A DNA stretch of 64,000 nt, from assembly GCF_040938485.1 (NCBI RefSeq), contig NW_027270912.1:682001-746000 (forward strand). Reading direction: 5' to 3'. This stretch comes from Diadema antillarum. Its lineage: Eukaryota. Each line of letters starts with the position of its first letter. Positions within the stretch are counted from its first letter, which is position 1. Below the pieces are notes generated by a model. It had not been told where the DNA came from, ran no database searches, and was given only the letters and a program-made list of their open reading frames with translations. This document shows positions 1 to 64,000 of the stretch, one piece after another. The translations under genes were made by a program, and so were the position numbers.

Positions 1-487
1 CTTGAACACAGTGCCTCATCTCTCACCCCATACGAATCATTGTACCACTGCACTCATGACCGATCACTATCTACATACTGGCTCCCTCTCTTGTACATTG
101 AAAAAGTTAAAAACTCACTCCACTCTTTTGACAATGGAAAATGCAATACTGCATAGCACCAATCAGGTTGTACCTGTAGCTTGTTTGTTGTTACTGTTAC
201 CAGTACATCTGATCAAGTTTAGCCAGAAAATGATTATATAAGTGTCCCATAACCACAAAAAAATAGAATTAACAAAACAAAACAAAGTCCCTAATAGACT
301 GTTATTTGCTCGGAAAGCTCAGTATAATGAATAACTAAAACCTGCATTCCAAGGAATTCAGCAGTAAATTTAGGACTTTGTCACAATGTTATCCTGTGCA
401 GATCTGTTCCTCATTTCCATGACTTCCAAAACCTGTTTATATTTCAGACATATATCAAAATGATCACAGGGTGCATGGTTCATGAAC

Positions 488-537
<50 letters not shown>
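488..537. repeat. (CA)n microsatellite
   Basis: Uninterrupted CA repeats. Confidence 0.95.
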
Positions 538-539
<2 letters not shown>

Positions 540-548
540 TGGTACTGG

Positions 549-1198
549 CTATAGGCCCAATTCATGGAGATAACTATTTCTCTCGTAATTACACATGCAG
601 TACGGAGGGTTGCAACAAGGCGTGAGGGTCTTGCTCAAGTCTCTCACAAACTGGGGCTCCCCTTTCACCAGGCTCCTCTGATGCTCTGCTACGATCTTGG
701 CGATCTCTTCCAGCATCTTGGCATACTTGCGTGCTGGAAGGGGAGCGAGTTCTGCTGGGTCGACTCCGATGTTGTACAACAGGGGAGGATCATGGGCCTT
801 GGAAAAGGGAGGGTCGCAGCTCAAGCCTGTGTGGTGGTGTCCACCCTTGGGAGTCCACTCCTCCAGGCAAACGTCTGCAAAGCCCTGCGGCGTCGGCATT
901 GGCTTGGTGAAAAAGTGGGCCTTGAAATCCCCCAGGGTGACTGCCATGAGCCTGTCGTTGCAGTAGTGGAAGAGGACTGACCGCGGCGAGTCAGACCCAT
1001 TGGTCAATACGGACAACGCGCTCTGCGAGTCCATGATGCGATCGTCCGGGACCTTCCCACCGGCAAGCTCTGCCAGCGTGGCATAGAGGTCCATGCTGCT
1101 CATCAAGGTACCAGAGTGGACGCCTGGAGGTATGGTGCCTGGCCATCTGGCAATGGCTGGCACACGCACACCACCCTCCCAGGTTGTTATCTTGCCTC
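549..1198 (-). CDS. ARS: Arylsulfatase exon 7 (terminal)
   Basis: CAG acceptor at 1199-1201, TAG at 549-551. Encodes GKITTWEGGVRVPAIARWPG...HDPPLLY...PCCNPPYCMCNY. The seven exons sum to 1572 nt, or 523 aa plus stop. Confidence 0.95.
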
Positions 1199-1757
1199 CT
1201 GGAGAGATAATCAAAGGTAAAACATAGTTTCCATATGCCTGCAGAAACTGTTCATTTTTTGCTCTGAAATAGGTACATATGTATAAGAAGTGTGTGAAAT
1301 AGGGCTGTGACAACACAATTCTACTTGGGTGATGACAAAAGTGTGTACGGTGACAGCAGGCCCTATTGCTATGTGAGAACATATCTAATCATGTTTGCTA
1401 TGCAATGGTTTATAATCAATTATTGCCAAATCGCACCATAGCAGAATTCATTGATCTTATGTGCAAGAGTGACTCGCATGCAGCTTGTTGGGAAATGTAT
1501 TTGCCTGCATTACGCAGTATAGCTGGCAAATATTGTTTAGACGGCATAAGTGTGAACACTTAATTGTTTTCAGGCATGCATGACGGAATGCATTGTATCC
1601 ATCATGCGAGTGGAGGGAAATTTGAATATGAAAGAGGATAGATGCCTGTGTAGGGAGCGGTGAGGAAGAAGAGGCATTCTAGCCTTGCACTCCATTGCTA
1701 GCACGTTCGAATTTTAGGCCTCTCACAATGTACCTTCGTTTTACGTGATTTCCCAAT

Positions 1758-4507
1758 ATGGATGCAGCCAGGATAGCCGACATGATTGACTCTAAAGTCA
1801 ATCAGAGCCAAAACCGTCTTTTATCAGACCTCGATAATTTAATTTCAAACAGACTGAGCAATTTTCAGCAATCTTTGAATGAATCCCAGAAAGCTCTCAG
1901 TGACGCGCAAGTAGCCAAAATTGAAGAAATGCATACTGACAACTACAAATTTCAACGCAAGGGCAACGAGGAGCAATTCAAAATCAACATCAAAGTTCAG
2001 AGGAAGTTGAGGGAAGCAGAACAGATTCTGAAAGAAGAAACCGACATTACAACATCCGTTGCGACGCGAAAGCAAAAATCGCGGAAGGTATTGACATTAT
2101 AGACAAACGGCAAAAGCTAATCAAAATGGCCGATAGTTCACCCTTGGGGTGGAAGATGGTAGCAGAGTATGAGAAGAACTCTTTAGCCGACAATTCCGAT
2201 GACGAAAAGCGGATGTTCAAAGCAGAGGCTAGAGCCGAGAGGAAAGCGAAAAAAGTCAAAAAGCAGTGGGAACCAAGGCGATTCCAACCATACGCCATGA
2301 ACCGATCACCATGGAGGCCGATTCAGACTAGCGCCAAAGACCAAGAATTTCACGCTTCAACCAGCCGCGGAGGAGTAGATGAACGCAAGAGGCCGGGGCT
2401 TTGTTTCGCCTGCGGTAAACCCGGTCACTGGAAGGCTGACTGTCAAGCAAGAGGCAACAAATCCGACCAGATAAGTGGATCAGAATTTATTTACGTAGAT
2501 AAAGAGAATGACACAGAGTCTAAGTTAGAATCGATAGAAAGGGATCAATTAGATAGTACAACTGATTTGAAGTCACTGCCCAAAAATAGTGGCAACAAGA
2601 TCAATGTGTCCCCTGTTGTGAGATTGAAACAAAATGTGAATAAGTGGGCCGATTTTGGGGCCAGTAGGGAAATCTTGGATATTATTGAGAATGGCTACAA
2701 ATTGCCTTTGCACACATTGCCTGATAGTAAAGAGCTTCGTAATAATAGATCCGCCTTAAATCATGGCATGTTTGTGGAAGAGGAGATTGGAAGGTTATTG
2801 GAGAAGGGTTGTGTGACAGAAGTTAAATCAAGGCCCACTGTTGTGAATCCTTTGACAGTTTCTGAGAATAAGGACAAATGTAGGCTTGTCTTGGACTGCA
2901 GACACATTAATCCACATTTGTTCAAGCAAAAGTTTAAATATGAAGATACATCAGTGGCGAAGGATGTGTTCGAAGAAGGGGATCATGTGTTCACATTTGA
3001 TCTTAAATCTGCATACCATCACGTAGAGATTTTTGAACCACACAGAGAGTACTTAGGATTTTCGTGGTGTTTTGAAGGTTAAACAAGGTATATCGTGTTT
3101 AATGTGTTACCATTTGGAATTTCCACAGCGGGTTATGTTTTCACAAAAATAACACGGGTTCCAGTTACCTACTGGAGAGCACAAGTGAAAAAGATTGTTA
3201 TGTTTCTAGACGACGGGATTGCGGGATGCAGTGATAAGACAGAGGCGATAAAGATGAGTGGGTCAATCAAATCAGAATTGAACGAATTGGATTTCCTTTT
3301 AGCCGACGAAAAGTGCGAGTGGGAACCTAGCAGTAACGCAACCTGGCTAGGATTGGATTGGAACTTTAGATCTGGAGTAGTTCATGTAACGGACCGCAGG
3401 ATACAAAAATTGAAAAAGTCAGTCGAAAGTATTTTGACCAAAGTGAACATAGGTAACAGGCTGGTTTTGGTACGCGAACTAGCAAGTGTTGCTGGGCAAA
3501 TCATTTCCACTCAACCCGCAGTCGGGTTGGTAATTCAGTTGAAAACGAGAGAAATATTTAAGTGCATTAACAGCAGGGCTTCGTGGAATGCCCCAGTGCT
3601 GGTTTCTGATGAGGCGGTATCAGAGTTTATGTTTTGGTATAAGAACATAGAACGGGTGAATGGCATCCCTATGACATTCGTGAAACCATGTAACGCTACT
3701 TTGTTTACAGATGCGTCGGCCACTGGGTACGGCGCCTATGTATGTGAAGATCCCAATCTGGAATTGGTTGGTTTCTGGAAAGAACAAGAAAAAGAGTATA
3801 GCTCTTCGTGGAGAGAAATTGAAGCTCTGAGCAGAGCACTAAAATCGTTTGGTTTGTGCCTGGAAGGGCAGAGTATCCGTTGGTTTACGGATAATAGAAA
3901 TGTCACAAGAACTGTCCAGAAAGGAAGTAGAAGTCGGCAATTACAGAGCATTGCCCTCGAAATTCATGAAACTTGTGAAAAGTTTGGTTTAACCATAATT
4001 CCGGTTTGGATTCCTAGAGAACAGAATACACGAGCTGATAACCTCAGTAAAATTGTAGACAGTGACGATTGGTATATAAGTCCAAATGTATTTGGATACC
4101 TGGATTGCAGATGGGGGCCACATACAGTAGACAGATTTGCATGTGATTATAACTCACAGTGTAGAAGGTTTAATTCCAGATGGGGATGTCCAAATTCAGA
4201 AGGGGTAGACGCATTTAAACAGGTCTGGAGTGACGATATTAATTGGTGGGTGCCGCCACCGCGGCTGGCAGCCCGGGTGATTGATAAGGCAGTACAAGAA
4301 TGTGCCAATGGTACCCTAGCTGTGCCGCAGTGGAAATCAGCTCCATTTTGGCCAAAAATTTCAAAAGGAGGCAAATTTGCATCTTTCATTGAGAATTCAT
4401 TTATGTTTTCCTCAAAGGAAGTAAAGAAAGGAAAGGGTAACAATGGCATTTTTGGTTCTTCGAGAACAACAGATTTTACTTTCATCGCATTGAAATTACG
4501 TTTTTGA
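1758..4507 (+). pseudogene. gag-RT-RNaseH-MT polyprotein of the YR retrotransposon, broken by a frameshift (about 2060-2070) and a premature TAA (3080-3082)
   Basis: CCHC knuckle CFACGKPGHWKADC. RT motifs RLVLDCR, FDLKSAYHH, LPFG, FLDD. RNase H motifs FTDAS, REIEAL, TDN, WIPREQNTRADNLSK. DIRS-type MT region DRFA...FNSR...VDAF...NWWVPP...VPQW. ORFs 2126-3082 and 3095-4507 share one frame. Confidence 0.9.
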
Positions 4508-4613
4508 TCTTGTTTATCGCATCGCGACAGGTCTAGGACTATCAGCTGCGATCACAGATGAGATCAAGGCATCCGGAACGCAGACAAGGAATCTTCTAAA
4601 TTTAGCCGGCAGC

Positions 4614-5540
4614 ATGGCATCTCATTTAGTGCAGTCCAGGAGCGATGGCACCTCAAACAAGTATTACTCATCTTTTCGTAAATGGGAAGCGTTTATCACC
4701 TCAGAGGGCAGTAGAGCGATTCCTGCAGAGCCCATACACGTTGCACTGTACTTGACGAGTCTGATCGACGAGGGAAAGTCACCTAGCGTTGTTCAAAGCG
4801 CCATGTATGCCATCAAATGGGCCCACAGTATGAGGGGTCTAGATGATCCTACGACCAATAGGTTTGTGTTAAATTTGATCGAAGCAGCAAAAAGGAAGAA
4901 TTACAAAAAAGTATCCAAGAAGGATATTTTGTCAAATGAACAACTTGTGCGCCTTTGTGACAATCACAGTGACACCCATGACATTCTGATTCTTCGCGAT
5001 TTAGCGTTCATCGTTCTTTGTTTTAGTGGATTTTCTAGGTTCAACGAAGCTCGTTCCTTGAAGTGTAACGATATTACTTTTCATGATAATTACATGTCTG
5101 TGTACGTTTCGAAAAGTAAGACCGATCAATTCAGGAAGGGAGATGAAGTAGTCATCAGCAAAGGTCTGACAAATGCATGCCCCATGAGAATTTTGAAACG
5201 TTATATGGAGTGTGCAAAAATTGACCCAAAGTCGAGTCATTTTCTGTTCAAACCTGCATACGCCAATAAAGGCAAAGTGTTTTTGATACATAAAAATAAG
5301 TCCATGAGTTACACAAGAACACGCGAGATGGTTGTAGCTCGTCTGAAAGAGGTCGGCGAAGGCTTGAATTTGGGTCTTCACTCAGTGAGAGCCAGTGGGG
5401 CCACGGCTGCTGCCAGGGCCAAAGTGAAGGACAGAATTTGGAAAAGACACGGTAGATGGAAAGGAGACAGGGCCAAAGACGGCTATATAGAGGATAGTCT
5501 GGAAGAAAGACTATCAGTCACTCAGGCGTTACATTTGTAA
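4614..5540 (+). CDS. Tyrosine recombinase of the retrotransposon (open frame)
   Basis: 308 aa with an integrase N-terminal region and catalytic residues R (SRFNE), K (SKTDQ), HxxR (HSVR), H/W (HGRW) and Y (DGY). The true start may lie further upstream. Confidence 0.9.
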   Translation: MASHLVQSRSDGTSNKYYSSFRKWEAFITSEGSRAIPAEPIHVALYLTSLIDEGKSPSVVQSAMYAIKWAHSMRGLDDPTTNRFVLNLIEAAKRKNYKKVSKKDILSNEQLVRLCDNHSDTHDILILRDLAFIVLCFSGFSRFNEARSLKCNDITFHDNYMSVYVSKSKTDQFRKGDEVVISKGLTNACPMRILKRYMECAKIDPKSSHFLFKPAYANKGKVFLIHKNKSMSYTRTREMVVARLKEVGEGLNLGLHSVRASGATAAARAKVKDRIWKRHGRWKGDRAKDGYIEDSLEERLSVTQALHL

Positions 5541-6080
5541 ATAAACGGTAGTTGTATGAGGCAGAGCATAGGTCATTATGTAATTGAGATATAAACATAC
5601 AGTTATGCAGGAGATTTAAATTTCTCACCTTGTTCAGAAAATACAAGTAAAATATTTATATTCTGGCTCATTTGAAAACTGGGGGCATTAAGATTGTTTA
5701 TTGGAGACATAATGTGAACTTTCATACGATTTTTGTCGCCCTTGATACGTTTTTGATACGTTTTATGAAACATTACTAGAAATTGTTTGAGGAATGATCA
5801 TGTTTCATAGCATCGGATCTTGGCATTTTGGAAAATTATGACCCGGAAAATGCCCTTCTTTGTGGTAGTCATTCTAGTAGCTCGGCAGGCTATATCCCAA
5901 AATATTGGATTGAGTATATTTTGTGGTGTCATTATGTGACCTAGTAAGGTGAAGGCTGTTAAAATGAGTTGATGATGGGTGGGCAGTGTTTTGAACGATA
6001 GAGTGATGAACATGAATTTGCCTGCGTTACGCAGTATAGCTGGCAAATATTGTTTAGACGGCATAAGTGTGAACACTTAA

Positions 6081-6650
6081 AGGACAAGTTCACCTTCATA
6101 AACATAAGGATTGAGAGAATGTAGCAATATTAGTAGAACACATCATTGAAAGTTTGAGGAAAATCAGACAATCCGTTCAAAAGTTATGAATTTTTGAAGT
6201 TTTTGTGCAGTAACCGATGGATGAGAAGACTACTGCAGTGTATGAATAACTTAGATGTCACATGCGTACAACAATATAAGGAAAATATAAAGAGAATTTC
6301 ACAAAATTCCATCTTTTGAAAAAAGTACACATACCCCTGACTCGTTACCGACAAATGTTATTGGTAATATTATTCCCCTTGCCTTTAGAAAAAGGCAAGT
6401 CAAGTGCTCTTTTATTATGCGAAAAAAAAAGAAGATATGTTGAATTTTCTTTTACATTTTCTTTATATTGTTGTACGCATATGACTCACAAGCTGTAGTA
6501 GTCTCCTCATCCAGCGGTTCCAACACAAAAATTTTAAAAATTCATAACTTTTGCATCGATTGTCCAATTTTCCTCAAACTTTCACTGATGTGTTCTACTA
6601 ATATTGTTGCATTCTCTCAATCCTTATGTCTATGAAGGTGAACTTGTCCT
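6081..6650. mobile_element. Kolobok-type MITE (570 bp) inserted in repeat A2
   Basis: Long TIRs AGGACAAGTTCACCTTCATA.../...TATGAAGGTGAACTTGTCCT. TTAA duplicated at 6077-6080 and 6651-6654. A single TTAA sits at the matching position in A1 (1560-1563). Confidence 0.9.
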
Positions 6651-7328
6651 TTAATTGTTTTCAGGCATGCATGACGCAATGCATTGTATCCGTCATGCGA
6701 GTGGAGGGAAATTTGAATATGAAAGAGGATAGATGCCTGTGTAGGGAGCGGTGAGGAAGAAGAGGCATTCTAGCCTTGCACTCCATTGCTAGCACGTTCG
6801 AATTTATAAATTCATTAGAAACATACCAAATTGATGTTTATGCTTACGACTGTGGTCTCAGCCATAGCCATAGGGTTTTTCCAGAGTTTTGCGCTTATTA
6901 AGTTTTATCTCTGGTTTTTCACCCCGGGCTATTTCGCTAATTAGTCCTGTTATATCTTGTTATATCTATTTCTAAAGAAATCGGGATCCGTGTCAGAAGA
7001 TCGATATGCATATGAAGTATGTCAAGACATATTATACATATGCAATTAATTTCATTATGTTGCTCTTAACAATAAAAGATATCTCTTAATAAAGGCCAGT
7101 TCTTCGTGCTAGTAGCTCCGCAAGCTATATCCCAAAATATTGGATTGAGTATATCTTGTGGTGTCATTATGTGACCTAGCAGGGTGAAGGCTGTTAAAAT
7201 AAGTGGATGATGGGTGGGCAGTGTTTTGAACGATAGAGTGATGAACATATGATTGTTAGGGCACGATAGATCATCATGTAACCTTCTACCTACCCACAAT
7301 GCTGAACAAGAAGGGCTCTTTAGAAATT

Positions 7329-8467
7329 AACTAGAAATGTCGCTATGGCGACTGGTATGCCTCCGCCATAATGCATGATTCTCCTAATAGGTCTATAGTA
7401 CATGTGGACAATGTGTGATTACATTTTCACAAAATTGGCAAAATATTAACATGACAATGTTTGTCACAAATGTGTTAAATGTTCACCTTCCTTGACCTAA
7501 GTTTAATTGGATGAGTAGGAGAATATGTATTTGGAGATTTAAGGACTTTAACTTGACTTTGACCCATTCATAAGTTTATGCACTGAGTAATTTTCAAGGT
7601 ATGGAGAAAAAGTGCAATTTCTGTATTGAAAAGTAAATTGTTATCATTCTCATCTGGCCTTTGACCCTAAGATTTATAAGAGAATCAGTGTCAGGCAGAA
7701 CATACATAAATATGTACTAAGTTTCAAGATAACTTGAGCCACTTCTGAGATATGGAGAAAGAAGTGATTTCTGCACTTTCACTTGATCTTTGACCTTTTG
7801 ACCTTTGACCTTCTCGGCAAAAAAAAAAAATCTAAGAGAATCTTTATTGGGTTATACATGCATACATCAAGTTAAAAGAAATAATAATAATAATCCTGCT
7901 GGCATTGCATAAATATAAGGGAAATAGTAAAATTTTCAAGTACATGTATTGCCCTTGACCTTTGGCCCCTGACCTTTGAACCCATGAACCCCAAATTCCC
8001 TAGATAATCACTGCCAGTCAGTACATGCATATATACTATGTTCCATGAAGATACCTTGAACAATTATCAAGATACGGAGAAAAAAGTGAAATTTTAACAT
8101 TTTACTTGACCTTTTGACCTTTGACCTCATGACCCCAAACTTTCACCAGAGAATCTTAATTGGGTAATACATGTATACACTAAGTTTCAAGAAAATATCT
8201 TCAGGCATTGCATAGATATGGTGGAAATAGTGAAATTTCAGGTATTTGACCATTACCATTTGACCTTTGACCTTGGGCATGTGCACCCAAAAGTTGATAG
8301 GCACAACTTCACTCCCTAATACACATACATGCCAAGTTTCATTAGGATACCTCAAAAGGTTTTTTAGTTACGCTGTCCACAAAATTCATTACAGACGGAC
8401 AGAAGGACGGACGGATGGACAACCCAAAAACATAATGCCTCCAGCACCACTTCATGGCGGAGGCATA
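7329..8467. mobile_element. Non-autonomous element, probably Helentron/HINE (DINE-1-like)
   Basis: 14-bp subterminal inverted repeats TATGCCTCCGCCAT (7356-7369) and ATGGCGGAGGCATA (8454-8467). A 3' hairpin, a GACG/GACA microsatellite near the 3' end, internal TGACCTTTGACC repeats and an A-rich insertion site. The class assignment is inference. Confidence 0.55.
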
Positions 8468-8732
8468 AAAAAAAAACATATATATATATAATGTCAGTAT
8501 ACTTTAAATGGTGTGATTTCAATGCACTCCAGTTTAATGTACAGTGTTATAATGAAATTCTCATTACAACAACTAAATTTCAGGTCCTAAAATTATTGCC
8601 TTACATATACTTGTATACTTTATTGTTAGGCTATAATGAACTGTTGACATAACAAATGAAAACTGCTGGTCCCAAAGACTTTGTCATAATGACAGTCACC
8701 CGTACTGCATTTCACTGCCATTGCTTCCTTAC

Positions 8733-8897
8733 CTTTGAGAATACCTGGTGACCCTCCTTCTCTACACATCTCAACATGTGGACCATGGTCAGATAGGAAG
8801 ATAGCCAGTGTGTTGTTGTCTAAACCAGCCTCCCTGACTGTTGCAAGGGTTTCCCCGACTGCCCAGGCCATTTCGTTCAATGAGTCACCATAGCGAC
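8733..8897 (-). CDS. ARS: Arylsulfatase exon 6
   Basis: 165 nt. Encodes RYGDSLNEMAWAVGE...NTLAIFLSDHGPH...GILKG, including the SDHG metal-site motif. Confidence 0.95.
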
Positions 8898-9808
8898 CTT
8901 AAAATGGAAGAATGTGGTGACTACAAACATGAACTAATTCTATAATCATGATATATCTTTTTTTTTTTTCCATCTCTGCTTTGTTTTACTATGCTATTTC
9001 TGCATATTTATATACACAGACCTCTGAAGGAAAACACTGCCTGACCATGGACCTGGACGGGACTACCAAAAGTTTGTAAATCAACCAGATGAATAAACTT
9101 CTTATCAATTCACGTCAGATAGTATATGCTGTAACAACACATTTCATTGATGCATAACTTCTGAGCATCACAAATGGAAGTGGAGAGAAAACATAATATT
9201 AGCACATAAAATTAATGGTTATTGTAATTTTACCATAGACACAATCACACCATTCTTGTATCCTGTATGCCTACATAACTTTTTCCTTTTTGTTTGTTTC
9301 AGAGTGAGACTTCCTTAGCAATTCTGCAAGTTTTGGGATGGGTAGAAAGAATATTCTGGAGATATTGCACTCTTGAATGCAGGCAATTACATATTCTCTC
9401 TGATAATTGTGCTAAAATCAAAATTTTCACAGGGGTAAACATCAAGGTGTTCCATGCTCTCTAACCAAGCCCTTTACAGAATTAAGATCCAACTTTTTTT
9501 CCTTCACTTTGTTTTAGATTACAAAGCAATATTCATTTTTAACAGAAAAAAAAGTAAATTCATACACACATACACACAAAAAACAATGACAATATCACAC
9601 ATTTTGAAACCCTGGAAAGGTATGAATACACTCCTGAAAGTGGTGATGATAAAAATAAAGAAGCTCTTTTCCAACTGTACGGCTTCCATTTCCGATCTAC
9701 GCAATATACATCATACTTGGGGGAAAAAAAAAATTGCAACTTGAATAGCTCTCTATACATGTCTAATGCTATATAGGGCCAATGGCATTGACCTTCTGAC
9801 ATCCTGAC

Positions 9809-10031
9809 CTCTTTTGGATGTCCCGCTAAACCAGGGGCTGCTGAACATGTCGGTGTGGAGCTGCGGGAAGGAGAAGTAGAAGAAGAAGGGCTCTTCCCGA
9901 TGGTTGTGGATGAAGGCCTTGGCATCGTCCACCAGTCTCCTGGTCAGGTCGTGGTGCCTGACCGGCTGCTGGACGATGGAGTCATTGTAGTAGAGCAGGC
10001 AGTAGTATCTGTCCGGTGCCGACATGTATAG
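9809..10031 (-). CDS. ARS: Arylsulfatase exon 5
   Basis: 223 nt, acceptor preceded by a C19 tract. Encodes LYMSAPDRYYCLLYYND...EPFFFYFSFPQLHTDMF...SKR. Confidence 0.92.
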
Positions 10032-10935
10032 CTGTGGGGGGGGGGGGGGGGGGGAGACAAACATAGAATTAGCCAGTTTGGGGTTCCACTATGCACATGA
10101 GCAGAAAAAGGTCATTTGAACTAACAGGGCATCTTGGTATCTAAATTCACTGCATATGTGATGTAATGTTTATTCAGGTAATCCTTATAAATGGTACTTG
10201 CAAGCACATCCACCTGACAGCAAAAGTAGAATTTGGCAGTACCAACTGAAAAAGACTGCTAATACACTCAGTACCGGTACAAAATAATGAAATGGGTGCT
10301 TTCAAAAGTATTAATTGATGGTCTATCCTGGTCAACTGGTCGACACAAGTTCAGCCTTTGTTTGAACATGACTGATGAATTAATAAATTGTTACGTTGGA
10401 CAAGCCTTAACATTATGTCGCATTGCAAACAAGTGAAGTGTCCAACCAAATGAAAAAAAAAGAAGTAAGGTTATTTGTTCCCCTGTGCACATGAGCTATC
10501 TGCAAACCGACTTTAAAAAAAGAACATAACCAAAATTAGTTTTGGCAAGGTTTTTTTAATGCTTGGTTGTGATGCTTTGTAGCATATTCATCAAAAGCAC
10601 TGCGGCATCACAATAAGAGTGCGTGGCATGATGTATCAAGTCTCACAACTTCTAGTTAAGTTTCAAAACCTGCATTCATACCCATGGACAAGGATGCCTT
10701 ATCTCAACTGTGCATTTCTCCCTCTTTGTCATTTATGATGGGGATATCACACATGCTTTCAACTTGATGTTTGTGTCAAGGAGCTTTAAGATGGACATGG
10801 GGTGGTGAAAAGTGTGTGCAGGTGCGAGTCAGAGACTACAAATTCTTAAGAGGCTGGACATATCACATGTTTCAAAATTACCTCATAAGATATCTATCTT
10901 TTCTTTTCTTCTTATCACAGATGAAATTTGTTCAC

Positions 10936-11048
10936 CTTGGTCTCATCACATGTCCAGTGATTGGTGAAGGGCATGAGGTGACCCACGAAGTCAAAGCCGT
11001 GGTGGTGAGGTAGATGGTTGCCATCATCGCATTTGAATTCGTTTATTC
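10936..11048 (-). CDS. ARS: Arylsulfatase exon 4
   Basis: 113 nt, phases match both neighbours. Encodes INEFKCDDGNHLPHHHGFDFVGHLMPFTNHWTCDETK. Confidence 0.92.
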
Positions 11049-11214
11049 CTGTTACATACCAAGGGTTGACACCAAAATCTTCATGAAATTGCAATTTGTG
11101 ACATACTTTGCTTGAGTAATTCCATTTTTCCCCCTACTGGTGATTTCGACTGATATTTCCTTGCCTTTAGTTTTCTACACTGATCCAAATCCCAGATGTG
11201 TTATTTCTATGGCC

Positions 11215-11282
11215 TAATGATAATGATAATGATAATGAATAACATTTATATAGCGCTTAATACTGATGTTTCTAAGCGCATC
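11215..11282 (-). repeat. 3' tail of an L2-type LINE or SINE
   Basis: Minus strand reads GCGCTTAG...AAGCGCTATATAAATG followed by (ATC/ATT)n. Confidence 0.5.
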
Positions 11283-11946
11283 AATCCGGGGGGAAAAAAT
11301 ATATATATATTACGTAAAAATAAAATACTCCTACTCCACATTGTCTTTAAATATCAAGCAGATCATTACAGTTTACCTTCTTGATCAGTCACAACCTCCT
11401 CACTCTTCTTCTCTATTTCACAACTTTCTTCCCACCAAATCAAAATCCATCACACAATTATCTGATCACCTCCCATTCTCTGCTTCCCCTCACTTTTATG
11501 GCTACTGCCAATAATTACTCAATGCCAATTCAAATATGAATAAAATATGATAAAATCCAGTGACACACTGGACCCAGCTTGCACCGAGTACTGCATGCAA
11601 CCACTGAATATTCATGATGGTGAAATTATGCACCTCAGACAATAGCAAGCACAGAAGAAAGAGGGGAGGAGGGTCACCACACTTTAACTCCAAATCTATT
11701 GACTAATTATTGGGGGATCACCTCAGAATTTAAGCTCCTTCAATAAACAAGGAAACAGATAGGATTTAATGAAAGTATAGAAGACATATAACTTAGTATG
11801 TCTTCACAAAATTGTGCCACCTCTTAGATTTGTTGATCAATAACTTGAATTGCCTGAAATAGAAAAGTCAGCAATGCCACAGGAATTCACTTGTGTTTCT
11901 CTCTGTTAAAGCCATTGTCATTTGTCTGTTTGCCTTCAATACTTAC

Positions 11947-12096
11947 CAAGATGCCACTTGCCCACTATCCCAGTGCTGTATCCCACATCCCTCAGCATCT
12001 CGGCTATGGTAATTTCTGACTTGGGCAGGCCACGGCTGCTGGTCATCTCAAACACTCTCACTGGCCCATGAAGGCCGACACGGACAGGTAGCCGCC
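11947..12096 (-). CDS. ARS: Arylsulfatase exon 3
   Basis: CAG acceptor and GTAAGT donor, 150 nt. Encodes RLPVRVG...[28 protein letters not shown] (sulfatase signature 2). Confidence 0.95.
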
Positions 12097-12583
12097 CTGC
12101 AGATTTATGCAGACTAAAGTGGATAAGTACATAAAGTGTAGCTCCAAGGTCCTTTATATTGTTTCCTCTTTCATACTGAAATATGTCTTTTCTCGACTTG
12201 ATTTACCCCTACAGTCCCACCTCTCTTATCTGGCCTCCCTTTATTCGGATCTCTCTGTGATCTCGCCATTATCTTTTTTTTTTTTTATCTCATAATTATG
12301 GAGAAAAGGGGGATTCCAAACTCAAACAAAATTCCTACACAAACTTTGACAGTTTTAAAGGAAATTTGACAGTTCATAGGATTGTACAGGGCCTTTGTAA
12401 TACAGCAATGCCTAGAGAATGCAACCTGCATCCTACCTGGAAAAAATGAAATATTGTATCAGGTTTACTGGCATGCTTGTTGCCACGTGGTAATCAGACA
12501 GACATCAAAACTTTGAAGCACCTTATACATCTACACAAAAATGGAAATATTACATTGAAACAAATTTATACAAAGTAAAGCAC

Positions 12584-12723
12584 CTGTTAACATGGCTCCC
12601 CTGCTTGGACTGCACAGGACATCTGGGCTATACCATCGGCTAAATTTCATTCCCTCACTGGCCATCTGGTCAATGGGGCCATGCTCTTGGCTTGGGTGAC
12701 CGTATAAAGCTAGATCACCATAT
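12584..12723 (-). CDS. ARS: Arylsulfatase exon 2 (formylglycine motif)
   Basis: AG/GT bounded, 140 nt. Encodes YGDLALYGHPSQEHGPIDQMASEG...LCSPSRGAMLTG, the CxPxR signature. Confidence 0.95.
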
Positions 12724-13430
12724 CTAAAAAGACAGTTGACAATTACATCTGTTACAATGACAGAGCAGATCACCTCAAAATCAAAGCAAGATGTCCTAAG
12801 CCATAACACACTTCTTTTGTCAACAGCATGTGTGCAATAATGCACATTGTGAAATGGTTTGAACGTTGATTACATTGGCTGTTCTTTATACTTATGATTT
12901 AAACAGATTAATAGCCTTCTGTTCTACGGGTCAATTACTCCTTTGGGGGGCAATTGTGTAAGTGTGTAACTCCTCTTATGTACACTTTGTTGCACATGAT
13001 AAAACTTGACAACATGAGCAGCATAATAGACAAGAAGCACATATTTGCATACATTAGTAAACATACAGTGTAAGTTCAATTTTGCAAAGAAAAGAAAGAA
13101 AAACAAAACATAACATAACAAAACAAAACAAAACAAAACAAAAGAAAACATACAATAAAGGTATAAACATACTGGTATTTTGCATTGGTACTGTAGTTTG
13201 TTCTTTCACTACGAATGTAAGCGAAATGAATCTACTTCATTGTGAGAACATTTACAGCACGATAGTTTTTGTCTATTCAAAGCGAGAGAGGTGTCTTGAA
13301 ATATCAGAATGTCACACATTGACTAAGAAACAAGGGAAAACTTTGAAGATTCCTTCAGTTTTATAACCCTTCTTACTCAGCATGATGACTAAGTACAAGA
13401 GAGAGAGAAAGACGAAGGCAGAAATTTTAC

Positions 13431-13561
13431 CCCATGTCATCTGCAACGAAAAGGATGACATTAGGTCTGTCATGTGGGTCTCTTGTCAGAGCCAGGCAGT
13501 AATTTCCAAGTAGGAGAACAAAAGATGCAACTGCTATGATGCCACTGCTCATCACTGCCAT
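13431..13561 (-). CDS. ARS: Arylsulfatase (sea-urchin ARS-like), coding exon 1 of 7
   Basis: ATG at 13561 gives MAVMSSGIIAVASFVLLLGNYCLALTRDPHDRPNVILFVADDMG: a signal-peptide-like segment plus the sulfatase PNxxxxxADDxG motif. GT donor, phase 2. An AG acceptor with a T-rich tract at about 13576 suggests an upstream non-coding exon. Confidence 0.9.
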
Positions 13562-13580
13562 CTTGCTTCATGACACTGTC

Positions 13581-13612
<32 letters not shown>

Positions 13613-14233
13613 GAAGAAGAAGAAATTATTAAACAGGGGGAAAAGCTATTGCCACATGTGTATCGGTACCTACAGAAAATAGGATGGTTTTTGTTCACAA
13701 ACATACAGTCTAATGTATAGGGCCAGATGCACAGAAATTCATTATCCTTTTCTACTCAATAAAATGTGTTAAAATCAATATGCCTACCATGCAAACACTA
13801 CTAAAGATATAGTGCACCCTATCACCAAAAGGGAGGGCTAATATCACATAAATTACAAAAGTAGGCAATTCAATCTGCGTGTTTTGAAAATGCCTGTATT
13901 TGGTAATTATCCCTTTTTTGGTATAAATACCGAAGAAACATATTTGAACAAAATGCAAAGTTTATTGAAGTTTGCTCAAAGTGAAGTGATTTGGCAACAC
14001 CATGACTTCTGTCATGAGATGCACTGTGTGGGGTTGTACATGATGTGCTGTACAAATTGTATCAAAGTGCACATGATGTAGAAATCTAAAACGGTGCATA
14101 TAGTAGATATACTACCATCTAACGCTGCACACTGGCACTGGTCTGACAGTCCAGGACCAGTAAAAGCCACTGTTGGCCCAGTAACTTTTTCAGGAATGGA
14201 ACAGTCAAAAATCTGAAAAATTGGGTACCTTCT

Positions 14234-14392
14234 GGGCCCCATTTCATAAAAAGTTGAAATGATAACAACTCTTGCTGGAATGGAAATTGTCATAGTAACG
14301 AAAAGAATCTAGCTTCCTGATTGGCTGTTTCTATGGGAAGTTGCCATTCCAGCAAGAGTTGTCATCCTAACATCTTTTATGAAATGGGGCCC
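14234..14392. mobile_element. PIF/Harbinger-like MITE
   Basis: TIR GGGCCCCATTTCATAAAA/TTTTATGAAATGGGGCCC, an internal inverted repeat ACAACTCTTGCTGGAATGG, and an internal ATTGG. Confidence 0.75.
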
Positions 14393-15893
14393 TCGTCTGA
14401 CAGATAGGTTGGACCAGCAGAAAAAATTGGCTAGTGTACAGCCCTGTACTATCAGATGACAAAACACTGTCCCCTAAATGATGAACTGATTAAAAGGACA
14501 TAACTTGGTCTCTAAAACAGCCTACACCATGATAGATGAGGTCAACCCACCATTCTTTGAACTGGATGCCTTCAAATCAGTGCTCTCTAGTTTAAATAAG
14601 TCCAAGGGCAAGGGAATGATTTACAATGCTTCAACCCATACAAACCAAATTTAAATTACCCTTTTGTGCCTTGAGAAGTACCCACCTTTCTATAGATTAT
14701 TTCTCACTACTTATAGCAGTCTCACCAATAACAGTTTGTGTAAGTGTACTCTTCTGAGGTTTTTGACACAGCACATCCCAATATGGATAAAGATTCATTT
14801 AGAATAAAAAGAAAAAGGCAGTTTCATTGACTTTGACTTTGTGTGAAAGCAAATATACCATGCATCGTATCAATAGTCACAATACCACTGACCATCGCCA
14901 CATTGCATTTTATATTGGGATATAGTCTGTCTCTAGTCTAGGTCTGTCTAGACTAGGTCTAGTAGGCTAGGTTGAATAACTAAACACAGCAGTACTGTCT
15001 CTATACAACACTGTTCGCTGTTCCACGCCGTGCTTTGCACAGCGTGGCGTCTGGTCGGGCTGCATCAGGCATAGGCATCCCCACAAAACAACTTTATAAT
15101 AAAAATTAATTTTATACAAGGTAACCCACTAGCCACAGTTCAGTACAGAATAATCTATATATGGGACTGACATATTAGCAAGCACGTCTTTCGCGAGTTC
15201 GGTGCGTGCATTATTACTGCAGTTGCTCACAACAATTAATCATTCAATCAATGCAAATTCGTCGAAAACAGCGCATAGCAATCATTTCACTTCATGAGCA
15301 TGAAATTGACAGAGAATTAATATCAACCTTATCGTTACGTTCCCCGTTGTGATTGCATAACCAAGCTCTGCCGATCTCGATCTGTACCTCGTATCTCTTT
15401 TCTATATGAACTCTGTTTACATTCCTAGACGTATCAAAAGTCGAATGCAATATTTTATACCATAGTTTACAAATTAAATTGCATAATTGTGCAAAAATAT
15501 ATTGCATTGACTTTTTAATATCTGTTTTTTAATTATAATTAGTAGATTAAATTCATGTCATGTAATGATTTTGATATCATTAGGTAAAATTATTTTTGCC
15601 GTGACTGAAAAAAGTCTAGCCATCGATCTCTGCCCCAGCGAGTCGACACGAGCGATCGTGAACGATTACAAATGACAACGATCCATGTCCTCCACAATCC
15701 GAGCAAGTCGTATCAGTACGCGCAAAACGGTGTGCAAGTTTATTGGATCCAGACGCGATCCCGACACAAGACAACAGGAGTGATCGTAAGATCGTATGCG
15801 ATGAGTCATGTCATCATGGCGACCTACGTGGAAGTAACGGACACGATCAAGTGCCAACCCACGGCGCCCAGTCACTCAGTTTCGAACGGAAAG

Positions 15894-16874
15894 ATGGAGA
15901 AAAAGGACAAGATTCCTGAGGCACTCGTCAAACGTCATGAAGCAAGGTTAGCAAGACTGGAAAAACAGAAGGAGGAACGCGAAAATTCTACTGTCAAAAC
16001 GGAGAGTGCCGAGTTCTTCAGCAAGACATTCAACGCAGAGAAGGCTGTGATCGAGGAGCGCTTGGCAACTGCAGAGAACGTGGATAAGTCCAGTTTGAAC
16101 GATTTCTTTGACGATTTGACAGAGTTGGCACAGAAATTACAGAAGTATGTGACAGACACCTCTCCTTTCCTACCTTCCTACGATATACGCAATTCCCAAG
16201 AACAGTTATCAAAGCTGATAAAAGATATCAATGAAAAGAGAGATGTGTTGATGCCAAAGAAGAAGTTTGCATTCAAGGCGAGAAAGAGGGGAGAAGAGCA
16301 AACGATTCAACTGCCGAGGAAGATTGGAACGGATGATGTCGATGCTGCGAAACCGCTGAATGTGATGACGGCTAATGCCTGCGGATTCTCCAATCGCACC
16401 GCTGAGACGCTATGTCTTAATGCAGAGGAAATGCACGCGAAGGATGTCGGTCTCTCCAACCTCACTTCCTGCGTCGTCAAGTTGCAGGGCTGTCCCAGTG
16501 CTCTGCACATCAGCAACATCACCGACTGCAAGATCTTCTGCGGGCCCATCCCAGGTTCGGTGTTTGTCGACAGGTGTCTCAACAGCACACTGGTTCTCGC
16601 CTGCCAACAGCTGCGGGTGCACAACACGAGCGACACAAGGTTTTACATCCATGTTACGAGCAGAGCCATCATCGAGGATACCTTCACGGTGTCGTTTGCG
16701 CCTTTCAACTGGAAGTACGATGGCCTAGAGCAGGACTATGAGCGCAGTGGTCTTGACAGAAGTAAAAATGCTTGGAATGACATCGACGATTTCAACTGGT
16801 TGGCGCATAACAAGCGCTCGCCCCATTGGGACCTGATTCCAGAGGCAGACAGAGTACAGAAATGGGACTGGTAG
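15894..16874 (+). CDS. TBCC: Tubulin-specific chaperone C, intronless, 326 aa
   Basis: N-terminal helical domain ending KKKFAFK, then a C-CAP/cofactor-C domain GSVFVDRC...LACQQLRVH (arginine finger)...TSRAIIED...FAPFNW...WNDIDDFNWL. The ATG is in good context (AAGATGG). Confidence 0.96.
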   Translation: MEKKDKIPEALVKRHEARLARLEKQKEERENSTVKTESAEFFSKTFNAEKAVIEERLATAENVDKSSLNDFFDDLTELAQKLQKYVTDTSPFLPSYDIRNSQEQLSKLIKDINEKRDVLMPKKKFAFKARKRGEEQTIQLPRKIGTDDVDAAKPLNVMTANACGFSNRTAETLCLNAEEMHAKDVGLSNLTSCVVKLQGCPSALHISNITDCKIFCGPIPGSVFVDRCLNSTLVLACQQLRVHNTSDTRFYIHVTSRAIIEDTFTVSFAPFNWKYDGLEQDYERSGLDRSKNAWNDIDDFNWLAHNKRSPHWDLIPEADRVQKWDW

Positions 16875-19492
16875 TGCTCACGTTTGATTGTTATATTGAC
16901 TACAGTTTTTGCATGTTGGTCAAACAGTTCCTTTCATATTGCAAATCAGCGATGACAGTACAAATTGTGTGACATCAGAGAAAAGTAGCTCTATCATTTG
17001 TTATAACTACATGTGAGATAAAACAATCTCTGCTCTTGGCAAAACCATGAGTGTGAAAAGGTCTCAACATGGCATGAGCAGCATTTTCAGTCAATAATGA
17101 TAATCTACACAAATTCAGCATTTATTGTAAGATGACACAGTCTATAATGCCATGTGGTAGCTAATGCATGTAGCATTCCACCAATGATCAGAATTAAGTC
17201 AGTCAGCTTCGGCAGTTGTTTCTTGGATTACAATTTCTGATTAACGTCTTTCAGGCTTCGTCAATTGCATACCAGAGAGTTGTAAAGTAGATGAGAAATT
17301 GCAAAAGCTGAGTTTCATACAAGAAGCATAGTATCCCCTCCATTCACTTTTTGCCGAACACACAAGACAAAAATTACTATGTTTACCAATGTATCTATAT
17401 TGCAATCAATTTCTTGGTATCCTGGTTTAAAGCTTGTAGTGAACATTCATTTTGTTCAACAGAAAAAAGCCACATGAAGGTAAAAAAAGTGTAGAATGCT
17501 GAATGGTGACACTGTAACAAGTCTCTCTCCAATACATGCATAGCAAGGGAACTTTGATTTAGTGTTTAAGAAAGTGCATGATGTTCATGGATTCGCCTTG
17601 TTTGTTGTAAAGTGTATGCCTGTTTAGCATCTTTTGCCTTCTTGTAAACAGATGGTCATTTACCATATTATTAACTTGGCTGTAATTGCATGAGAGGTAT
17701 ACCATTTGGCACTGTATATGAGTACATTGTACACTGTAGTAACCAGAATAGACCGACTACTGATAGTATTCAAATTCATGGATATTTATGGTCCTTTATA
17801 CCTGGCCAAGAGTTCATGATACTGTGAAATTCTTTAAATTCTACCTCTTATGGTTTAATTATTTTGCAGCATTCACAAAACTAGTAACACCATTATTTTT
17901 TGTGAAGGATGTTGGCCTGCATGACGATGGTCTTTCGAATGAGCTCGCCTTCTATGAGTAAGGAACTTATTGACATGTCTCAGTTTCACACAAGAAGTAC
18001 AAGTTTGTACTTTCAACATAGTAACATCAGTAGTTATTGCAGTATGCCATGTTATCTACATTATACATCTTCCTCATGAATGCATACAGTGTGTATGGAA
18101 TTTCCATCATTGATTATCATATGAGAAGACAGAATTTTCAGGGTTTTAGGCAACATGGAAGTGACGAAGATGATGTGTTCAAACAAAATAATGATACCAG
18201 GTACACTGTACATGCTTACATTGTACAGACCATGAACCATCAACACTTCACTTCGGAAAGTATACACCGTATGGTTATGTATGCTGTATATTGTGTGTAT
18301 GTTCAGTTTAGGTGTTCTAGAATTTTTTCCCTTAGCAGTTGCCCTTTGCAAGTGTGTATACCTACTCCTCGTCATTGTGTGAATGTAATGGAGTGTATAC
18401 AGAAATCTTATAGCGCACGAACATACATACAGGTACTCCCCATAAAATGGTAAATGTTCTGGAATTGTCCAAATCAATTTTTAATGTGGTATGATGCAAA
18501 TGCAACGACAATCCATATTTGTGTATATAGTCGTGGGATCATCTGCAATGTTGATACATCTTTTAATTGGTTAAAAATTGATTATTGTTTGATTTGAATT
18601 TGCTCATTCTGTTATCTCTTCTCTATGCCCATTTCCTTTATGATAATTACACTTCAATAATAGTACTACAGAACAAAACAATTGTGTACATACATATGTA
18701 CACATTGCTTGCAGAGCTGCAATGCCATTATAACTGAGGTATACATTGATGTGATGTCACAGTAGAGGAAGCCCTTGTGATATTTGTAAGACTTCTCATC
18801 CATTTCCATGAGTGAAGCTAGCAGCTGGTCATTTCCCATTTGTAATTATGAAAAATAAATGAAAAAATGTTTCTTCTCCATGTACATTACACTGTCTTGC
18901 TGGGCACAAGCACATGCCAACATTTGTCACTTGCAAGTTGTGGTTGTACTTACCATACTTTGGTGTAAAAAAAGATGTGATTCATCAATATTATCATCGT
19001 GTATCTGAATAAAAGTTGAAAAAATCAATATGGTGTTCATTATTTGCATATAGGAGTGTACACAAGGTTGTGTTACTTTGATTGTGTATGGGTTTGATTG
19101 CATTGTGACAGAGGTCAAACTTCAAAATGAAAACAAATGTAGACCTCACGACATACAATGTACATGTTCAAAGTAGGCCTATTCTTTATGACTGATTGAA
19201 CAGTGGGTGGGTGTACTATAATGTATTTCAATAAAGCTTTCCCCCTAAATAAAGCAGTATGCATAATGAGTGGGGTTTGTTACATAATAATTGTATAGAT
19301 TGTATTCTTCAGAGTGTGAAGTTAACATGTTGAAAGAGAACACTTGAAATGCTCCCCTTCCCCCCACAGAAGACAATGTTTTCCCTTCTTTGTTCCTCAT
19401 AATTCTCTTCTCTTTCTTCATTGGTATCATGATATTAGCCAAGTTATGCAACTAGACATGGTTATAAATACACACACAAAGATACAAACATA

Positions 19493-19925
19493 TTGATCTA
19501 TCTATCTACCTATCTATCCATCCATCCATGCATCTATCTATCTATCTACCTATCTCTCTATCGATCGATCTATATTGATCTATCTATCTATGTTATCTAT
19601 CATATCCATCTTTATATAGGGTCCTAGCTATTGATACATCATTTATATATATGTACAGTTAACAAGATTATTCATACCCCTAGAAAATTTTTAGTTTTGA
19701 GCAGATACCTTACAAGTAAAGGAAGGAGTGATGGTGATTGGGTGTTATATCTCAACTTTTCTATTGTTATGCAAATGAGGTGAAACAGGAATTCATGTCA
19801 TTTTATAGAGGACAAATAAGAGTAAAAAGTAAACACCAAATCACCATCACTCCATCCTACATTTGTAAGAAATCTGTTCAAAACTAATTATTTCTCAGGG
19901 GTATGGATAATTTTGTTGTTAGCTG

Positions 19926-20001
<76 letters not shown>
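19493..20001. repeat. (TATC)n at about 19493-19610 and (TG)n at about 19929-20001 flanking the MITE
   Basis: Simple repeats read directly from the sequence. Confidence 0.9.
19656..19925. mobile_element. Tc1/mariner-like MITE
   Basis: TA|CAGTTAACAA...TTGTTAGCTG|TA with long imperfect inverted arms (GGAGTGATGGTGATT / AATCACCATCACTCC). Confidence 0.75.
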
Positions 20002-21012
20002 ATGAATAGTATTGTTCACAGCTCAGATTATTTTCAAAGGAGTTATCAAGCTGAAAGTACTGACATAACGAAAATAAAACATTTGATATATCATGGAACT
20101 TAATATATTTCTTTTTTTAAAAACAATCTTGAAAGAAGAAAAAAAAATGGGGACTATAAGAATATACCTTTCCTTAAGTAACCTGATGGCCTGGTAAAAC
20201 TTGATTTCCTCTTTCCAAGACTCGCTAAAGCGGAGGTTCTGAATTGTGATTTCTTAAGAGCTTGTCCACCCCCATCCCCACACAAAATGGATGACAGTAA
20301 TAATTGTATCTAAACATTTCTAGACAATGATCAAAGACGTTTGGAGAGCTCGTTGCGGGGTTATTGCGGAAGGGGACGTCATTCATGAAACTTGGCCAAG
20401 TCATTGAAGAATGAGAAAGCAAGTGATTTTCAAATTTCACAGCTATTTTTCAGAACTTCCCCTGAAATCGTAACCATTTTTTGTTGTTGTTAATGAAATG
20501 TAAAAGAAATTGTTTCCTTGGTATCAAAGTATGAATTGATTCTATGGTGTTTTTTTTTTTTTTTTTTTGTTCTTTGCAATGATTGCTCTTAAAAGAAGGA
20601 AGTGGCAGTCGCTTAGTTATCAACTGCAAACATGATTTGAAGGTGATAAATTAAGCATACAGAAACACAAATAATGCCTAGCCATCAATCAGATTCACGT
20701 GGTGTCATAGCAACTGGAATTAGACTATTTGCGGCGTTAACGTCGTCTCAGACGATTAGGGCGACGTCATTTTTTTGGTCTTCGGCTGACATTCTTTGAG
20801 CTTAACTCTTATTTAACACTCCTGTCATCCGGTTATCTCTTTTTGAAACTGTACCACATGCCTCCTAATATGTCTTCGCGGATTCAGCAGGCAATGATTA
20901 CAACACTTGAACTGACCATGCTGAAAATGGAAATCTTCGGTGACCAATGATACATGTATTCCTCTTTCTACCCCCTCCACCCACCACCCCCCCCCCAAAA
21001 AAAAAAAGAGAA

Positions 21013-21609
21013 CTAGAGATCCATGAAGTCCATCAACACTTTTTCATCGTTCATCCAGAAAACACGGGGCGAACGCTCACTCATCGGTTCAGTCACCGCG
21101 TCATTCTCGACAACTTCTCCAACTGAGTAAGTTCCACCAGCGCCCTCTTCGGTCGTTAGACTTGAAACTCTTTCAGGTGAAGACATATCCATCATATCCG
21201 TCTCTGGATCCTGGCTGATGTCCCAGAAATCAGGGGTCTGTAAATGACGCTTTTTTGCTTCTTTTACGGTTCGACGTTCTGCAGAGGAGCGGGTTCCAGA
21301 TACTTGTTCTCGTGTCGTCGACGAGTCCGACGTCGCAAGGTGTTGGTGGTCATCGAAGCCTTCGTTGAGGGGCCTGTGGGGATGAACGCGGGGTGTGGAC
21401 GGTGCGAAAACTGGCGCCATAATAACATCACCGTCTCCCGCTGATCTACCCGCAGCCGAGTCCCCGGAATGATCGTCTGAAAGTGACATGTTGGACGTCG
21501 ATGCGTCTTCTGCGGCAATGAATTTGTCTGCCGAGATGAAGTCATCGTCGAAGGCTTCGACGCCGGCACGTTTGGTGGAGTGTCGTGTTCGACCGACCAC
21601 AGCACCCAT
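21013..21609 (-). CDS. Orphan 198-aa ORF, acidic and Ser-rich, probably disordered
   Basis: About 600-nt open frame with clearly raised GC and CpG against an AT-rich background. ATG context is GTGATGG and there is a possible acceptor upstream. No recognisable domain. Confidence 0.4.
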   Translation of the reverse strand: MGAVVGRTRHSTKRAGVEAFDDDFISADKFIAAEDASTSNMSLSDDHSGDSAAGRSAGDGDVIMAPVFAPSTPRVHPHRPLNEGFDDHQHLATSDSSTTREQVSGTRSSAERRTVKEAKKRHLQTPDFWDISQDPETDMMDMSSPERVSSLTTEEGAGGTYSVGEVVENDAVTEPMSERSPRVFWMNDEKVLMDFMDL

Positions 21610-22645
21610 CACGGCTGGTCCACCTCGTCAGATAAGGGAATCTCGTCTTAAATCGATGAGAATGACATGCAAATTTACATCAGATTAAAATGGGAAGAAG
21701 ATCTTTGTTTTCCATGATGCAAAGCAACCAATTTGATTTAAAAATGACGTATAAGAGAGAAAAACAGTGATAATGCGGACGTTACTGTATAAGAAAACAG
21801 TATTGATTTCTTTCATGTAAATAATGTGCAAGATTATAACGATTTTAAGTGTATATTGCCACGAAATTAATGTTCAAGTTAACGTGAATAGATAAAAGAA
21901 TAAATCAAGCAAAACAACCAAACCAAGCCGCGTGTTGTGAAGTGATGACACACTCTATTACCATGACCATGATGACATTGATCAATATCACTTTTATTAA
22001 TCAAAACATATGAAAGTTTAATATCCGATAACTCCCTCATTTTAGGTCCCATCATGGATACGAGAAATCATTCAATGCCTTCCTTGTGAACAAATTATTT
22101 GTAACAAAGAATAATCTACTACGTTCTCTCTTTTTTTTTTCTTCAGAATAAAAACTTTGCAACCTCAGCTGTTTGGTGACGTAGGCCCCTTACACAGCTC
22201 ATGAGCAATCATAACATTGTATACTAATGACTTCGTTTAGCGCCTTAGGTGTAGTTTTATAGGTCCCCTATCTCTATGCACATAACAAAGTCGTGAAAAA
22301 CAAACGACCAGTATATCAGATATGATACCAGATATGACTGACGAATCGGTTTGAAAAATAACTGTAACAAAAATAACACGGGAAATGGCTCATACTGGTA
22401 CTGTTTGTTTGTTTGTTTGCTTTTATTTCTGCATTCAATCAGATGCAATTTGAATGCAAACTTCAAAAAGTACAAAGACAAAGAATAACAAGTGCAGTGA
22501 AATAAATCGATAACAGTACATAAATAGATACACACAGGTGATTGCATTGAGCAATGTATAGATACACAGAAACATAAAATAGCAGCATACAGTATTTTTC
22601 AGTAAACAACAGAGATCATTGAATGCAGGAGACCACCATCATACA

Positions 22646-23970
22646 AGCTGGTATCTCACTGAGCGGCGAACGTTTGCGAACGTAGCGAATTTGAGATTCG
22701 CCAACTTTTCTGACGAATGTTTGCGAAAAATCAAAGTTCGCTTCTGCCATTAGCGACAGTTAGCGACTTTTAGCGATGTTTAGCGACAATTAGCAACACT
22801 TTAGCGAATGTTTGCGAAAGTGTTTGCGAACACAGGTGGCGACTATTAGCGAATGTTAGCAAATGTTAGCGACAATTTTGCAAACGTTAGCGACAATTTT
22901 GCAAATGTTAGCGACAGTTTTGCAAATATTAGCAACTGTTTGCAAATCCTTTGCGACAATTTTGCGAATGTTCTTGGACCTAGAAAAGAACCAGGCGATT
23001 GTGTATAGTAAGACCCATAAAACGACATAAAACCTTCCACTGAATTCAGATCTCTTGTGACAACCGTTCAAGATGGATTTCCAGGATATGGAAATAAATT
23101 TCTGCCAAGAAGAGGCTCAAGGTGTTGCTATCCTTGAAGAGCTGCTTTGTCAGGCTGCTGCTACAGCTATTCTCTCTAAAAAAGAAGAGTGAAAATGTTC
23201 ACTCTTGAAGAAGTGAATAACAGAAAAGAGTGAGTTTCAAGTGAAATTAGAGTGATTTAGGACTGAAAATGTTCATTTTCACTCATTTTGGAGTGACTTC
23301 AGGGATCACTCCAAGATTTTCGAGTGATCCCTGAGGTCACTCCAAAATGAGTGAAAATAGATATTTTCACTCAAAATTCACTCCAATTTCACTCAAAACT
23401 CACTCTTTTCTGTAATTCACTCCTTCAAGAGTGAACATTTTCACTCTTTCTTTTTTAGAGAGTTGTGCAGCATAAGAGAAATAAAATAAAGAAAAACAAG
23501 AAAGGAAGAAGAAAAGAAAGAGAGTCAGAGAGTGCTTGTTGCAGAGGACAGACTTAAGTCAATATGAAAAGCTTTTGAAGCAATTACAATCATGATGGAG
23601 ATGTCAAGAGCTTCAAGAACTTTCTTAGAGAGGAACCTTGTCTGTTTCAGAAGCTTTTATATAGGAACCATGTGGTTACTTGTTCGCTAGCAGTGGCGAA
23701 TCCTATAAAAACGTTAGCGACACCGTATTACGACCGTTTGCGAATTCTTACGAGTGTTTTGCGAATGTTTGCGAATGTTTGCAACTGTTAGCGAAAATAC
23801 AAATTCGCAAAGGTTCGCAAAGAAATTTTGAACAGCGACAAGAAAAACTGTTTGCGACAATAAAAACCGTTTGCGAACGTTGACGAACCTTTTGCAACCG
23901 TTTACGAACCCTGGCGAATTCCCAAATTCGCTACGTTCGCAAACGTTCGCCGCTCAGTGAGATACCAGCT
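22646..23970 (+). mobile_element. Internally deleted PIF/Harbinger element carrying a 5' transposase remnant
   Basis: About 47-bp near-perfect TIR AGCTGGTATCTCACTGAGCGGCGAACGTTTGCGAACGTAGCGAATTT, plus subterminal TTAGCGA/TTTGCGA arrays. The broken ORF 23073-23665 contains VRECLLQR...QYEKLLKQL...DVKSFKNFLREEPCLFQKLLYR, resembling Harbinger transposase N-termini. Confidence 0.75.
23172..23462. mobile_element. Near-palindromic MITE (291 bp) nested in the Harbinger remnant, 2-bp TT duplication
   Basis: CTCTCTAAAAAAG...CTTTTTTAGAGAG arms pair over most of their length. TT sits at 23170-23171 and 23463-23464. Confidence 0.85.
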
Positions 23971-24145
23971 GAAGCGATTAAGCTTGAAATAGATGGAGGC
24001 CTCTAATGACTATTCAACGACATAACTCTCTTGGAGGAAGGTGATTAGGTGAGTGCAGTGCAGTTGCAGGTGAGTGTGCAAGATACAGTTGAAGGAAGAA
24101 AATAGAGATTGACAATAAGATGACAATCTATACCATAAATATTTG

Positions 24146-24605
24146 TTAGCTCAATTGATTTGGATAATATGATTGTATCAAATATCGTTTTAGTGAAGCT
24201 TTCAAAGAATAAATACTTGAACAAGACTTTATATTATCCGGGAGATTATTCCAAATGTCCGGACCCGAATGTCTTATAGATTTATGTGTCACTAATAATA
24301 TGGGATTCAAAAGGTGGAAATTTCTACATATACGAGTAGGGTACGAATGGACAGAAGTTTTGAACCTAAACATGTTATCAAACGATGATGGAAGTTGATC
24401 ATGTATATATTTAAACATAATTACTGCTACTTGAATAATATTCAAATAAAAAACCTTCAATGTTTTAAGCTTATGTAATAAAGAAAATGCCAGAAAATGC
24501 GATCCTGTACAAATACGTATAACTTTCTTTTGTAATTTGAATATAGAATTTATTTTGGTAGAGCCGCAAGTACCCAATACAACATTGCAATAACTTATAT
24601 ATGGG
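24146..24605 (-). mobile_element. 3' fragment of a CR1/L2-group (Crack-like) LINE ORF2
   Basis: PYISYCNVVLGTCGSTKINSIFKLQKKVIRICT...HSYPTR...WNNLP, closely similar to the C-terminus of the LINE at 48-50 kb. Confidence 0.85.
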
Positions 24606-25397
24606 AGAATTAAGGAATTATATAATAGAAATAAAGTTGAACGAGGAAGAAAGAACTTCAGCTTGGAAATTATCCCTATATTTCTAGAAATACATACTGT
24701 GGTGAGACCCTATCCTGGGGATGAAGAGATCATTGTTTATCAACCTATCATAATAGTCCACTGATTTTATGTCTTTATATAGTATAGTTCTTACCTTCCA
24801 GCATGATCGTGATCATCATCACCAACATCCTCATCACTAGCACCGCCACTACAACAATCGGAACAGCGAGATATTTTGTTACCCTTGGCAAAAAGATGAT
24901 GCAAAGATAGCACATGTATTGCTACATTTGTACTTAAACTATTTAGGAAAAACTGTACTGAACGTATACCTACCAACAAACTTCGGGGTATATGCGCTGA
25001 GGAAATATTCAGATGAGTCAGACTCAAATTGAACTCTTGATAGAAATGAGAAAATCTTCAACAAATAGCCTGGGGAAGTCAGCACTGCACTGCCAAAGAA
25101 GAAGTAGATGACTGTGCAAAGAGATTTTATATAATCTCTGTGTTGATACCAATAGCGCACGCTTTGGGGTCTTTGGATGCACGATTGTAAATCACTGCGT
25201 TGAATCTTGCATTATACGCGAGAATCTTATGCGCCATGACGCGCTACTTTACTCACACAAACAACGAACTCAAACTGCTTTATTGTATGCTCGGGACTGT
25301 AGAACGATCAAATTATTACGTTCAGAGCGTGCCAAATGACCTAACTTTGAAGCCTTTTTGGTATTTTATCAATAGTATATCCCAAGTCGTCACCTTT

Positions 25398-25975
25398 ATG
25401 CCGAAGCAGGCTGTTTTACCATGCCGGGTGACCGAGGAGTGTCGACAGCGTCTCAGCTCCTTCCTCATCGTCCTGCTCGCTCTCGGTGTCCTCGGAGGCG
25501 TGGCGCTCATAGGTCTTGCTCTCTACATACGAATTCGTATTCGATCGAAGGCCAGTCTCATCGAGGGCTATGACTTCGACCAGCTGCCCATCACCCTTCT
25601 CAGCGTAGGCGGCGTGACAGTGCTGTTCGACTTGATCGCCGCCAAGATCGCTTCCGACATATCGGACTCGTCGCGCAGGGAGAAACTGCGCTACGTCATG
25701 CTCGGAATGGTGGTCAGCCTATCCCTGGCCGACACCGGACTCCTCGTCGGTGGCTGCATGGCCTTCATCCAGCGTAGTCTCCTCACCAAGTCGCTCAACA
25801 ACGGACTCATCACGGCCATGAGGGAGTATAAGAATGACATCAAACTGAAAGTAGAGATGGACCTTGTCCAGATGGAATTTGGATGCTGCGGTAATAACGG
25901 CTACGAAGATTGGTTTGAGATTCAATGGATCAGTGACAACTACCTCAACAGACAGAGCATGGGTAGAATTGGGAG
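25398..25975 (+). CDS. PRPH2: Peripherin-2/ROM1-like tetraspanin A, exon 1 (start uncertain)
   Basis: TM1-TM3 and DLVQMEFGCCGNNGYEDWFEIQWIS (compare PRPH2 CCGNNGFRDWF). Donor AG|GT at 25975, phase 2. The start is either the ATG at 25398 or an upstream exon joined through CAG at about 25409. Confidence 0.85.
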
Positions 25976-26506
25976 GTGGGAGAGATTTCTTTTTATACAC
26001 AGAATTTCATTTTTTTTTTTAAATGAAGATTTTTCATCTCTTATGGAAGTCCCTAGAGCCTATAGCCATTCGATAGCAAGAAGAAGACTCCCAAAAACCG
26101 TAGAAAGTGCAAACGTCAGAAATTATTGACAGCAAAATAATATCAAATAATTATGTCAATACTTGCATGTCAGATCAGGCAAAATATAAAACCATTTTTC
26201 AAGAGTCACGAGTTGTTTCATACTTGCCCCCTTTTCAAATTTGAAAGGGAGAAATTCATTTCAAATGACTGTGATAATTAGACTCCTGATTAAACTTAAA
26301 AAGAGTAGTTGTATCTTCTTGTCGAGTATCTCCTAAATTCCTCTTCAATGTCATTGATGTATGGGTTGCGATGGCAAATGCAGTGGCCTTGATAAGAAAC
26401 TGTATAGAACAGAGACCACTAATGCTGTTGAACATGAAGTATTGCAAATCTGGATGTCGATCATTCAAACATGTTTCGTGTTAACTCTTTCTTTGTCTCA
26501 TTATAG

Positions 26507-26741
26507 AGACATGGAATCTGGCGAATTCACGAATGACGACACCCCGTTTTCCTGCTGCCATCCGAGGTCGGTGAGACCCTGCATCCACCATAACGTGCAC
26601 GACAACGCCGCCCACTACCGGTACGACTACGAGTTGAGCTACACGATCCACCGCACGGGATGCAAGCAGAGGCTGATGGAGTACTACAACGCGAGGCTCA
26701 GTAACATCGGGTCCGGCGTCATGGGCTTGTTTTCTCTCCAG
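26507..26741 (+). CDS. PRPH2: Peripherin-like A, exon 2
   Basis: TAG acceptor, CAG|GT donor, 235 nt, phases 2 and 0. Encodes DDTPFSCCHPRSVRPC...HRTGC. Confidence 0.92.
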
Positions 26742-27483
26742 GTTCGCTTGCTTTCTCCCCACCCCCTCCCCTCCCCCTCCCTTCTCATCTCTCTTAGCGC
26801 ATAGTTTCCTCTTGAATAATGATAATAGATAATAACAATAGTGGCCACTTGTATAAGGAAATTAACGTAATTGGAGTCCTCATTGGCCATGAAATTCCAT
26901 CTGAACTTGCCTACTTTTATTTTGCATTGGAGCAAGCAACATCAAAGTCAGAACCAGCCTGTACTGCATTACTATAATATTATATTACTTTGGACAAATA
27001 TTTCATGAATGACTTTTCAGTCATTCCTTTGGTCGTGCAAAGTTACCAACGTAATTCATGGAGGCACAATGTTTCACAGGAATAACATTAATTAGCAATC
27101 TATTGTATGTTCTGCATAGTGGCGTATAAGTGAATACCATTTGTTTTTAAAGCTCCAATTATATAGCTGACAATTTCTACTGGGAGCAGATACTTGATGT
27201 GGACAACCTTTCTTTTTGCCATTATCATTAAAACAAAATATTGCTAAGAATCGAAAAATCATTCATTCATCATTGCCACGTCAAATCGGCATCAACCCAA
27301 CAAAAGCACGAATACAATTTAAAAAATAAAAAAGCCCAATAATAAACAAGCAAACAAACATACAAAAACACAAAGCTATCTTTCTGTTTATTGTCGATCG
27401 GCACTGGGTCCTATAAAAAGGTGATTAAAGCAAAGATTTTGACGATTTGATGTCACTGATTTACTTTATTTCTATGTATCTAG

Positions 27484-27633
27484 TTTATCGCGCTCCTGTC
27501 AGCCCAGTACCTCAACTCGTCGATCTGCAATGCCTTGGATCGAGGCGATCCGGAGCGAACTGCCAAGGGGTGGATATTTGAAGAGTGCCCTCTTATTACT
27601 CTCTTCAAAGCCATCGCGGGGAATTTCGTTTAG
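27484..27633 (+). CDS. PRPH2: Peripherin-like A, exon 3 (terminal, short tail)
   Basis: TAG acceptor. Encodes FIALLSAQYLNSSICNALDRGDPERTAKGWIFEECPLITLFKAIAGNFV*, homologous to the PRPH2 YLQTS...GWL tail start. Confidence 0.85.
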   Translation, partial: FIALLSAQYLNSSICNALDRGDPERTAKGWIFEECPLITLFKAIAGNFV

Positions 27634-29938
27634 AGACGACAGGTGAACTAAGGGACACGAGAGGAATAGAAACGAGAACTATTGCATGATAATGTTCGTC
27701 ATCGATGATGGAACAAGGATATTAGCAGATTATGAATTGACAGAATTTCCTTGAATACATAGTTATATGAGAGAATAGTGCCTGCCTTAACCTCGGCTGT
27801 AAAATTGTCATTTCATGATTGATAACAAATTATAATCGCAGTGAAATAGTGGTTGATCAAAATCCCAGGTTGAGGATTCACAGGAAGAGACTATACTGAT
27901 TGGTGTATATTACTTTCTGGCATTTTATTTTTCTGTTACTATGACTGTAATATTGATGATGACGTGTATGCTCAACATTTAAAACGAATATGAAGAGTTA
28001 GATGTTCCCGACAATGATTTATATCATGCATGATGATCACTGTACAATCTCATTTTCATGGCCCTTGCTTGATTTGAGCCAGAGCGATGTTTCAAAAATT
28101 AATGTTCGGTTTGTGATCGGGGGTATGATTATAGTATGTATGCTCATCTGAGAGTTTGTAAAATGGGCATCTTAATCGGGATACATGGGAGACAAGAATA
28201 TTGATAATAACGTTGTGTGAACACGAATATCCTCACGATTATGCGTTTATGTTGCACGGATGTCGAGGGTATAGGAGACGAATATGGATAAGCAATATAT
28301 TGGATGTGTTGGGAGCTCCCTCTTCTTTCCCCTTTCCCCTCTTCCGTTCTCTTTCTTCACGGTGTCTCTCTTACATTCTTCTTTCTTTCTTTCATTCCTT
28401 CCTTCTTTCTTTCTTCCTTTCTCAATGAGTTCTCTATTTCCCGATGTTTCTCAGTTTCTGTCTAACTCGCTGGGTGCTTGGAGTCCATTGAAAGAACTAT
28501 GTAATAATATTATATATATCTTGGTTACGGTTCTTTAGATATTTTCATTGTAAGAGTTGTAGCAATACTCGTAAGTCATTATTTTAACGCGCGGCTTATA
28601 CGCTCAGTTCTAAGTTATGATCACGGTTGGTATACAAAGTCATGTAATCAACAAAATTGTTTCAATAATCAGCTATATTATCTTGAGGGCTTACGTAGGC
28701 CATACTTTCTTTCCATTGTTGACAGTATAATTCTTAAATTTGCTTGTTGTTGTTTTTTTCCTTGCAAGGACATTTTGAATGTGTCCGTGAAAGGAAGTAT
28801 TCCATGCAGTTGCATTCTATTCTTCAACTATTGTCAGCATGATTTATAGGTTTAAGCATGACGTTAATAAATCAGAATTATGGGAATCATATTGATGTTG
28901 TCTTGCATCGTTTGAAATGATAATCGTGTGCAAGATGGTTGTCAATGGTGAAGTTTATAGTTTACGTAAAAATTGTGTTAGTCGTACGTAATATTGATGA
29001 ACATTGTGAAGAAAGAGAGGAAGTCCCGAGAGAGAGAGTGTGTGTGTTGGCGGGGGGGGGGGGGGGGGTGGAGGGGGAGAGATGAGAAGTAAACGAGAGG
29101 GAAAGATCGAAATATGAAGAGGAAGAACACGATTTCCTTTTCACGCTCTATGAGCACAGTATTAATGATTCTTCCTTTGAAAAGTTGAGTAAAGAAAAGG
29201 GGATGTTCTCCGTGAATAAGCCGTCTAACTAGGACACCACTTACCCTCATAGATCTTTGTCACTTCATAGCAGTCACTGAAGAACAAATACAAGGTAAGG
29301 AAAAATAAAATTGGGCTTTAAAATCAAATCAGAGGAAAAACCATGTATCATACGGAATATTTTGTTTTGAACATCGGCTCTTATCATGACCATACATGTC
29401 CCCTGTTCCTCAATGACATCCTCAATCAATAATTTCAGTTTGGCCTCCTGAAATTTTCTCACTACTGATACCACTCCGAAGAGATTTTCTCCTCTTACCG
29501 GGAAAAGCTCTTTGGTATTGTACCACTCATGATCATTACAATGTTTTTGGTATCACTCACAACGGAAGATTGACAAGCTTCTTCTTGCTTATGAGGCAGC
29601 AGCAGCTAAGTAATGTCCCTCAATTATTGTTGTAGCCAAGTTACAGTCTGTGGAGTAGGGTGTGTCAGGTCCATGACACACTGAATTGACAAGCTGAATC
29701 AGAATAACGCTCTTACGCGCTATTTGTTGGTATGCGTTAAGCGTAATCACCATTGTCAAGCGCGCATTCACTTAAAAAAGCGCGCATACTTTCTGCATTA
29801 GCCTTGATGGCATCGCATTTTTTATTATCTCTCATCGTGGAGGCTTTGAATTCCAGTTTGTTTGTTTGTTTATCTGACCCATGGGTGCACAAGATCAAAC
29901 TGGAAACAGGATGAATATCTCCCAAAGTCGAGGGAAAA

Positions 29939-30501
29939 ATGTTTTTGGCCTGTGACCTGAGTGAGGGTTGTCGTCAAACTCTCGCCATCGTTCTCCTGAT
30001 GATACACATCATCTGCTTCTTTTGCAGCGCCGCTCTATGTGCTGTTGGGTTTTTTCTCCGTGTCAGTCTCGCGGCCAAGGTCAACCTCATCGAGGGCTAC
30101 GATGGCGACGTTCTGCCCGTCGTCCTCATGGCCGTGGGCGGATTCACGGGTCTCACCAACCTCGTCGGAAGCAGAATGGCTTTCGACATCGGCAAACCGC
30201 TGCGCAGGAAACGACTGCGGTGTCTGCTGGTCGCCCTCCTCGTTCTCCTGCTCGTTGTCAAAATCGCCCTGCTCACAGCGGGCATCATGTGCTTCGCCCA
30301 TCGCCGTCATCTGGCAAAGTCTTTCCACAACGGACTCATCAAAGCCATGGAAAAGTTTCAGAACGACCACAAAATCCGGTATGACATCCACAAGCTCCAG
30401 ATGGATTTCCGATGTTGCGGTAACGGCGGCTACGAAGACTGGTTTGACATACAGTGGGTCAGCAACGACTTCCTGGATCTTCAAAACCCAAACATTCAGA
30501 G
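29939..30501 (+). CDS. PRPH2: Peripherin-2/ROM1-like tetraspanin B, exon 1
   Basis: MFLACDLSEGCRQTLA..., TM1-TM3, LQMDFRCCGNGGYEDWFDIQWVS. Donor AG|GTAAGT, phase 2. Confidence 0.92.
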
Positions 30502-31552
30502 GTAAGTTTCTGAGGTCTCCCAACACGAACGTGACTTGTCATTTTCTTGCATAGCCTAAAACTGAATACTCTCCTAACCGTCGCCAGGCTGCACATCTGA
30601 ACCATGTCAGGTCTAATGGGAGACACCCAAAAAGTGTTCACTGTTATGATAACTAACGAGTCAAGAAAGAAAACAATTATCGTATCCATATAGCTCCCCG
30701 GCCACCCCACTCTGCTTCTATAACAAATGTATAATTTTTTTTTTCTCTCTCTGTCATTCTATTTGAAAATGATATTTGTTTTTAGACCAGATTCGGACAT
30801 CCGTACCCAAGGTTTCTAGTTCTATATTTTTTGTTTGTTCATAAAAAGCCTATGATAGTATAAAGCTTATTAATTACAGAATGTATAGATCGACATCATT
30901 CTCTTGACAGTCTCCCTATGCATAGCCTCAATGGAAACCTATTCATCCTGCGAATCATTTTCATCAATGGTATTAGTCCTTTTGTTTTACATTTCATCAT
31001 GTAACCACTCTATATTTTACAATCTTGATGAGAAAGTTTCTCCTTCCAATTCAGGCATACACGTGTCATGTTCTTTCACACATAACCATACACATAACCA
31101 TACATACACGGGGGGGGGGGGGGGGGTGACCGGGGGTTCGCTGCTCTGCTGTAGGAAGAATCCCAGGGGGATGAAGCGGAGTCTTACACAATCCCTACAA
31201 TGACTGCAAACTATTCCTATGAAGTGTGTTAATGTTGCATTATTCCCATATGCCTTACAGTTTATAATATGCGACCAAATTGTAGTATCTCTGTACGATT
31301 TATTACGTACATTCTGCCTTCCGTTTTATGTTGTTCTTTGCAATTAAATGTGATCAAGAATACAGTCACGTAAACGTAAAATCGAGTCTGTTTGTAATTC
31401 TGCCAGTTATGTCACTGAGTAGATTTTCGGTAAAGACAAATTTATTCCGTCAAGAACTGTAACCTTTTTAGACTCCAAAAGTTAGTATTCCTTTCACCTC
31501 GGTTTTTTTTTTGTTCTAATTCTCTCTCTTTTCATGTTTTCATTTTCTGCAG

Positions 31553-31787
31553 CAAGATGACGAGTGGACAGTATCTCAACGATGACGTCCCATTCTCATG
31601 CTGTCGGCCATCGTCGTCGAGGCCATGCGTCCACCACTTCGTGCACGATAATGACATCCACTACCGGTACGACTACGGCATCGACCTGACTCTCCATCGG
31701 ACGGGATGCAAGACCAGCCTCATGGAGTACTTCGGATCGCGACTCGCCAGCATGGGCGCGGTCACCATGGCATTGCTTGGGTTACAG
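31553..31787 (+). CDS. PRPH2: Peripherin-like B, exon 2
   Basis: Long pyrimidine tract plus CAG, 235 nt as in copy A. Encodes DDVPFSCCRPSSSRPC...HRTGC. Donor CAG|GTACGT. Confidence 0.93.
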
Positions 31788-32958
31788 GTACGTGCGGGTT
31801 GTCGTTGTTTTTTTTTCTCTCTCTTTTTTTTAAACGGGAAACTCCATCCTGCGCTCGCTTATAGTGAGAAGTTTGGCTGATAAAACAATCAGTCATTTTA
31901 TGGGTTCGTTAAAACCTGACACAAATAAGAGCGTTCATGGAAATTATGGAGTATGAATGTTTTGACTGTTTTAAAAGAAACAGTTATATCCATCCCGACC
32001 ACTATAGATCTTTGTTTAAAAGTGATATTCTATTTTTTCCCTCTTTCTATACATTCACAATACACAAAATGATAATACCTTCACAATAAACAGAATGACT
32101 GAATTGTGTAAAACAAAACAGAAACAACCAAAAAAAAAGAAAAAAAGATACAGAATATAATACTGGAAAACACTTCATTGTTTAACTCAATTATCGAAGA
32201 ACAAAAAACAACTCACAATGTATACCTTTATAAATCATATCACTCAATGAGCATAAAATTCAAACTTATACAGAGTCATGTCTCTTTTTTTTTTACTCAA
32301 ATAGCTTTTTATAATAATCGAAATCAAGGAAGATGTGAAATCATATTTCCCCCACCCCAATACCCAACCAGATGTAAAATTAGACAGAAGCAACACTGTC
32401 CTCATCTCTTTCAATCATCCATTAATACGCACGTCAGAATTTTTAATAAAAACATTCTTTTTATAGATCATTCATTGCAAAACACCATTGTTAAAACTAA
32501 ACCAGCTTGACGTGAGGGCTATTATATTGTTTTCTATTTTAGCTCACGTCAAAAAGGAACTTTACTGAAGGCTTGTGTGTGCAAGTGGAGACCTGTGAGA
32601 TCAAGACATCATTTCTTTATTTATGTTGTCATCTAATTTGCTTAAGAGGCTTTGTAAACGGGAATTATAAGTCTTCGGACTTTTCACCCGTCTGTGTGTT
32701 TTTTTTGATGGCAATAAACCTGATCAATTTTAATTTCAATTTCAAATTTCAATTTCAATTTTAATTTCAATGATGGTATTTTTAAGCGATATGAATAATA
32801 AGGGAAAACGGTGAAACGTCACGATTCAATGACTCTCAATTCTGTCTGTGATCTTTTAATGAAATTTTCGCTATTCTGTATTTGTTACGTATACCTGTAT
32901 AGGCCCTACTATAGGGAGAGTTAACATGAGTGCGGAATGTATTCAATGTATTCAGCGA

Positions 32959-33339
32959 CTGTACAGTACTGGTTGAGATGGGGATTCTTGTTTTGAACAT
33001 TCCTAAGTGAGATAATGAGAAACCTCTTATGAAATATGAAAGAGCATGTAATTTTAAGAAGGATTCAACGTTTATTTGATGAAAATTGGTTTTCAAATGA
33101 TTGAGATATCCCAAAAAGTGATAATAATAAAAGGCGACAGGCCACAACTTTATCAGGATCTCTTTGTTTCACCTTGTTTTTGGATATCTCAGCCATTTCA
33201 AAACCGATTTTCATCAAATAAACTTTTGATACCACTTAGAATTGCATGCTCTTTGACATCTCATAGAGTGGTTTCTGAATATCTCGCAAAACATTAAAAG
33301 CTAAATCCTCACCTCGACCAGAACTGTACACACCCTTAA
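32959..33339. mobile_element. Palindromic MITE in intron 2 of peripherin-like B, left end eroded
   Basis: Inverted arms TTTATTTGATGAAAATTGGTTTT/AAAACCGATTTTCATCAAATAAA and TGTACAG..CTGGT..GAG. The right end is CCC|TTAA. Confidence 0.6.
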
Positions 33340-34595
33340 GTTCACGGTTGAATGCTATCATGCTGCATTGCATTTGTCTGTAAATTCCACTGGAGTCCCC
33401 TTGTTGTTTGCAGAAGACATAGTACATTGTAATCCGTTTGGAAACCAAAGTACACAATTCAAATAAGTCTATGTGAAATTGAAATCAATATGACATCACG
33501 AGTCTCCGTAAGCGCCAACACTGTATTCACATCTGTTCTGAAATGACGAAAAGTAAACTTCGCGGTGTAGAAAATAAGTGTTTATACAGCTGTTAAAATA
33601 TGCAATAGAATTCAGTCACGTGGTTTTTTAGGAAGGATATTGTTATCATGTTGTTGTTGTTGTTTTTAAATATTATATGCACCTTTGGTAGAGAAATAAC
33701 ACTGTGATCATAATGATGATAATAATCTCTTCTTCTGTCGACAAATTGCGCGATTTGACATTCTCCAATGCCCTGTCGAAAACTGGGTTTGTCACGTCTT
33801 CCGCCAAACGAGAGTTTTGCATGAAGGAGATGTTTAGAAGCCATCACTGGTCTTCTAACGGTGTATAGGCGTGACATCAACACTTGAGTATATATAGGCA
33901 ACGCCCACAGAACACAGTTTCGATTCCTGTTGTGCAATTGATCATTTTTTTCTTCCCATTAGATTGCAGCTCCCCAATCTAATTTTCGTTGTCGTAACAA
34001 TATCGTAAAGTGAATGGAACATCTGGGACCAGCTCATTATGTGAGCCTCATATCATAAAAGATAAAAAGAAAAATGTGCTATAACGAGCTAGGCTATTGC
34101 TGCATATTCAAGGTGTTGCATCTTTAGCACTTTCTTTTTGCACGTCATATTTCGATTCTTGCTCATGGATCATCCATGTACGATTATCTTTAACAATGGC
34201 TCATGCGTAGCTCCATGGTTCATGCATGACCTATTGGATGATAGCGACTTTTTGCATCAGCCGTATAACTTCACTTAGTGTTCCCTGCTTTTTGTCTTCA
34301 AGGCATATGCTATGGTATTTAAAAAAAACAACAAAAAACTCCACAACATTTTCTTGGGGGAAAATTATTCCTTACGCTTCCCTCATTGAGAAAAGAAACA
34401 AATATAGGCACAAACAGCTCCTATATACAATGAGTGTATATTCGGCGTGAAATACGATACGCGTCATACGTTGCACATTAAAATTGTGTATAAGCATAAA
34501 TACATCAACATCTTCAACTTACGTAATGTGAAGACTAGGGTTTGCATACATTCTTATGTTTTTGTTTGTTTGCTTGTCTGTTTTTTACCTGCCAG

Positions 34596-35669
34596 ACGGT
34601 GGCTTCTCTCCTGGTCCGATACCTACAGACATCGATCACGACAGCCATAGAAGGAGGTGACCCCGAGATGACATCACCCGGTTTCCTGTGCCCAGGAGGA
34701 GCGGCAGAGTCAGGGGCTGGAGGGGGCAAGGTTGTGAGAGGATCCCTGGACGATTTCAAAGCTCACGACTTGGACTTCGAAGATGACGACGACACCTTTA
34801 TCGACGATTCGACGTTCGATGAAGAGAACTTTGAGGAACCGGTGTACGCGAATATTCAGGAGATTAAGGACGAACCGATTTACGCGAATATTCAGGAGTT
34901 TAGGGACGAACCAATATACGCGAATATTCAAGACGTTTCCGCGAATAAGGAAGAACCTATATACGCAAATATCATCGGCACAGCTGACAATATAGCCAAT
35001 AAGCAGCAGATGACACCGCCTCAGCGGCCCAGCGCGCCTCCAAAAGCGAAACCACCGGAAGTTCCGTCACAGAGACCCAATAAGCCCCCACAGAGACCCA
35101 ACAATCCTCCAAAGAGACCGAGCAATCCTCCACCCCAAAGAAATAAAGGAGCGCAGCCAAAGACTAGTACACCGAAAAAGACTCCACCACAAAAGTCTGT
35201 CAAAGGGACTAAAGGAGGCTCCCCATCCAAGCGGGACAAAAGTTTAGGCTCAGACAAAGCGAAAAGTCCTCAGAAAGCAAGTACAAAATCGAAGTCACCC
35301 GGAGCTAGAGGTTCGACCAAACGAGCAAAGACAACCAAACCGAGAGCAGGGAAGCAAAAAGTACGATCTTCAAGTAAGTCCAAGCCAGCGAAGGCCTCCA
35401 AAAAAATGACGAAGTCCCCGAAAACCAAGAGCGTCAAACGGAGCCCGAAAAGAAGCAGCGGTAAACAATCAAAGAAACGGAGATCGAAAAACAGGAACAA
35501 CAACATTTCACCTGATTCGAGCGAGAGTTTCGTCTCGAGCGGGACAGACTCGGCCACTGAGAGCAGCGAGGACTCGAGCAGTGCAACTGACGCCAGCACC
35601 TACGATCTCGAGTCAGGCTCTAGTTCCGATGAGTCGGATCCTTCGAGTGAAACGCCATTATTGCAATGA
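34596..35669 (+). CDS. PRPH2: Peripherin-like B, exon 3 (terminal, 357 aa, very long cytoplasmic tail)
   Basis: CAG acceptor in phase 0. TVASLLVRYLQTSITTAIEGGDPE...PGFL matches the PRPH2 exon-3 start. The frame stays open through four EP(I/V)YANI motifs and Pro-rich, Lys/Ser-rich and acidic blocks to TGA. Confidence 0.88.
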   Translation, partial: TVASLLVRYLQTSITTAIEGGDPEMTSPGFLCPGGAAESGAGGGKVVRGSLDDFKAHDLDFEDDDDTFIDDSTFDEENFEEPVYANIQEIKDEPIYANIQEFRDEPIYANIQDVSANKEEPIYANIIGTADNIANKQQMTPPQRPSAPPKAKPPEVPSQRPNKPPQRPNNPPKRPSNPPPQRNKGAQPKTSTPKKTPPQKSVKGTKGGSPSKRDKSLGSDKAKSPQKASTKSKSPGARGSTKRAKTTKPRAGKQKVRSSSKSKPAKASKKMTKSPKTKSVKRSPKRSSGKQSKKRRSKNRNNNISPDSSESFVSSGTDSATESSEDSSSATDASTYDLESGSSSDESDPSSETPLLQ

Positions 35670-37987
35670 CTTCGACCACCATCTCAAAGTTTAGGGACAA
35701 AAGCAATACCCCCATTCCCTCATTTCCTCAAAAGTTTTGTGTTTGGACAACTTCATCGCTATGAGAAGTAGCCTATACCAAATCCGTATTTCAAAATACT
35801 CATGATTGTGGCCGTGATAGGTCAAAGAATTACGGTGTCTGAAATATCTTTCATTTTTGGTTGGTTTGCTGGAGACATTTCAGGTTGCCTAGAGGCAACG
35901 CGAAAGTGTGTAAACTTGTGGCCCATATGCGGTGATCTTGAAGTTCGTCTTCCAGATGTTAACCTGCACGAGATACCAATTCTATCTGAACAAGAAAACT
36001 GAGGTTCGTCCGGCAATACTGGCTAATATTCAGAGCATCTTTGGTATTTCGAAAAGACATAGAAAAGAAGTAAGTCTATATTTTGAGAAATGTATACCTG
36101 TACACTAAAGCATTTTGACACTGAAGTTCTGTGAGCTGAGAGTACATTTCCATAAATGATTTCTAAACAAAATCATTGTAAGAATTAAAAAAGGATCATA
36201 CCGACATTCACATTATGGTTCACTGCTCAACAGCAGATAATATAATATGTGTTTGATCTAAGACATTATCTAACACCTACACTATCCTCTTCAGGCGAAC
36301 TGTTGTCGATATTGAGAAAGAGGGCAATCGAGTGGGGGTCAATGCCCTACAACTCATTTACGCGCAGACGATTAGAGGCCTGCAATCGAGAAGCTCTTTG
36401 GGCGGTGTCCAGCCATCGCGGAGAACGATCGATATTTCTCCCGGGACGTGATCGGAACACCCATTGGCTCATTAAAATCGTCATGAACATTGAGTGTGGA
36501 GAGGACGCGCTGTGTCGAGAGACTTGTTTGTCTGATATGCGCCATCAACGTTGACTTCCTTTGGTTCGAACAAGTTCCTCTGTATCAGCTAGGCCATGCT
36601 GACCAAGCCGTATCAAGTATTTAGTGATGTCTAATTTTGCTTCTTTTTTGAATTCGCTCTGTCTTCTCTTGTTTGATTATTGGTGGGCGTTCTTGTTTTT
36701 GTCATGATCAAACATGTATTATTGAACCCTGTCTACTGTCTGGTCAAGAAAAAGAAATCGGTAGTCCTATAATTGCGATAGGATCATGTTGTGTTGAAGT
36801 TCAGACACAGGGAATGTATTCCAGGTTCAGAAATGAAATTCTATTTTTGAAGTCTTTACATCACCACGTACAAGACTGCTATTATGAAGACTGGTTCCAA
36901 GTGGGGAAGCGCTGTCATGATTTTAGTTGTTCACTGTCCCACATTTTCATGCTCTTTCAGTATTGATGAATTTAACACACGATGGCTCTTCTTTGGAAAT
37001 ATTTTCCTTTTTTTTTTTAAATCACTTGAATGACTGAATACTTTTGTGCATGTCCAGTTATTAAAGGGGAACTTTTTCCGTTTATGGGTCAATATAAAGC
37101 GCAATTCCAATCCATGTCCAAACTGGCCTCAAGAAATAGAGTAGAACAAAACATCTGTCATTCCATGAGCACTCTATGTTGATGTCGTTTTAAAAACAAC
37201 TTTGCAACTGTAATACTTTTCCTGTCAACGACTTATCAATCTTAAGCTGTCACAACTGCAAAATGATATCAAAGATGTCATAATTATCATTCGATTAATT
37301 TCAAAAGACGACAGTTTAATCAAGATTGATACTTGGGTCAATGGGACATTAAGTCCATTGATGTCTACGTTATCACCTTCACAACAGTGAGCATGACCAA
37401 AATATCTTTTTCCGTTAAAAAAACCGACAAAAATATATGGCGCTTAGAATTACAAAGCCTTAGGGTTTTGTTTTGTTATTTTGACATTTTTTCTGTAAAT
37501 TATCATACATGTCTACGGCCTCCGTCGTGATCACGTCTATGATAATTATAATCACTATCGGCGCGTTGTCAATTACCGATATAAAGTCGCTGTTACCAGA
37601 TCGTAATAAGCACACTATCTTTCCCAGATTCAAATCTTTGTATCGTTTATCAAACACCGCTCATTTTTTTTTTAATATAATGAATCTTAATATAAAGAAA
37701 CTTAGCCTTCGTAAGAAGGTATCGATTGTTTCGAACTTGTGATTTCTTTTATGTTCATTCTTCCGTATTTGCAATCAATTGTGGACCAGCGAGGCGTGAT
37801 ACACTGTATCACAATATCGCACGCGAATAAAATAATCTTGATCTGATGAAAGAGTTTCGGCTTTCTTTTCTGGCTTGGGTATGGGGCTTTCCCTGTAAAC
37901 TTGGAAAAGTACGAAAATAATTATTTCCGCTGTGATGTGGGTGATAGATCAGGGTGACACTCATGGGACATGCATGCGACTTACATT

Positions 37988-38236
37988 TGAAGAGTTTGTT
38001 TGCAAAAACCGATAAGTCCATTTCTGAAGATTTTGAAGTACGGTCTCTGTCATAAAGTACAAAATAATACCTTTCAAATGATATATTGGTCACTACATTT
38101 AAAGGTATATTTTTGAAGTTATGGTCAAAAGAAGCAACAATTTTCTTATTATTCTCTTTATTTTTCTTGACCTTTAATCGCAAATATCTCCATTTGACAA
38201 ATATGGACTTATCGGTTTTTGCAAACAAACTCTTCA
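37988..38236. mobile_element. MITE-like inverted repeat
   Basis: TGAAGAGTTTGTTTGCAAAAACCGATAAGTCCAT and its exact reverse complement about 250 bp apart. Confidence 0.75.
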
Positions 38237-39030
38237 TTTTCTTGTTTAAATGGAACTCATCCCGATGAACCCCTGATTGTTTCTGACCTGGGCGAGTAAT
38301 AGCCGCCTTCCAGCAGTGAGTTCGCCCTTGGCCCCTGTGGTAGTGTGACTCATTCGTAGACAGACGTGACATTCCAAGTCACGGGACAAACGCGCAGTGA
38401 TGACACCCATGTATTTCACTGGGCTGATGATGCCCTACTATGCAATTCATGCATCTTTCCAAACCATCTAATACAAGTAGCATGTCGGTGCCACCACATC
38501 GCAAAATACAGTCCTTAGTCACAAAATGACAACATCCATTTCTCGATACAGAAGATAAAGTTTAATTCATTTCAATTCAATTCAATTCAACTCAGTTCAA
38601 TTCGCATTGAATTGAATTTTTGTATTTAAAGTATATATGAAAAACACCTTCAAATGGGGAAAATTCTAGCAATAATTGGAACAGTGCTATCATTCGTTGC
38701 TCCAACTGACCATCGCAACGACAACGACAACAACAACAACAACAACAACAACACAAAACACCCATAGACAAGCAAACGGAATATTTCACATGCCAACACA
38801 AAATATCAACCACAGACCTTAATATCATGCAACTAGTATGGGGGGGGGGGGGAGATGCCAAAAAAAAAAAAAGCGAAGCAAAGGGCGATGTCAGTGTTGT
38901 TGGAAGTAGACTAGGTAATTAAAATTTCTTTACCCTATCCTCGGCAAATTGGTCATATATAATCACACAGGAAAAATGATCTTGTACATTTTGAAAAGAG
39001 CTCTGAAGACATGCCTCCTCCCTCTTTTCA

Positions 39031-39071
<41 letters not shown>

Positions 39072-39359
39072 GAGGGGAGGGGGAGAGGGAGAGGGGCAAA
39101 GAAAAAAGTTCAGTCTGAATCTATATTACGCGGATTCAGAGAAGATTCATGGATATGATATTATCATGATCATCTGCACACTGACAAACTTTACGTTTAA
39201 CGAGAAGGCAGAAAAAATAGCCAACATCGGACTCTGTTAAAAGTAGGGACAATAATTGAGGTTTGCAGAATGGAAGCAGACGACTTGCCTGAGTGAGAGG
39301 CCTATGTATAAAGTATGAAAGGCGCCTTCACTTTAAATGCACAGTTATTAGCTGAGAGG

Positions 39360-39660
39360 TTTGTTTGTTTGTGTGTGTGTTTGTTTGTTTGTTTGTTTGT
39401 TTGTTTCATTTCCATCTGAGAAAATGGCTGGATAGCCCATATTCAGCTGCAATGGCTGGTCTTCCGTGCATGGGGTCTAGGTGGATGTTAGGCGGGACCC
39501 CTCAAATAAGAGGCAAAACACTCCGTCCCTCGGATAGGACATTAAATGGAGGTCCCGTGTGTGAGAGAGCCACAATTTATGCACGTAAAAGATCCCGCTT
39601 CACTTATTCATCGCAAAGAGCAGGGTATTTAACCACCAATGTTGAGCAGATCGGACTCTT
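39360..39660. mobile_element. Retroposon fragments: (AAAC)n-tailed 3' end on minus, plus a SINE-like body on plus
   Basis: A TTTG repeat abuts TTTCCATCTGAGAAAATGGCTGGATAGCCC. GGAGGTCCCGTGTGTGAGAGAGCCAC...AAAGATCCCG...GCAAAGAGCAGGG resembles sea-urchin tRNA-SINE bodies (from memory). No A/B box is visible. Confidence 0.4.
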
Positions 39661-40752
39661 TGCACTGTTGGAACGGTCACGTTGGAGGTGCTCAGGAGGT
39701 CAATATCCTTTTCCTCTACTTCTCGATTGGTGTTTCGATTTCTCTCGGTGGAAATAAAAATCTAATAGTTTGCATCCTGTGGTAAACTACGTGCGCTGAG
39801 AGGAATATTGTGTTTTCAGTTTCTTCCATAATAGTTCTATAAAGCCTGCTGCTGTTAATGTTAACACTTTGTCATTCACGTGTGACGACTATTCCACTGC
39901 ACTTTCCCATTTAGCATTAATGCTAGACATCATATGATACATCATCACAACAACAACAACAACAACAACAACAATAATATCCTCATCATTGTCATCAACT
40001 TCCACAGCAACAACAACAACATTAACCAACGTGGCCGAATAGAATCACAAAGACGAGAATTTAAACGTGTAAAGTTTATTCAATACTAGCGATCAAAACC
40101 CTCTCTTCCTCGGCACTCGTCACTTAGCTGCTGTACATGCAGGTGTTAAGTGCATGTGTGATTTTTCTTTTCTCTTTGCAAATATCGACGGAGGAATTCC
40201 CTCTCGGTACATAATTATGAACTTGTAGCTTTACTCTTTATTCTTCTTTGGTAACAGATCATGCTTTCACGATTATGACACAAAGTCAACTGAAATATGG
40301 GATGTAATAATGTGTTCAGTTACTTTAAGTCGAAACGTAATGTGCATGTTCTTCAGTTTATACATCATTATGTTCGGAAGGAATAACAATAGAAGAATCA
40401 TGGTTTCGACTGTATACTGTATCGAATTCAAACATCAAATTTTATGCCTAAATGTGCCTGTTTTGTAAAACAGTAGTAATTTGATTTGATCTTATTTCTG
40501 CATTCCTTTTTCATATAAGAATATAACAGAAAGCCAATTGAACAAACTTATTGAGTAATGTTTGAAAAGTGAACTGTCACGGATACGGGTTGATGGTTAA
40601 CATATGAGAAACACTGTTTTTCTTAATAATACAAAATCATTAATAGCAGGTGTCTTTTACGCATTAAATGAAAATAACATTTTACGTACCTGCTTTTCAA
40701 AAGATGAATATGAACAAATCTAAGTTTAATAGAAATGTAGGAAACCATTTAA

Positions 40753-41113
40753 AGGTACTGTTTACCATTGGGAGCAGTGATTTTAAAAAATGTTCGAGCT
40801 ATAACATTTGATGCATATATTATGTAGGTCAGTTGTAGCACAAAACATGCTACCAAATAAAAGTTTTGCAATAAAACCTGAAATATAAGGAGGTATCACT
40901 AGTTTTCTCATCAAACCATAACTGTAGACGGTTTAGTCAACAATTTTATTATAACTGTTGTTCACATTATGTATTATTATTTAACAATGTTTAACATTGA
41001 TTGTACAGATTAATACTTTTACATTGGTTGTTTCTATCCCTAACTCACATTTCAGAACTATTTTGAAGCATTATACCTGTTTTTGTTTCATCTGCAAATG
41101 GTAAATAATGCCT
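40753..41113 (+). mobile_element. Kolobok-type MITE, copy 1
   Basis: TTAA|AGGTACTGTTTACCATT...AATGGTAAATAATGCCT|TTAA. A homologous copy lies in inverse orientation at 53219-53577. Confidence 0.8.
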
Positions 41114-41277
41114 TTAATCGTAAGCACATGCATGACGAGGGTAATGGCCTCATACACATACAATCAAAGATAATCCAGTCACCACTCATCAAGCAGATTC
41201 CGAATGGGGAAACATAATCATGAAGAATAGTGCAACATGGCGCAAAAGTTTGTGTAGATAGCAAAGAGTAATAAAAG

Positions 41278-41410
41278 NNNNNNNNNNNNNNNNNNNNNNN
41301 NNNNNNNNNNNNNNNNNNNNNNNNNNNNNNNNNNNNNNNNNNNNNNNNNNNNNNNNNNNNNNNNNNNNNNNNNNNNNNNNNNNNNNNNNNNNNNNNNNNN
41401 NNNNNNNNNN
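41278..41410. other. Assembly gap (133 N)
   Basis: Run of N. Confidence 1.
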
Positions 41411-41707
41411 NAATGTTTTTGTCCTTGAGCGTTCACCACGAGAATTAAATGAAAACTGCTATGAGAACACTCCATATTGCTTCAAAACCAAATGACTTTT
41501 AATTGGGAATGAATCGAGAATAGAATTCAGAACGCTAAAAGTAGATTAATTTGTGACTGAAAAATTCACTGTGCGTGCGGAAATTTCATCAAGTTAACTT
41601 TACGTTGAGCAAGGCAATAAACTAACTTAAAGGGAAATTCCAGGCGATTCTTATAATTTCAACATCGTGTAGTGCATAAATCGATAGCACCATGGGATCT
41701 AATTGAT

Positions 41708-43955
41708 GTGGTCCTTCAGCTGATAAACCAATACTCTGAAAACCCAACACATACTACATCATGAACAAGGATGATGACATACTGTATGATGTTCATCTAT
41801 TCTAGTATAATGAAGCAAGCATTGTAAATCCGTTACAATGCACTTAACAACTTCACCTGTGTATAATTTATGCATGTTTTTCTTTTGTTCTGCGTCACTA
41901 GCATTCACTAGAACACAATACGGGGCAAAACTAACTGAGAGATTCACAGAAAGAAAACTATTTAAAAAGGAGGGGAATAGAAAAAAATATATATATTATG
42001 GTTGTGTTGCTGGACAAAATGACAGCTAAAACAAAATGATAGCCTGAAAGAAATTAGAACTTATTTCTATTGATTGATGTGAAGATACTATATGATCACA
42101 CAGGAGTGAACAACTCAGAATTAGGGAAGCGGAGAGGGGTAAAAGAAAGAAAGAAATGTAAGAACGAGATGGGGGGGGGGGGGGCATTTTTTAATCCTGT
42201 CTTTAACGCGGAGTTGGCAAACGAAATGATGGTGCGTCACATTATTATCATAGTGAGCCTATAAATCCGTCTCGGATGTGCCACATCCAGTAAACGGTCG
42301 TTTTTTATTATTACCTCTGGAACGACTCTGCGGCGAAGAGCTAACGATGAAATTGGAGTCTCCTATACCCGGTTTTTACATCTATGTATTGCCCAGGTCT
42401 CCCGCGCGGCTGCCAGGGCCTCTTGAGAACATTAACCAACTCCCTCTCTATACTACGGATTGGGGGCCGCGCTGCGCTCATTATGTTAATTAACGCGCTA
42501 GAGATGGAATTCCCGTGACGGCCCGATGTCACGTTCGGCACTCTCCGAAAAAAACATTCAGCGGAAACAATATCATGCTCCCCTCAACACGTTTTCTTTC
42601 TATCGTTTTGTTTTTCTGTTCCCTTTTTCTTTGAAGGAACATGTTCCATGCAAAGTCAATTCTGCCCTGGAGAGCAGACATGGAACCCGTTTACGCATTT
42701 ACGTCGAAAATAACTGGGCCCATATTGCTTAAAATGGAGGTCAGATCTTAATTGTAAAAACTTGGATTTGAAGTTTCAGTTTATATCATTCTGTTTACTA
42801 TATCTCATGCTACGATACTTCCACAAAAGGTCACATCTATCTAGACTGTGAGTAATAAACACTTACAATGATGAGTGATATCAAATACATAATAATGCTA
42901 AGTTTCAAAAGTGTTGTACTATTTAATTTTGTTTACTTGTTCGCGATTAACAAATCAAGTAGATTATGATCATATCCTACGCCGAAGTCATGAAATGAGT
43001 CTAGTTGATTTCGTTGACATGGTGTTAAGCAGGAATTGTCTCAACAATATTAACCTCATCTTTATGCATATGGGGTCTCGAATGACCTGTAGGCCCCCTA
43101 AACTATAGACACGTTAAACAAGAATCCCCCCCCCCCCCCCGAGTTTGATTAACCTCTGTGCGTTCGTCCTCTTGAGATGGTGATTCATTCACTAGCCTCT
43201 CCTCATACCCTGGAGTGCTGTGATGACAATGCTGAAGATATCATCATGGTAGGACCCCCTTGAAAGCGCTGATGAGGCTACCTCTGATAGATAAAACCAT
43301 CATCTTTTTACCCACTGGGAATCAAATCACAAACACAGTGACTCACATGACCTGAGGTATATTATTACGTGTTTATCTACATTGCTTGATTCGTATCTTA
43401 AATTGTCATTCATCTAAAATGTTAGAGGGGCATATAAAGTATGGTAAAAAAAGAGAGCATTTGGTAATGACCTTTTTTTTTTCTTCTTCTTGAAACCAAC
43501 CATCAGAAGATGCAATTTCCAGATTCTTTACCTCATTTTGATTAACATCCAATGTTCATCTCGTGTGCTTCTAGCCAGCATATCTTATAGGGATATTCGA
43601 CGAAACGAAGAAAAAATCATTATCTGCCCTGATTCTGTGACTGGTATTGTTACGTCATTACGAATTCATATCTATTTTGATCTATCTATGATGATGATGA
43701 AGATGAAAATAAGCCCCAGGATTTTCATAATTTCACATTATGTAGTACATAAATTGACAGCTCCGTGAATAGTTTTGTGGAATTTATTGTGGTCCTTGAG
43801 CAGATAATGCAGTACTCTGAAAAGCTCAAAACAATTGCACTGAACAAGGATGATGACATAGGGGGCTCATATAATCTATATTCTAGTAATGTAGCAATGT
43901 AATTCCATTACCTTACCACTCGCTTAACAAATTCACCTGTGAAGAATTTATCCAT
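41708..43955 (+). repeat. Two diverged copies of a dispersed repeat (about 41708-41870 and 43787-43955)
   Basis: Shared blocks GTGGTCCTT, TACTCTGAAAA, TGAACAAGGATGATGACATA, TATTCTAGTA and CTTAACAA.TTCACCTGTG in the same order. Confidence 0.6.
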
Positions 43956-46900
43956 ACTTCTTTGAGAATCTAACCATGCATTCTTTTGTGGAGCTGGTAT
44001 GTCATCATCCTCTTTCATTGTGATTTTTTAATGAAATTGAAAACATCCTCATTCCTCATCGCAATTACTATTAACTCTGAAACCCTTTACCCATTATAAC
44101 TATCTATAGATGTCCAATGTTTAAGCCTGACAATCATCCGGAATTTTCCTTTAGCGTCACCAGAAATAAATGAAAAAAAAATCGATATCGATTGGCAATC
44201 ATGCCTAAAAATTGGAATCAAATCGCTAACCGCATGAGGGTGAAACAACTTGGAGAGTATGGGATAACAAACAAGTAACAAATTGAATCTGAACAGATCT
44301 GAGATTTTAGGAGGAAACAGAGATTAACGCCTGTTTTGAGTTGACATAGTTATGTAGGTGCGAGAACCGTTTTGTGGCGAATCTGTGCTGTGTCGGAAAT
44401 TCCCGCCATGGTTGACGCTATAAGACCGGCGTATGTGATTCTCGAGCGGATTGCCCTCCCTAGATGCCAGCCGTCATCCATTATACACCTCAGAAACGCT
44501 TTCCGAGGCACGATTCGATCTGGTCGGCAAACACGGAAGACGGCAAAGGAGAAGCGAAGCCATACGTTGACAAATATTTGGGGTAGTTTGTCACTTCAGT
44601 CGGCTTGACTGTCGAGGTTTGGCAGGAGGAAGGGGGGGGGGGGAGGGGAGGGAGTGGGAAGGGGCAGTAGACGTTCCAAATATACGTATGTTTATTATCG
44701 TCTAGGGGGACGAAAATGTGTGCCGACAAATCTGTGAGTTACAGAAAAACAAGGTATCGGATTTTGCTCAGAGCCGTAATAAGAGAGAGTGGTTTATTTT
44801 CATTTGAAACTTTGAGATGACAGGACACTTTAGAGAAAGACGCATAGTGTTTGCATATATTTACCTTTTGTGCTGTTGTGTGTCTGATGATTATGCAAGC
44901 CAAACACAAACTGCTACCAGCCTCATAGTCTGTGTGTTGTTATCACGTTGCATTGGCCCTCTGTAATATGTTGAGGCCTTACTAACTTGTACGCTTTAAG
45001 TTTTAGCTACTCATCACCGAAGCGCAAAGATTCCTACACAGCGGGGGTGTATTGTACGACGAAATTTGGATCACAGTTGGGGGTGCGGCCTCTGCGTTCT
45101 GCTTTGGAAATTCGTACACAGCGACGGTATCAAGAAGTATCCACAGATGGAGAAATAGATAAAAGGATAACTATAAGCACCATTACCGTTTCACAGCAGG
45201 AAAGCGAATCTGTCAGGACACATCATGCAGAACTACGCGGGCGCTTTAACCATCAATGAGACGCGCCATTATGCCTTGGCGCCATTATGCGAGTTTTCGA
45301 CATCTACGGAAGATGCCGAGTGTGGGCGTATACAACCCTGCTGGCCCATTTTCACTCACACTCCATTTAACTCCGTTCCTCTGTTTCATCTGCCGTCCCC
45401 TCTCTCTCACCCCATCCCTCCGTCTCCATCTGCTTACTCCCCCTCCCCCTCCCCCTCTTTCTTTCTGTCTTTATCAAGGCGGCTCTCCAAACCTCGGATC
45501 ACGTCGGGACTATTTTTTAAGCAACCGCTATGACAGTGACTGCAAGAAGATTGAATTAACAATGATGCCATCATTCCCCACGAAAATCTCGGCATCCCTC
45601 AACATCTTAATTCATAGTTATAAACCAGCTCGAGCACTTTTTGCATTATACGAAGGAGATTTGAAATCGAGTCTGGCGAAATGAAATACATTTATTTCAA
45701 CCGCGGGACCGTGGACTGTTCTCATCTTAGGAAAGGTCGAAGGGATTTCCGCTGGATAAGTCGGAATTGCAACTTCTGAAATATTGTTGGCAACTACCAC
45801 GGCTGCAGCCACTTCAGCTTTCAAAATGACCAGTCTCCGCTCGACTAGTATTTTCAGTTACTCTTACGGTCAGTTTAGAAAAGTGACAATCAATCGCCAA
45901 CTGGTACAGATGTCTATGACCTTAAACTATTCACGATGTGTACGAACTATTTGAGGGCATATTCTGTACAATGACTTACAAATTAGATTTATATCTAATG
46001 AACATTGATGCTGCACGCACACATCTGCATCGATAATGTATGTCATTGTTATTATCGTTCTCTTCCAGCTTCACTCACCCCCCTCCCTCCCCACACACAC
46101 ACCCTCCCCTTTGCACGGGGATACAGAAAAGAAACTCATTCTACTGCCTGAAATCGAAATAGGTCGTATATCACACACGCGCGTCGTTACTGCCCTACTT
46201 TACAGGGAGGCCTCGTGGAAGAAAGAATGGTGGACGTGGAATGAGCATGCCTTTCTTACTGCCAGCTGGACAATGAACCTCATTAAATCGACACCTGGTC
46301 TATTAGCTTGCGAGCTGTAAATCGTTAAACGCTGAACATCTGAGCTCTTACCCCAGGGCGAATATCGTTTCCCTCAAAGAATATTATATACAAACATATT
46401 TTGAGACGTGCACACACGCAAGATTGCGAGATTTTGTTCCACACCAAATTCTGACGAGAAGAGCTACGATAACACATTTTGTTCCTCCATCAGAAATACC
46501 GGTCCGTTATTTTGAGCATGCATGTGTGGAATGAATAAAACATTACTCTTTTACATCTTAGGACGATAGCATTTGGAACCTACTTTGTTTTACCGTTTAG
46601 GCAATTGATTATTTTGTATTTGAACATCCAGGCTGAACAGTCACAACAATTTATGTTAGCTCAAACCTAATACGTGCACGGGATGATTTCAAGGCTGCCT
46701 GGCTGTCATTACAAATGCCAGTGTTTCTTATGCCGAATAAATGGCCTAAATTGGTCTCAATTAATCAAAGCTGTAGAATTTCATAATGATATCTTTATTA
46801 GTTTCCAATTTGAAAAAAAAAATCATTATGTACATGCTTCCACAGTCTTTGATATTGTCTGAATATGATGCTATGAAAAAGTTATATCGTTGAAAATCTA

Positions 46901-47552
46901 TGCTATTTACTTTAAAAAATGAAAATCTGATTGACAGAATTTACCATACTCAGTATTACCCATAGACAGTATGGTTAAAATAAACCATACTACAGTATAA
47001 GCAACAGTGATATCTGTTCAGATATCTTGATACTGACAGCATATGATTATTATCAAAACTGTAGAACGTTAGAATGTTTTTCTCTTCATACACTGGAACA
47101 TCATCACGCATGTAGCTATCAAAGTCAGTTCGACAATCTTTGAAATTGAGCCATCACAATGTTTAACTATTAATTGTGTGCTGTGAGTACCGATTGGTAC
47201 AGAGAACATTGTAGGTCCTACATACTGTCCAAAGTCCCTCGCACAGAAAGGCTAAACAAGGCTTTGAAGAAATTGTCGGTGTCAATGGCAAACATACAGG
47301 ATGATAGAGAGAAAGCTGTTTCGGAAAGGAATTGTTGGTAACTTTACGAAGCTTCAAGGATGAGCTGACGTTTCCATAGTTATCATCTGTTGAATAGAGA
47401 TGATCATGAGATCTGTCAACGTCATTATGCTTTGATTAATGCGTCAAGTTCGCAAACTTCTCACATTATTTTAAATGCGTGTTCGAAGTGAGTTCACGTA
47501 CATTGTAACTGCAAACTTTGTGGACACTGTGATCTTATTGGTTGATTCATTG

Positions 47553-50530
47553 TAATAATAATAATAATAATAGTCAGTTCTTAGAACGCATAATATCATA
47601 ATTAATGAAAACAAAATTTATCACATATTTCTCTATGCAAACATGTAATCAACAATTATCAAAAAGGTGAGTTTTTAACACAGATTGAACGTATTGAACT
47701 TATCAAAATCTGTAATGGATCTAATACTGAGAGGGAGGTTATTCCATTATGAGGGTGCCATTTTTCCAAAAGCCCTATCACCAAATGTCTTAGATTTGAC
47801 ACTTATTTCAGAAAGGAGATTTTTTGATTTTTAGCGCAGATTACGACCAGGATGATATGGCTTGATGAGTTCACTGAGATATGCAGGAGCATTTCCATGA
47901 AAACATTTGAATACAAGGGTCAAAATCTTAAACCTGATACGAGCTCTTATGGACAACCAATGAAGACTACGAAGAATGGGAGTTTATGATCAAATTTCCT
48001 TTTGCGTGTTACAGCCTTGCGGCTGAATTTTGTATCCGTTGGAGTCCTTTCAGCTGAGAGTCTGGAATCCTGATAGCATTACCCATAATGATAAAGTTAT
48101 TACTAATTCTGATCAAGTTGCAAATATTTTTAACAATTTTTTTGTTAATGTTGGTCCTTCTTTAGCTGCATCTATTCCCATAAATGATATCAAAAATTAT
48201 AAAGATTACTTACCTGAAAGTAATCAAAACTCATTGTTTTTTACTCCAATAAATGAATCAGAAATTATTGATATTGTTCGATCTCTGAAATGTAGTAATT
48301 CCTGTGGGCCTGACAAATTAAGGGTGAATTTTTTGAAAAAAATAATCTACCCCTTAGCAGCCCCTCTCACCCATATATTTAATTTATCCTTACTTAACGG
48401 TGAGTTTCCAGACTCTTTTAAAATCGCCAAAGTTATCCCCATTTATAAAAGAGAAGATCCATCACTGGTGAAAAATTATAGACCCATCTCATTGTTACCT
48501 GCAATATCGAAAATTTTAGAAAAATTAGTTTATAAGCGTCTCTCCTCGTTTATGATTGAAAATGAAATATTAAATGTGAATCAGTTTGGCTTTAGGAAAG
48601 GATTTTCTACCGATTATGCTATAATTAAATCTGTTGATAATATTATTGATGCGCTTATTAAAAAGGAGCACATAATTGGAGTTTTTATGGATCTTAGTAA
48701 AGCATTCGACACTATTGATCATGACATTTTATTTGAAAAATTACATAATTATGGCGTGAGAGGGATTACTTTGTCATGGTTTAGAAGTTATCTAAGTCAT
48801 CGAAAACAATATGTTGCATTTAAATCCAGTCATTCGTTCCATTTGAACGTGTCATGTGGTGTCCCTCAGGGATCTATCCTCGGGCCCCTACTTTTTTTGA
48901 TTTATATTAATGATATCATTAATTCCTCTCCTCGTTTAAACTTCATTTTATTTGCAGACGACACCAATGTTTTTTATTCCCACAAGGATATTGTAACATT
49001 GGTGGATACATTTAACATGGAATTAAGTAATATTTCGAAATGGTTTAGAAGTAATAAGCTTTCATTGAATATTGATAAAACATGTTTTATACATTTTCAT
49101 ACGCTTCAATCTCAACCCACCCTTCCTCAAAGTATTTCTATTGATGATATAAACATTGCTGAGAAACATTCAACCAAGTTCCTAGGAGTGACCCTAGATA
49201 ACAATCTAACTTGGAATACTCATGTCCAGAATATTATAACAGCAATATCTAAGGCAACTGGTGTGTTAAGGAGAATAAAATACTTAATTAATGATCAAAC
49301 TTTAATGATGTTATACAACACCTTATTTCTACCATATGTAATGTACTGTAATATTGTATGGGGCAACTGTAGCAAAACCAAATTGAACACAATTTTTCTT
49401 CTTCAGAAAAAGGCTCTTCGTATATGCACACATTCAATTTTTTTTGGCTCACACTGATCCCATATTTTATCGCCTAAAAACCCTAAAGGCCCATGATATA
49501 CATTTATATTTAACTGCTATATTTATGTACAAACACATTCGAAATTTATTACCATTTTTCCATAATGCCCTAGTTACTAATGATCATATTCACTCATACC
49601 CTACCCGTCGTTCCCATGATTTTCATTTAAGTAATCCAAAGCTTTTACTTGCTCAAAAGTCGATTAGACATCACGGTCCGGATACATGGAACACTCTTCC
49701 TGAAGAGTTGAAACAGTGTGCCTCCTTGTTTTCATTCAAAGCAAACTTAAAGAAGCATACATTATCACAGTATACTTCAAATACGAATTAAGCCCGAATA
49801 ATTTATATGACTTATGTTGGTCTCCCGATAGTAGCAACATCGTAAGTCATTCCCTCTTCCAGCAAACCAATTTTATCATTCCAAATCCCAGCCTATCTGC
49901 CCCTGTGCACTCTCAAGCACTCGCACGCACATTCACCACCTTCACACATCAGAGTTTATTTTCCCCTGCTATCCTCGCAGCAGAATTTGTATTGTTTACC
50001 AATTTACCTACCTACCTTTTCCTCGGGCCGGCCATCTTTTCAAGCAATGCTTACAATGGCGGCCCTCTGCATTATCATTTCCTAAATATAATATTGTTAT
50101 TGTAATCCCAGCTGCATAGACATGCATACTGTAATATCATTAATTTCCTTTTATATCATTGTTTATGCAAGTCAAACAACTCTGTTTCAAATATACTTTG
50201 TATATTTCCCATGTTCACGATTATTCAGTTTATGTACAATGTATATTGATTTGCAGAAAATAAAGTATCTATCAAACAAACTCCAATGAGCAAACCATTA
50301 TTTTATCCAAATGACTAAAAATAAACGCATGGACCAGTTTTTCTGTAGTTGCTTTATCGAGAACGTGTCTCAATTTTCCAATCCTGTGTATTGTTTCTGT
50401 GAATGAAGTCTTTATTTGGTTTTGCTGCAGAGCATGAAAATGTTCCTCAAGTAATGATGTGGAATAAAATTGAATATGATGAGATGGAGTGATGAATTTG
50501 AAACCTGATGAAACTTGAAGATCTAGATAT
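47553..50530 (-). mobile_element. Old L2-clade LINE 3' part, split into 47553-48070 and 50281-50530
   Basis: Minus-strand peptides IGKLRHVLDKATTEKLVHAFIFSHLD..NGLLIG | IPDSQLKGLQRIQNSAARL...LRSLHWL...KILTLVFKC...WNNLP...LKTHLF are colinear across the insertion. There is a (TAT)n tail. Confidence 0.8.
48071..50280 (+). mobile_element. 5'-truncated CR1/L2-group (Crack-like) LINE with a near-intact RT
   Basis: NYRPISLL, QFGFR, FMDLSKAFDTIDH, GVPQGSILGPLLF, FADD, KFLGV. The one obvious frameshift falls in a T homopolymer at about 49440. The 3' UTR ends AATAAAGTATCTATCAAACAAA. Confidence 0.92.
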
Positions 50531-50602
50531 ATAGTGGTCATTCAATTAACACGCACGTACACACACATATTATTATCCATCTGTGTATATTATATGTATA
50601 TA

Positions 50603-50652
<50 letters not shown>

Positions 50653-50740
50653 ATATTGATTGTATACATAACATATATTATTTCAAGGCAAAGAGTCAGG
50701 TGTGACTGACAGGAAGATACTTCTTCGTCCGACGACCATC

Positions 50741-50753
50741 GTTACCTAGCAAC
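50741..50753. promoter_or_regulatory. RFX X-box motif
   Basis: GTTACCTAGCAAC fits GTNRCC(N0-3)RGYAAC and lies in a CpG-rich patch (about 50700-50950). Confidence 0.45.
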
Positions 50754-51724
50754 CCGCATGTCGACAGATGCACGTTGACAAACAATTCATCCAGGTATCA
50801 TTCGCGTGTGACAGGGCGACTTGGGCGAGACTGGGTAAACCTGGATAAGTTTGAAGTACGTGCGTGACAAAGCGGAGCAGCGAAGTCATCGCAAAGCGAA
50901 ATCCATTTACGCACGATGTCCGTCACGTTCGAATTTTGTATCCCGCTCCCCCCCCCCTTTCCCCTGCCCCTCCCATTTAAATCCCATTTTCCATAGGATC
51001 TATTATAATTAGGGATGAAACATAGCACTCTGCATTGTAGCAAGTTATTACGTAGCCATCGCAGCCAGCCTCTAAATGAATTACAAATTTTGGGGTTTTT
51101 TTTTTCACTCAAATTCATGTTTTGTTTGTTCGTTTGTTTGATTGTTTTCGGTCTTAACGCAATGCTAGCGGAAACACCTGGCGTCCAGTCTGCCTTGTTA
51201 GTCGCATAAATTGACAACCTGTCGGATGCGTATTAGGCCTACTCCTATTCCTTCGCCTGTCTTTGAGTTTTAACCGCTGCCTCCTCTCAAACAAACGAAA
51301 CTCCTTCGTTCTCATGCTCAATTATTCTTTGTTATCGAAGGGGAAAGGGTTGATATAATGTGAAGAAAATCTGATCAACCATCCTCGATCGACAAACTGC
51401 ACACACAGAAACAAGCACGCTATATGCAAAAGCAAACAAACAATCAAACAACCCAAACATCGAATGAAAACGCTGAAAACAAATATAATCTATTCCCTTC
51501 CTTCAACTGCATAACTTTCAGACAAACATGACAGAAAAAACCCAAATCAAACACTTATGTTAGAATTCCTTGTACAATGTACTCCTACTATAACATCAGG
51601 CGAGGAGTTGGGGAAGTGGATGAACTGGTCCAATTTCAGCGACCTCCGTAAGACCTGTTATTTCCTGCCAACCCCGTATTGAAACACGTAGGCAAATTAG
51701 GTCGGGTCTCTTTCTTTTAACTAT

Positions 51725-51912
51725 TTCCTTACGATAGGAGGAGGAGGGATCGAGAAAGGGATTAGGGGAGGAGGAGGAAGAAGAGGAGGGGAGGTGGACA
51801 AGCGGTTAGGAAGAGGAGGAGGGGGAGGAGGAGGAGGAGGGGAAGAAGGGAAGGAGGGAGAAGAGGGGATGATGAGAAGAAGAGGAAGCGGAAGAGGAGG
51901 AGGAGGAGGAGT
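51725..51912. repeat. Polypurine (GGA/GAG)n tract
   Basis: Read directly from the sequence. Confidence 0.9.
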
Positions 51913-53218
51913 TTCAATGACTGATGTGATGGATTACAAAGAATAATTCATACCTTGTTTGACGTGGATTGTGTCAAGTCCCTCCATTTCAGATCACGCC
52001 TTTGACGAATATCAAATGACACGTTTTCAATATTTGCAATCCAAGTGCATTTGTGGCTCGTCTGAAATAGGAGTTCAGACCAAAAAGAGTTGATGGAGGG
52101 TTTTTTAACGTAAGCCCTGCCATTTTATACCATTTCTCAAAGAAACCTGACAACACCAAAACTGCATATTCATAAAATTGACACAGGTAAATCTGTAGCA
52201 TTTTAAAACGACATACATATTGGGGAGCTGCTTGTTGATGTATTCAAATTTGTGAAAGATTTTATCATCTTTGAGATGCTGACCGAAGAACGACTTATTC
52301 AGCTCACCTGTTCAGCTGTCAAACATATTATTTCAATGAATGGAATCCACAGTTAATTTTGTGCCTGTGGTCAAAGTCAGGCAGAATACATAATCAAAGA
52401 AGAAACACTTTTTGTCGCAAAGACTAGAAAAACGAACATGGTAGCAATTTGTTCTAATTCTAGAATATAAAAAAAACCCAACAACAACTGCATAAAAATA
52501 TGAAATTCCTTCCCTTCTTCGCGCGTTGGTACGCCTATTATGTCAGTGTATGTGGAAGGAAAAATAATCTTTATTCGTATTTAGAAGCTTCAGCGCGTGG
52601 TGAAAGCCAATTTGTTTCACCTCGGTTGAGTGCCTCATTTAGGACGAGAAGGCACCCAAGCACTTTCGCCGGTTTTTAAATAGTTGTCTTGCCACGTTGT
52701 CCTCATCAGCAGGGCCGCAATGGCGGGGTCTTACATCTTGACTTTTCGCCCTGATATCTGTGCCCCAACAAGTCGCCTTCTCGCCTTCTCGTGCTGTACA
52801 AGTCGCCCTCACGCTGCGTCACGTGCAAACTTCGACAAGTCATCTGTAGGAAAGGAAATGAGCACTCGAGTGCAGAAAACAGCCAATCATGATTCACACG
52901 TTTAGTTCATTGCAATACCCAGTCTAGGTCTCATCGCGTTTTTCATGGAAAACGGATACAAGTGGAGCATTTCCGGGAGTTTTCAGATCAAAAGTACGAA
53001 GAACTTGGCCCTGGTACTGGTCATGAATAACCACGCGCTGCACCTGCTGAAAGTCTGCATAATCCGTGCCCTCCATGTGGTGCCATAAACAATTAAAAGT
53101 GCTATGTATTTTGGCCTTGCTAGACTGTCGGAATTGATCATTTGACTCACTGATCATCATTCCTTCCGCTGTACATTCACAGTAACATACATTAATGAGG
53201 AGTGTGCATAATGATTAA

Positions 53219-53577
53219 AGGCATAATTTACCATTTGCAGATGAAACAAAAACCCAGCATTAGTTCTTTTAAATAGTTCTAAAATTGAGTTAGGGATAGA
53301 AACTACCACTGTAAAAATTTGAATCTGTATTATTGATGTTAAGCATTGTTAAATACACAAAATGTGAACAATAGTTATAATGAAAATGTTTCCAGACTAA
53401 ACCGTCTACAGTTATGGTTTATTAAGAAAAATACTGATATCTCCTTATATTTTAGGCTTTCTTGCGAAGATTTTATATGGTAAGATGTTTTGGGATACAA
53501 AAGACCTACACATATACATCAAATGTGATATCTTGAAAAATTTTTTAAATCACTGCTCCCAAAGGTAAACTGGACCT
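53219..53577 (-). mobile_element. Kolobok-type MITE, copy 2
   Basis: Reverse complement of 40753-41113, with shared blocks TAAACCGTCTACAGTTATGG, GTTAGGGATAGAAAC and AAATCACTGCTCCCAA. Flanks are TTAA and TGAA. Confidence 0.8.
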
Positions 53578-56500
53578 TGAAGGCTTCTCGCTCATGACGT
53601 ATGCCAATAGACCGATTTACCAATGTCGTGAATGTTGTCAAATTTATGAATGTTCCTTTCCTGAGGTCCTACTTAAATAGCTTTTCCATTAACCTGCTCC
53701 TGATGAGTGAACTTCAATACTTGGAATCCAGCCTGCGTACATGAGTTGTTGCTATGTCGGGCAAGCCTTAGGCGAGCTTTCTGGTTATGAGGAACTATTA
53801 CCTTGTGCAAAAAGAAAATGCATGAAATTTTAAGGTGCTATCAAAATGGTCTATTTGAAAACAAAACATCTCCTTTTTATATTTCTGTGCAGCTTTTTTA
53901 AATGTGTTATTTACGTGGAAAAAGCAAACGACGAATATCTCCTCATTTGACTTGATTTTATTTTTTAATTAGATTTGAATTGGTTTCCACTTCGTGTTCA
54001 CAAAAGCAAATAAACAAACATAACATAGTAACATTGATTATTACTATACAATAAGATCTTGTCTTTTTTTGACGTATACAAAGATATTCGAAAAGCATAC
54101 TCTGAAAACGACTATAACTTTTGGAACAATTAATGGTAATACAAAATACGAACCAAAGTGGGGGGGGGGGGGGGAGATGTAAATTCAAAACACATCTTAT
54201 ATTACTTAGGCCGCCGAAAATTAAACACATAACAAAGTGTATACCCAAATGGCTTAAATAAAAAAGCAACTAAAGAGGAAGTTCCGCTTTCTAAGAAGAG
54301 ATAGGAAAAGAGGATAAGAAATAGAGACATTCAGAAGAAATCAAATTTCGTCGATTTCGATTTTGCTTTCTGTCCGTTTACAGAACAAATTACAGTGTCT
54401 CGGATCGACATGACCACGACACGGAATCTCTCTCTCTCTCAACATTCAACAATCAACACGGTTATGTGGAGATCTGTTCAGTTCATGACTCTCGGCATCC
54501 TCCTGTAATAAAAATTTGTGATCGATATCATATCCCTCGTAGAGTCCCTGAAAGTATTCATAAAAAGTGTGTGACGTCATATTTTCCTTAAAGTGCATAA
54601 TACTTCTCTTTTACATCGCGTTACAATGTCATGAGATTCTATGTCGATAGATGATAGCTGACACGTGCGGGTCTTTTCACACCGGGTATATCCGAATTCA
54701 ACATACACATCCATGCATGTTAAGCATGTTTGAGTGTGTCTCCCTTGTTGACAATAATATGCATGTAAAGCAGGCAAGCTGTGCAAATACAATACTCTGG
54801 CCATAACTATTCAGCAAAGCAGAAAATCAACACATCCCAGACTTGATTATTCATTCAAGTGCTTTTCATATATACGGGCTCTCGTGTTCGACGTGCGCTA
54901 GCGTTCGTACTTGGGCACAATTTTTGACCTCATGTCTGTGATTATTTAAGGCCTAACTGTACGTCAAGATGTTTCTCAATGTTTTGCGGAACGCCATCAC
55001 GAACAAAATGCTTATCAAGACTTGTAACTCACTGACTAGTGAACACAGCTGCTTTGTAGAACTTTGTTGAACATTTTCCATCGTGTAATCACAAGCGCAG
55101 TGAGAAAATTCAACGACAATGTATAGAAAACAAAATAATTCACGTGTCACCCGCAATATTGGAGCCTTGGGTATTGGAGAGGGGTGGGAGGTGGGTGGGT
55201 GACAGAACATTTCTTTTCTTGGTCTGGCCAAGGGGGTTCAAGAGAATGGAGTCACAACCGTCTTATTTCCTTTGCTAGATGTTTGATGCCGCCGCTCCAA
55301 AATATTTGAAGCATGTGCCAAACAGGATCTGCCACGCAAATAGGAAGACAATTGACTCGTGTCTCATTGCATAATCGCCAGCCACTTTCTATGGAAGATA
55401 TGTCTTTGTGATAGTAATTACTTTTCGCTATCCCTTCTTATAAAAGGTGGGTGGTACAGACACTAGGATGTGCGAATAGAAATTGCGCAAAAAAAAAATG
55501 CTGAAATAAAGATGTAAATTACTCAACTTGGCATACCCGGGCACTTATCTGATATATCTATCAATAAAGAATTATACTTGAAGATTATTCCATGTTAGTT
55601 TTATTTGTGGAAATTAAGTGGAAAAGTGATAAAACCGGCTTTCCAGGATGGTACAGTTTTAAACATTTTCACATGATACAGCTCTGATTTACACTTTTGC
55701 ACAAATTTCTGCACGGGATTGACTTTGGTTTTACATGCTTCATCATTAAGTGAAATTTCATTTCATTTAATAAATAAGTAAGCAAAATAAATAAGTAAGC
55801 AAATATGGCCAATATTATGTTAACGTTCAAAATGAATCTTCAGATTGCTCAGCAAAACGGCGGCGTCGAACATCGATCATCAAAGGCACAAATGCACCTG
55901 TGAAATTCTTTTGTACATCAATAGAAATGTGACAACTGTTTGAATAATTACAGCCAGTTGGAACTCCAACTCTTAAACCACCTTGGTCTGGCAAAGAACA
56001 GAAATGTAGGGGATGTATTAGAAGGGGAAAGCAGTTGTCAAATCGTCTTTGGTTACGAAAGGTTGACCTGCAATCTTATCTTTATCCATCAAGCCTACCC
56101 TCATCATTTCACATGCAGTCCCACTGCACAATCCTAATTACGTGCCTCTATAATTATAGGTAACACGTGCTTGGGTGAGGTCATTGCAGTCAATGCTTTC
56201 TTTTTCTTCTTGTTTTTTTTTCTTCTCGAGGTTGTATCCACGTGACAGGTCAAGGAGGCTGACAACATCCTCCGGATCCTGTCATTACGATGACGTCATG
56301 GAGACCGCCCGACTTCTCCGCACCCACTCTCCGAGTCATCCTCCATCACCCCGTATTCATTCAGTTCAGGACTAGTTAAAAAGGAGACCTCCGGATGATT
56401 TTCAGGCCTTTGATTTTGAACAACTATAAATTAGTTATACTGAGTGCAGAGTTTCAGAATTTATAGTGATTGGGATGAGGAATTAGAGTGTTTTCAAAAT

Positions 56501-57724
56501 TCATAACAAATGAAATGCAATGAACAGGGATGATGACATGGCAGCCTCACTACAAGAATGAATGAGTTGGGGCTCAAGGAAGCAGAATAAAAGAAGACAG
56601 CATGCACAGATTCTACATCACAGGTGGATTTGTTAAGCAAGCGGTATTGTAATGGAATTACACTGCTACATTTCTGAAATATGTGAGGGTCTATGTCATC
56701 AAAACTGTTCAGTGTAATTTGTATAAGATTATTGGTTTCTCTGCTCAAGGACCACAATAAATTCCACAAATCTATACATGGAGCTGTCGATTTATGTGCT
56801 ACATGATGTGATATTACGGAAATCGTCTGGAATGCCCCTTTAAGTTGTCTGACAGCGAACAGCAGCAGGAACACGAAGACCGTCCCTCATTCGTAGTACA
56901 CCTGTATAGCACCTGCGCGAGGGGAAGGGAGTGGCCCCAATAAGTTGGAGGATGCTTGGTAGACGCTGGGCCCAAATTGCGGCGATTTGCATCTTATTCT
57001 AACAATCAAATTTAGCTATGTAAGAAAAGCGCAAACACGAAGTTACGAGCGACAATCTATTATCTTGTCTTTCTCTTTTTTTTTTTTGCTCTTCTTTCAG
57101 GTTTTTTTTTTCTAAAATAATGTTGCCGTTTTTATTTCCCCTCCATGTTTTCGTTACCATCTCTTTCTCTTTCTTTCTCTCTCTCTCTCTCTTCTCGATA
57201 TGACTTTTCTCTTCCGGCAAATATTGATGGTAATCAAGTCTATTCTTTCATAGGATATAGCAACTTCAACCTCTACCACATTAACGTCATCCTGACTAAG
57301 TTATATTATCTATTTGGATTTCAGGTCAAATAAGGACATTTCGTCAAGATAATTGTGTTGATAGATTGGAGCGTTGTGTAACGATGAGACAATGATTGCC
57401 ATCCAAACTCACTGTTCGATATCAACACTTGAAACATTCAAATTTCCATAACTTTGCAACTCTATATGCGACATCAATAAAAAAACAACCAACCAACCAA
57501 ACAAAAAAAAAACAAAACACAAAAAACCCCCTCTCTATTACCGAAGGCAACCAGAACTTGAAGGTTTTAACAAAAATACCCTCATTAAAAACTAAGTAGG
57601 TCAATTACGTGTCTTGGTTGAAATTCATTTCGTGAACAGCACGACATGCCAGCAAAATTTAGCATATGCGCGCATCTATATCTATAAAATATGCGTATAT
57701 CTATCTATATCAATTTTCTATCCA

Positions 57725-58004
57725 NNNNNNNNNNNNNNNNNNNNNNNNNNNNNNNNNNNNNNNNNNNNNNNNNNNNNNNNNNNNNNNNNNNNNNNNNNNN
57801 NNNNNNNNNNNNNNNNNNNNNNNNNNNNNNNNNNNNNNNNNNNNNNNNNNNNNNNNNNNNNNNNNNNNNNNNNNNNNNNNNNNNNNNNNNNNNNNNNNNN
57901 NNNNNNNNNNNNNNNNNNNNNNNNNNNNNNNNNNNNNNNNNNNNNNNNNNNNNNNNNNNNNNNNNNNNNNNNNNNNNNNNNNNNNNNNNNNNNNNNNNNN
58001 NNNN
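57725..58004. other. Assembly gap (280 N) within TATC-like repeats
   Basis: Run of N. Confidence 1.
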
Positions 58005-58434
58005 AACTCTCCGTCTATCGACCGATCTACATCTATTCATCTCGCCACCTTTCTTTTCCTTGCATATCTATCTATTTATCGTTATTCCTGTGTACGTATA
58101 GATTTTAAAAAAACCCACGTACAACAATGTGTTCATGCATACATTATGAAGATGATCAGTGGCATAGGAAGAAACGTCCCTAATGTTTCACTGCAAAGGG
58201 TTTACAATGCTGTCTTGTGGAAGATTATATCTCTAGACTAAGTTTACGAACTTATAACTTCCCCAAAGAGGCATTACAATAAACTCTGAGGTTAGAACAT
58301 TCTGTTATTTCTGCACAAAGAAAAAAAAAATACCCATCTTTGTATATCATTGTAACACAGAATTCAAACATTTATTTTATCGGTTCCACTAAAACTCAGC
58401 AGTCTTGTTATTTTCTTTGACCATAGTTTTGTTA

Positions 58435-58745
58435 ACCCCAACATATTTCTCTTGGGATAACATTCGAAATCGTTCTGTCCTTAGGGGGAGAATCTTCCAG
58501 AACGTTCCGCCCATGTGAGAACATCCCAGAATCTTCTGGTAATTGGAGAACATTCCCGAATTTCATGCCAGCGGGAAAATATCCTAGAACATTCTTGCCA
58601 TAGAACAACATCACAGATTAAGCCCATGGGAGACATCTCAAATGTTCTGCACACGGGAGAACACCCTTGAATGTTCTGTCCATGTGAGAACATCCCAGCA
58701 TAATCTGACCACGGAGGAACAACTCAAACTGTTCTGCCCATAGTT
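58435..58745. repeat. Degenerate minisatellite with a unit of about 29-30 bp
   Basis: Recurring GTTCTGCCCATGTGAGAACATCCC-like units. Confidence 0.65.
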
Positions 58746-61165
58746 TTCTGAGAAAACAGAATGAATGTCAATTATTAGAAAAGACGGGAGGCACAATTTG
58801 ACAACTGAATTTGAGAGACAATTCAGCCAATTTATTATAAGTCGTATAAAGTATAGCATTTATCTCGTCGAAGTACAACGCTTCAAGTGTGTGTGCGCTT
58901 GTTCCTACAAACTAAGAAACTGAAAGAATCAAAATTGATGGGTAACCTATTATGTCAATCGTTTTTCTCATTGATATGAATCGATTGCTAATGGTTGAAA
59001 ATGCGTACTCATGATCCTGCAGGCACATCAAGACTGCCCGCTCACTGCATGCCGTTCATATTCATGAGGCAAAGAATAACTTAATTTTTTTACTTTATCA
59101 TGAGACGATTGACGACAATCCACAGACATTAATAAACCAGTTCCTACTTACCTCATGAGCACATTGGTACAAAGATTAATGACATTTCTATTTTTGTCAC
59201 TTGGGCAATTCACTCACTTTCAAAGTGACGTAATGCATCAGCTTGCCTGACGTGACAATTTATGGAATTCATGTTCAAATAAAGAATAAACTTGCGTAGA
59301 CCAGGTGACCAGGTCAATTTCATTGGTTTGAATTGAATATTTTTTTTCCTATTGATATTACCAAATACAAGGCTTTCTGTTGGGTGGATGTGATGGCACG
59401 CACCATAGATAAGGATTAGGACCAACATGAATGAATATTACATCACAGATGCTTATCTCAGTGAATTTAAGAACCAACATGCCTGTCGGTACAAATCACA
59501 TTTTTCCGCTCAAGCGCAAAATGGAACTACGAACTGACTTATCATGTTTGAATGTTTGAAGAAGCAATTATGAGACCTATAACTTTAGAACTTTTCACGT
59601 GTACATTATGTCGATTAGAATGAAAATACAAAGACGAAATATCATGGTGGTATTTTTTTTTTTCATTTCAACTATTACGCCTGCTCTCAATGAAAAAAAA
59701 AAAGAAGAAAAGAAATTCAGGACGTTTGACACAAGGTTTATTATATATTATGATTCCTGACAATCACGGTCTAAGGTTTTGTGTTCCACTCTCAAATAAT
59801 TCATATTCAACATGTAGATATTCCTATATAGACCTCGTTCAAGCAAATTTCTTTTTGCAAAGTACTTGCACTTTAGGGAGTTATAATTATGTTTCCCGAT
59901 CTGTTGGCTGGTCATGTCCGAAATTGGGCGGTCTGTTTCTGTAGGCCATCAGGGGCTCTCGAAGTGCACTTACCCGTTGGGCAAAGCTTCGCACGTCCGG
60001 GAGAGATCGGGGGGCTCTGTCTAGTTCGTGGCTGGGAAACTCAGGCCAAGATGGAACGAGTAGACGGCTATAATACACGAAGCCAACCGAGCTCTCGCAT
60101 CGCATCAGGAAGAGTGGAAGAATAGGGGATGGGGGTGGGGGGGGGGGGGGGATGTGAGAAAATTCCAATTTGAGTCGATGATGATGAAGGGATTTCTTTC
60201 TCATTCCGCCAACGCGTAATGCATGACTCAAGCTCGACGAGATTTGCATTCAAGCTCAGCTCAGCATGCCCATCTTTCATTTGAAATGACAATTTATGAA
60301 CCCGATGTTTGTTAATTTGCTTTCTTAGTAGTTAGGTCCCTACTGCGTCCTATTTTCATGCTGTTACTTATGCTTCCTTTTCTTTCAAGTTGGCCGCAAC
60401 ACATATAATAGTAATCTATCATGGATAAGCTTCATAACGTATATTATGAAATTCTGAAGTTTCTCATGATCAGAGATACAATGCACATACCGGTATGCAA
60501 ATAAGATTGGGACTGGGCAAAATTTCCTCAATTCTCTCCAACTTGTTTGTACTGAAAAAAAGAAGAACATCATAAAGATCAGGAAATTTGTTAAATTTGA
60601 AAACTAGAGTGTGAATTGATTTTTAGGAGACTAATGGTTTATAAAGTCACCAACTCATGCAATATACAATGCAATGCTGTTGTGAACATATGACAGTTTC
60701 GTATAGGGATCTGAAGAATTCCAGAACAATTTGTCCTATTCGTTATCCTATCCAATTTTTGTGAAATTTCCATCATTTTGTTTGTTTGATATTTCCCTTT
60801 TTGTAAAACGTTTTTGGCTTTTGTTCTTTCTTTCTTAAGGAAGAAGCATGACTCTTCCGTTGTAATGTTCAATTTTTTTCACAAATTGAGAATTTGGGAA
60901 TTATGGGAGCACCTCTCAATTTTCGTGACGGACTTTGTTACATTTTCAGACCCTTCCAATTCTTGCGGTCGGCTACACGTCACTTCCGGTCGACTGGAGT
61001 GAAAACAAACAGCTTGCAAGCGCTAAGCCTGCATAATGCGCGTACTGCATGCTGTGCATGTGCGACGCGTATAATTTATGTGCAACTCTAAGCAGCTCAG
61101 ACATGGGGACTGTTTTTCATTATTCATTTTGTCATTTGTGCCATCATTCATGAGATACATGCATC

Positions 61166-61322
61166 ATGTCTTGCCAGCAATATTCTAAAAATCTGGATCC
61201 TGTCGATCGATCGGTCCCGGTATTTTGCCAAGTTTAAGGCGGCCGGACTGGACCTGTGCCCGTATGAAATCGCGGCAGGACTCTGGATCAACGACCCGAC
61301 AAAATGGCCAGATGTGCAGTAG
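61166..61322 (+). pseudogene. 5' fragment of a Kolobok-type accessory gene
   Basis: MSCQQYSKNLDPVDR / RYFAKFKAAGLDLCPYEIAAGLWINDPTKWPDVQ* has a frameshift and a stop. The pattern RYxxK...CPY......WxxDPxxWPxV is recognised from memory in Kolobok accessory proteins. Confidence 0.5.
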
Positions 61323-61715
61323 AACCTCTTTGAGTAGGCCCTACCCCGATACCTACGCTTACTTAGTACCTCATAGAAACTTCAGGTAGGTCTAACGTTA
61401 GTACTGTAGTACTTAGGGTAGGGCCTAATTTAGAGTAGGCCTAGGGCCTAATCCTGCCGCCCGCACAGCTACAGTACCAGCTTGCGCTAGCGCTATGCTC
61501 GCGGGGCGCCCCGGCAGAAAACACGTACAGCGTTCACTCCAGGCTCACGCGAGTGGTTTGTTTTCATTCCAACGCTATCCATGACCCCGTGACACGCAAA
61601 ATACCCGGATGTCCGACCATGAGAATACGGCAAAGTTATAGGAATGATACACCATCTAATTAATTACTTTAATTTGAAAACATATGAAACAATCTCTCAT
61701 ACCATCTGAAAATCT

Positions 61716-61855
61716 GGGGGGCATTTCATGAAGCTTTTTGTCAGACATTTCGTCCGACAAACTGTTAAAAACTACTGAAATCCTTGCATCTGATTGGCTG
61801 AGAGCAAACTTGTCCGACAAGTTGTCGGACAAAAATGCTTCATGAAATGCCCCCC
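61716..61855. mobile_element. PIF/Harbinger-like MITE
   Basis: TIR GGGGGGCATTTCATGAAGC/GCTTCATGAAATGCCCCCC, internal TGTCCGACAA repeats and ATTGG. Confidence 0.8.
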
Positions 61856-62344
61856 AAGAAAGAGCATGAAAATATACCAAAGTTGGTTTCAAAATGCATA
61901 ATTTCGTTGTCCTTGTAAAGGTCTTAAACCTCACACTTTCTCCATCCGTTTCTTGAAGGTCGCTAGTCTTACAACATGATTGCACACCACTGTAATATAT
62001 TCAATCATTCGATCAAAATCTGTGACATTTAATCGGGAACATAATAATTTCAATATCTGTTCCCTTCTGAGATTCAACTAGGAGGGTGCCTAGAAGAGAT
62101 CGCGCCTATTCCTTCAGTGACGTCAGCAAAATGAAAACAAGAACAAGAGCACACACAAGGTTTTAGACACCCTCATTGAATCGTAGACTTATTCCAAATA
62201 GATATGGCTGTAGTGTTGACACGGTATCATCTCATAATATTTTGCTTGCCATCATCATTGAAATGTCAGAGGTTTCTCATGGCCCCGGAGAGGGAGAGCA
62301 GGCAGGGAGAATGAGATGAATAGACATAAAGGTATGGAAAGGAA

Positions 62345-63444
62345 AAGGGGTAGGCAGAAGAAGAGAGGGAAGAGGAGCTGAAAGAGGAGGAGGAGGAGCA
62401 GGAGGAGGAGAAGGATGAGGGGGAGGAGAAGGAGAACGATACTGATGAAAGGAAGAAAGCGGTGGAAGAGGACGAACAAGAGGAAGAAGAAGAAAGAGAG
62501 GAGGTCGAAACAGTCATGTTCATAACTATCCTATCGAAACAGTCATGTTCATAACTATCCTACGCGACGATCCGACGAATTTCATCTTCCATTAATGAGA
62601 ACCGCACATGCCCAAAATACATTTCTTTATACCGGACCCAGACTTTGGAATAATTTAGATAATAGTTTAAAAGATTCCCCCAAATTTGTTACATTTAAAT
62701 ACAAACTCAGAAAATATTTACTTTCTACTTATAATCTTAGATAATTTAAATTGTTTTGATTCATGCTTGAGCCTTCACCTGTCCTGATGTCGCAGCACTT
62801 GGCGTGTTCTGTGTGCAGACTTCTCTTCTTTCTTCTCTCCTCTTCCTTTCCTGTCTTTTGTTCTTCGTAGACTTGTATTGTTACCGTCTTCTCTCCTCTC
62901 GGTACTGTCTCGCGTCTTACAGTGTATATACGTGTGGGTAATCGAATGTGTGTACGAACGTGTTGTCCTTGTCATATTTTCCCGGTACACGTGGTTCAGT
63001 GAGCAGTGTCCGGGCACTAGCATTGGTATTCTATATATTTTTTTCCAACCGGTGTATCTCAAAATAATTACATGTATATTATTATAGAATAGTATATAAT
63101 TAACTCATTATTTATCTAGCGATCCACGTCCGACAAGCTTTGCTTTTTAGTGGATCACTATTTTCCATAATCGAATTTATTTTCCGCTCGCCCACGAAGA
63201 ATTTATACAGTGTTTTTCCTAAATATTGTACATGTTATATGTTGTTCTATAATTTGTCTCGTATATATATTACATGAATCTTTTGCAAACGTTTGAACCT
63301 TATTTCATCACATGTATACTTTGTACTATTTTTTTTGATTTTCGATGATTGGAAATAAACTATGATTGAATTGAATTGATTGATTGGATAAGAGAAGGAG
63401 CAGGATGAAGAAGAATAACGACGAGGAGGATGAGGAAGGAGATG

Positions 63445-63479
<35 letters not shown>

Positions 63480-63625
63480 GAAGAAGGAGAACGATACTGT
63501 TGACAGGAAGGAGGTGATGGAAGAGGAAGAACAAAAGGAAGAAGAAAAAGAGGAGGACGAAGAGGAGGAGGAGGAGGAGGAGGATGAAGCGAGGGAAGAG
63601 AAGACGAAGGAGGTGATGGAGGAGA
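62345..63625 (+). repeat. Two related GA-rich tracts (about 62345-62505 and 63385-63625) and a 29-bp tandem duplication (62505-62562)
   Basis: Both tracts contain GAAGGAGAACGATACTG(A/T)TGA(A/C)AGGAAG. TCGAAACAGTCATGTTCATAACTATCCTA occurs twice in tandem. Confidence 0.8.
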
Positions 63626-64000
63626 GACACGTTAGGCCAACTACGGCGAGCGAGCCAACCAGCGTGAATAATGTTGATACATGTACGTCACCATTAATTT
63701 TTCAGCCGGTAGATTATCGTAAGTCAATGCCACAGACACTTCCAGTTTACCCACTGGCTGCTTTCCCTGTCGCCTCTACGACCAATCTCTCTCCCCCACG
63801 ATTAATTTGATTTATCTTATTGATTAATCTAAAGTGAAAAGCCATTCTATGCTCATAATCATTCGAATGCGCGAAATATACCTATTTTAGTCTATGAATT
63901 ATTCTGTAATGAAATAAGACAGTGAAGGCTTATGAATAGATCTCTACATTCCTACGGGAGACGTTTGAGTCGGCGAAACACACTAATTTCTCTGATATGC

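What the first reader, a model, noticed from the sequence alone, without database searches (positions are those of the whole stretch)
15894..27633. TBCC directly upstream of a PRPH2-like gene on the same strand, matching the human 6p21.1 arrangement
Seen: intronless TBCC (+) is followed about 8.5 kb later by 3-exon peripherin-like genes (+) with intron phases 2 and 0. Recalled from memory and needing verification: human TBCC is single-exon and is the protein-coding neighbour upstream of PRPH2 on the same strand, and PRPH2 has three exons with phase-2 and phase-0 introns. Inference: this microsynteny predates the echinoderm-chordate split. It would support orthology and may reflect shared ciliary or microtubule-linked regulation.
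Basis: partly seen in the sequence, partly recalled or inferred. Interest (0 to 1): 0.75.

Follow-up and report, generated by a model that had tools for sequence, protein, structure and literature searches.

The report
Ancient TBCC–peripherin gene neighbourhood in urchin
In this Diadema sea urchin a tubulin-folding gene (TBCC) sits just upstream of two relatives of the eye-disease gene peripherin-2, on the same strand as in sharks and fish, so this neighbourhood is most simply read as inherited from the common ancestor of urchins and vertebrates: a solid but fairly ordinary case of conserved gene order.

Summary
TBCC is a single coding exon, but it most likely starts at 15816, not 15894. There are two tandem 3-exon peripherin/ROM1-family genes on the + strand (25398-27633 and 29939-35669), both with intron phases 2 and 0. 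A small Diadema-only ORF on the minus strand (21013-21612), annotated as a gene in D. setosum, lies between TBCC and the first peripherin-like gene.

The core interpretation is supported. TBCC(+) followed by a PRPH2-family gene(+) within 2-8.5 kb also occurs in a sea cucumber, an acorn worm, amphioxus, elephant shark and a stickleback. Cattle have the order UBR2-PRPH2-TBCC-BICRAL. No link was seen within 10 kb in a starfish, a crinoid, Lytechinus or four protostomes.

The phase-2 intron falls in the same alignment column in urchin, acorn worm, shark and fish, and the phase-0 intron also in Lingula. Sequence, fold and tree place the urchin genes with PRPH2/ROM1.

A sulfatase gene lying head-to-head with TBCC extends the block in invertebrate deuterostomes.

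Shared regulation is untested. I found no conserved non-coding DNA and no excess of OTX/CRX sites.

Peripherin orthologues in invertebrate deuterostomes were already published.

The parts
549..13561 (-). Arylsulfatase-like gene (GALNS/STS/ARSA type), many exons, lying head-to-head with TBCC. First coding exon 13427-13561, with a signal peptide and the motif PNVILFVADDMG. The active-site CSPSR exon is within 12531-12845. The last coding exon is within 549-1382. A retroelement (about 1500-7250) sits in one intron.
   Evidence: ORFs. PDB hits to GALNS 9e-25, steryl-sulfatase 1e-24 and ARSA 4e-20. Exon-by-exon blastn matches to the sulfatase genes next to TBCC in Lytechinus, Apostichopus, Saccoglossus and Branchiostoma.
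13562..15815 (.). Divergent 2.25-kb spacer between the sulfatase ATG and the TBCC ATG. Presumed promoter region for both genes.
   Evidence: Coordinates. The promoter function is inferred, not shown.
15816..16874 (+). TBCC (tubulin-specific chaperone C): a single coding exon of 352 aa plus stop.
   Evidence: 98% identical to D. antillarum TBCC from residue 1. (the Lytechinus start aligns at 15813-15845).
16875..25397 (.). 8,523-bp spacer between TBCC and peripherin-like gene 1. It holds microsatellites and minisatellites, a LINE tail fragment and the orphan ORF.
   Evidence: No blastn match to the equivalent spacers of other species.
21013..21612 (-). Small ORF (198-199 aa, predicted start MGAVV at 21609) seen only in Diadema. 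No Pfam family. Probably a lineage-restricted gene between TBCC and gene 1.
   Evidence: (single hit: D. setosum 'uncharacterized protein', P0300). (86% identity, in-frame indels, both ends nearly identical). (absent from all other loci).
24146..24577 (-). Fragment of a LINE 3' ORF, showing that transposon insertion is tolerated in the spacer.
   Evidence: 44% identical to the ORF tail next to the RT-like ORF at 48030-49791 (ORFs).
25398..25975 (+). Peripherin-like gene 1, exon 1 (578 nt). The following intron is phase 2.
   Evidence: PDB best hit PRPH2, 6e-24.
26507..26741 (+). Peripherin-like gene 1, exon 2 (235 nt). The following intron is phase 0.
   Evidence: Pfam Tetraspanin.
27484..27633 (+). 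Peripherin-like gene 1, exon 3 (150 nt including the stop). The whole product is 320 aa.
29939..30501 (+). Peripherin-like gene 2, exon 1 (563 nt). The following intron is phase 2.
   Evidence: PDB best hit PRPH2, 3.5e-20.
31553..31787 (+). Peripherin-like gene 2, exon 2 (235 nt). The following intron is phase 0.
34596..35669 (+). Peripherin-like gene 2, exon 3 (1074 nt). It encodes a long low-complexity tail with four EPIYANI-type tyrosine motifs. The whole product is 623 aa, 98% identical to a D. antillarum protein of the same length.
Evidence: P0123.

Best explanation
The window, from a Diadema sea urchin, carries a gene block most simply explained as inherited from the last common deuterostome ancestor: arylsulfatase (-), then head-to-head a single-exon TBCC (+), then on the same strand a peripherin/ROM1-family tetraspanin.

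In echinoids the tetraspanin was duplicated in tandem (genes 1 and 2). A Diadema-only ORF has appeared in the spacer. The urchin tetraspanins are co-orthologues (pro-orthologues) of vertebrate PRPH2, ROM1 and RDS2.

Shown:
- Gene identities, exon structures and intron phases.
- The same order and orientation in sea cucumber, acorn worm, amphioxus, shark and teleost.

Inferred:
- Each gene has its own promoter, and TBCC and the sulfatase share a divergent promoter region.
- TBCC acts as the tubulin-folding GAP cofactor.
- The tetraspanins shape curved ciliary or flagellar membranes, but without the vertebrate Cys150 disulfide link.

Why the pair stayed together is not settled. I put about 60% on passive inheritance, meaning a short spacer in slowly rearranging genomes and no obligate coupling. 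I put about 30-35% on a cis-regulatory constraint.
For: Identity of the genes:
- TBCC.
- Peripherin family: PRPH2 8e-48 and ROM1 1e-32 against 2.5e-8 for the next tetraspanin, using the 97%-identical D. setosum orthologue, and exon by exon.
- The AlphaFold model (pLDDT 86.8) matches PRPH2 chain 7zw1_A at TM 0.82. The next-best tetraspanin reaches 0.56 (uroplakin) and Tspan15 only 0.32.
- Six EC2 cysteines are invariant across 25 family members.

Gene structure:
- The phase-2 intron lies in the same alignment column in both urchin genes, Saccoglossus, Callorhinchus and Pungitius.
- The phase-0 intron lies in the same column in those species and in Lingula.

Synteny, measured from the TBCC stop to the PRPH2-family ATG on the same strand:
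- Diadema 8.5 kb
- Apostichopus 7.2 kb
- Saccoglossus 5.1 kb
- B. floridae 3.7 kb
- Callorhinchus 4.7 kb
- Pungitius 2.1 kb
- Cattle gene order

The sulfatase lies just upstream of TBCC on the opposite strand in Diadema, Lytechinus, Apostichopus and Saccoglossus. In B. floridae it is about 13 kb upstream of the TBCC coding exon, with other called genes between.

Tree:
- Genes 1 and 2 are sisters (99/96).
- Vertebrates group with ambulacrarians, weakly (63/79).
- A single deuterostome clade is not rejected (p-AU 0.49).
Against: - No PRPH2-family sequence lies within 10 kb downstream of TBCC in Asterias, Antedon or Lytechinus. The block is therefore not universal in echinoderms, and its loss must be assumed in two or three lineages.
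- No link appears in Mya, Lineus, Liolophura or Lingula. The block cannot be pushed back to the bilaterian ancestor.
- The family tree is poorly resolved at depth and has no tetraspanin outgroup.
- Amphioxus is not placed with the other deuterostomes in the free tree.
- The 10-kb flank limit means that 'absent' may only mean 'further away'.
- The human locus was not examined directly.
Confidence: 0.88

Rival explanations
1. The pair is held together by selection. Either cis-regulatory elements for the peripherin-family gene lie in or around TBCC, or TBCC transcription keeps chromatin open or reads through. A break between the genes would then mis-regulate the tetraspanin in ciliated or flagellated cells.
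For: - Orientation is identical in all six lineages that keep the pair (and the window). Among published conserved pairs, only 15-25% of those not in 5'-5' orientation keep their orientation everywhere (PMC3514665).
- The pair outlasted the rest of the neighbourhood. The upstream sulfatase was replaced by BICRAL in vertebrates.
- Spacers are short, 2-8.5 kb.
- Mollusc family members are named 'sperm protein' or are male-gonad specific (PMC5800059). This hints at a ciliary or flagellar setting in which a tubulin cofactor is also needed.
Against: - No link was found within 10 kb in a starfish, a crinoid and Lytechinus, nor in four protostomes.
- The Diadema spacer holds a LINE fragment, satellites and an orphan ORF on the other strand.
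- No non-coding blastn conservation was found between echinoderm spacers.
- OTX/CRX sites are not enriched: 2 observed against 4.3 expected in the proximal 1 kb.
- TBCC is a housekeeping gene and vertebrate PRPH2 is photoreceptor-specific (established knowledge), so plain co-expression is not expected.
Confidence: 0.32
2. The resemblance is not orthology. Either the urchin tetraspanins are an older paralogue line that merely resembles PRPH2, or TBCC and a peripherin-like gene came together independently in different lineages.
For: - The deep branches of the family tree are weak (63/79), and amphioxus floats.
- Protostomes carry two distinct subfamilies, so ancient paralogy does exist in the family.
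Against: - Independent same-strand juxtaposition in five or six lineages is vanishingly unlikely.
- The shared family-specific phase-2 intron falls in the same alignment column.
- PRPH2 and ROM1 are the best sequence and fold matches by a wide margin.
- Deuterostome monophyly is not rejected.
- Huang et al. 2010 already list RDS/peripherin among the tetraspanin lineages with orthologues in invertebrate deuterostomes (PMC2965184).
Confidence: 0.04

Closest known systems
Vertebrate TBCC-PRPH2 locus (human 6p21.1 from memory; here seen in Callorhinchus milii, Pungitius pungitius and the cattle BTA23 gene order)
   Same: - Single-exon TBCC immediately upstream of PRPH2 on the same strand.
- PRPH2 has three coding exons with intron phases 2 and 0, at the same alignment columns as the urchin genes.
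   Different: - The upstream head-to-head neighbour is BICRAL/GLTSCR1L in vertebrates and a sulfatase in the urchin.
- Vertebrates have one PRPH2 at this site; the urchin has two tandem copies.
- The urchin proteins lack the 5-residue insertion that carries Cys150.
- Urchin exon 2 is 235 nt, not 247.
- Diadema has an extra orphan ORF in the spacer.
Conserved ancient microsyntenic pairs (CAMPs) of Irimia et al. 2012, Genome Res (PMC3514665)
   Same: Two phylogenetically unrelated genes kept adjacent across lineages separated for more than 500 million years, with short spacers.
   Different: - Most CAMPs are head-to-head or are developmental-gene/bystander blocks. This pair is co-directional and joins a housekeeping gene to a structural membrane protein.
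- It is seen only in deuterostomes here.
- I could not check whether the pair is in their list, because no supplement is held.
RDS/peripherin tetraspanin lineage in invertebrate deuterostomes (Huang et al. 2010, PMC2965184; Garcia-Espana et al. 2009, PMC2650405)
   Same: - These papers already state that RDS/peripherin has orthologues in invertebrate deuterostomes.
- They also state that RDS/ROM has a derived out-of-frame intron and keeps only ancient intron 6.
- Both points are reproduced here.
   Different: - Neither paper's text mentions TBCC (a search for TBCC with PRPH2 returned only five unrelated papers).
- Huang et al. list no reliable protostome orthologues for the lineage. The search here found many family members in protostomes.

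Membership tests
TBCC (tubulin-specific chaperone C) | TBCC_N helical domain followed by the C-CAP/cofactor C-like beta-helix domain | tested here: met
   Pfam PF16752 1e-31 and PF07986 6.5e-41, both covering their profiles end to end.
TBCC (tubulin-specific chaperone C) | Closer to TBCC proper than to the paralogue RP2 (TBCCD1 has no solved structure and was not compared) | tested here: met
   Human TBCC 1e-80 over residues 6-325; RP2 3.8e-17 over the C-terminal domain only. 681 named TBCC orthologues at E<=1e-10.
TBCC (tubulin-specific chaperone C) | Arginine finger in the QQLR motif (that this residue is catalytic is recalled from memory) | tested here: met
   ACQQLR is conserved in the alignment to human TBCC. 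GAP activity itself was not tested.
Peripherin-2/ROM1 (RDS) tetraspanin subfamily | Tetraspanin fold with four membrane helices and an enlarged EC2 domain | tested here: met
   Pfam PF00335 on exon 1 (8e-13) and exon 2 (6e-6, below the curated cut-off) of gene 1 and on exon 1 of gene 2 (6e-20). AF2 model of the D. setosum orthologue has pLDDT 86.8.
Peripherin-2/ROM1 (RDS) tetraspanin subfamily | Best match to PRPH2/ROM1 rather than any other tetraspanin | tested here: met
   PRPH2 8e-48, ROM1 1e-32, next Tspan15 2.5e-8. Fold TM 0.82 and 0.76 against 0.56 or less for others. NCBI names the relatives peripherin-2-like.
Peripherin-2/ROM1 (RDS) tetraspanin subfamily | Six conserved EC2 cysteines in CCG ... 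PFSCC ... RPC ... GC | tested here: met
   C163, C164, C209, C210, C218 and C245 are invariant in 25 members. All are present in both window genes.
Peripherin-2/ROM1 (RDS) tetraspanin subfamily | Seventh EC2 cysteine (Cys150 of PRPH2), used for disulfide-linked higher oligomers | tested here: not met
   The 5-residue segment carrying it (TPGRC) is a gap in both urchin genes and in Saccoglossus, Lingula and amphioxus. It looks like a vertebrate addition, so this argues against identical oligomer chemistry, not against family membership.
Peripherin-2/ROM1 (RDS) tetraspanin subfamily | Family-specific gene structure: a derived phase-2 intron in EC2 plus the ancient phase-0 intron 6, and no others | tested here: met
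   (same columns). PMC2650405. Human boundaries c.581 and c.828 (PMC9290825).
Peripherin-2/ROM1 (RDS) tetraspanin subfamily | Expression in photoreceptors and location at disc rims | not testable with these tools
Mollusc relatives are reported from sperm or male gonad (PMC5800059), so photoreceptor specificity should not be assumed.
Conserved ancient microsyntenic pair | Unrelated genes adjacent in several deeply separated lineages | tested here: met
   Echinoid, holothurian, hemichordate, cephalochordate, chondrichthyan and teleost, plus the cattle gene order.
Conserved ancient microsyntenic pair | Functional cause (co-regulation or a regulatory block) | tested here: inconclusive
   No conserved non-coding DNA and no OTX/CRX enrichment. 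No expression or chromatin data were available.

The most novel reading that the evidence does not exclude
TBCC and the peripherin-family gene form an old functional unit of ciliated or flagellated cells. In the deuterostome ancestor the tetraspanin was a ciliary or sperm-flagellar membrane-shaping protein, driven by elements shared with or embedded next to the tubulin cofactor gene. Vertebrate photoreceptors later took over this unit for outer-segment discs. The fixed same-strand order over more than 500 million years would then be a regulatory constraint, not inertia.
Probability: 0.15. Interest if true: 0.6.

Novelty: new member of a known kind. Interest (0 to 1): 0.35.

Why it matters
The block gives position-based evidence, independent of weak deep trees, that invertebrate deuterostome 'peripherin-2-like' genes are the true counterparts of the vertebrate disc-rim proteins PRPH2 and ROM1.

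That matters for tracing how the photoreceptor outer segment arose. The ancestral protein lacked the Cys150 link, and relatives in molluscs appear in sperm or testis.

It also adds a clean, co-directional example to the catalogue of very old gene neighbourhoods, with a second conserved head-to-head pair (sulfatase-TBCC) beside it.

The result is not surprising to a comparative genomicist, and it does not by itself show shared regulation.

Tried and rejected
- **Conserved non-coding DNA.** blastn (word size 9) of window 1-36000 against the Lytechinus, Apostichopus, Saccoglossus, Branchiostoma, Asterias and Antedon loci matched coding exons only.
- **OTX/CRX sites.** TAATCC and TAATCY counts in the spacers and in the proximal 1 kb of seven PRPH2-family upstream regions were at or below shuffle expectation.
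- **Protostome extension.** Three TBCC loci (Mya, Lineus, Liolophura) and one peripherin-like locus (Lingula) show no link within 10 kb.
- **Irimia et al. 2012 pair list.** No supplement is held.
- **Outgroup-rooted tetraspanin tree.** This was not possible. The careful tree is therefore unrooted.
- **Bacterial-type promoter and terminator scan** of the divergent spacer. This is irrelevant for a eukaryote and was ignored.
- **Pfam on the spacer ORFs.** Nothing above noise.
- **Joined spliced models.** These were not sent to any search tool. Searches used single exons by reference or the public orthologues P0001 and P0123. Joining was done only inside scripts, to choose splice sites and to build the alignment and the tree.

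Full report
**What is in the window**

The best protein matches are to Diadema antillarum and D. setosum, so the window comes from a Diadema sea urchin:
- TBCC is 98% identical.
- Gene 1 is 310/320 identical.
- Gene 2 is 98% identical.

The long + strand ORF at 15672-16874 contains a complete TBCC. It has Pfam TBCC_N and TBCC. It matches human TBCC at E=1e-80 co-linearly, against 4e-17 for RP2. The annotated D. antillarum protein aligns from the Met at 15816, and the Lytechinus start aligns to the same place. The coding sequence is therefore 15816-16874.

TBCC has a single coding exon here. The same holds in Lytechinus, Apostichopus, Asterias, Antedon, Saccoglossus, Callorhinchus, Pungitius, Mya, Lineus and Liolophura, where the gene range equals the CDS length. 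It is nearly so in amphioxus, where residues 2-346 form one block.

**The peripherin-like genes**

tblastn with the D. setosum protein P0001, followed by a search over GT-AG junctions, gave the two gene models below.

| Gene | Exon 1 | Exon 2 | Exon 3 | Exon lengths (nt) | Intron phases | Product |
|---|---|---|---|---|---|---|
| 1 | 25398-25975 | 26507-26741 | 27484-27633 | 578, 235, 150 | 2 and 0 | 320 aa |
| 2 | 29939-30501 | 31553-31787 | 34596-35669 | 563, 235, 1074 | 2 and 0 | 623 aa |

Gene 2 lies 2.3 kb downstream of gene 1 and has a long low-complexity tail.

The joined models were built only inside scripts. Every search was done exon by exon by reference, or with the public orthologues P0001 and P0123.

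**Are they PRPH2/ROM1 family?**

- Exon 1 of each gene hits bovine PRPH2 best (6e-24 and 3.5e-20), then ROM1, then other tetraspanins at 1e-6 to 1e-8.
- The full-length orthologue P0001 gives PRPH2 8e-48, ROM1 1e-32 and Tspan15 2.5e-8.
- An AlphaFold model of P0001 (pLDDT 86.8) matches PRPH2 chain 7zw1_A at TM 0.82 and ROM1 at 0.76. Uroplakin reaches 0.56 and Tspan15 0.32.
- Six EC2 cysteines (CCG, PFSCC, RPC, GC) are invariant in 25 family members.
- The vertebrate insertion that carries Cys150 is missing in all invertebrate members aligned.

In an alignment of both urchin genes with the Saccoglossus, Callorhinchus and Pungitius genes:
- The phase-2 intron falls in one column.
- The phase-0 intron falls in one column, shared also by Lingula.

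Garcia-Espana et al. [quoted passage not shown] Human boundaries at c.581 and c.828 follow from the variant names in PMC9290825. Pungitius PRPH2 has the same exon lengths, 581 and 247 nt.

**Phylogeny**

A full-library search with P0001 found 250 relatives at E<=1e-10. The named ones come from echinoderms, a hemichordate, amphioxus, vertebrates, molluscs, annelids, nemerteans, a brachiopod, a priapulid, arthropods and tardigrades. The family is therefore bilaterian-wide.

A careful IQ-TREE of 31 sequences shows:
- Genes 1 and 2 are sisters (99/96), with S. purpuratus on the gene 1 side. The duplication is therefore old within echinoids.
- Vertebrates group with ambulacrarians, weakly (63/79).
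- Amphioxus is unresolved.
- One deuterostome clade is not rejected (p-AU 0.49).
- The tree has no outgroup.

**The synteny test**

I looked up TBCC orthologues in public assemblies with 10-kb flanks. TBCC(+) followed by a PRPH2-family gene(+) was found in the species below.

| Species | Distance, TBCC stop to PRPH2-family ATG | Notes |
|---|---|---|
| Apostichopus japonicus | 7.2 kb | |
| Saccoglossus kowalevskii | 5.1 kb | neighbour is P0125 |
| Branchiostoma floridae | 3.7 kb | neighbour is P0155, 'peripherin-2-like' |
| Callorhinchus milii | 4.7 kb | 351-aa PRPH2 |
| Pungitius pungitius | 2.1 kb | 344-aa PRPH2 |

A cattle QTL gene list, apparently in map order, reads UBR2, PRPH2, 5S_rRNA, TBCC, BICRAL (PMC8396740).

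No family member lies within 10 kb of TBCC in Asterias, Antedon, Lytechinus, Mya, Lineus or Liolophura, by annotation and by tblastn. The Lingula family member has no TBCC upstream.

The simplest reading is an ancestral deuterostome arrangement that was lost, or stretched beyond 10 kb, in some echinoderms. There is no evidence for it in protostomes.

**A wider block**

Upstream of TBCC on the other strand lies an arylsulfatase gene.
- In the window its ATG is at 13561, 2.25 kb from the TBCC start.
- A sulfatase holds the same position in Lytechinus, Apostichopus and Saccoglossus.
- In amphioxus it lies about 13 kb upstream of the TBCC coding exon, with other called genes between.
- In the two vertebrates that place is taken by BICRAL/GLTSCR1L.

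**Caveat on 'directly upstream'**

The minus-strand ORF 21013-21612 matches an annotated D. setosum 'uncharacterized protein'.
- Identity is 86%.
- The indels are in frame and both ends are nearly identical.
- It has no Pfam family and no counterpart in the other loci.
- It is probably a young Diadema gene inside the spacer.

The spacer also holds a LINE fragment and satellites.

**Why is the pair kept?**

No data here show coupling.
- The spacers share no detectable non-coding sequence.
- OTX/CRX sites are not enriched.
- Insertions are tolerated.
- Several lineages show no link.

On the other side:
- Orientation is identical in all six lineages that keep the pair. This is uncommon for conserved pairs that are not head-to-head (PMC3514665).
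- The pair outlasted its other neighbours.

I rate passive inheritance at about 60% and regulatory constraint at about 30-35%.

One possible functional thread is worth noting. An abalone family member is named 'sperm protein'. A mussel transcript whose best hit is chicken RDS2 is male-gonad specific (PMC5800059).

**Novelty**

- RDS/peripherin orthologues in invertebrate deuterostomes were reported in 2010 (PMC2965184).
- Hundreds of ancient gene pairs are known (PMC3514665).
- This is a new example of a known kind.

**Limits**

- The N runs at 41278-41411 and 57725-58004 were left untouched.
- No human contig was fetched or compared.
- Human strand orientation and the single-exon state of human TBCC rest on memory plus the non-human vertebrate loci.

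Noticed in passing
window 549-13561 (-) and 13562-15815: An arylsulfatase gene lies head-to-head with TBCC. A sulfatase holds the same position in Lytechinus, Apostichopus and Saccoglossus, and lies about 13 kb upstream in B. floridae, but it is replaced by BICRAL in shark and stickleback. This is a second conserved pair, of the common 5'-5' type.
   Followed up: partly
window 21013-21612 (-): A Diadema-restricted ORF of about 198 aa, starting MGAVV, with a disordered middle and nearly identical ends between species. It is annotated in D. setosum and is probably a young gene in the TBCC-peripherin spacer.
   Followed up: partly
window 34596-35669 (+), motifs near 34836-34973: Gene 2 has a tail of about 340 residues after the tetraspanin core, with four EPIYANI-type tyrosine motifs and long basic and serine-rich stretches. 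Gene 1 has no such tail.
   Followed up: no
alignment; window gene 1 residues about 145-150: The 5-residue segment of vertebrate PRPH2 that carries Cys150 (the intermolecular disulfide) is absent from all invertebrate family members aligned. It may be a vertebrate novelty tied to disc-rim polymers.
   Followed up: partly
P0306 (Haliotis rufescens); PMC5800059 Table 2: An abalone family member is named 'sperm protein'. A freshwater-mussel transcript whose best hit is chicken RDS2 is male-gonad specific. Invertebrate peripherin-like proteins may be sperm or flagellar proteins rather than photoreceptor proteins.
   Followed up: no
L013:10001-13350 (Lingula anatina): The annotated Lingula family member has its first intron 8 alignment columns downstream of the deuterostome position and in phase 0, plus an extra phase-1 intron in the tail. 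This could be intron sliding or a flaw in the gene model.
   Followed up: partly
L001:27227-33506 (Branchiostoma floridae): In the amphioxus TBCC-linked peripherin-2-like gene, the region equivalent to exon 1 is split by three extra phase-0 introns. The phase-2 intron is kept.
   Followed up: partly
window 1758-5540 (+): Retroelement ORFs (gag-like, RT/RNase H-like and tyrosine-recombinase-like) sit inside an intron of the sulfatase gene.
   Followed up: no
window 48030-49791 (+): Two adjacent LINE-like ORFs, one reverse-transcriptase-like and one tail ORF. A diverged copy of the tail lies at 24146-24577 (-).
   Followed up: partly
P0104 and P0150 (Tubulanus polymorphus): Nemertean TBCC and one peripherin-like protein are each reported on a contig of 32,063,560 bp, so they are probably on the same chromosome.
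   Followed up: no

Follow-up and report, generated by a model that had tools for sequence, protein, structure and literature searches.

The window analyzed here, a 64-kb stretch of the Diadema antillarum genome, contains an array of tyrosine motifs, built on a 36-nt repeat, in the last exon of a three-exon PRPH2/ROM1-type tetraspanin gene (gene B). The locus raises the question of where this array came from and what a membrane protein might do with it. According to the initial annotation, a structural peripherin had become a multivalent phosphotyrosine scaffold in the urchin lineage, an arrangement it did not know to be described. No paper on the arrangement was found, nor was any description of invertebrate peripherin tails or of EPIYA motifs in tetraspanins found in the literature.

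Gene structure and expression

Gene B is the long-tailed member of two tandem PRPH2/ROM1-family tetraspanin genes in Diadema. The spliced model comprises 623 amino acids plus a stop and differs at 7 residues from the NCBI D. antillarum protein P0001. The splice that joins 31787 with 34596 and transcription through the array exon, both flagged for confirmation, are spanned by a single transcript-like record (record 2, 2257 nt) of a public run, X1. This record aligns, without a break in its own coordinates, to 30182-30499, 31551-31784, and 34593-35800, continues approximately 500 nt further past 35800, and links all three exons in frame at GT-AG sites, precisely at the predicted junctions and with the array included. 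Depth in run X1 was 38.8 over the exons and 0 in most intron bins. Runs X2-X4 contain intron sequence and are DNA-like in appearance, and therefore were left out of the expression evidence. The gene model and its expression are established by these data.

Faulty older database models of the locus in other urchins (S. purpuratus P0153, L. variegatus) lend some credence to an artefact in which the array exon derives from another gene or an untranslated region, unjoined to the tetraspanin. Such an artefact is exceedingly improbable here, given that one X1 contig joins the three exons, that the open reading frame holding the array (34542-35669, forward strand) is open for 357 codons, and that the start of exon 3 (..VRYLQTS..) completes TM4 and aligns to PRPH2.

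Assignment to the PRPH2/ROM1 subfamily

The Pfam tetraspanin profile PF00335 matched exon 1 and continued in exon 2; P0001 carries the same domain. A search of solved structures (PDB) returned PRPH2 (1.5e-48) and ROM1 (3.8e-27), while other tetraspanins (TSPAN7, CD53) scored 1e-6 or worse, in agreement with the peripherin-like identity initially assigned. Phylogenetic analysis grouped the gene B protein with hemichordate, amphioxus, hagfish, teleost, and mammalian members (SH-aLRT 84), and the CCG ... PFSCC ... C ... GC pattern of its large loop, like the RYLQTS segment next to the membrane, aligns residue for residue with bovine PRPH2. An upstream open reading frame (15672-16874, forward strand) matches TBCC (8.9e-41) and TBCC_N (1.7e-31); human PRPH2 adjoins TBCC as well, and the neighborhood conserved for the subfamily is present at the Diadema locus. 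Judged by these alignments, the gene B product is a peripherin/ROM1-type tetraspanin, sharing with its vertebrate relatives the loop cysteines, the RYLQTS segment, three coding exons, the TBCC neighbor, and a place in the deuterostome clade.

The urchin protein also differs from vertebrate members. Its large loop contains only six cysteines, with a 5-residue alignment gap opposite the extra loop cysteine of PRPH2, Cys150, the seventh, unpaired loop cysteine that makes disulfide-linked higher oligomers. Cys150 bears on vertebrate-type rim oligomers and not on membership in the PRPH2/ROM1 subfamily. Furthermore, vertebrate tails are approximately 60-100 amino acids long and lack [ILV]YxN, whereas the urchin tail is approximately 350 amino acids long and features the tyrosine-motif array, proline-rich repeats, and a basic K/S stretch.

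Architecture of the tail

The gene B tail is cytoplasmic by tetraspanin topology. It matched no Pfam family and is strongly polar in composition, and is predicted on both grounds to be disordered. A single-sequence AlphaFold2 model of residues 1-440 (mean pLDDT 45, pTM 0.26) was too poor to inform on the tail. The exons and tail features are listed in Table 1.

Table 1. Coordinates of gene B exons, tail segments, and array units in the window.
Feature	Position	Strand	Description
Exon 1	29939..30501	+	ATG to donor AG/GTAAGT; Pfam Tetraspanin, 5.6e-20; N-terminus, TM1-TM3, start of large extracellular loop
Exon 2	31553..31787	+	Acceptor cag/C at 31553; donor CAG/GTACGT after 31787; remaining large loop (PFSCC signature), TM4
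Exon 3	34596..35669	+	Acceptor ccag/ACG; TAA stop ends at 35669; end of TM4 and ~350-aa tail (cytoplasmic by topology)
Juxtamembrane RYLQTS...GDPE..PGFL	34617..34688	+	Aligned to bovine PRPH2 chain 7zw1_A; common to vertebrate PRPH2/ROM1
Acidic Phe/Ser/Thr box	34776..34835	+	Contains DDSTFD (34803-34820); immediately 5' of unit 1
Unit 1, EPVYANIQEIKD	34836..34871	+	Tyr codon 34845-34847
Unit 2, EPIYANIQEFRD	34872..34907	+	Tyr codon 34881-34883
Unit 3, EPIYANIQDVSANKE	34908..34952	+	Tyr codon 34917-34919
Unit 4, EPIYANII	34953..34976	+	Tyr codon 34962-34964; core only, spacer different
Proline-rich stretch	35013..35141	+	PP[QK]RP repeats; 21-nt period at 35068-35133 (Tandem Repeats Finder)
Lys/Ser/Pro-rich basic stretch	35142..35525	+	pI ~12; holds conserved KKRRSKNRNNNI at 35472-35507
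Acidic Ser-rich C-terminus	35526..35666	+	Last residues SETPLLQ (35646-35666)

Several of these segments recur in homologues. The juxtamembrane segment is kept in all homologue tails compared, and the DDSTFD acidic box is also found in P0002, Holothuria P0014, S. purpuratus P0153, L. variegatus P0163, and the bivalve Pinctada P0169. Proline-rich repeats 3' of the tyrosine motifs occur in S. purpuratus (PPPQKPK, four copies), L. variegatus, and P0002 (PPKRP), and the KNRNNNI element of the KKRRSKNRNNNI region is found again in the S. purpuratus, L. variegatus, and Anneissia tails. The S. purpuratus and L. variegatus tails both end in SSDTPLLR. Database models of the equivalent locus are faulty in both of these urchins: P0153 is a fusion of gene A and gene B, and the L. 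variegatus gene B orthologue carries the name of an unrelated protein.

The array and selection on its core

Translation of 34836-34976 in the frame of the 34542-35669 open reading frame yielded the four units of Table 1 in direct succession, with EPVYANI once and EPIYANI three times; their tyrosines are Y350, Y362, Y374, and Y389 of the 623-residue product. The three exact EPIYA and one EPVYA originally reported are therefore all present. Tandem Repeats Finder detected a 36-nt period at 34836-34930 (2.6 copies, 89% matches), confirming the proposed duplication unit, of which unit 4 retains the core alone. A six-frame scan of the whole 64 kb for EP[IVL]Y[AGS] gave one match outside the array, an unrelated one at 42683, indicating that the array is not a dispersed repeat. 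The window, P0001, and organism A, a relative approximately 3% divergent, have an identical set of four units. The positional counterpart of unit 1 is DPVYANL in P0002, and counterparts behind the equivalent acidic box have decayed to EPVNAN in S. purpuratus and EPVTAY in L. variegatus.

The synonymous codon differences between units that had been taken as a hint of protein-level selection are present (Pro CCG/CCG/CCA/CCT, Ile ATT/ATA, Ala GCG/GCA, Ile ATT/ATC), and fuller counts bear the hint out. When the units are compared with one another, codon differences in the 7-codon core amount to 13 synonymous ones and 3 replacements, each an Ile/Val exchange; those in the five spacer codons that follow amount to 2 synonymous and 23 replacement differences. 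Among the differences listed relative to organism A, 26 were synonymous and 8 were replacements; inside the array, five of five were synonymous. Purifying selection acts on the core of the array at the protein level.

These patterns bear directly on a neutral, low-complexity origin, according to which slippage or duplication of 36 nt recently produced a functionless array in a disordered tail that evolves fast. The tail is indeed repetitive elsewhere (the 21-nt proline-rich repeat and the K/S-rich stretch), the number and position of tyrosine units vary among echinoids, and decayed copies exist. Neutral expansion nevertheless does not account for the opposite substitution patterns of core and spacer, the wholly synonymous array differences from organism A, the constancy of the four-unit array in the window, P0001, and organism A, or the occurrence of the seven-residue motif in at least six phyla and in no shuffled tails. 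The neutral explanation is largely refuted, and we give it very little weight.

Conservation of the motif across phyla

Conservation in other echinoderms, which the initial annotation had left to be checked, was found in a crinoid and other echinoids, with unit number varying, and extends further. Beyond the crinoid and the echinoids, peripherin-like tails of a priapulid, a brachiopod, an annelid, bivalves, and gastropods also contain [DE]-P-[ILV]-Y-[AE]-N-[ILV]; across these groups, the DDSTFD acidic box frequently stands ahead of the motif. Single motifs were found in Priapulus (EPIYANV), Lingula (EPIYENI), Owenia (EHIYANI), and Babylonia (EPIYENI). Tails with several motifs include those of Littorina (EPIYENI, two copies), Nucella (ESLYENI, three copies), Gigantopelta (EPIYAN[IV], three copies), and Sinanodonta (DPLYENV, EPLYENL, and TPLYENF), and arrays are also present in Anneissia, Lytechinus, and S. 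purpuratus. This conservation was exposed by an exhaustive representative search; word-based tail searches gave few matches because the tail is of low complexity and the length window was narrow.

Across 57 homologue tails, the strict motif was found at 31 sites in 16 proteins compared with 0.0 in 500 shuffles, a pattern that was defined post hoc, once the data had been seen. The looser [ILV]YxN occurred at 43 sites compared with 2.4 in shuffles, and in 19 proteins compared with 2.3 expected; the protein counts are the safer measure, since tandem copies and related species inflate site numbers. Around the 316 tyrosines of these tails, Asn at +2 and Ile at +3 were enriched 4.1-fold and 4.5-fold, respectively, as were Ile at -1 (3.4-fold), Pro at -2 (2.2-fold), and Glu at -3 (2.9-fold). 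Asn occupies +2 in all four Diadema units, while at +1 Glu is at least as frequent as Ala across phyla. Conservation across phyla and repeated amplification of the motif are established by these comparisons, and tandem arrays arose independently in Gigantopelta, Littorina, Nucella, Lytechinus, and Strongylocentrotus.

The motif was not found in the amphioxus, hagfish, teleost, and mammalian family members sampled, in line with the earlier statement that vertebrate PRPH2/ROM1 tails lack such arrays. Several lineages have lost the motif or show it decayed, among them the chordates, two nemerteans, Haliotis (EHIYHSI), Ptychodera (EPIYEEP), Holothuria, and echinoid gene A; it is therefore dispensable in some contexts. 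Since the motif is present in protostome and other echinoderm peripherin-like tails, and chordates are those without it, the motif is ancestral. The proposed direction of change, from a structural peripherin to a scaffold in the urchin lineage, is thus reversed; as far as these homologues indicate, only the four-unit tandem form is local to this lineage.

Candidate phosphotyrosine docking sites

With moderate confidence, the array is best read as copies of an old bilaterian motif that most likely serves as a phosphotyrosine docking site for Grb2/Drk-type SH2 domains. Our inferences extend to the phosphorylation of the tyrosines, to which domain reads them, and to what the protein does in the cell. 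The four units represent the old linear motif, multiplied in this lineage via 36-nt tandem duplication. Because other lineages multiplied the motif independently, copy number (valency) can be argued to matter. The array tyrosines would be phosphorylated by a Src/Abl-type kinase, proposed because the aliphatic -1 and upstream acidic residues fit such substrates. Each pY-x-N could then dock a Grb2/Drk-type SH2 adaptor, and the tetraspanin would function as a membrane-anchored multivalent adaptor, acting like LAT or PAG. The downstream PP[KQ]RP repeats are suggested as possible SH3 ligands, although no fit of PP[QK]RP to the canonical class I/II SH3 patterns was found.

A Grb2-type ligand is the first choice because Asn at +2 is the most constant flanking residue. 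It is a best guess only, as Src-type or Csk-type readers would also fit; pYANI is compatible with Src-family and Csk SH2 preferences as well. Known Grb2-type docking sites include Shc Tyr317 (PSYVNVQ), LAT YVNV/YENL, and the immunoglobulin tail tyrosine (ITT, YxNM), and PIYANIQ in the urchin tail closely resembles the Shc and LAT sites. Like LAT, NTAL, and PAG, the urchin protein combines a membrane anchor with a long tail, disordered by prediction, and several pY-x-N-type sites. Those adaptors are single-pass raft proteins without sequence homology to the urchin protein, whose anchor is a four-pass peripherin-subfamily tetraspanin. The Grb2 SH2 domain is reported to be specific for pY-X-N-X (PMC3787023), and ITT-like YxN motifs are reported to bring in Grb2 (PMC4647266). 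EPIYA-type motifs in disordered regions have been described as Src-family kinase substrates and SH2 ligands that grow by tandem duplication (PMC3593179).

Other tyrosine-motif classes were considered and set aside. An ITIM has Ile, Val, Leu, or Ser at -2, where the units have Pro, and the Asn at -3 of an NPxY/PTB site is absent. The extended LIR (LC3-interacting) pattern does not accommodate Ile at -1, Ala at +1, and Asn at +2. PLC-gamma and SHP2 SH2 domains are unlikely readers, as both want an aliphatic residue at +1.

Possible sorting signals and a possible EPIYA scaffold

The units could instead be unphosphorylated YxxΦ signals read by AP-1/2/3 mu subunits and used in endocytosis or in endosomal or ciliary trafficking. 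C-terminal YxxΦ signals direct the trafficking of CD63 (GYEVM), CD151 (YRSL), and CD82 (YSKV), which share with the urchin protein the tetraspanin superfamily, a cytoplasmic C-terminal tail, and the YxxΦ pattern. The +3 residue is hydrophobic in all four Diadema units (YANI) and bulky hydrophobic in most orthologous copies (YENI, YANV, YENL, YENM, YETI, YDEI). The Ile enrichment at +3 and the total of YxxΦ sites (114 compared with 68 in shuffles) also agree with sorting, and the acidic-cluster xTPLL at the tail end resembles a second sorting signal. However, this explanation leaves the conserved Glu-Pro-Ile before the tyrosine and the Asn at +2 unaccounted for, and Asn is kept at +2 without Φ at +3 in YENQ and YQND (Anneissia), YDNE (P0002), YENN (P0016), and YANA (Gigantopelta). 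A single signal is enough for sorting, yet arrays arose repeatedly; CD63, CD151, and CD82 each have a single motif near the C-terminus of an approximately 10-residue tail, while the urchin tail has four mid-tail copies in which residues -3 to -1 and +2 are conserved. We regard sorting as possible but rather unlikely to be the explanation of the array, and sorting and phosphotyrosine roles could coexist.

The initial annotation had likened the array to CagA and Pragmin, from which follows an EPIYA scaffold with Csk and/or SHP2 as main readers, exerting local control of Src-family kinases at a tetraspanin membrane domain. Three units carry the exact EPIYA pentapeptide, in tandem and in a region disordered by composition, and the units match the preference of the Csk SH2 domain at +1 (Ala) and +3 (Ile). 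Against such a scaffold, Asn at +2, the top-enriched flank together with Ile at +3, is no determinant of Csk or SHP2 binding, and Pro at -2 is unlike the aliphatic residue of SHP2 N-SH2/ITIM-type sites. Since Glu is as frequent as Ala at +1 across phyla, or more so, EPIYA is not the conserved unit. The resemblance covers five letters, and the urchin-side unit is longer and includes Asn at +2; no homology extends beyond the motif. Gene B is an animal gene, spliced at GT-AG introns and represented by orthologues across Metazoa; its product is a membrane protein and not a secreted bacterial effector or, as with Pragmin, a pseudokinase. EPIYAN[IV] does fit the bacterial-effector pattern EPxYAxV, reportedly scarcer than expected in mammalian proteomes, and the EPIYA of Pragmin binds Csk (PMC3593179, PMC4946704). 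Copy number altered by segment duplication is likewise an evolutionary mode described for EPIYA segments (PMC3593179). A scaffold read mainly by Csk or SHP2 is considered improbable, and Grb2/Drk-type docking is retained as the preferred reading.

Implications for the peripherin family

Taken jointly, these results allow a tentative proposal, which we hold to be plausible without thinking it probable. The ancestral bilaterian peripherin may have been both a membrane shaper and a signalling adaptor, with a DDSTFD box followed by EPIY[AE]N[IV]. The motif would have been kept for more than 0.5 billion years in echinoderms, priapulids, brachiopods, annelids, and molluscs, multiplied independently whenever higher valency was favored, and dropped on the chordate line as PRPH2 and ROM1 specialized for photoreceptor disc rims. 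If this is true, the ancestral tail sequence is of the EPxYAx[VI] "master-key" type that is imitated by bacterial effectors and reported as depleted in mammalian proteomes. The array would also be an endogenous animal case of EPIYA-type tandem motifs, relevant to the debate on the host motif that EPIYA effectors of bacteria mimic.

Knowledge of peripherin-2 is nearly confined to its part as the structural rim protein of vertebrate photoreceptor discs and as a retinal-disease gene, and a conserved and amplified tail motif in invertebrate members gives a concrete handle on the role of the family before vertebrate outer segments. The motif further illustrates, with unusual clarity, the birth-and-death of short linear motifs with selection for valency. 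Should it be merely a sorting signal, it would still be a useful, yet modest, marker of ancestral tail architecture. Defined peptides, together with tractable urchins (Lytechinus, Strongylocentrotus) or molluscs, make the question of the ancestral role of peripherins approachable.

Gene structure and transcription

The array-bearing gene (gene B) has three coding exons, with splice sites read from the sequence and a spliced frame of 623 codons plus stop. All its junctions are shared with P0001, a Diadema antillarum entry that NCBI lists as an 'uncharacterized protein', and the two products differ by 7 residues, which places the window in a Diadema genome. Pfam Tetraspanin was matched by exons 1 and 2, and the top solved-structure matches were bovine peripherin-2 (1.5e-48) and ROM1 (3.8e-27), other tetraspanins being at least 1e-6. 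Furthermore, the protein aligned residue for residue with bovine peripherin-2 at the CCG, PFSCC and GC cysteines and over the RYLQTS segment. Vertebrate PRPH2 has an extra loop cysteine whereas the gene B protein has a gap at that place, leaving six loop cysteines in the urchin protein.

Exon 3 was present in four public sequencing runs. X1 (78 Mb of contigs; exon depth 38.8, most intron bins 0) behaves as RNA, and X2-X4, in which intron flanks are present, look like DNA. One X1 contig of 2257 nt aligns to 30182-30499, 31551-31784 and 34593-35800, with its own coordinates running on without a break; its splice points are exactly those predicted, and it spans the entire array and carries about 500 nt more beyond. 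No transcript ending or splicing out before 34836 was seen in this check, in line with the exon 2-exon 3 junction proposed in the initial annotation. At about 3% divergence from the window, this contig stems from a different individual or from a sister species. Both N runs lie outside gene B.

The short-tailed paralogue (gene A), whose tail has no Tyr motif, is the orthologue of S. purpuratus 'peripherin-2-like' P0004. A TBCC gene lies directly upstream of the two, and all three share a strand. Part of gene B intron 2 showed extreme repetition in DNA-like runs (summed word depth up to millions), with many 'opposite strands' joints near 33047/33225, and loose ends were seen at 33007 and 33226. 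In appearance it is a high-copy element of the foldback or MITE type.

Coordinates of features in the window
Feature	Position	Strand	Remarks
TBCC gene	15672-16874	+	Intronless, 400 aa; Pfam hits to TBCC and TBCC_N (tubulin cofactor C)
Gene A, exons	~25398-25960, 26506-26741, 27484-27630	+	Tandem paralogue just upstream of gene B
Gene B, exon 1	29939-30501	+	Coding
Gene B, exon 2	31553-31787	+	Coding
Intron 2 element	32636-33431		Highly repetitive
Open reading frame	34542-35669	+	Frame of the array
Gene B, exon 3	34596-35669	+	Coding
Tyr-unit array	34836-34976	+	Four units
Tandem repeat	34836-34930		36-nt period, 2.6 copies, 89% matches
PP[QK]RP repeats	35068-35133	+	21-nt period
Basic patch KKRRSKNRNNNI	35472-35507	+	Lies within the K/S/P-rich basic stretch (pI ~12)
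C-terminal SETPLLQ	35646-35666	+	Closes the acidic Ser-rich end
N runs	41278-41411, 57725-58004		

The tyrosine array and its conservation

The EPIYA/EPVYA array described initially is present in frame, as EPVYANIQEIKD, EPIYANIQEFRD, EPIYANIQDVSANKE and EPIYANII. Tandem Repeats Finder recovered the proposed 36-nt duplication, and unit 4 has only the 21-nt core in common with the other units. When all six frames of the window were scanned for EP[IVL]Y[AGS], a single, unrelated match turned up elsewhere (42683), which shows that the array is local, not a dispersed repeat.

The synonymous codon variants quoted in the initial annotation were found between units. Across the four units, pairwise comparison of the 7-codon core gave 13 synonymous and 3 replacement codon differences (all Ile/Val at -1, counted from Tyr), and the 5 codons after the core gave 2 and 23, respectively. 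These opposite patterns indicate that the peptide core is conserved and the spacers are drifting. Compared with organism A, a relative about 3% divergent, 26 of a sample of 34 listed exonic differences were synonymous, as were 5 of 5 listed within the array (34841, 34850, 34880, 34952, 34964). The window, P0001 and organism A alike have four units.

Tail layout

From the membrane, the tail comprises a juxtamembrane RYLQTS...GDPE..PGFL segment, an acidic box, the Tyr units, the PP[QK]RP repeats, the basic stretch and the acidic end. S. purpuratus and Lytechinus tails have the same element order, with Tyr units and Pro repeats built on other repeat units. Tyr-unit number and exact position turn over among echinoid tails, and the position-1 unit has decayed in these two camarodont urchins (EPVNAN, EPVTAY); several YxN sites are kept in every long-tailed echinoid protein.

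Diadema, S. purpuratus and Lytechinus all conserve the basic patch KKRRSKNRNNNI within an otherwise fast-evolving K/S-rich stretch, and in the crinoid Anneissia the patch can still be made out as RNRNRNNC. At the C-terminus an acidic Ser cluster precedes ETPLLQ in Diadema, and DTPLLR stands in S. purpuratus and Lytechinus (P0153, P0163). We take the Diadema end to resemble an acidic-cluster DxxLL (GGA-type) sorting signal, one residue from the end, as a candidate only.

Distribution and origin of the motif

An exhaustive HMMER search with gene B residues 1-430 yielded 687 family members at E <= 0.001, and tails were cut at the RYLQTS anchor. Among the matches listed, which set the species sampling, the Tyr motif was common to many peripherin-like tails.

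Tyr motifs in peripherin-like tails
Group	Taxon	Motifs
Crinoid	Anneissia	QPLYENQ, QIYQND, DPIYENM
Echinoid	Lytechinus	EPIYENI x2, EHIYDDI, EDLYENI
Echinoid	S. purpuratus (old model P0153)	EPLYENI, EDLYETI, EDLYENI, ENLYENI
Echinoderm-like	ENA contig, P0002	DPVYANL, ELIYVNL, EPIYENL, SIYDNE, EPIYANI
Priapulid	Priapulus	EPIYANV
Brachiopod	Lingula	EPIYENI
Annelid	Owenia	EHIYANI
Bivalve	Sinanodonta	DPLYENV, EPLYENL, TPLYENF
Gastropod	Littorina	EPIYENI x2
Gastropod	Nucella	ESLYENI x3
Gastropod	Babylonia	EPIYENI
Gastropod	Gigantopelta aegis, P0164	EPIYDEI, EPIYANI, EPIYANV x2, DIYANA (22-residue unit, residues ~341-417)

The motif is weaker or decayed in Holothuria (GYENF), Ptychodera (EPIYEEP), Pinctada (EHIYEEI) and Haliotis (EHIYHSI). 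[ILV]YxN was missing from the tails of the representatives sampled for amphioxus, hagfish, teleost ROM1b and mammalian ROM1, and also from those of two nemerteans and of echinoid gene A. The array most like that of Diadema belongs to another phylum: it is in P0164 from the deep-sea vent gastropod Gigantopelta aegis. This array is independent of Diadema's; RRNS in its spacer is a possible basophilic-kinase Ser site.

Across 57 distinct tails, with 500 composition-preserving shuffles as the null, a strict pattern written after the data had been seen matched 31 sites in 16 proteins (0.0 in shuffles); the looser [ILV]YxN, the fairer figure, occurred in 19 of 57 against 2.3 expected. Around the 316 tail tyrosines, Glu at -3, Pro at -2, Ile at -1 and Glu/Ala at +1 were enriched, as were Asn at +2 (4.1-fold) and Ile at +3 (4.5-fold). 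In Diadema, P0002, Holothuria, S. purpuratus, Lytechinus and the bivalve Pinctada, an acidic box with DDSTFD stands immediately ahead of the first Tyr unit. Because this box is shared, homology of the tails across the protostome-deuterostome split is far more probable than convergence.

A quick maximum-likelihood tree was built from tetraspanin domains (52 rows; tails dropped >30 residues past the anchor), in which many deep forks are open. The partner of Diadema gene B was the long-tailed protein of Lytechinus (SH-aLRT 99), and that of gene A was 'peripherin-2-like' of S. purpuratus (SH-aLRT 100). These pairs were sisters (SH-aLRT 91) within an echinoderm/hemichordate/chordate group (SH-aLRT 84), indicating that the duplication is echinoid-specific and that gene A lost the long tail. 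Motif-bearing proteins were scattered over the deuterostome and protostome halves, requiring 11 changes under parsimony; the reading adopted is that the motif would have arisen once, anciently, and then been lost many times.

Database names and previous knowledge

A survey of tetraspanins from 2010 recorded RDS orthologues from invertebrate deuterostomes only (PMC2965184). Two database names conceal peripherin identity: the old S. purpuratus model P0153 (886 aa) fuses exons 1-2 of gene A to exons 2-3 of gene B, and P0163, the Lytechinus variegatus orthologue, carries the label 'trithorax group protein osa-like', evidently owing to its low-complexity tail. The sperm flagellum is a cilium. The homologue P0161 of the abalone Haliotis rufescens (GenBank AGJ90066.1) was deposited as 'sperm protein', a hint, as a lead only, of invertebrate peripherin-like proteins in sperm.

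Proposed function

Tetraspanin topology places the tail in the cytoplasm. Src/Abl/Fes-type kinases usually prefer an aliphatic residue at -1 and acidic residues upstream, and the PIYANIQ unit resembles the Grb2 sites of Shc Tyr317 and LAT. EPIYA-type segments are SFK substrates (PMC3593179, PMC4946704), and the specificity of the Grb2 SH2 domain is pY-X-N-X (PMC3787023). Given this kinase-preference fit, the Grb2 consensus and the Shc/LAT resemblance, we lean somewhat towards the array being a phosphotyrosine docking site; Grb2 specifically as its reader is put less firmly.

An unphosphorylated YxxΦ sorting signal, read by adaptor proteins, is the main rival and seems unlikely: it accounts for the hydrophobic +3 but leaves -3 to -1 and +2 unexplained, and several copies without Φ still keep Asn. 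Dual use for docking and sorting is possible. The Csk/SHP2 version suggested initially, a sub-case of phosphotyrosine docking, is rated lower because Ala is not what the different phyla conserve at +1.

A review describes EPxYAxV as under-represented among mammalian proteins and Pragmin as one of few EPIYA proteins of mammals (PMC3593179). Precisely EPIYAN[IV] is found in invertebrate peripherin tails. No paper was found tying EPIYA-type motifs to tetraspanins or describing invertebrate peripherin tails. Under phosphotyrosine docking, the array tyrosines would be phosphorylated by a Src/Abl/Fes-type kinase, and the tetraspanin would form a multivalent docking platform, acting as a transmembrane adaptor.
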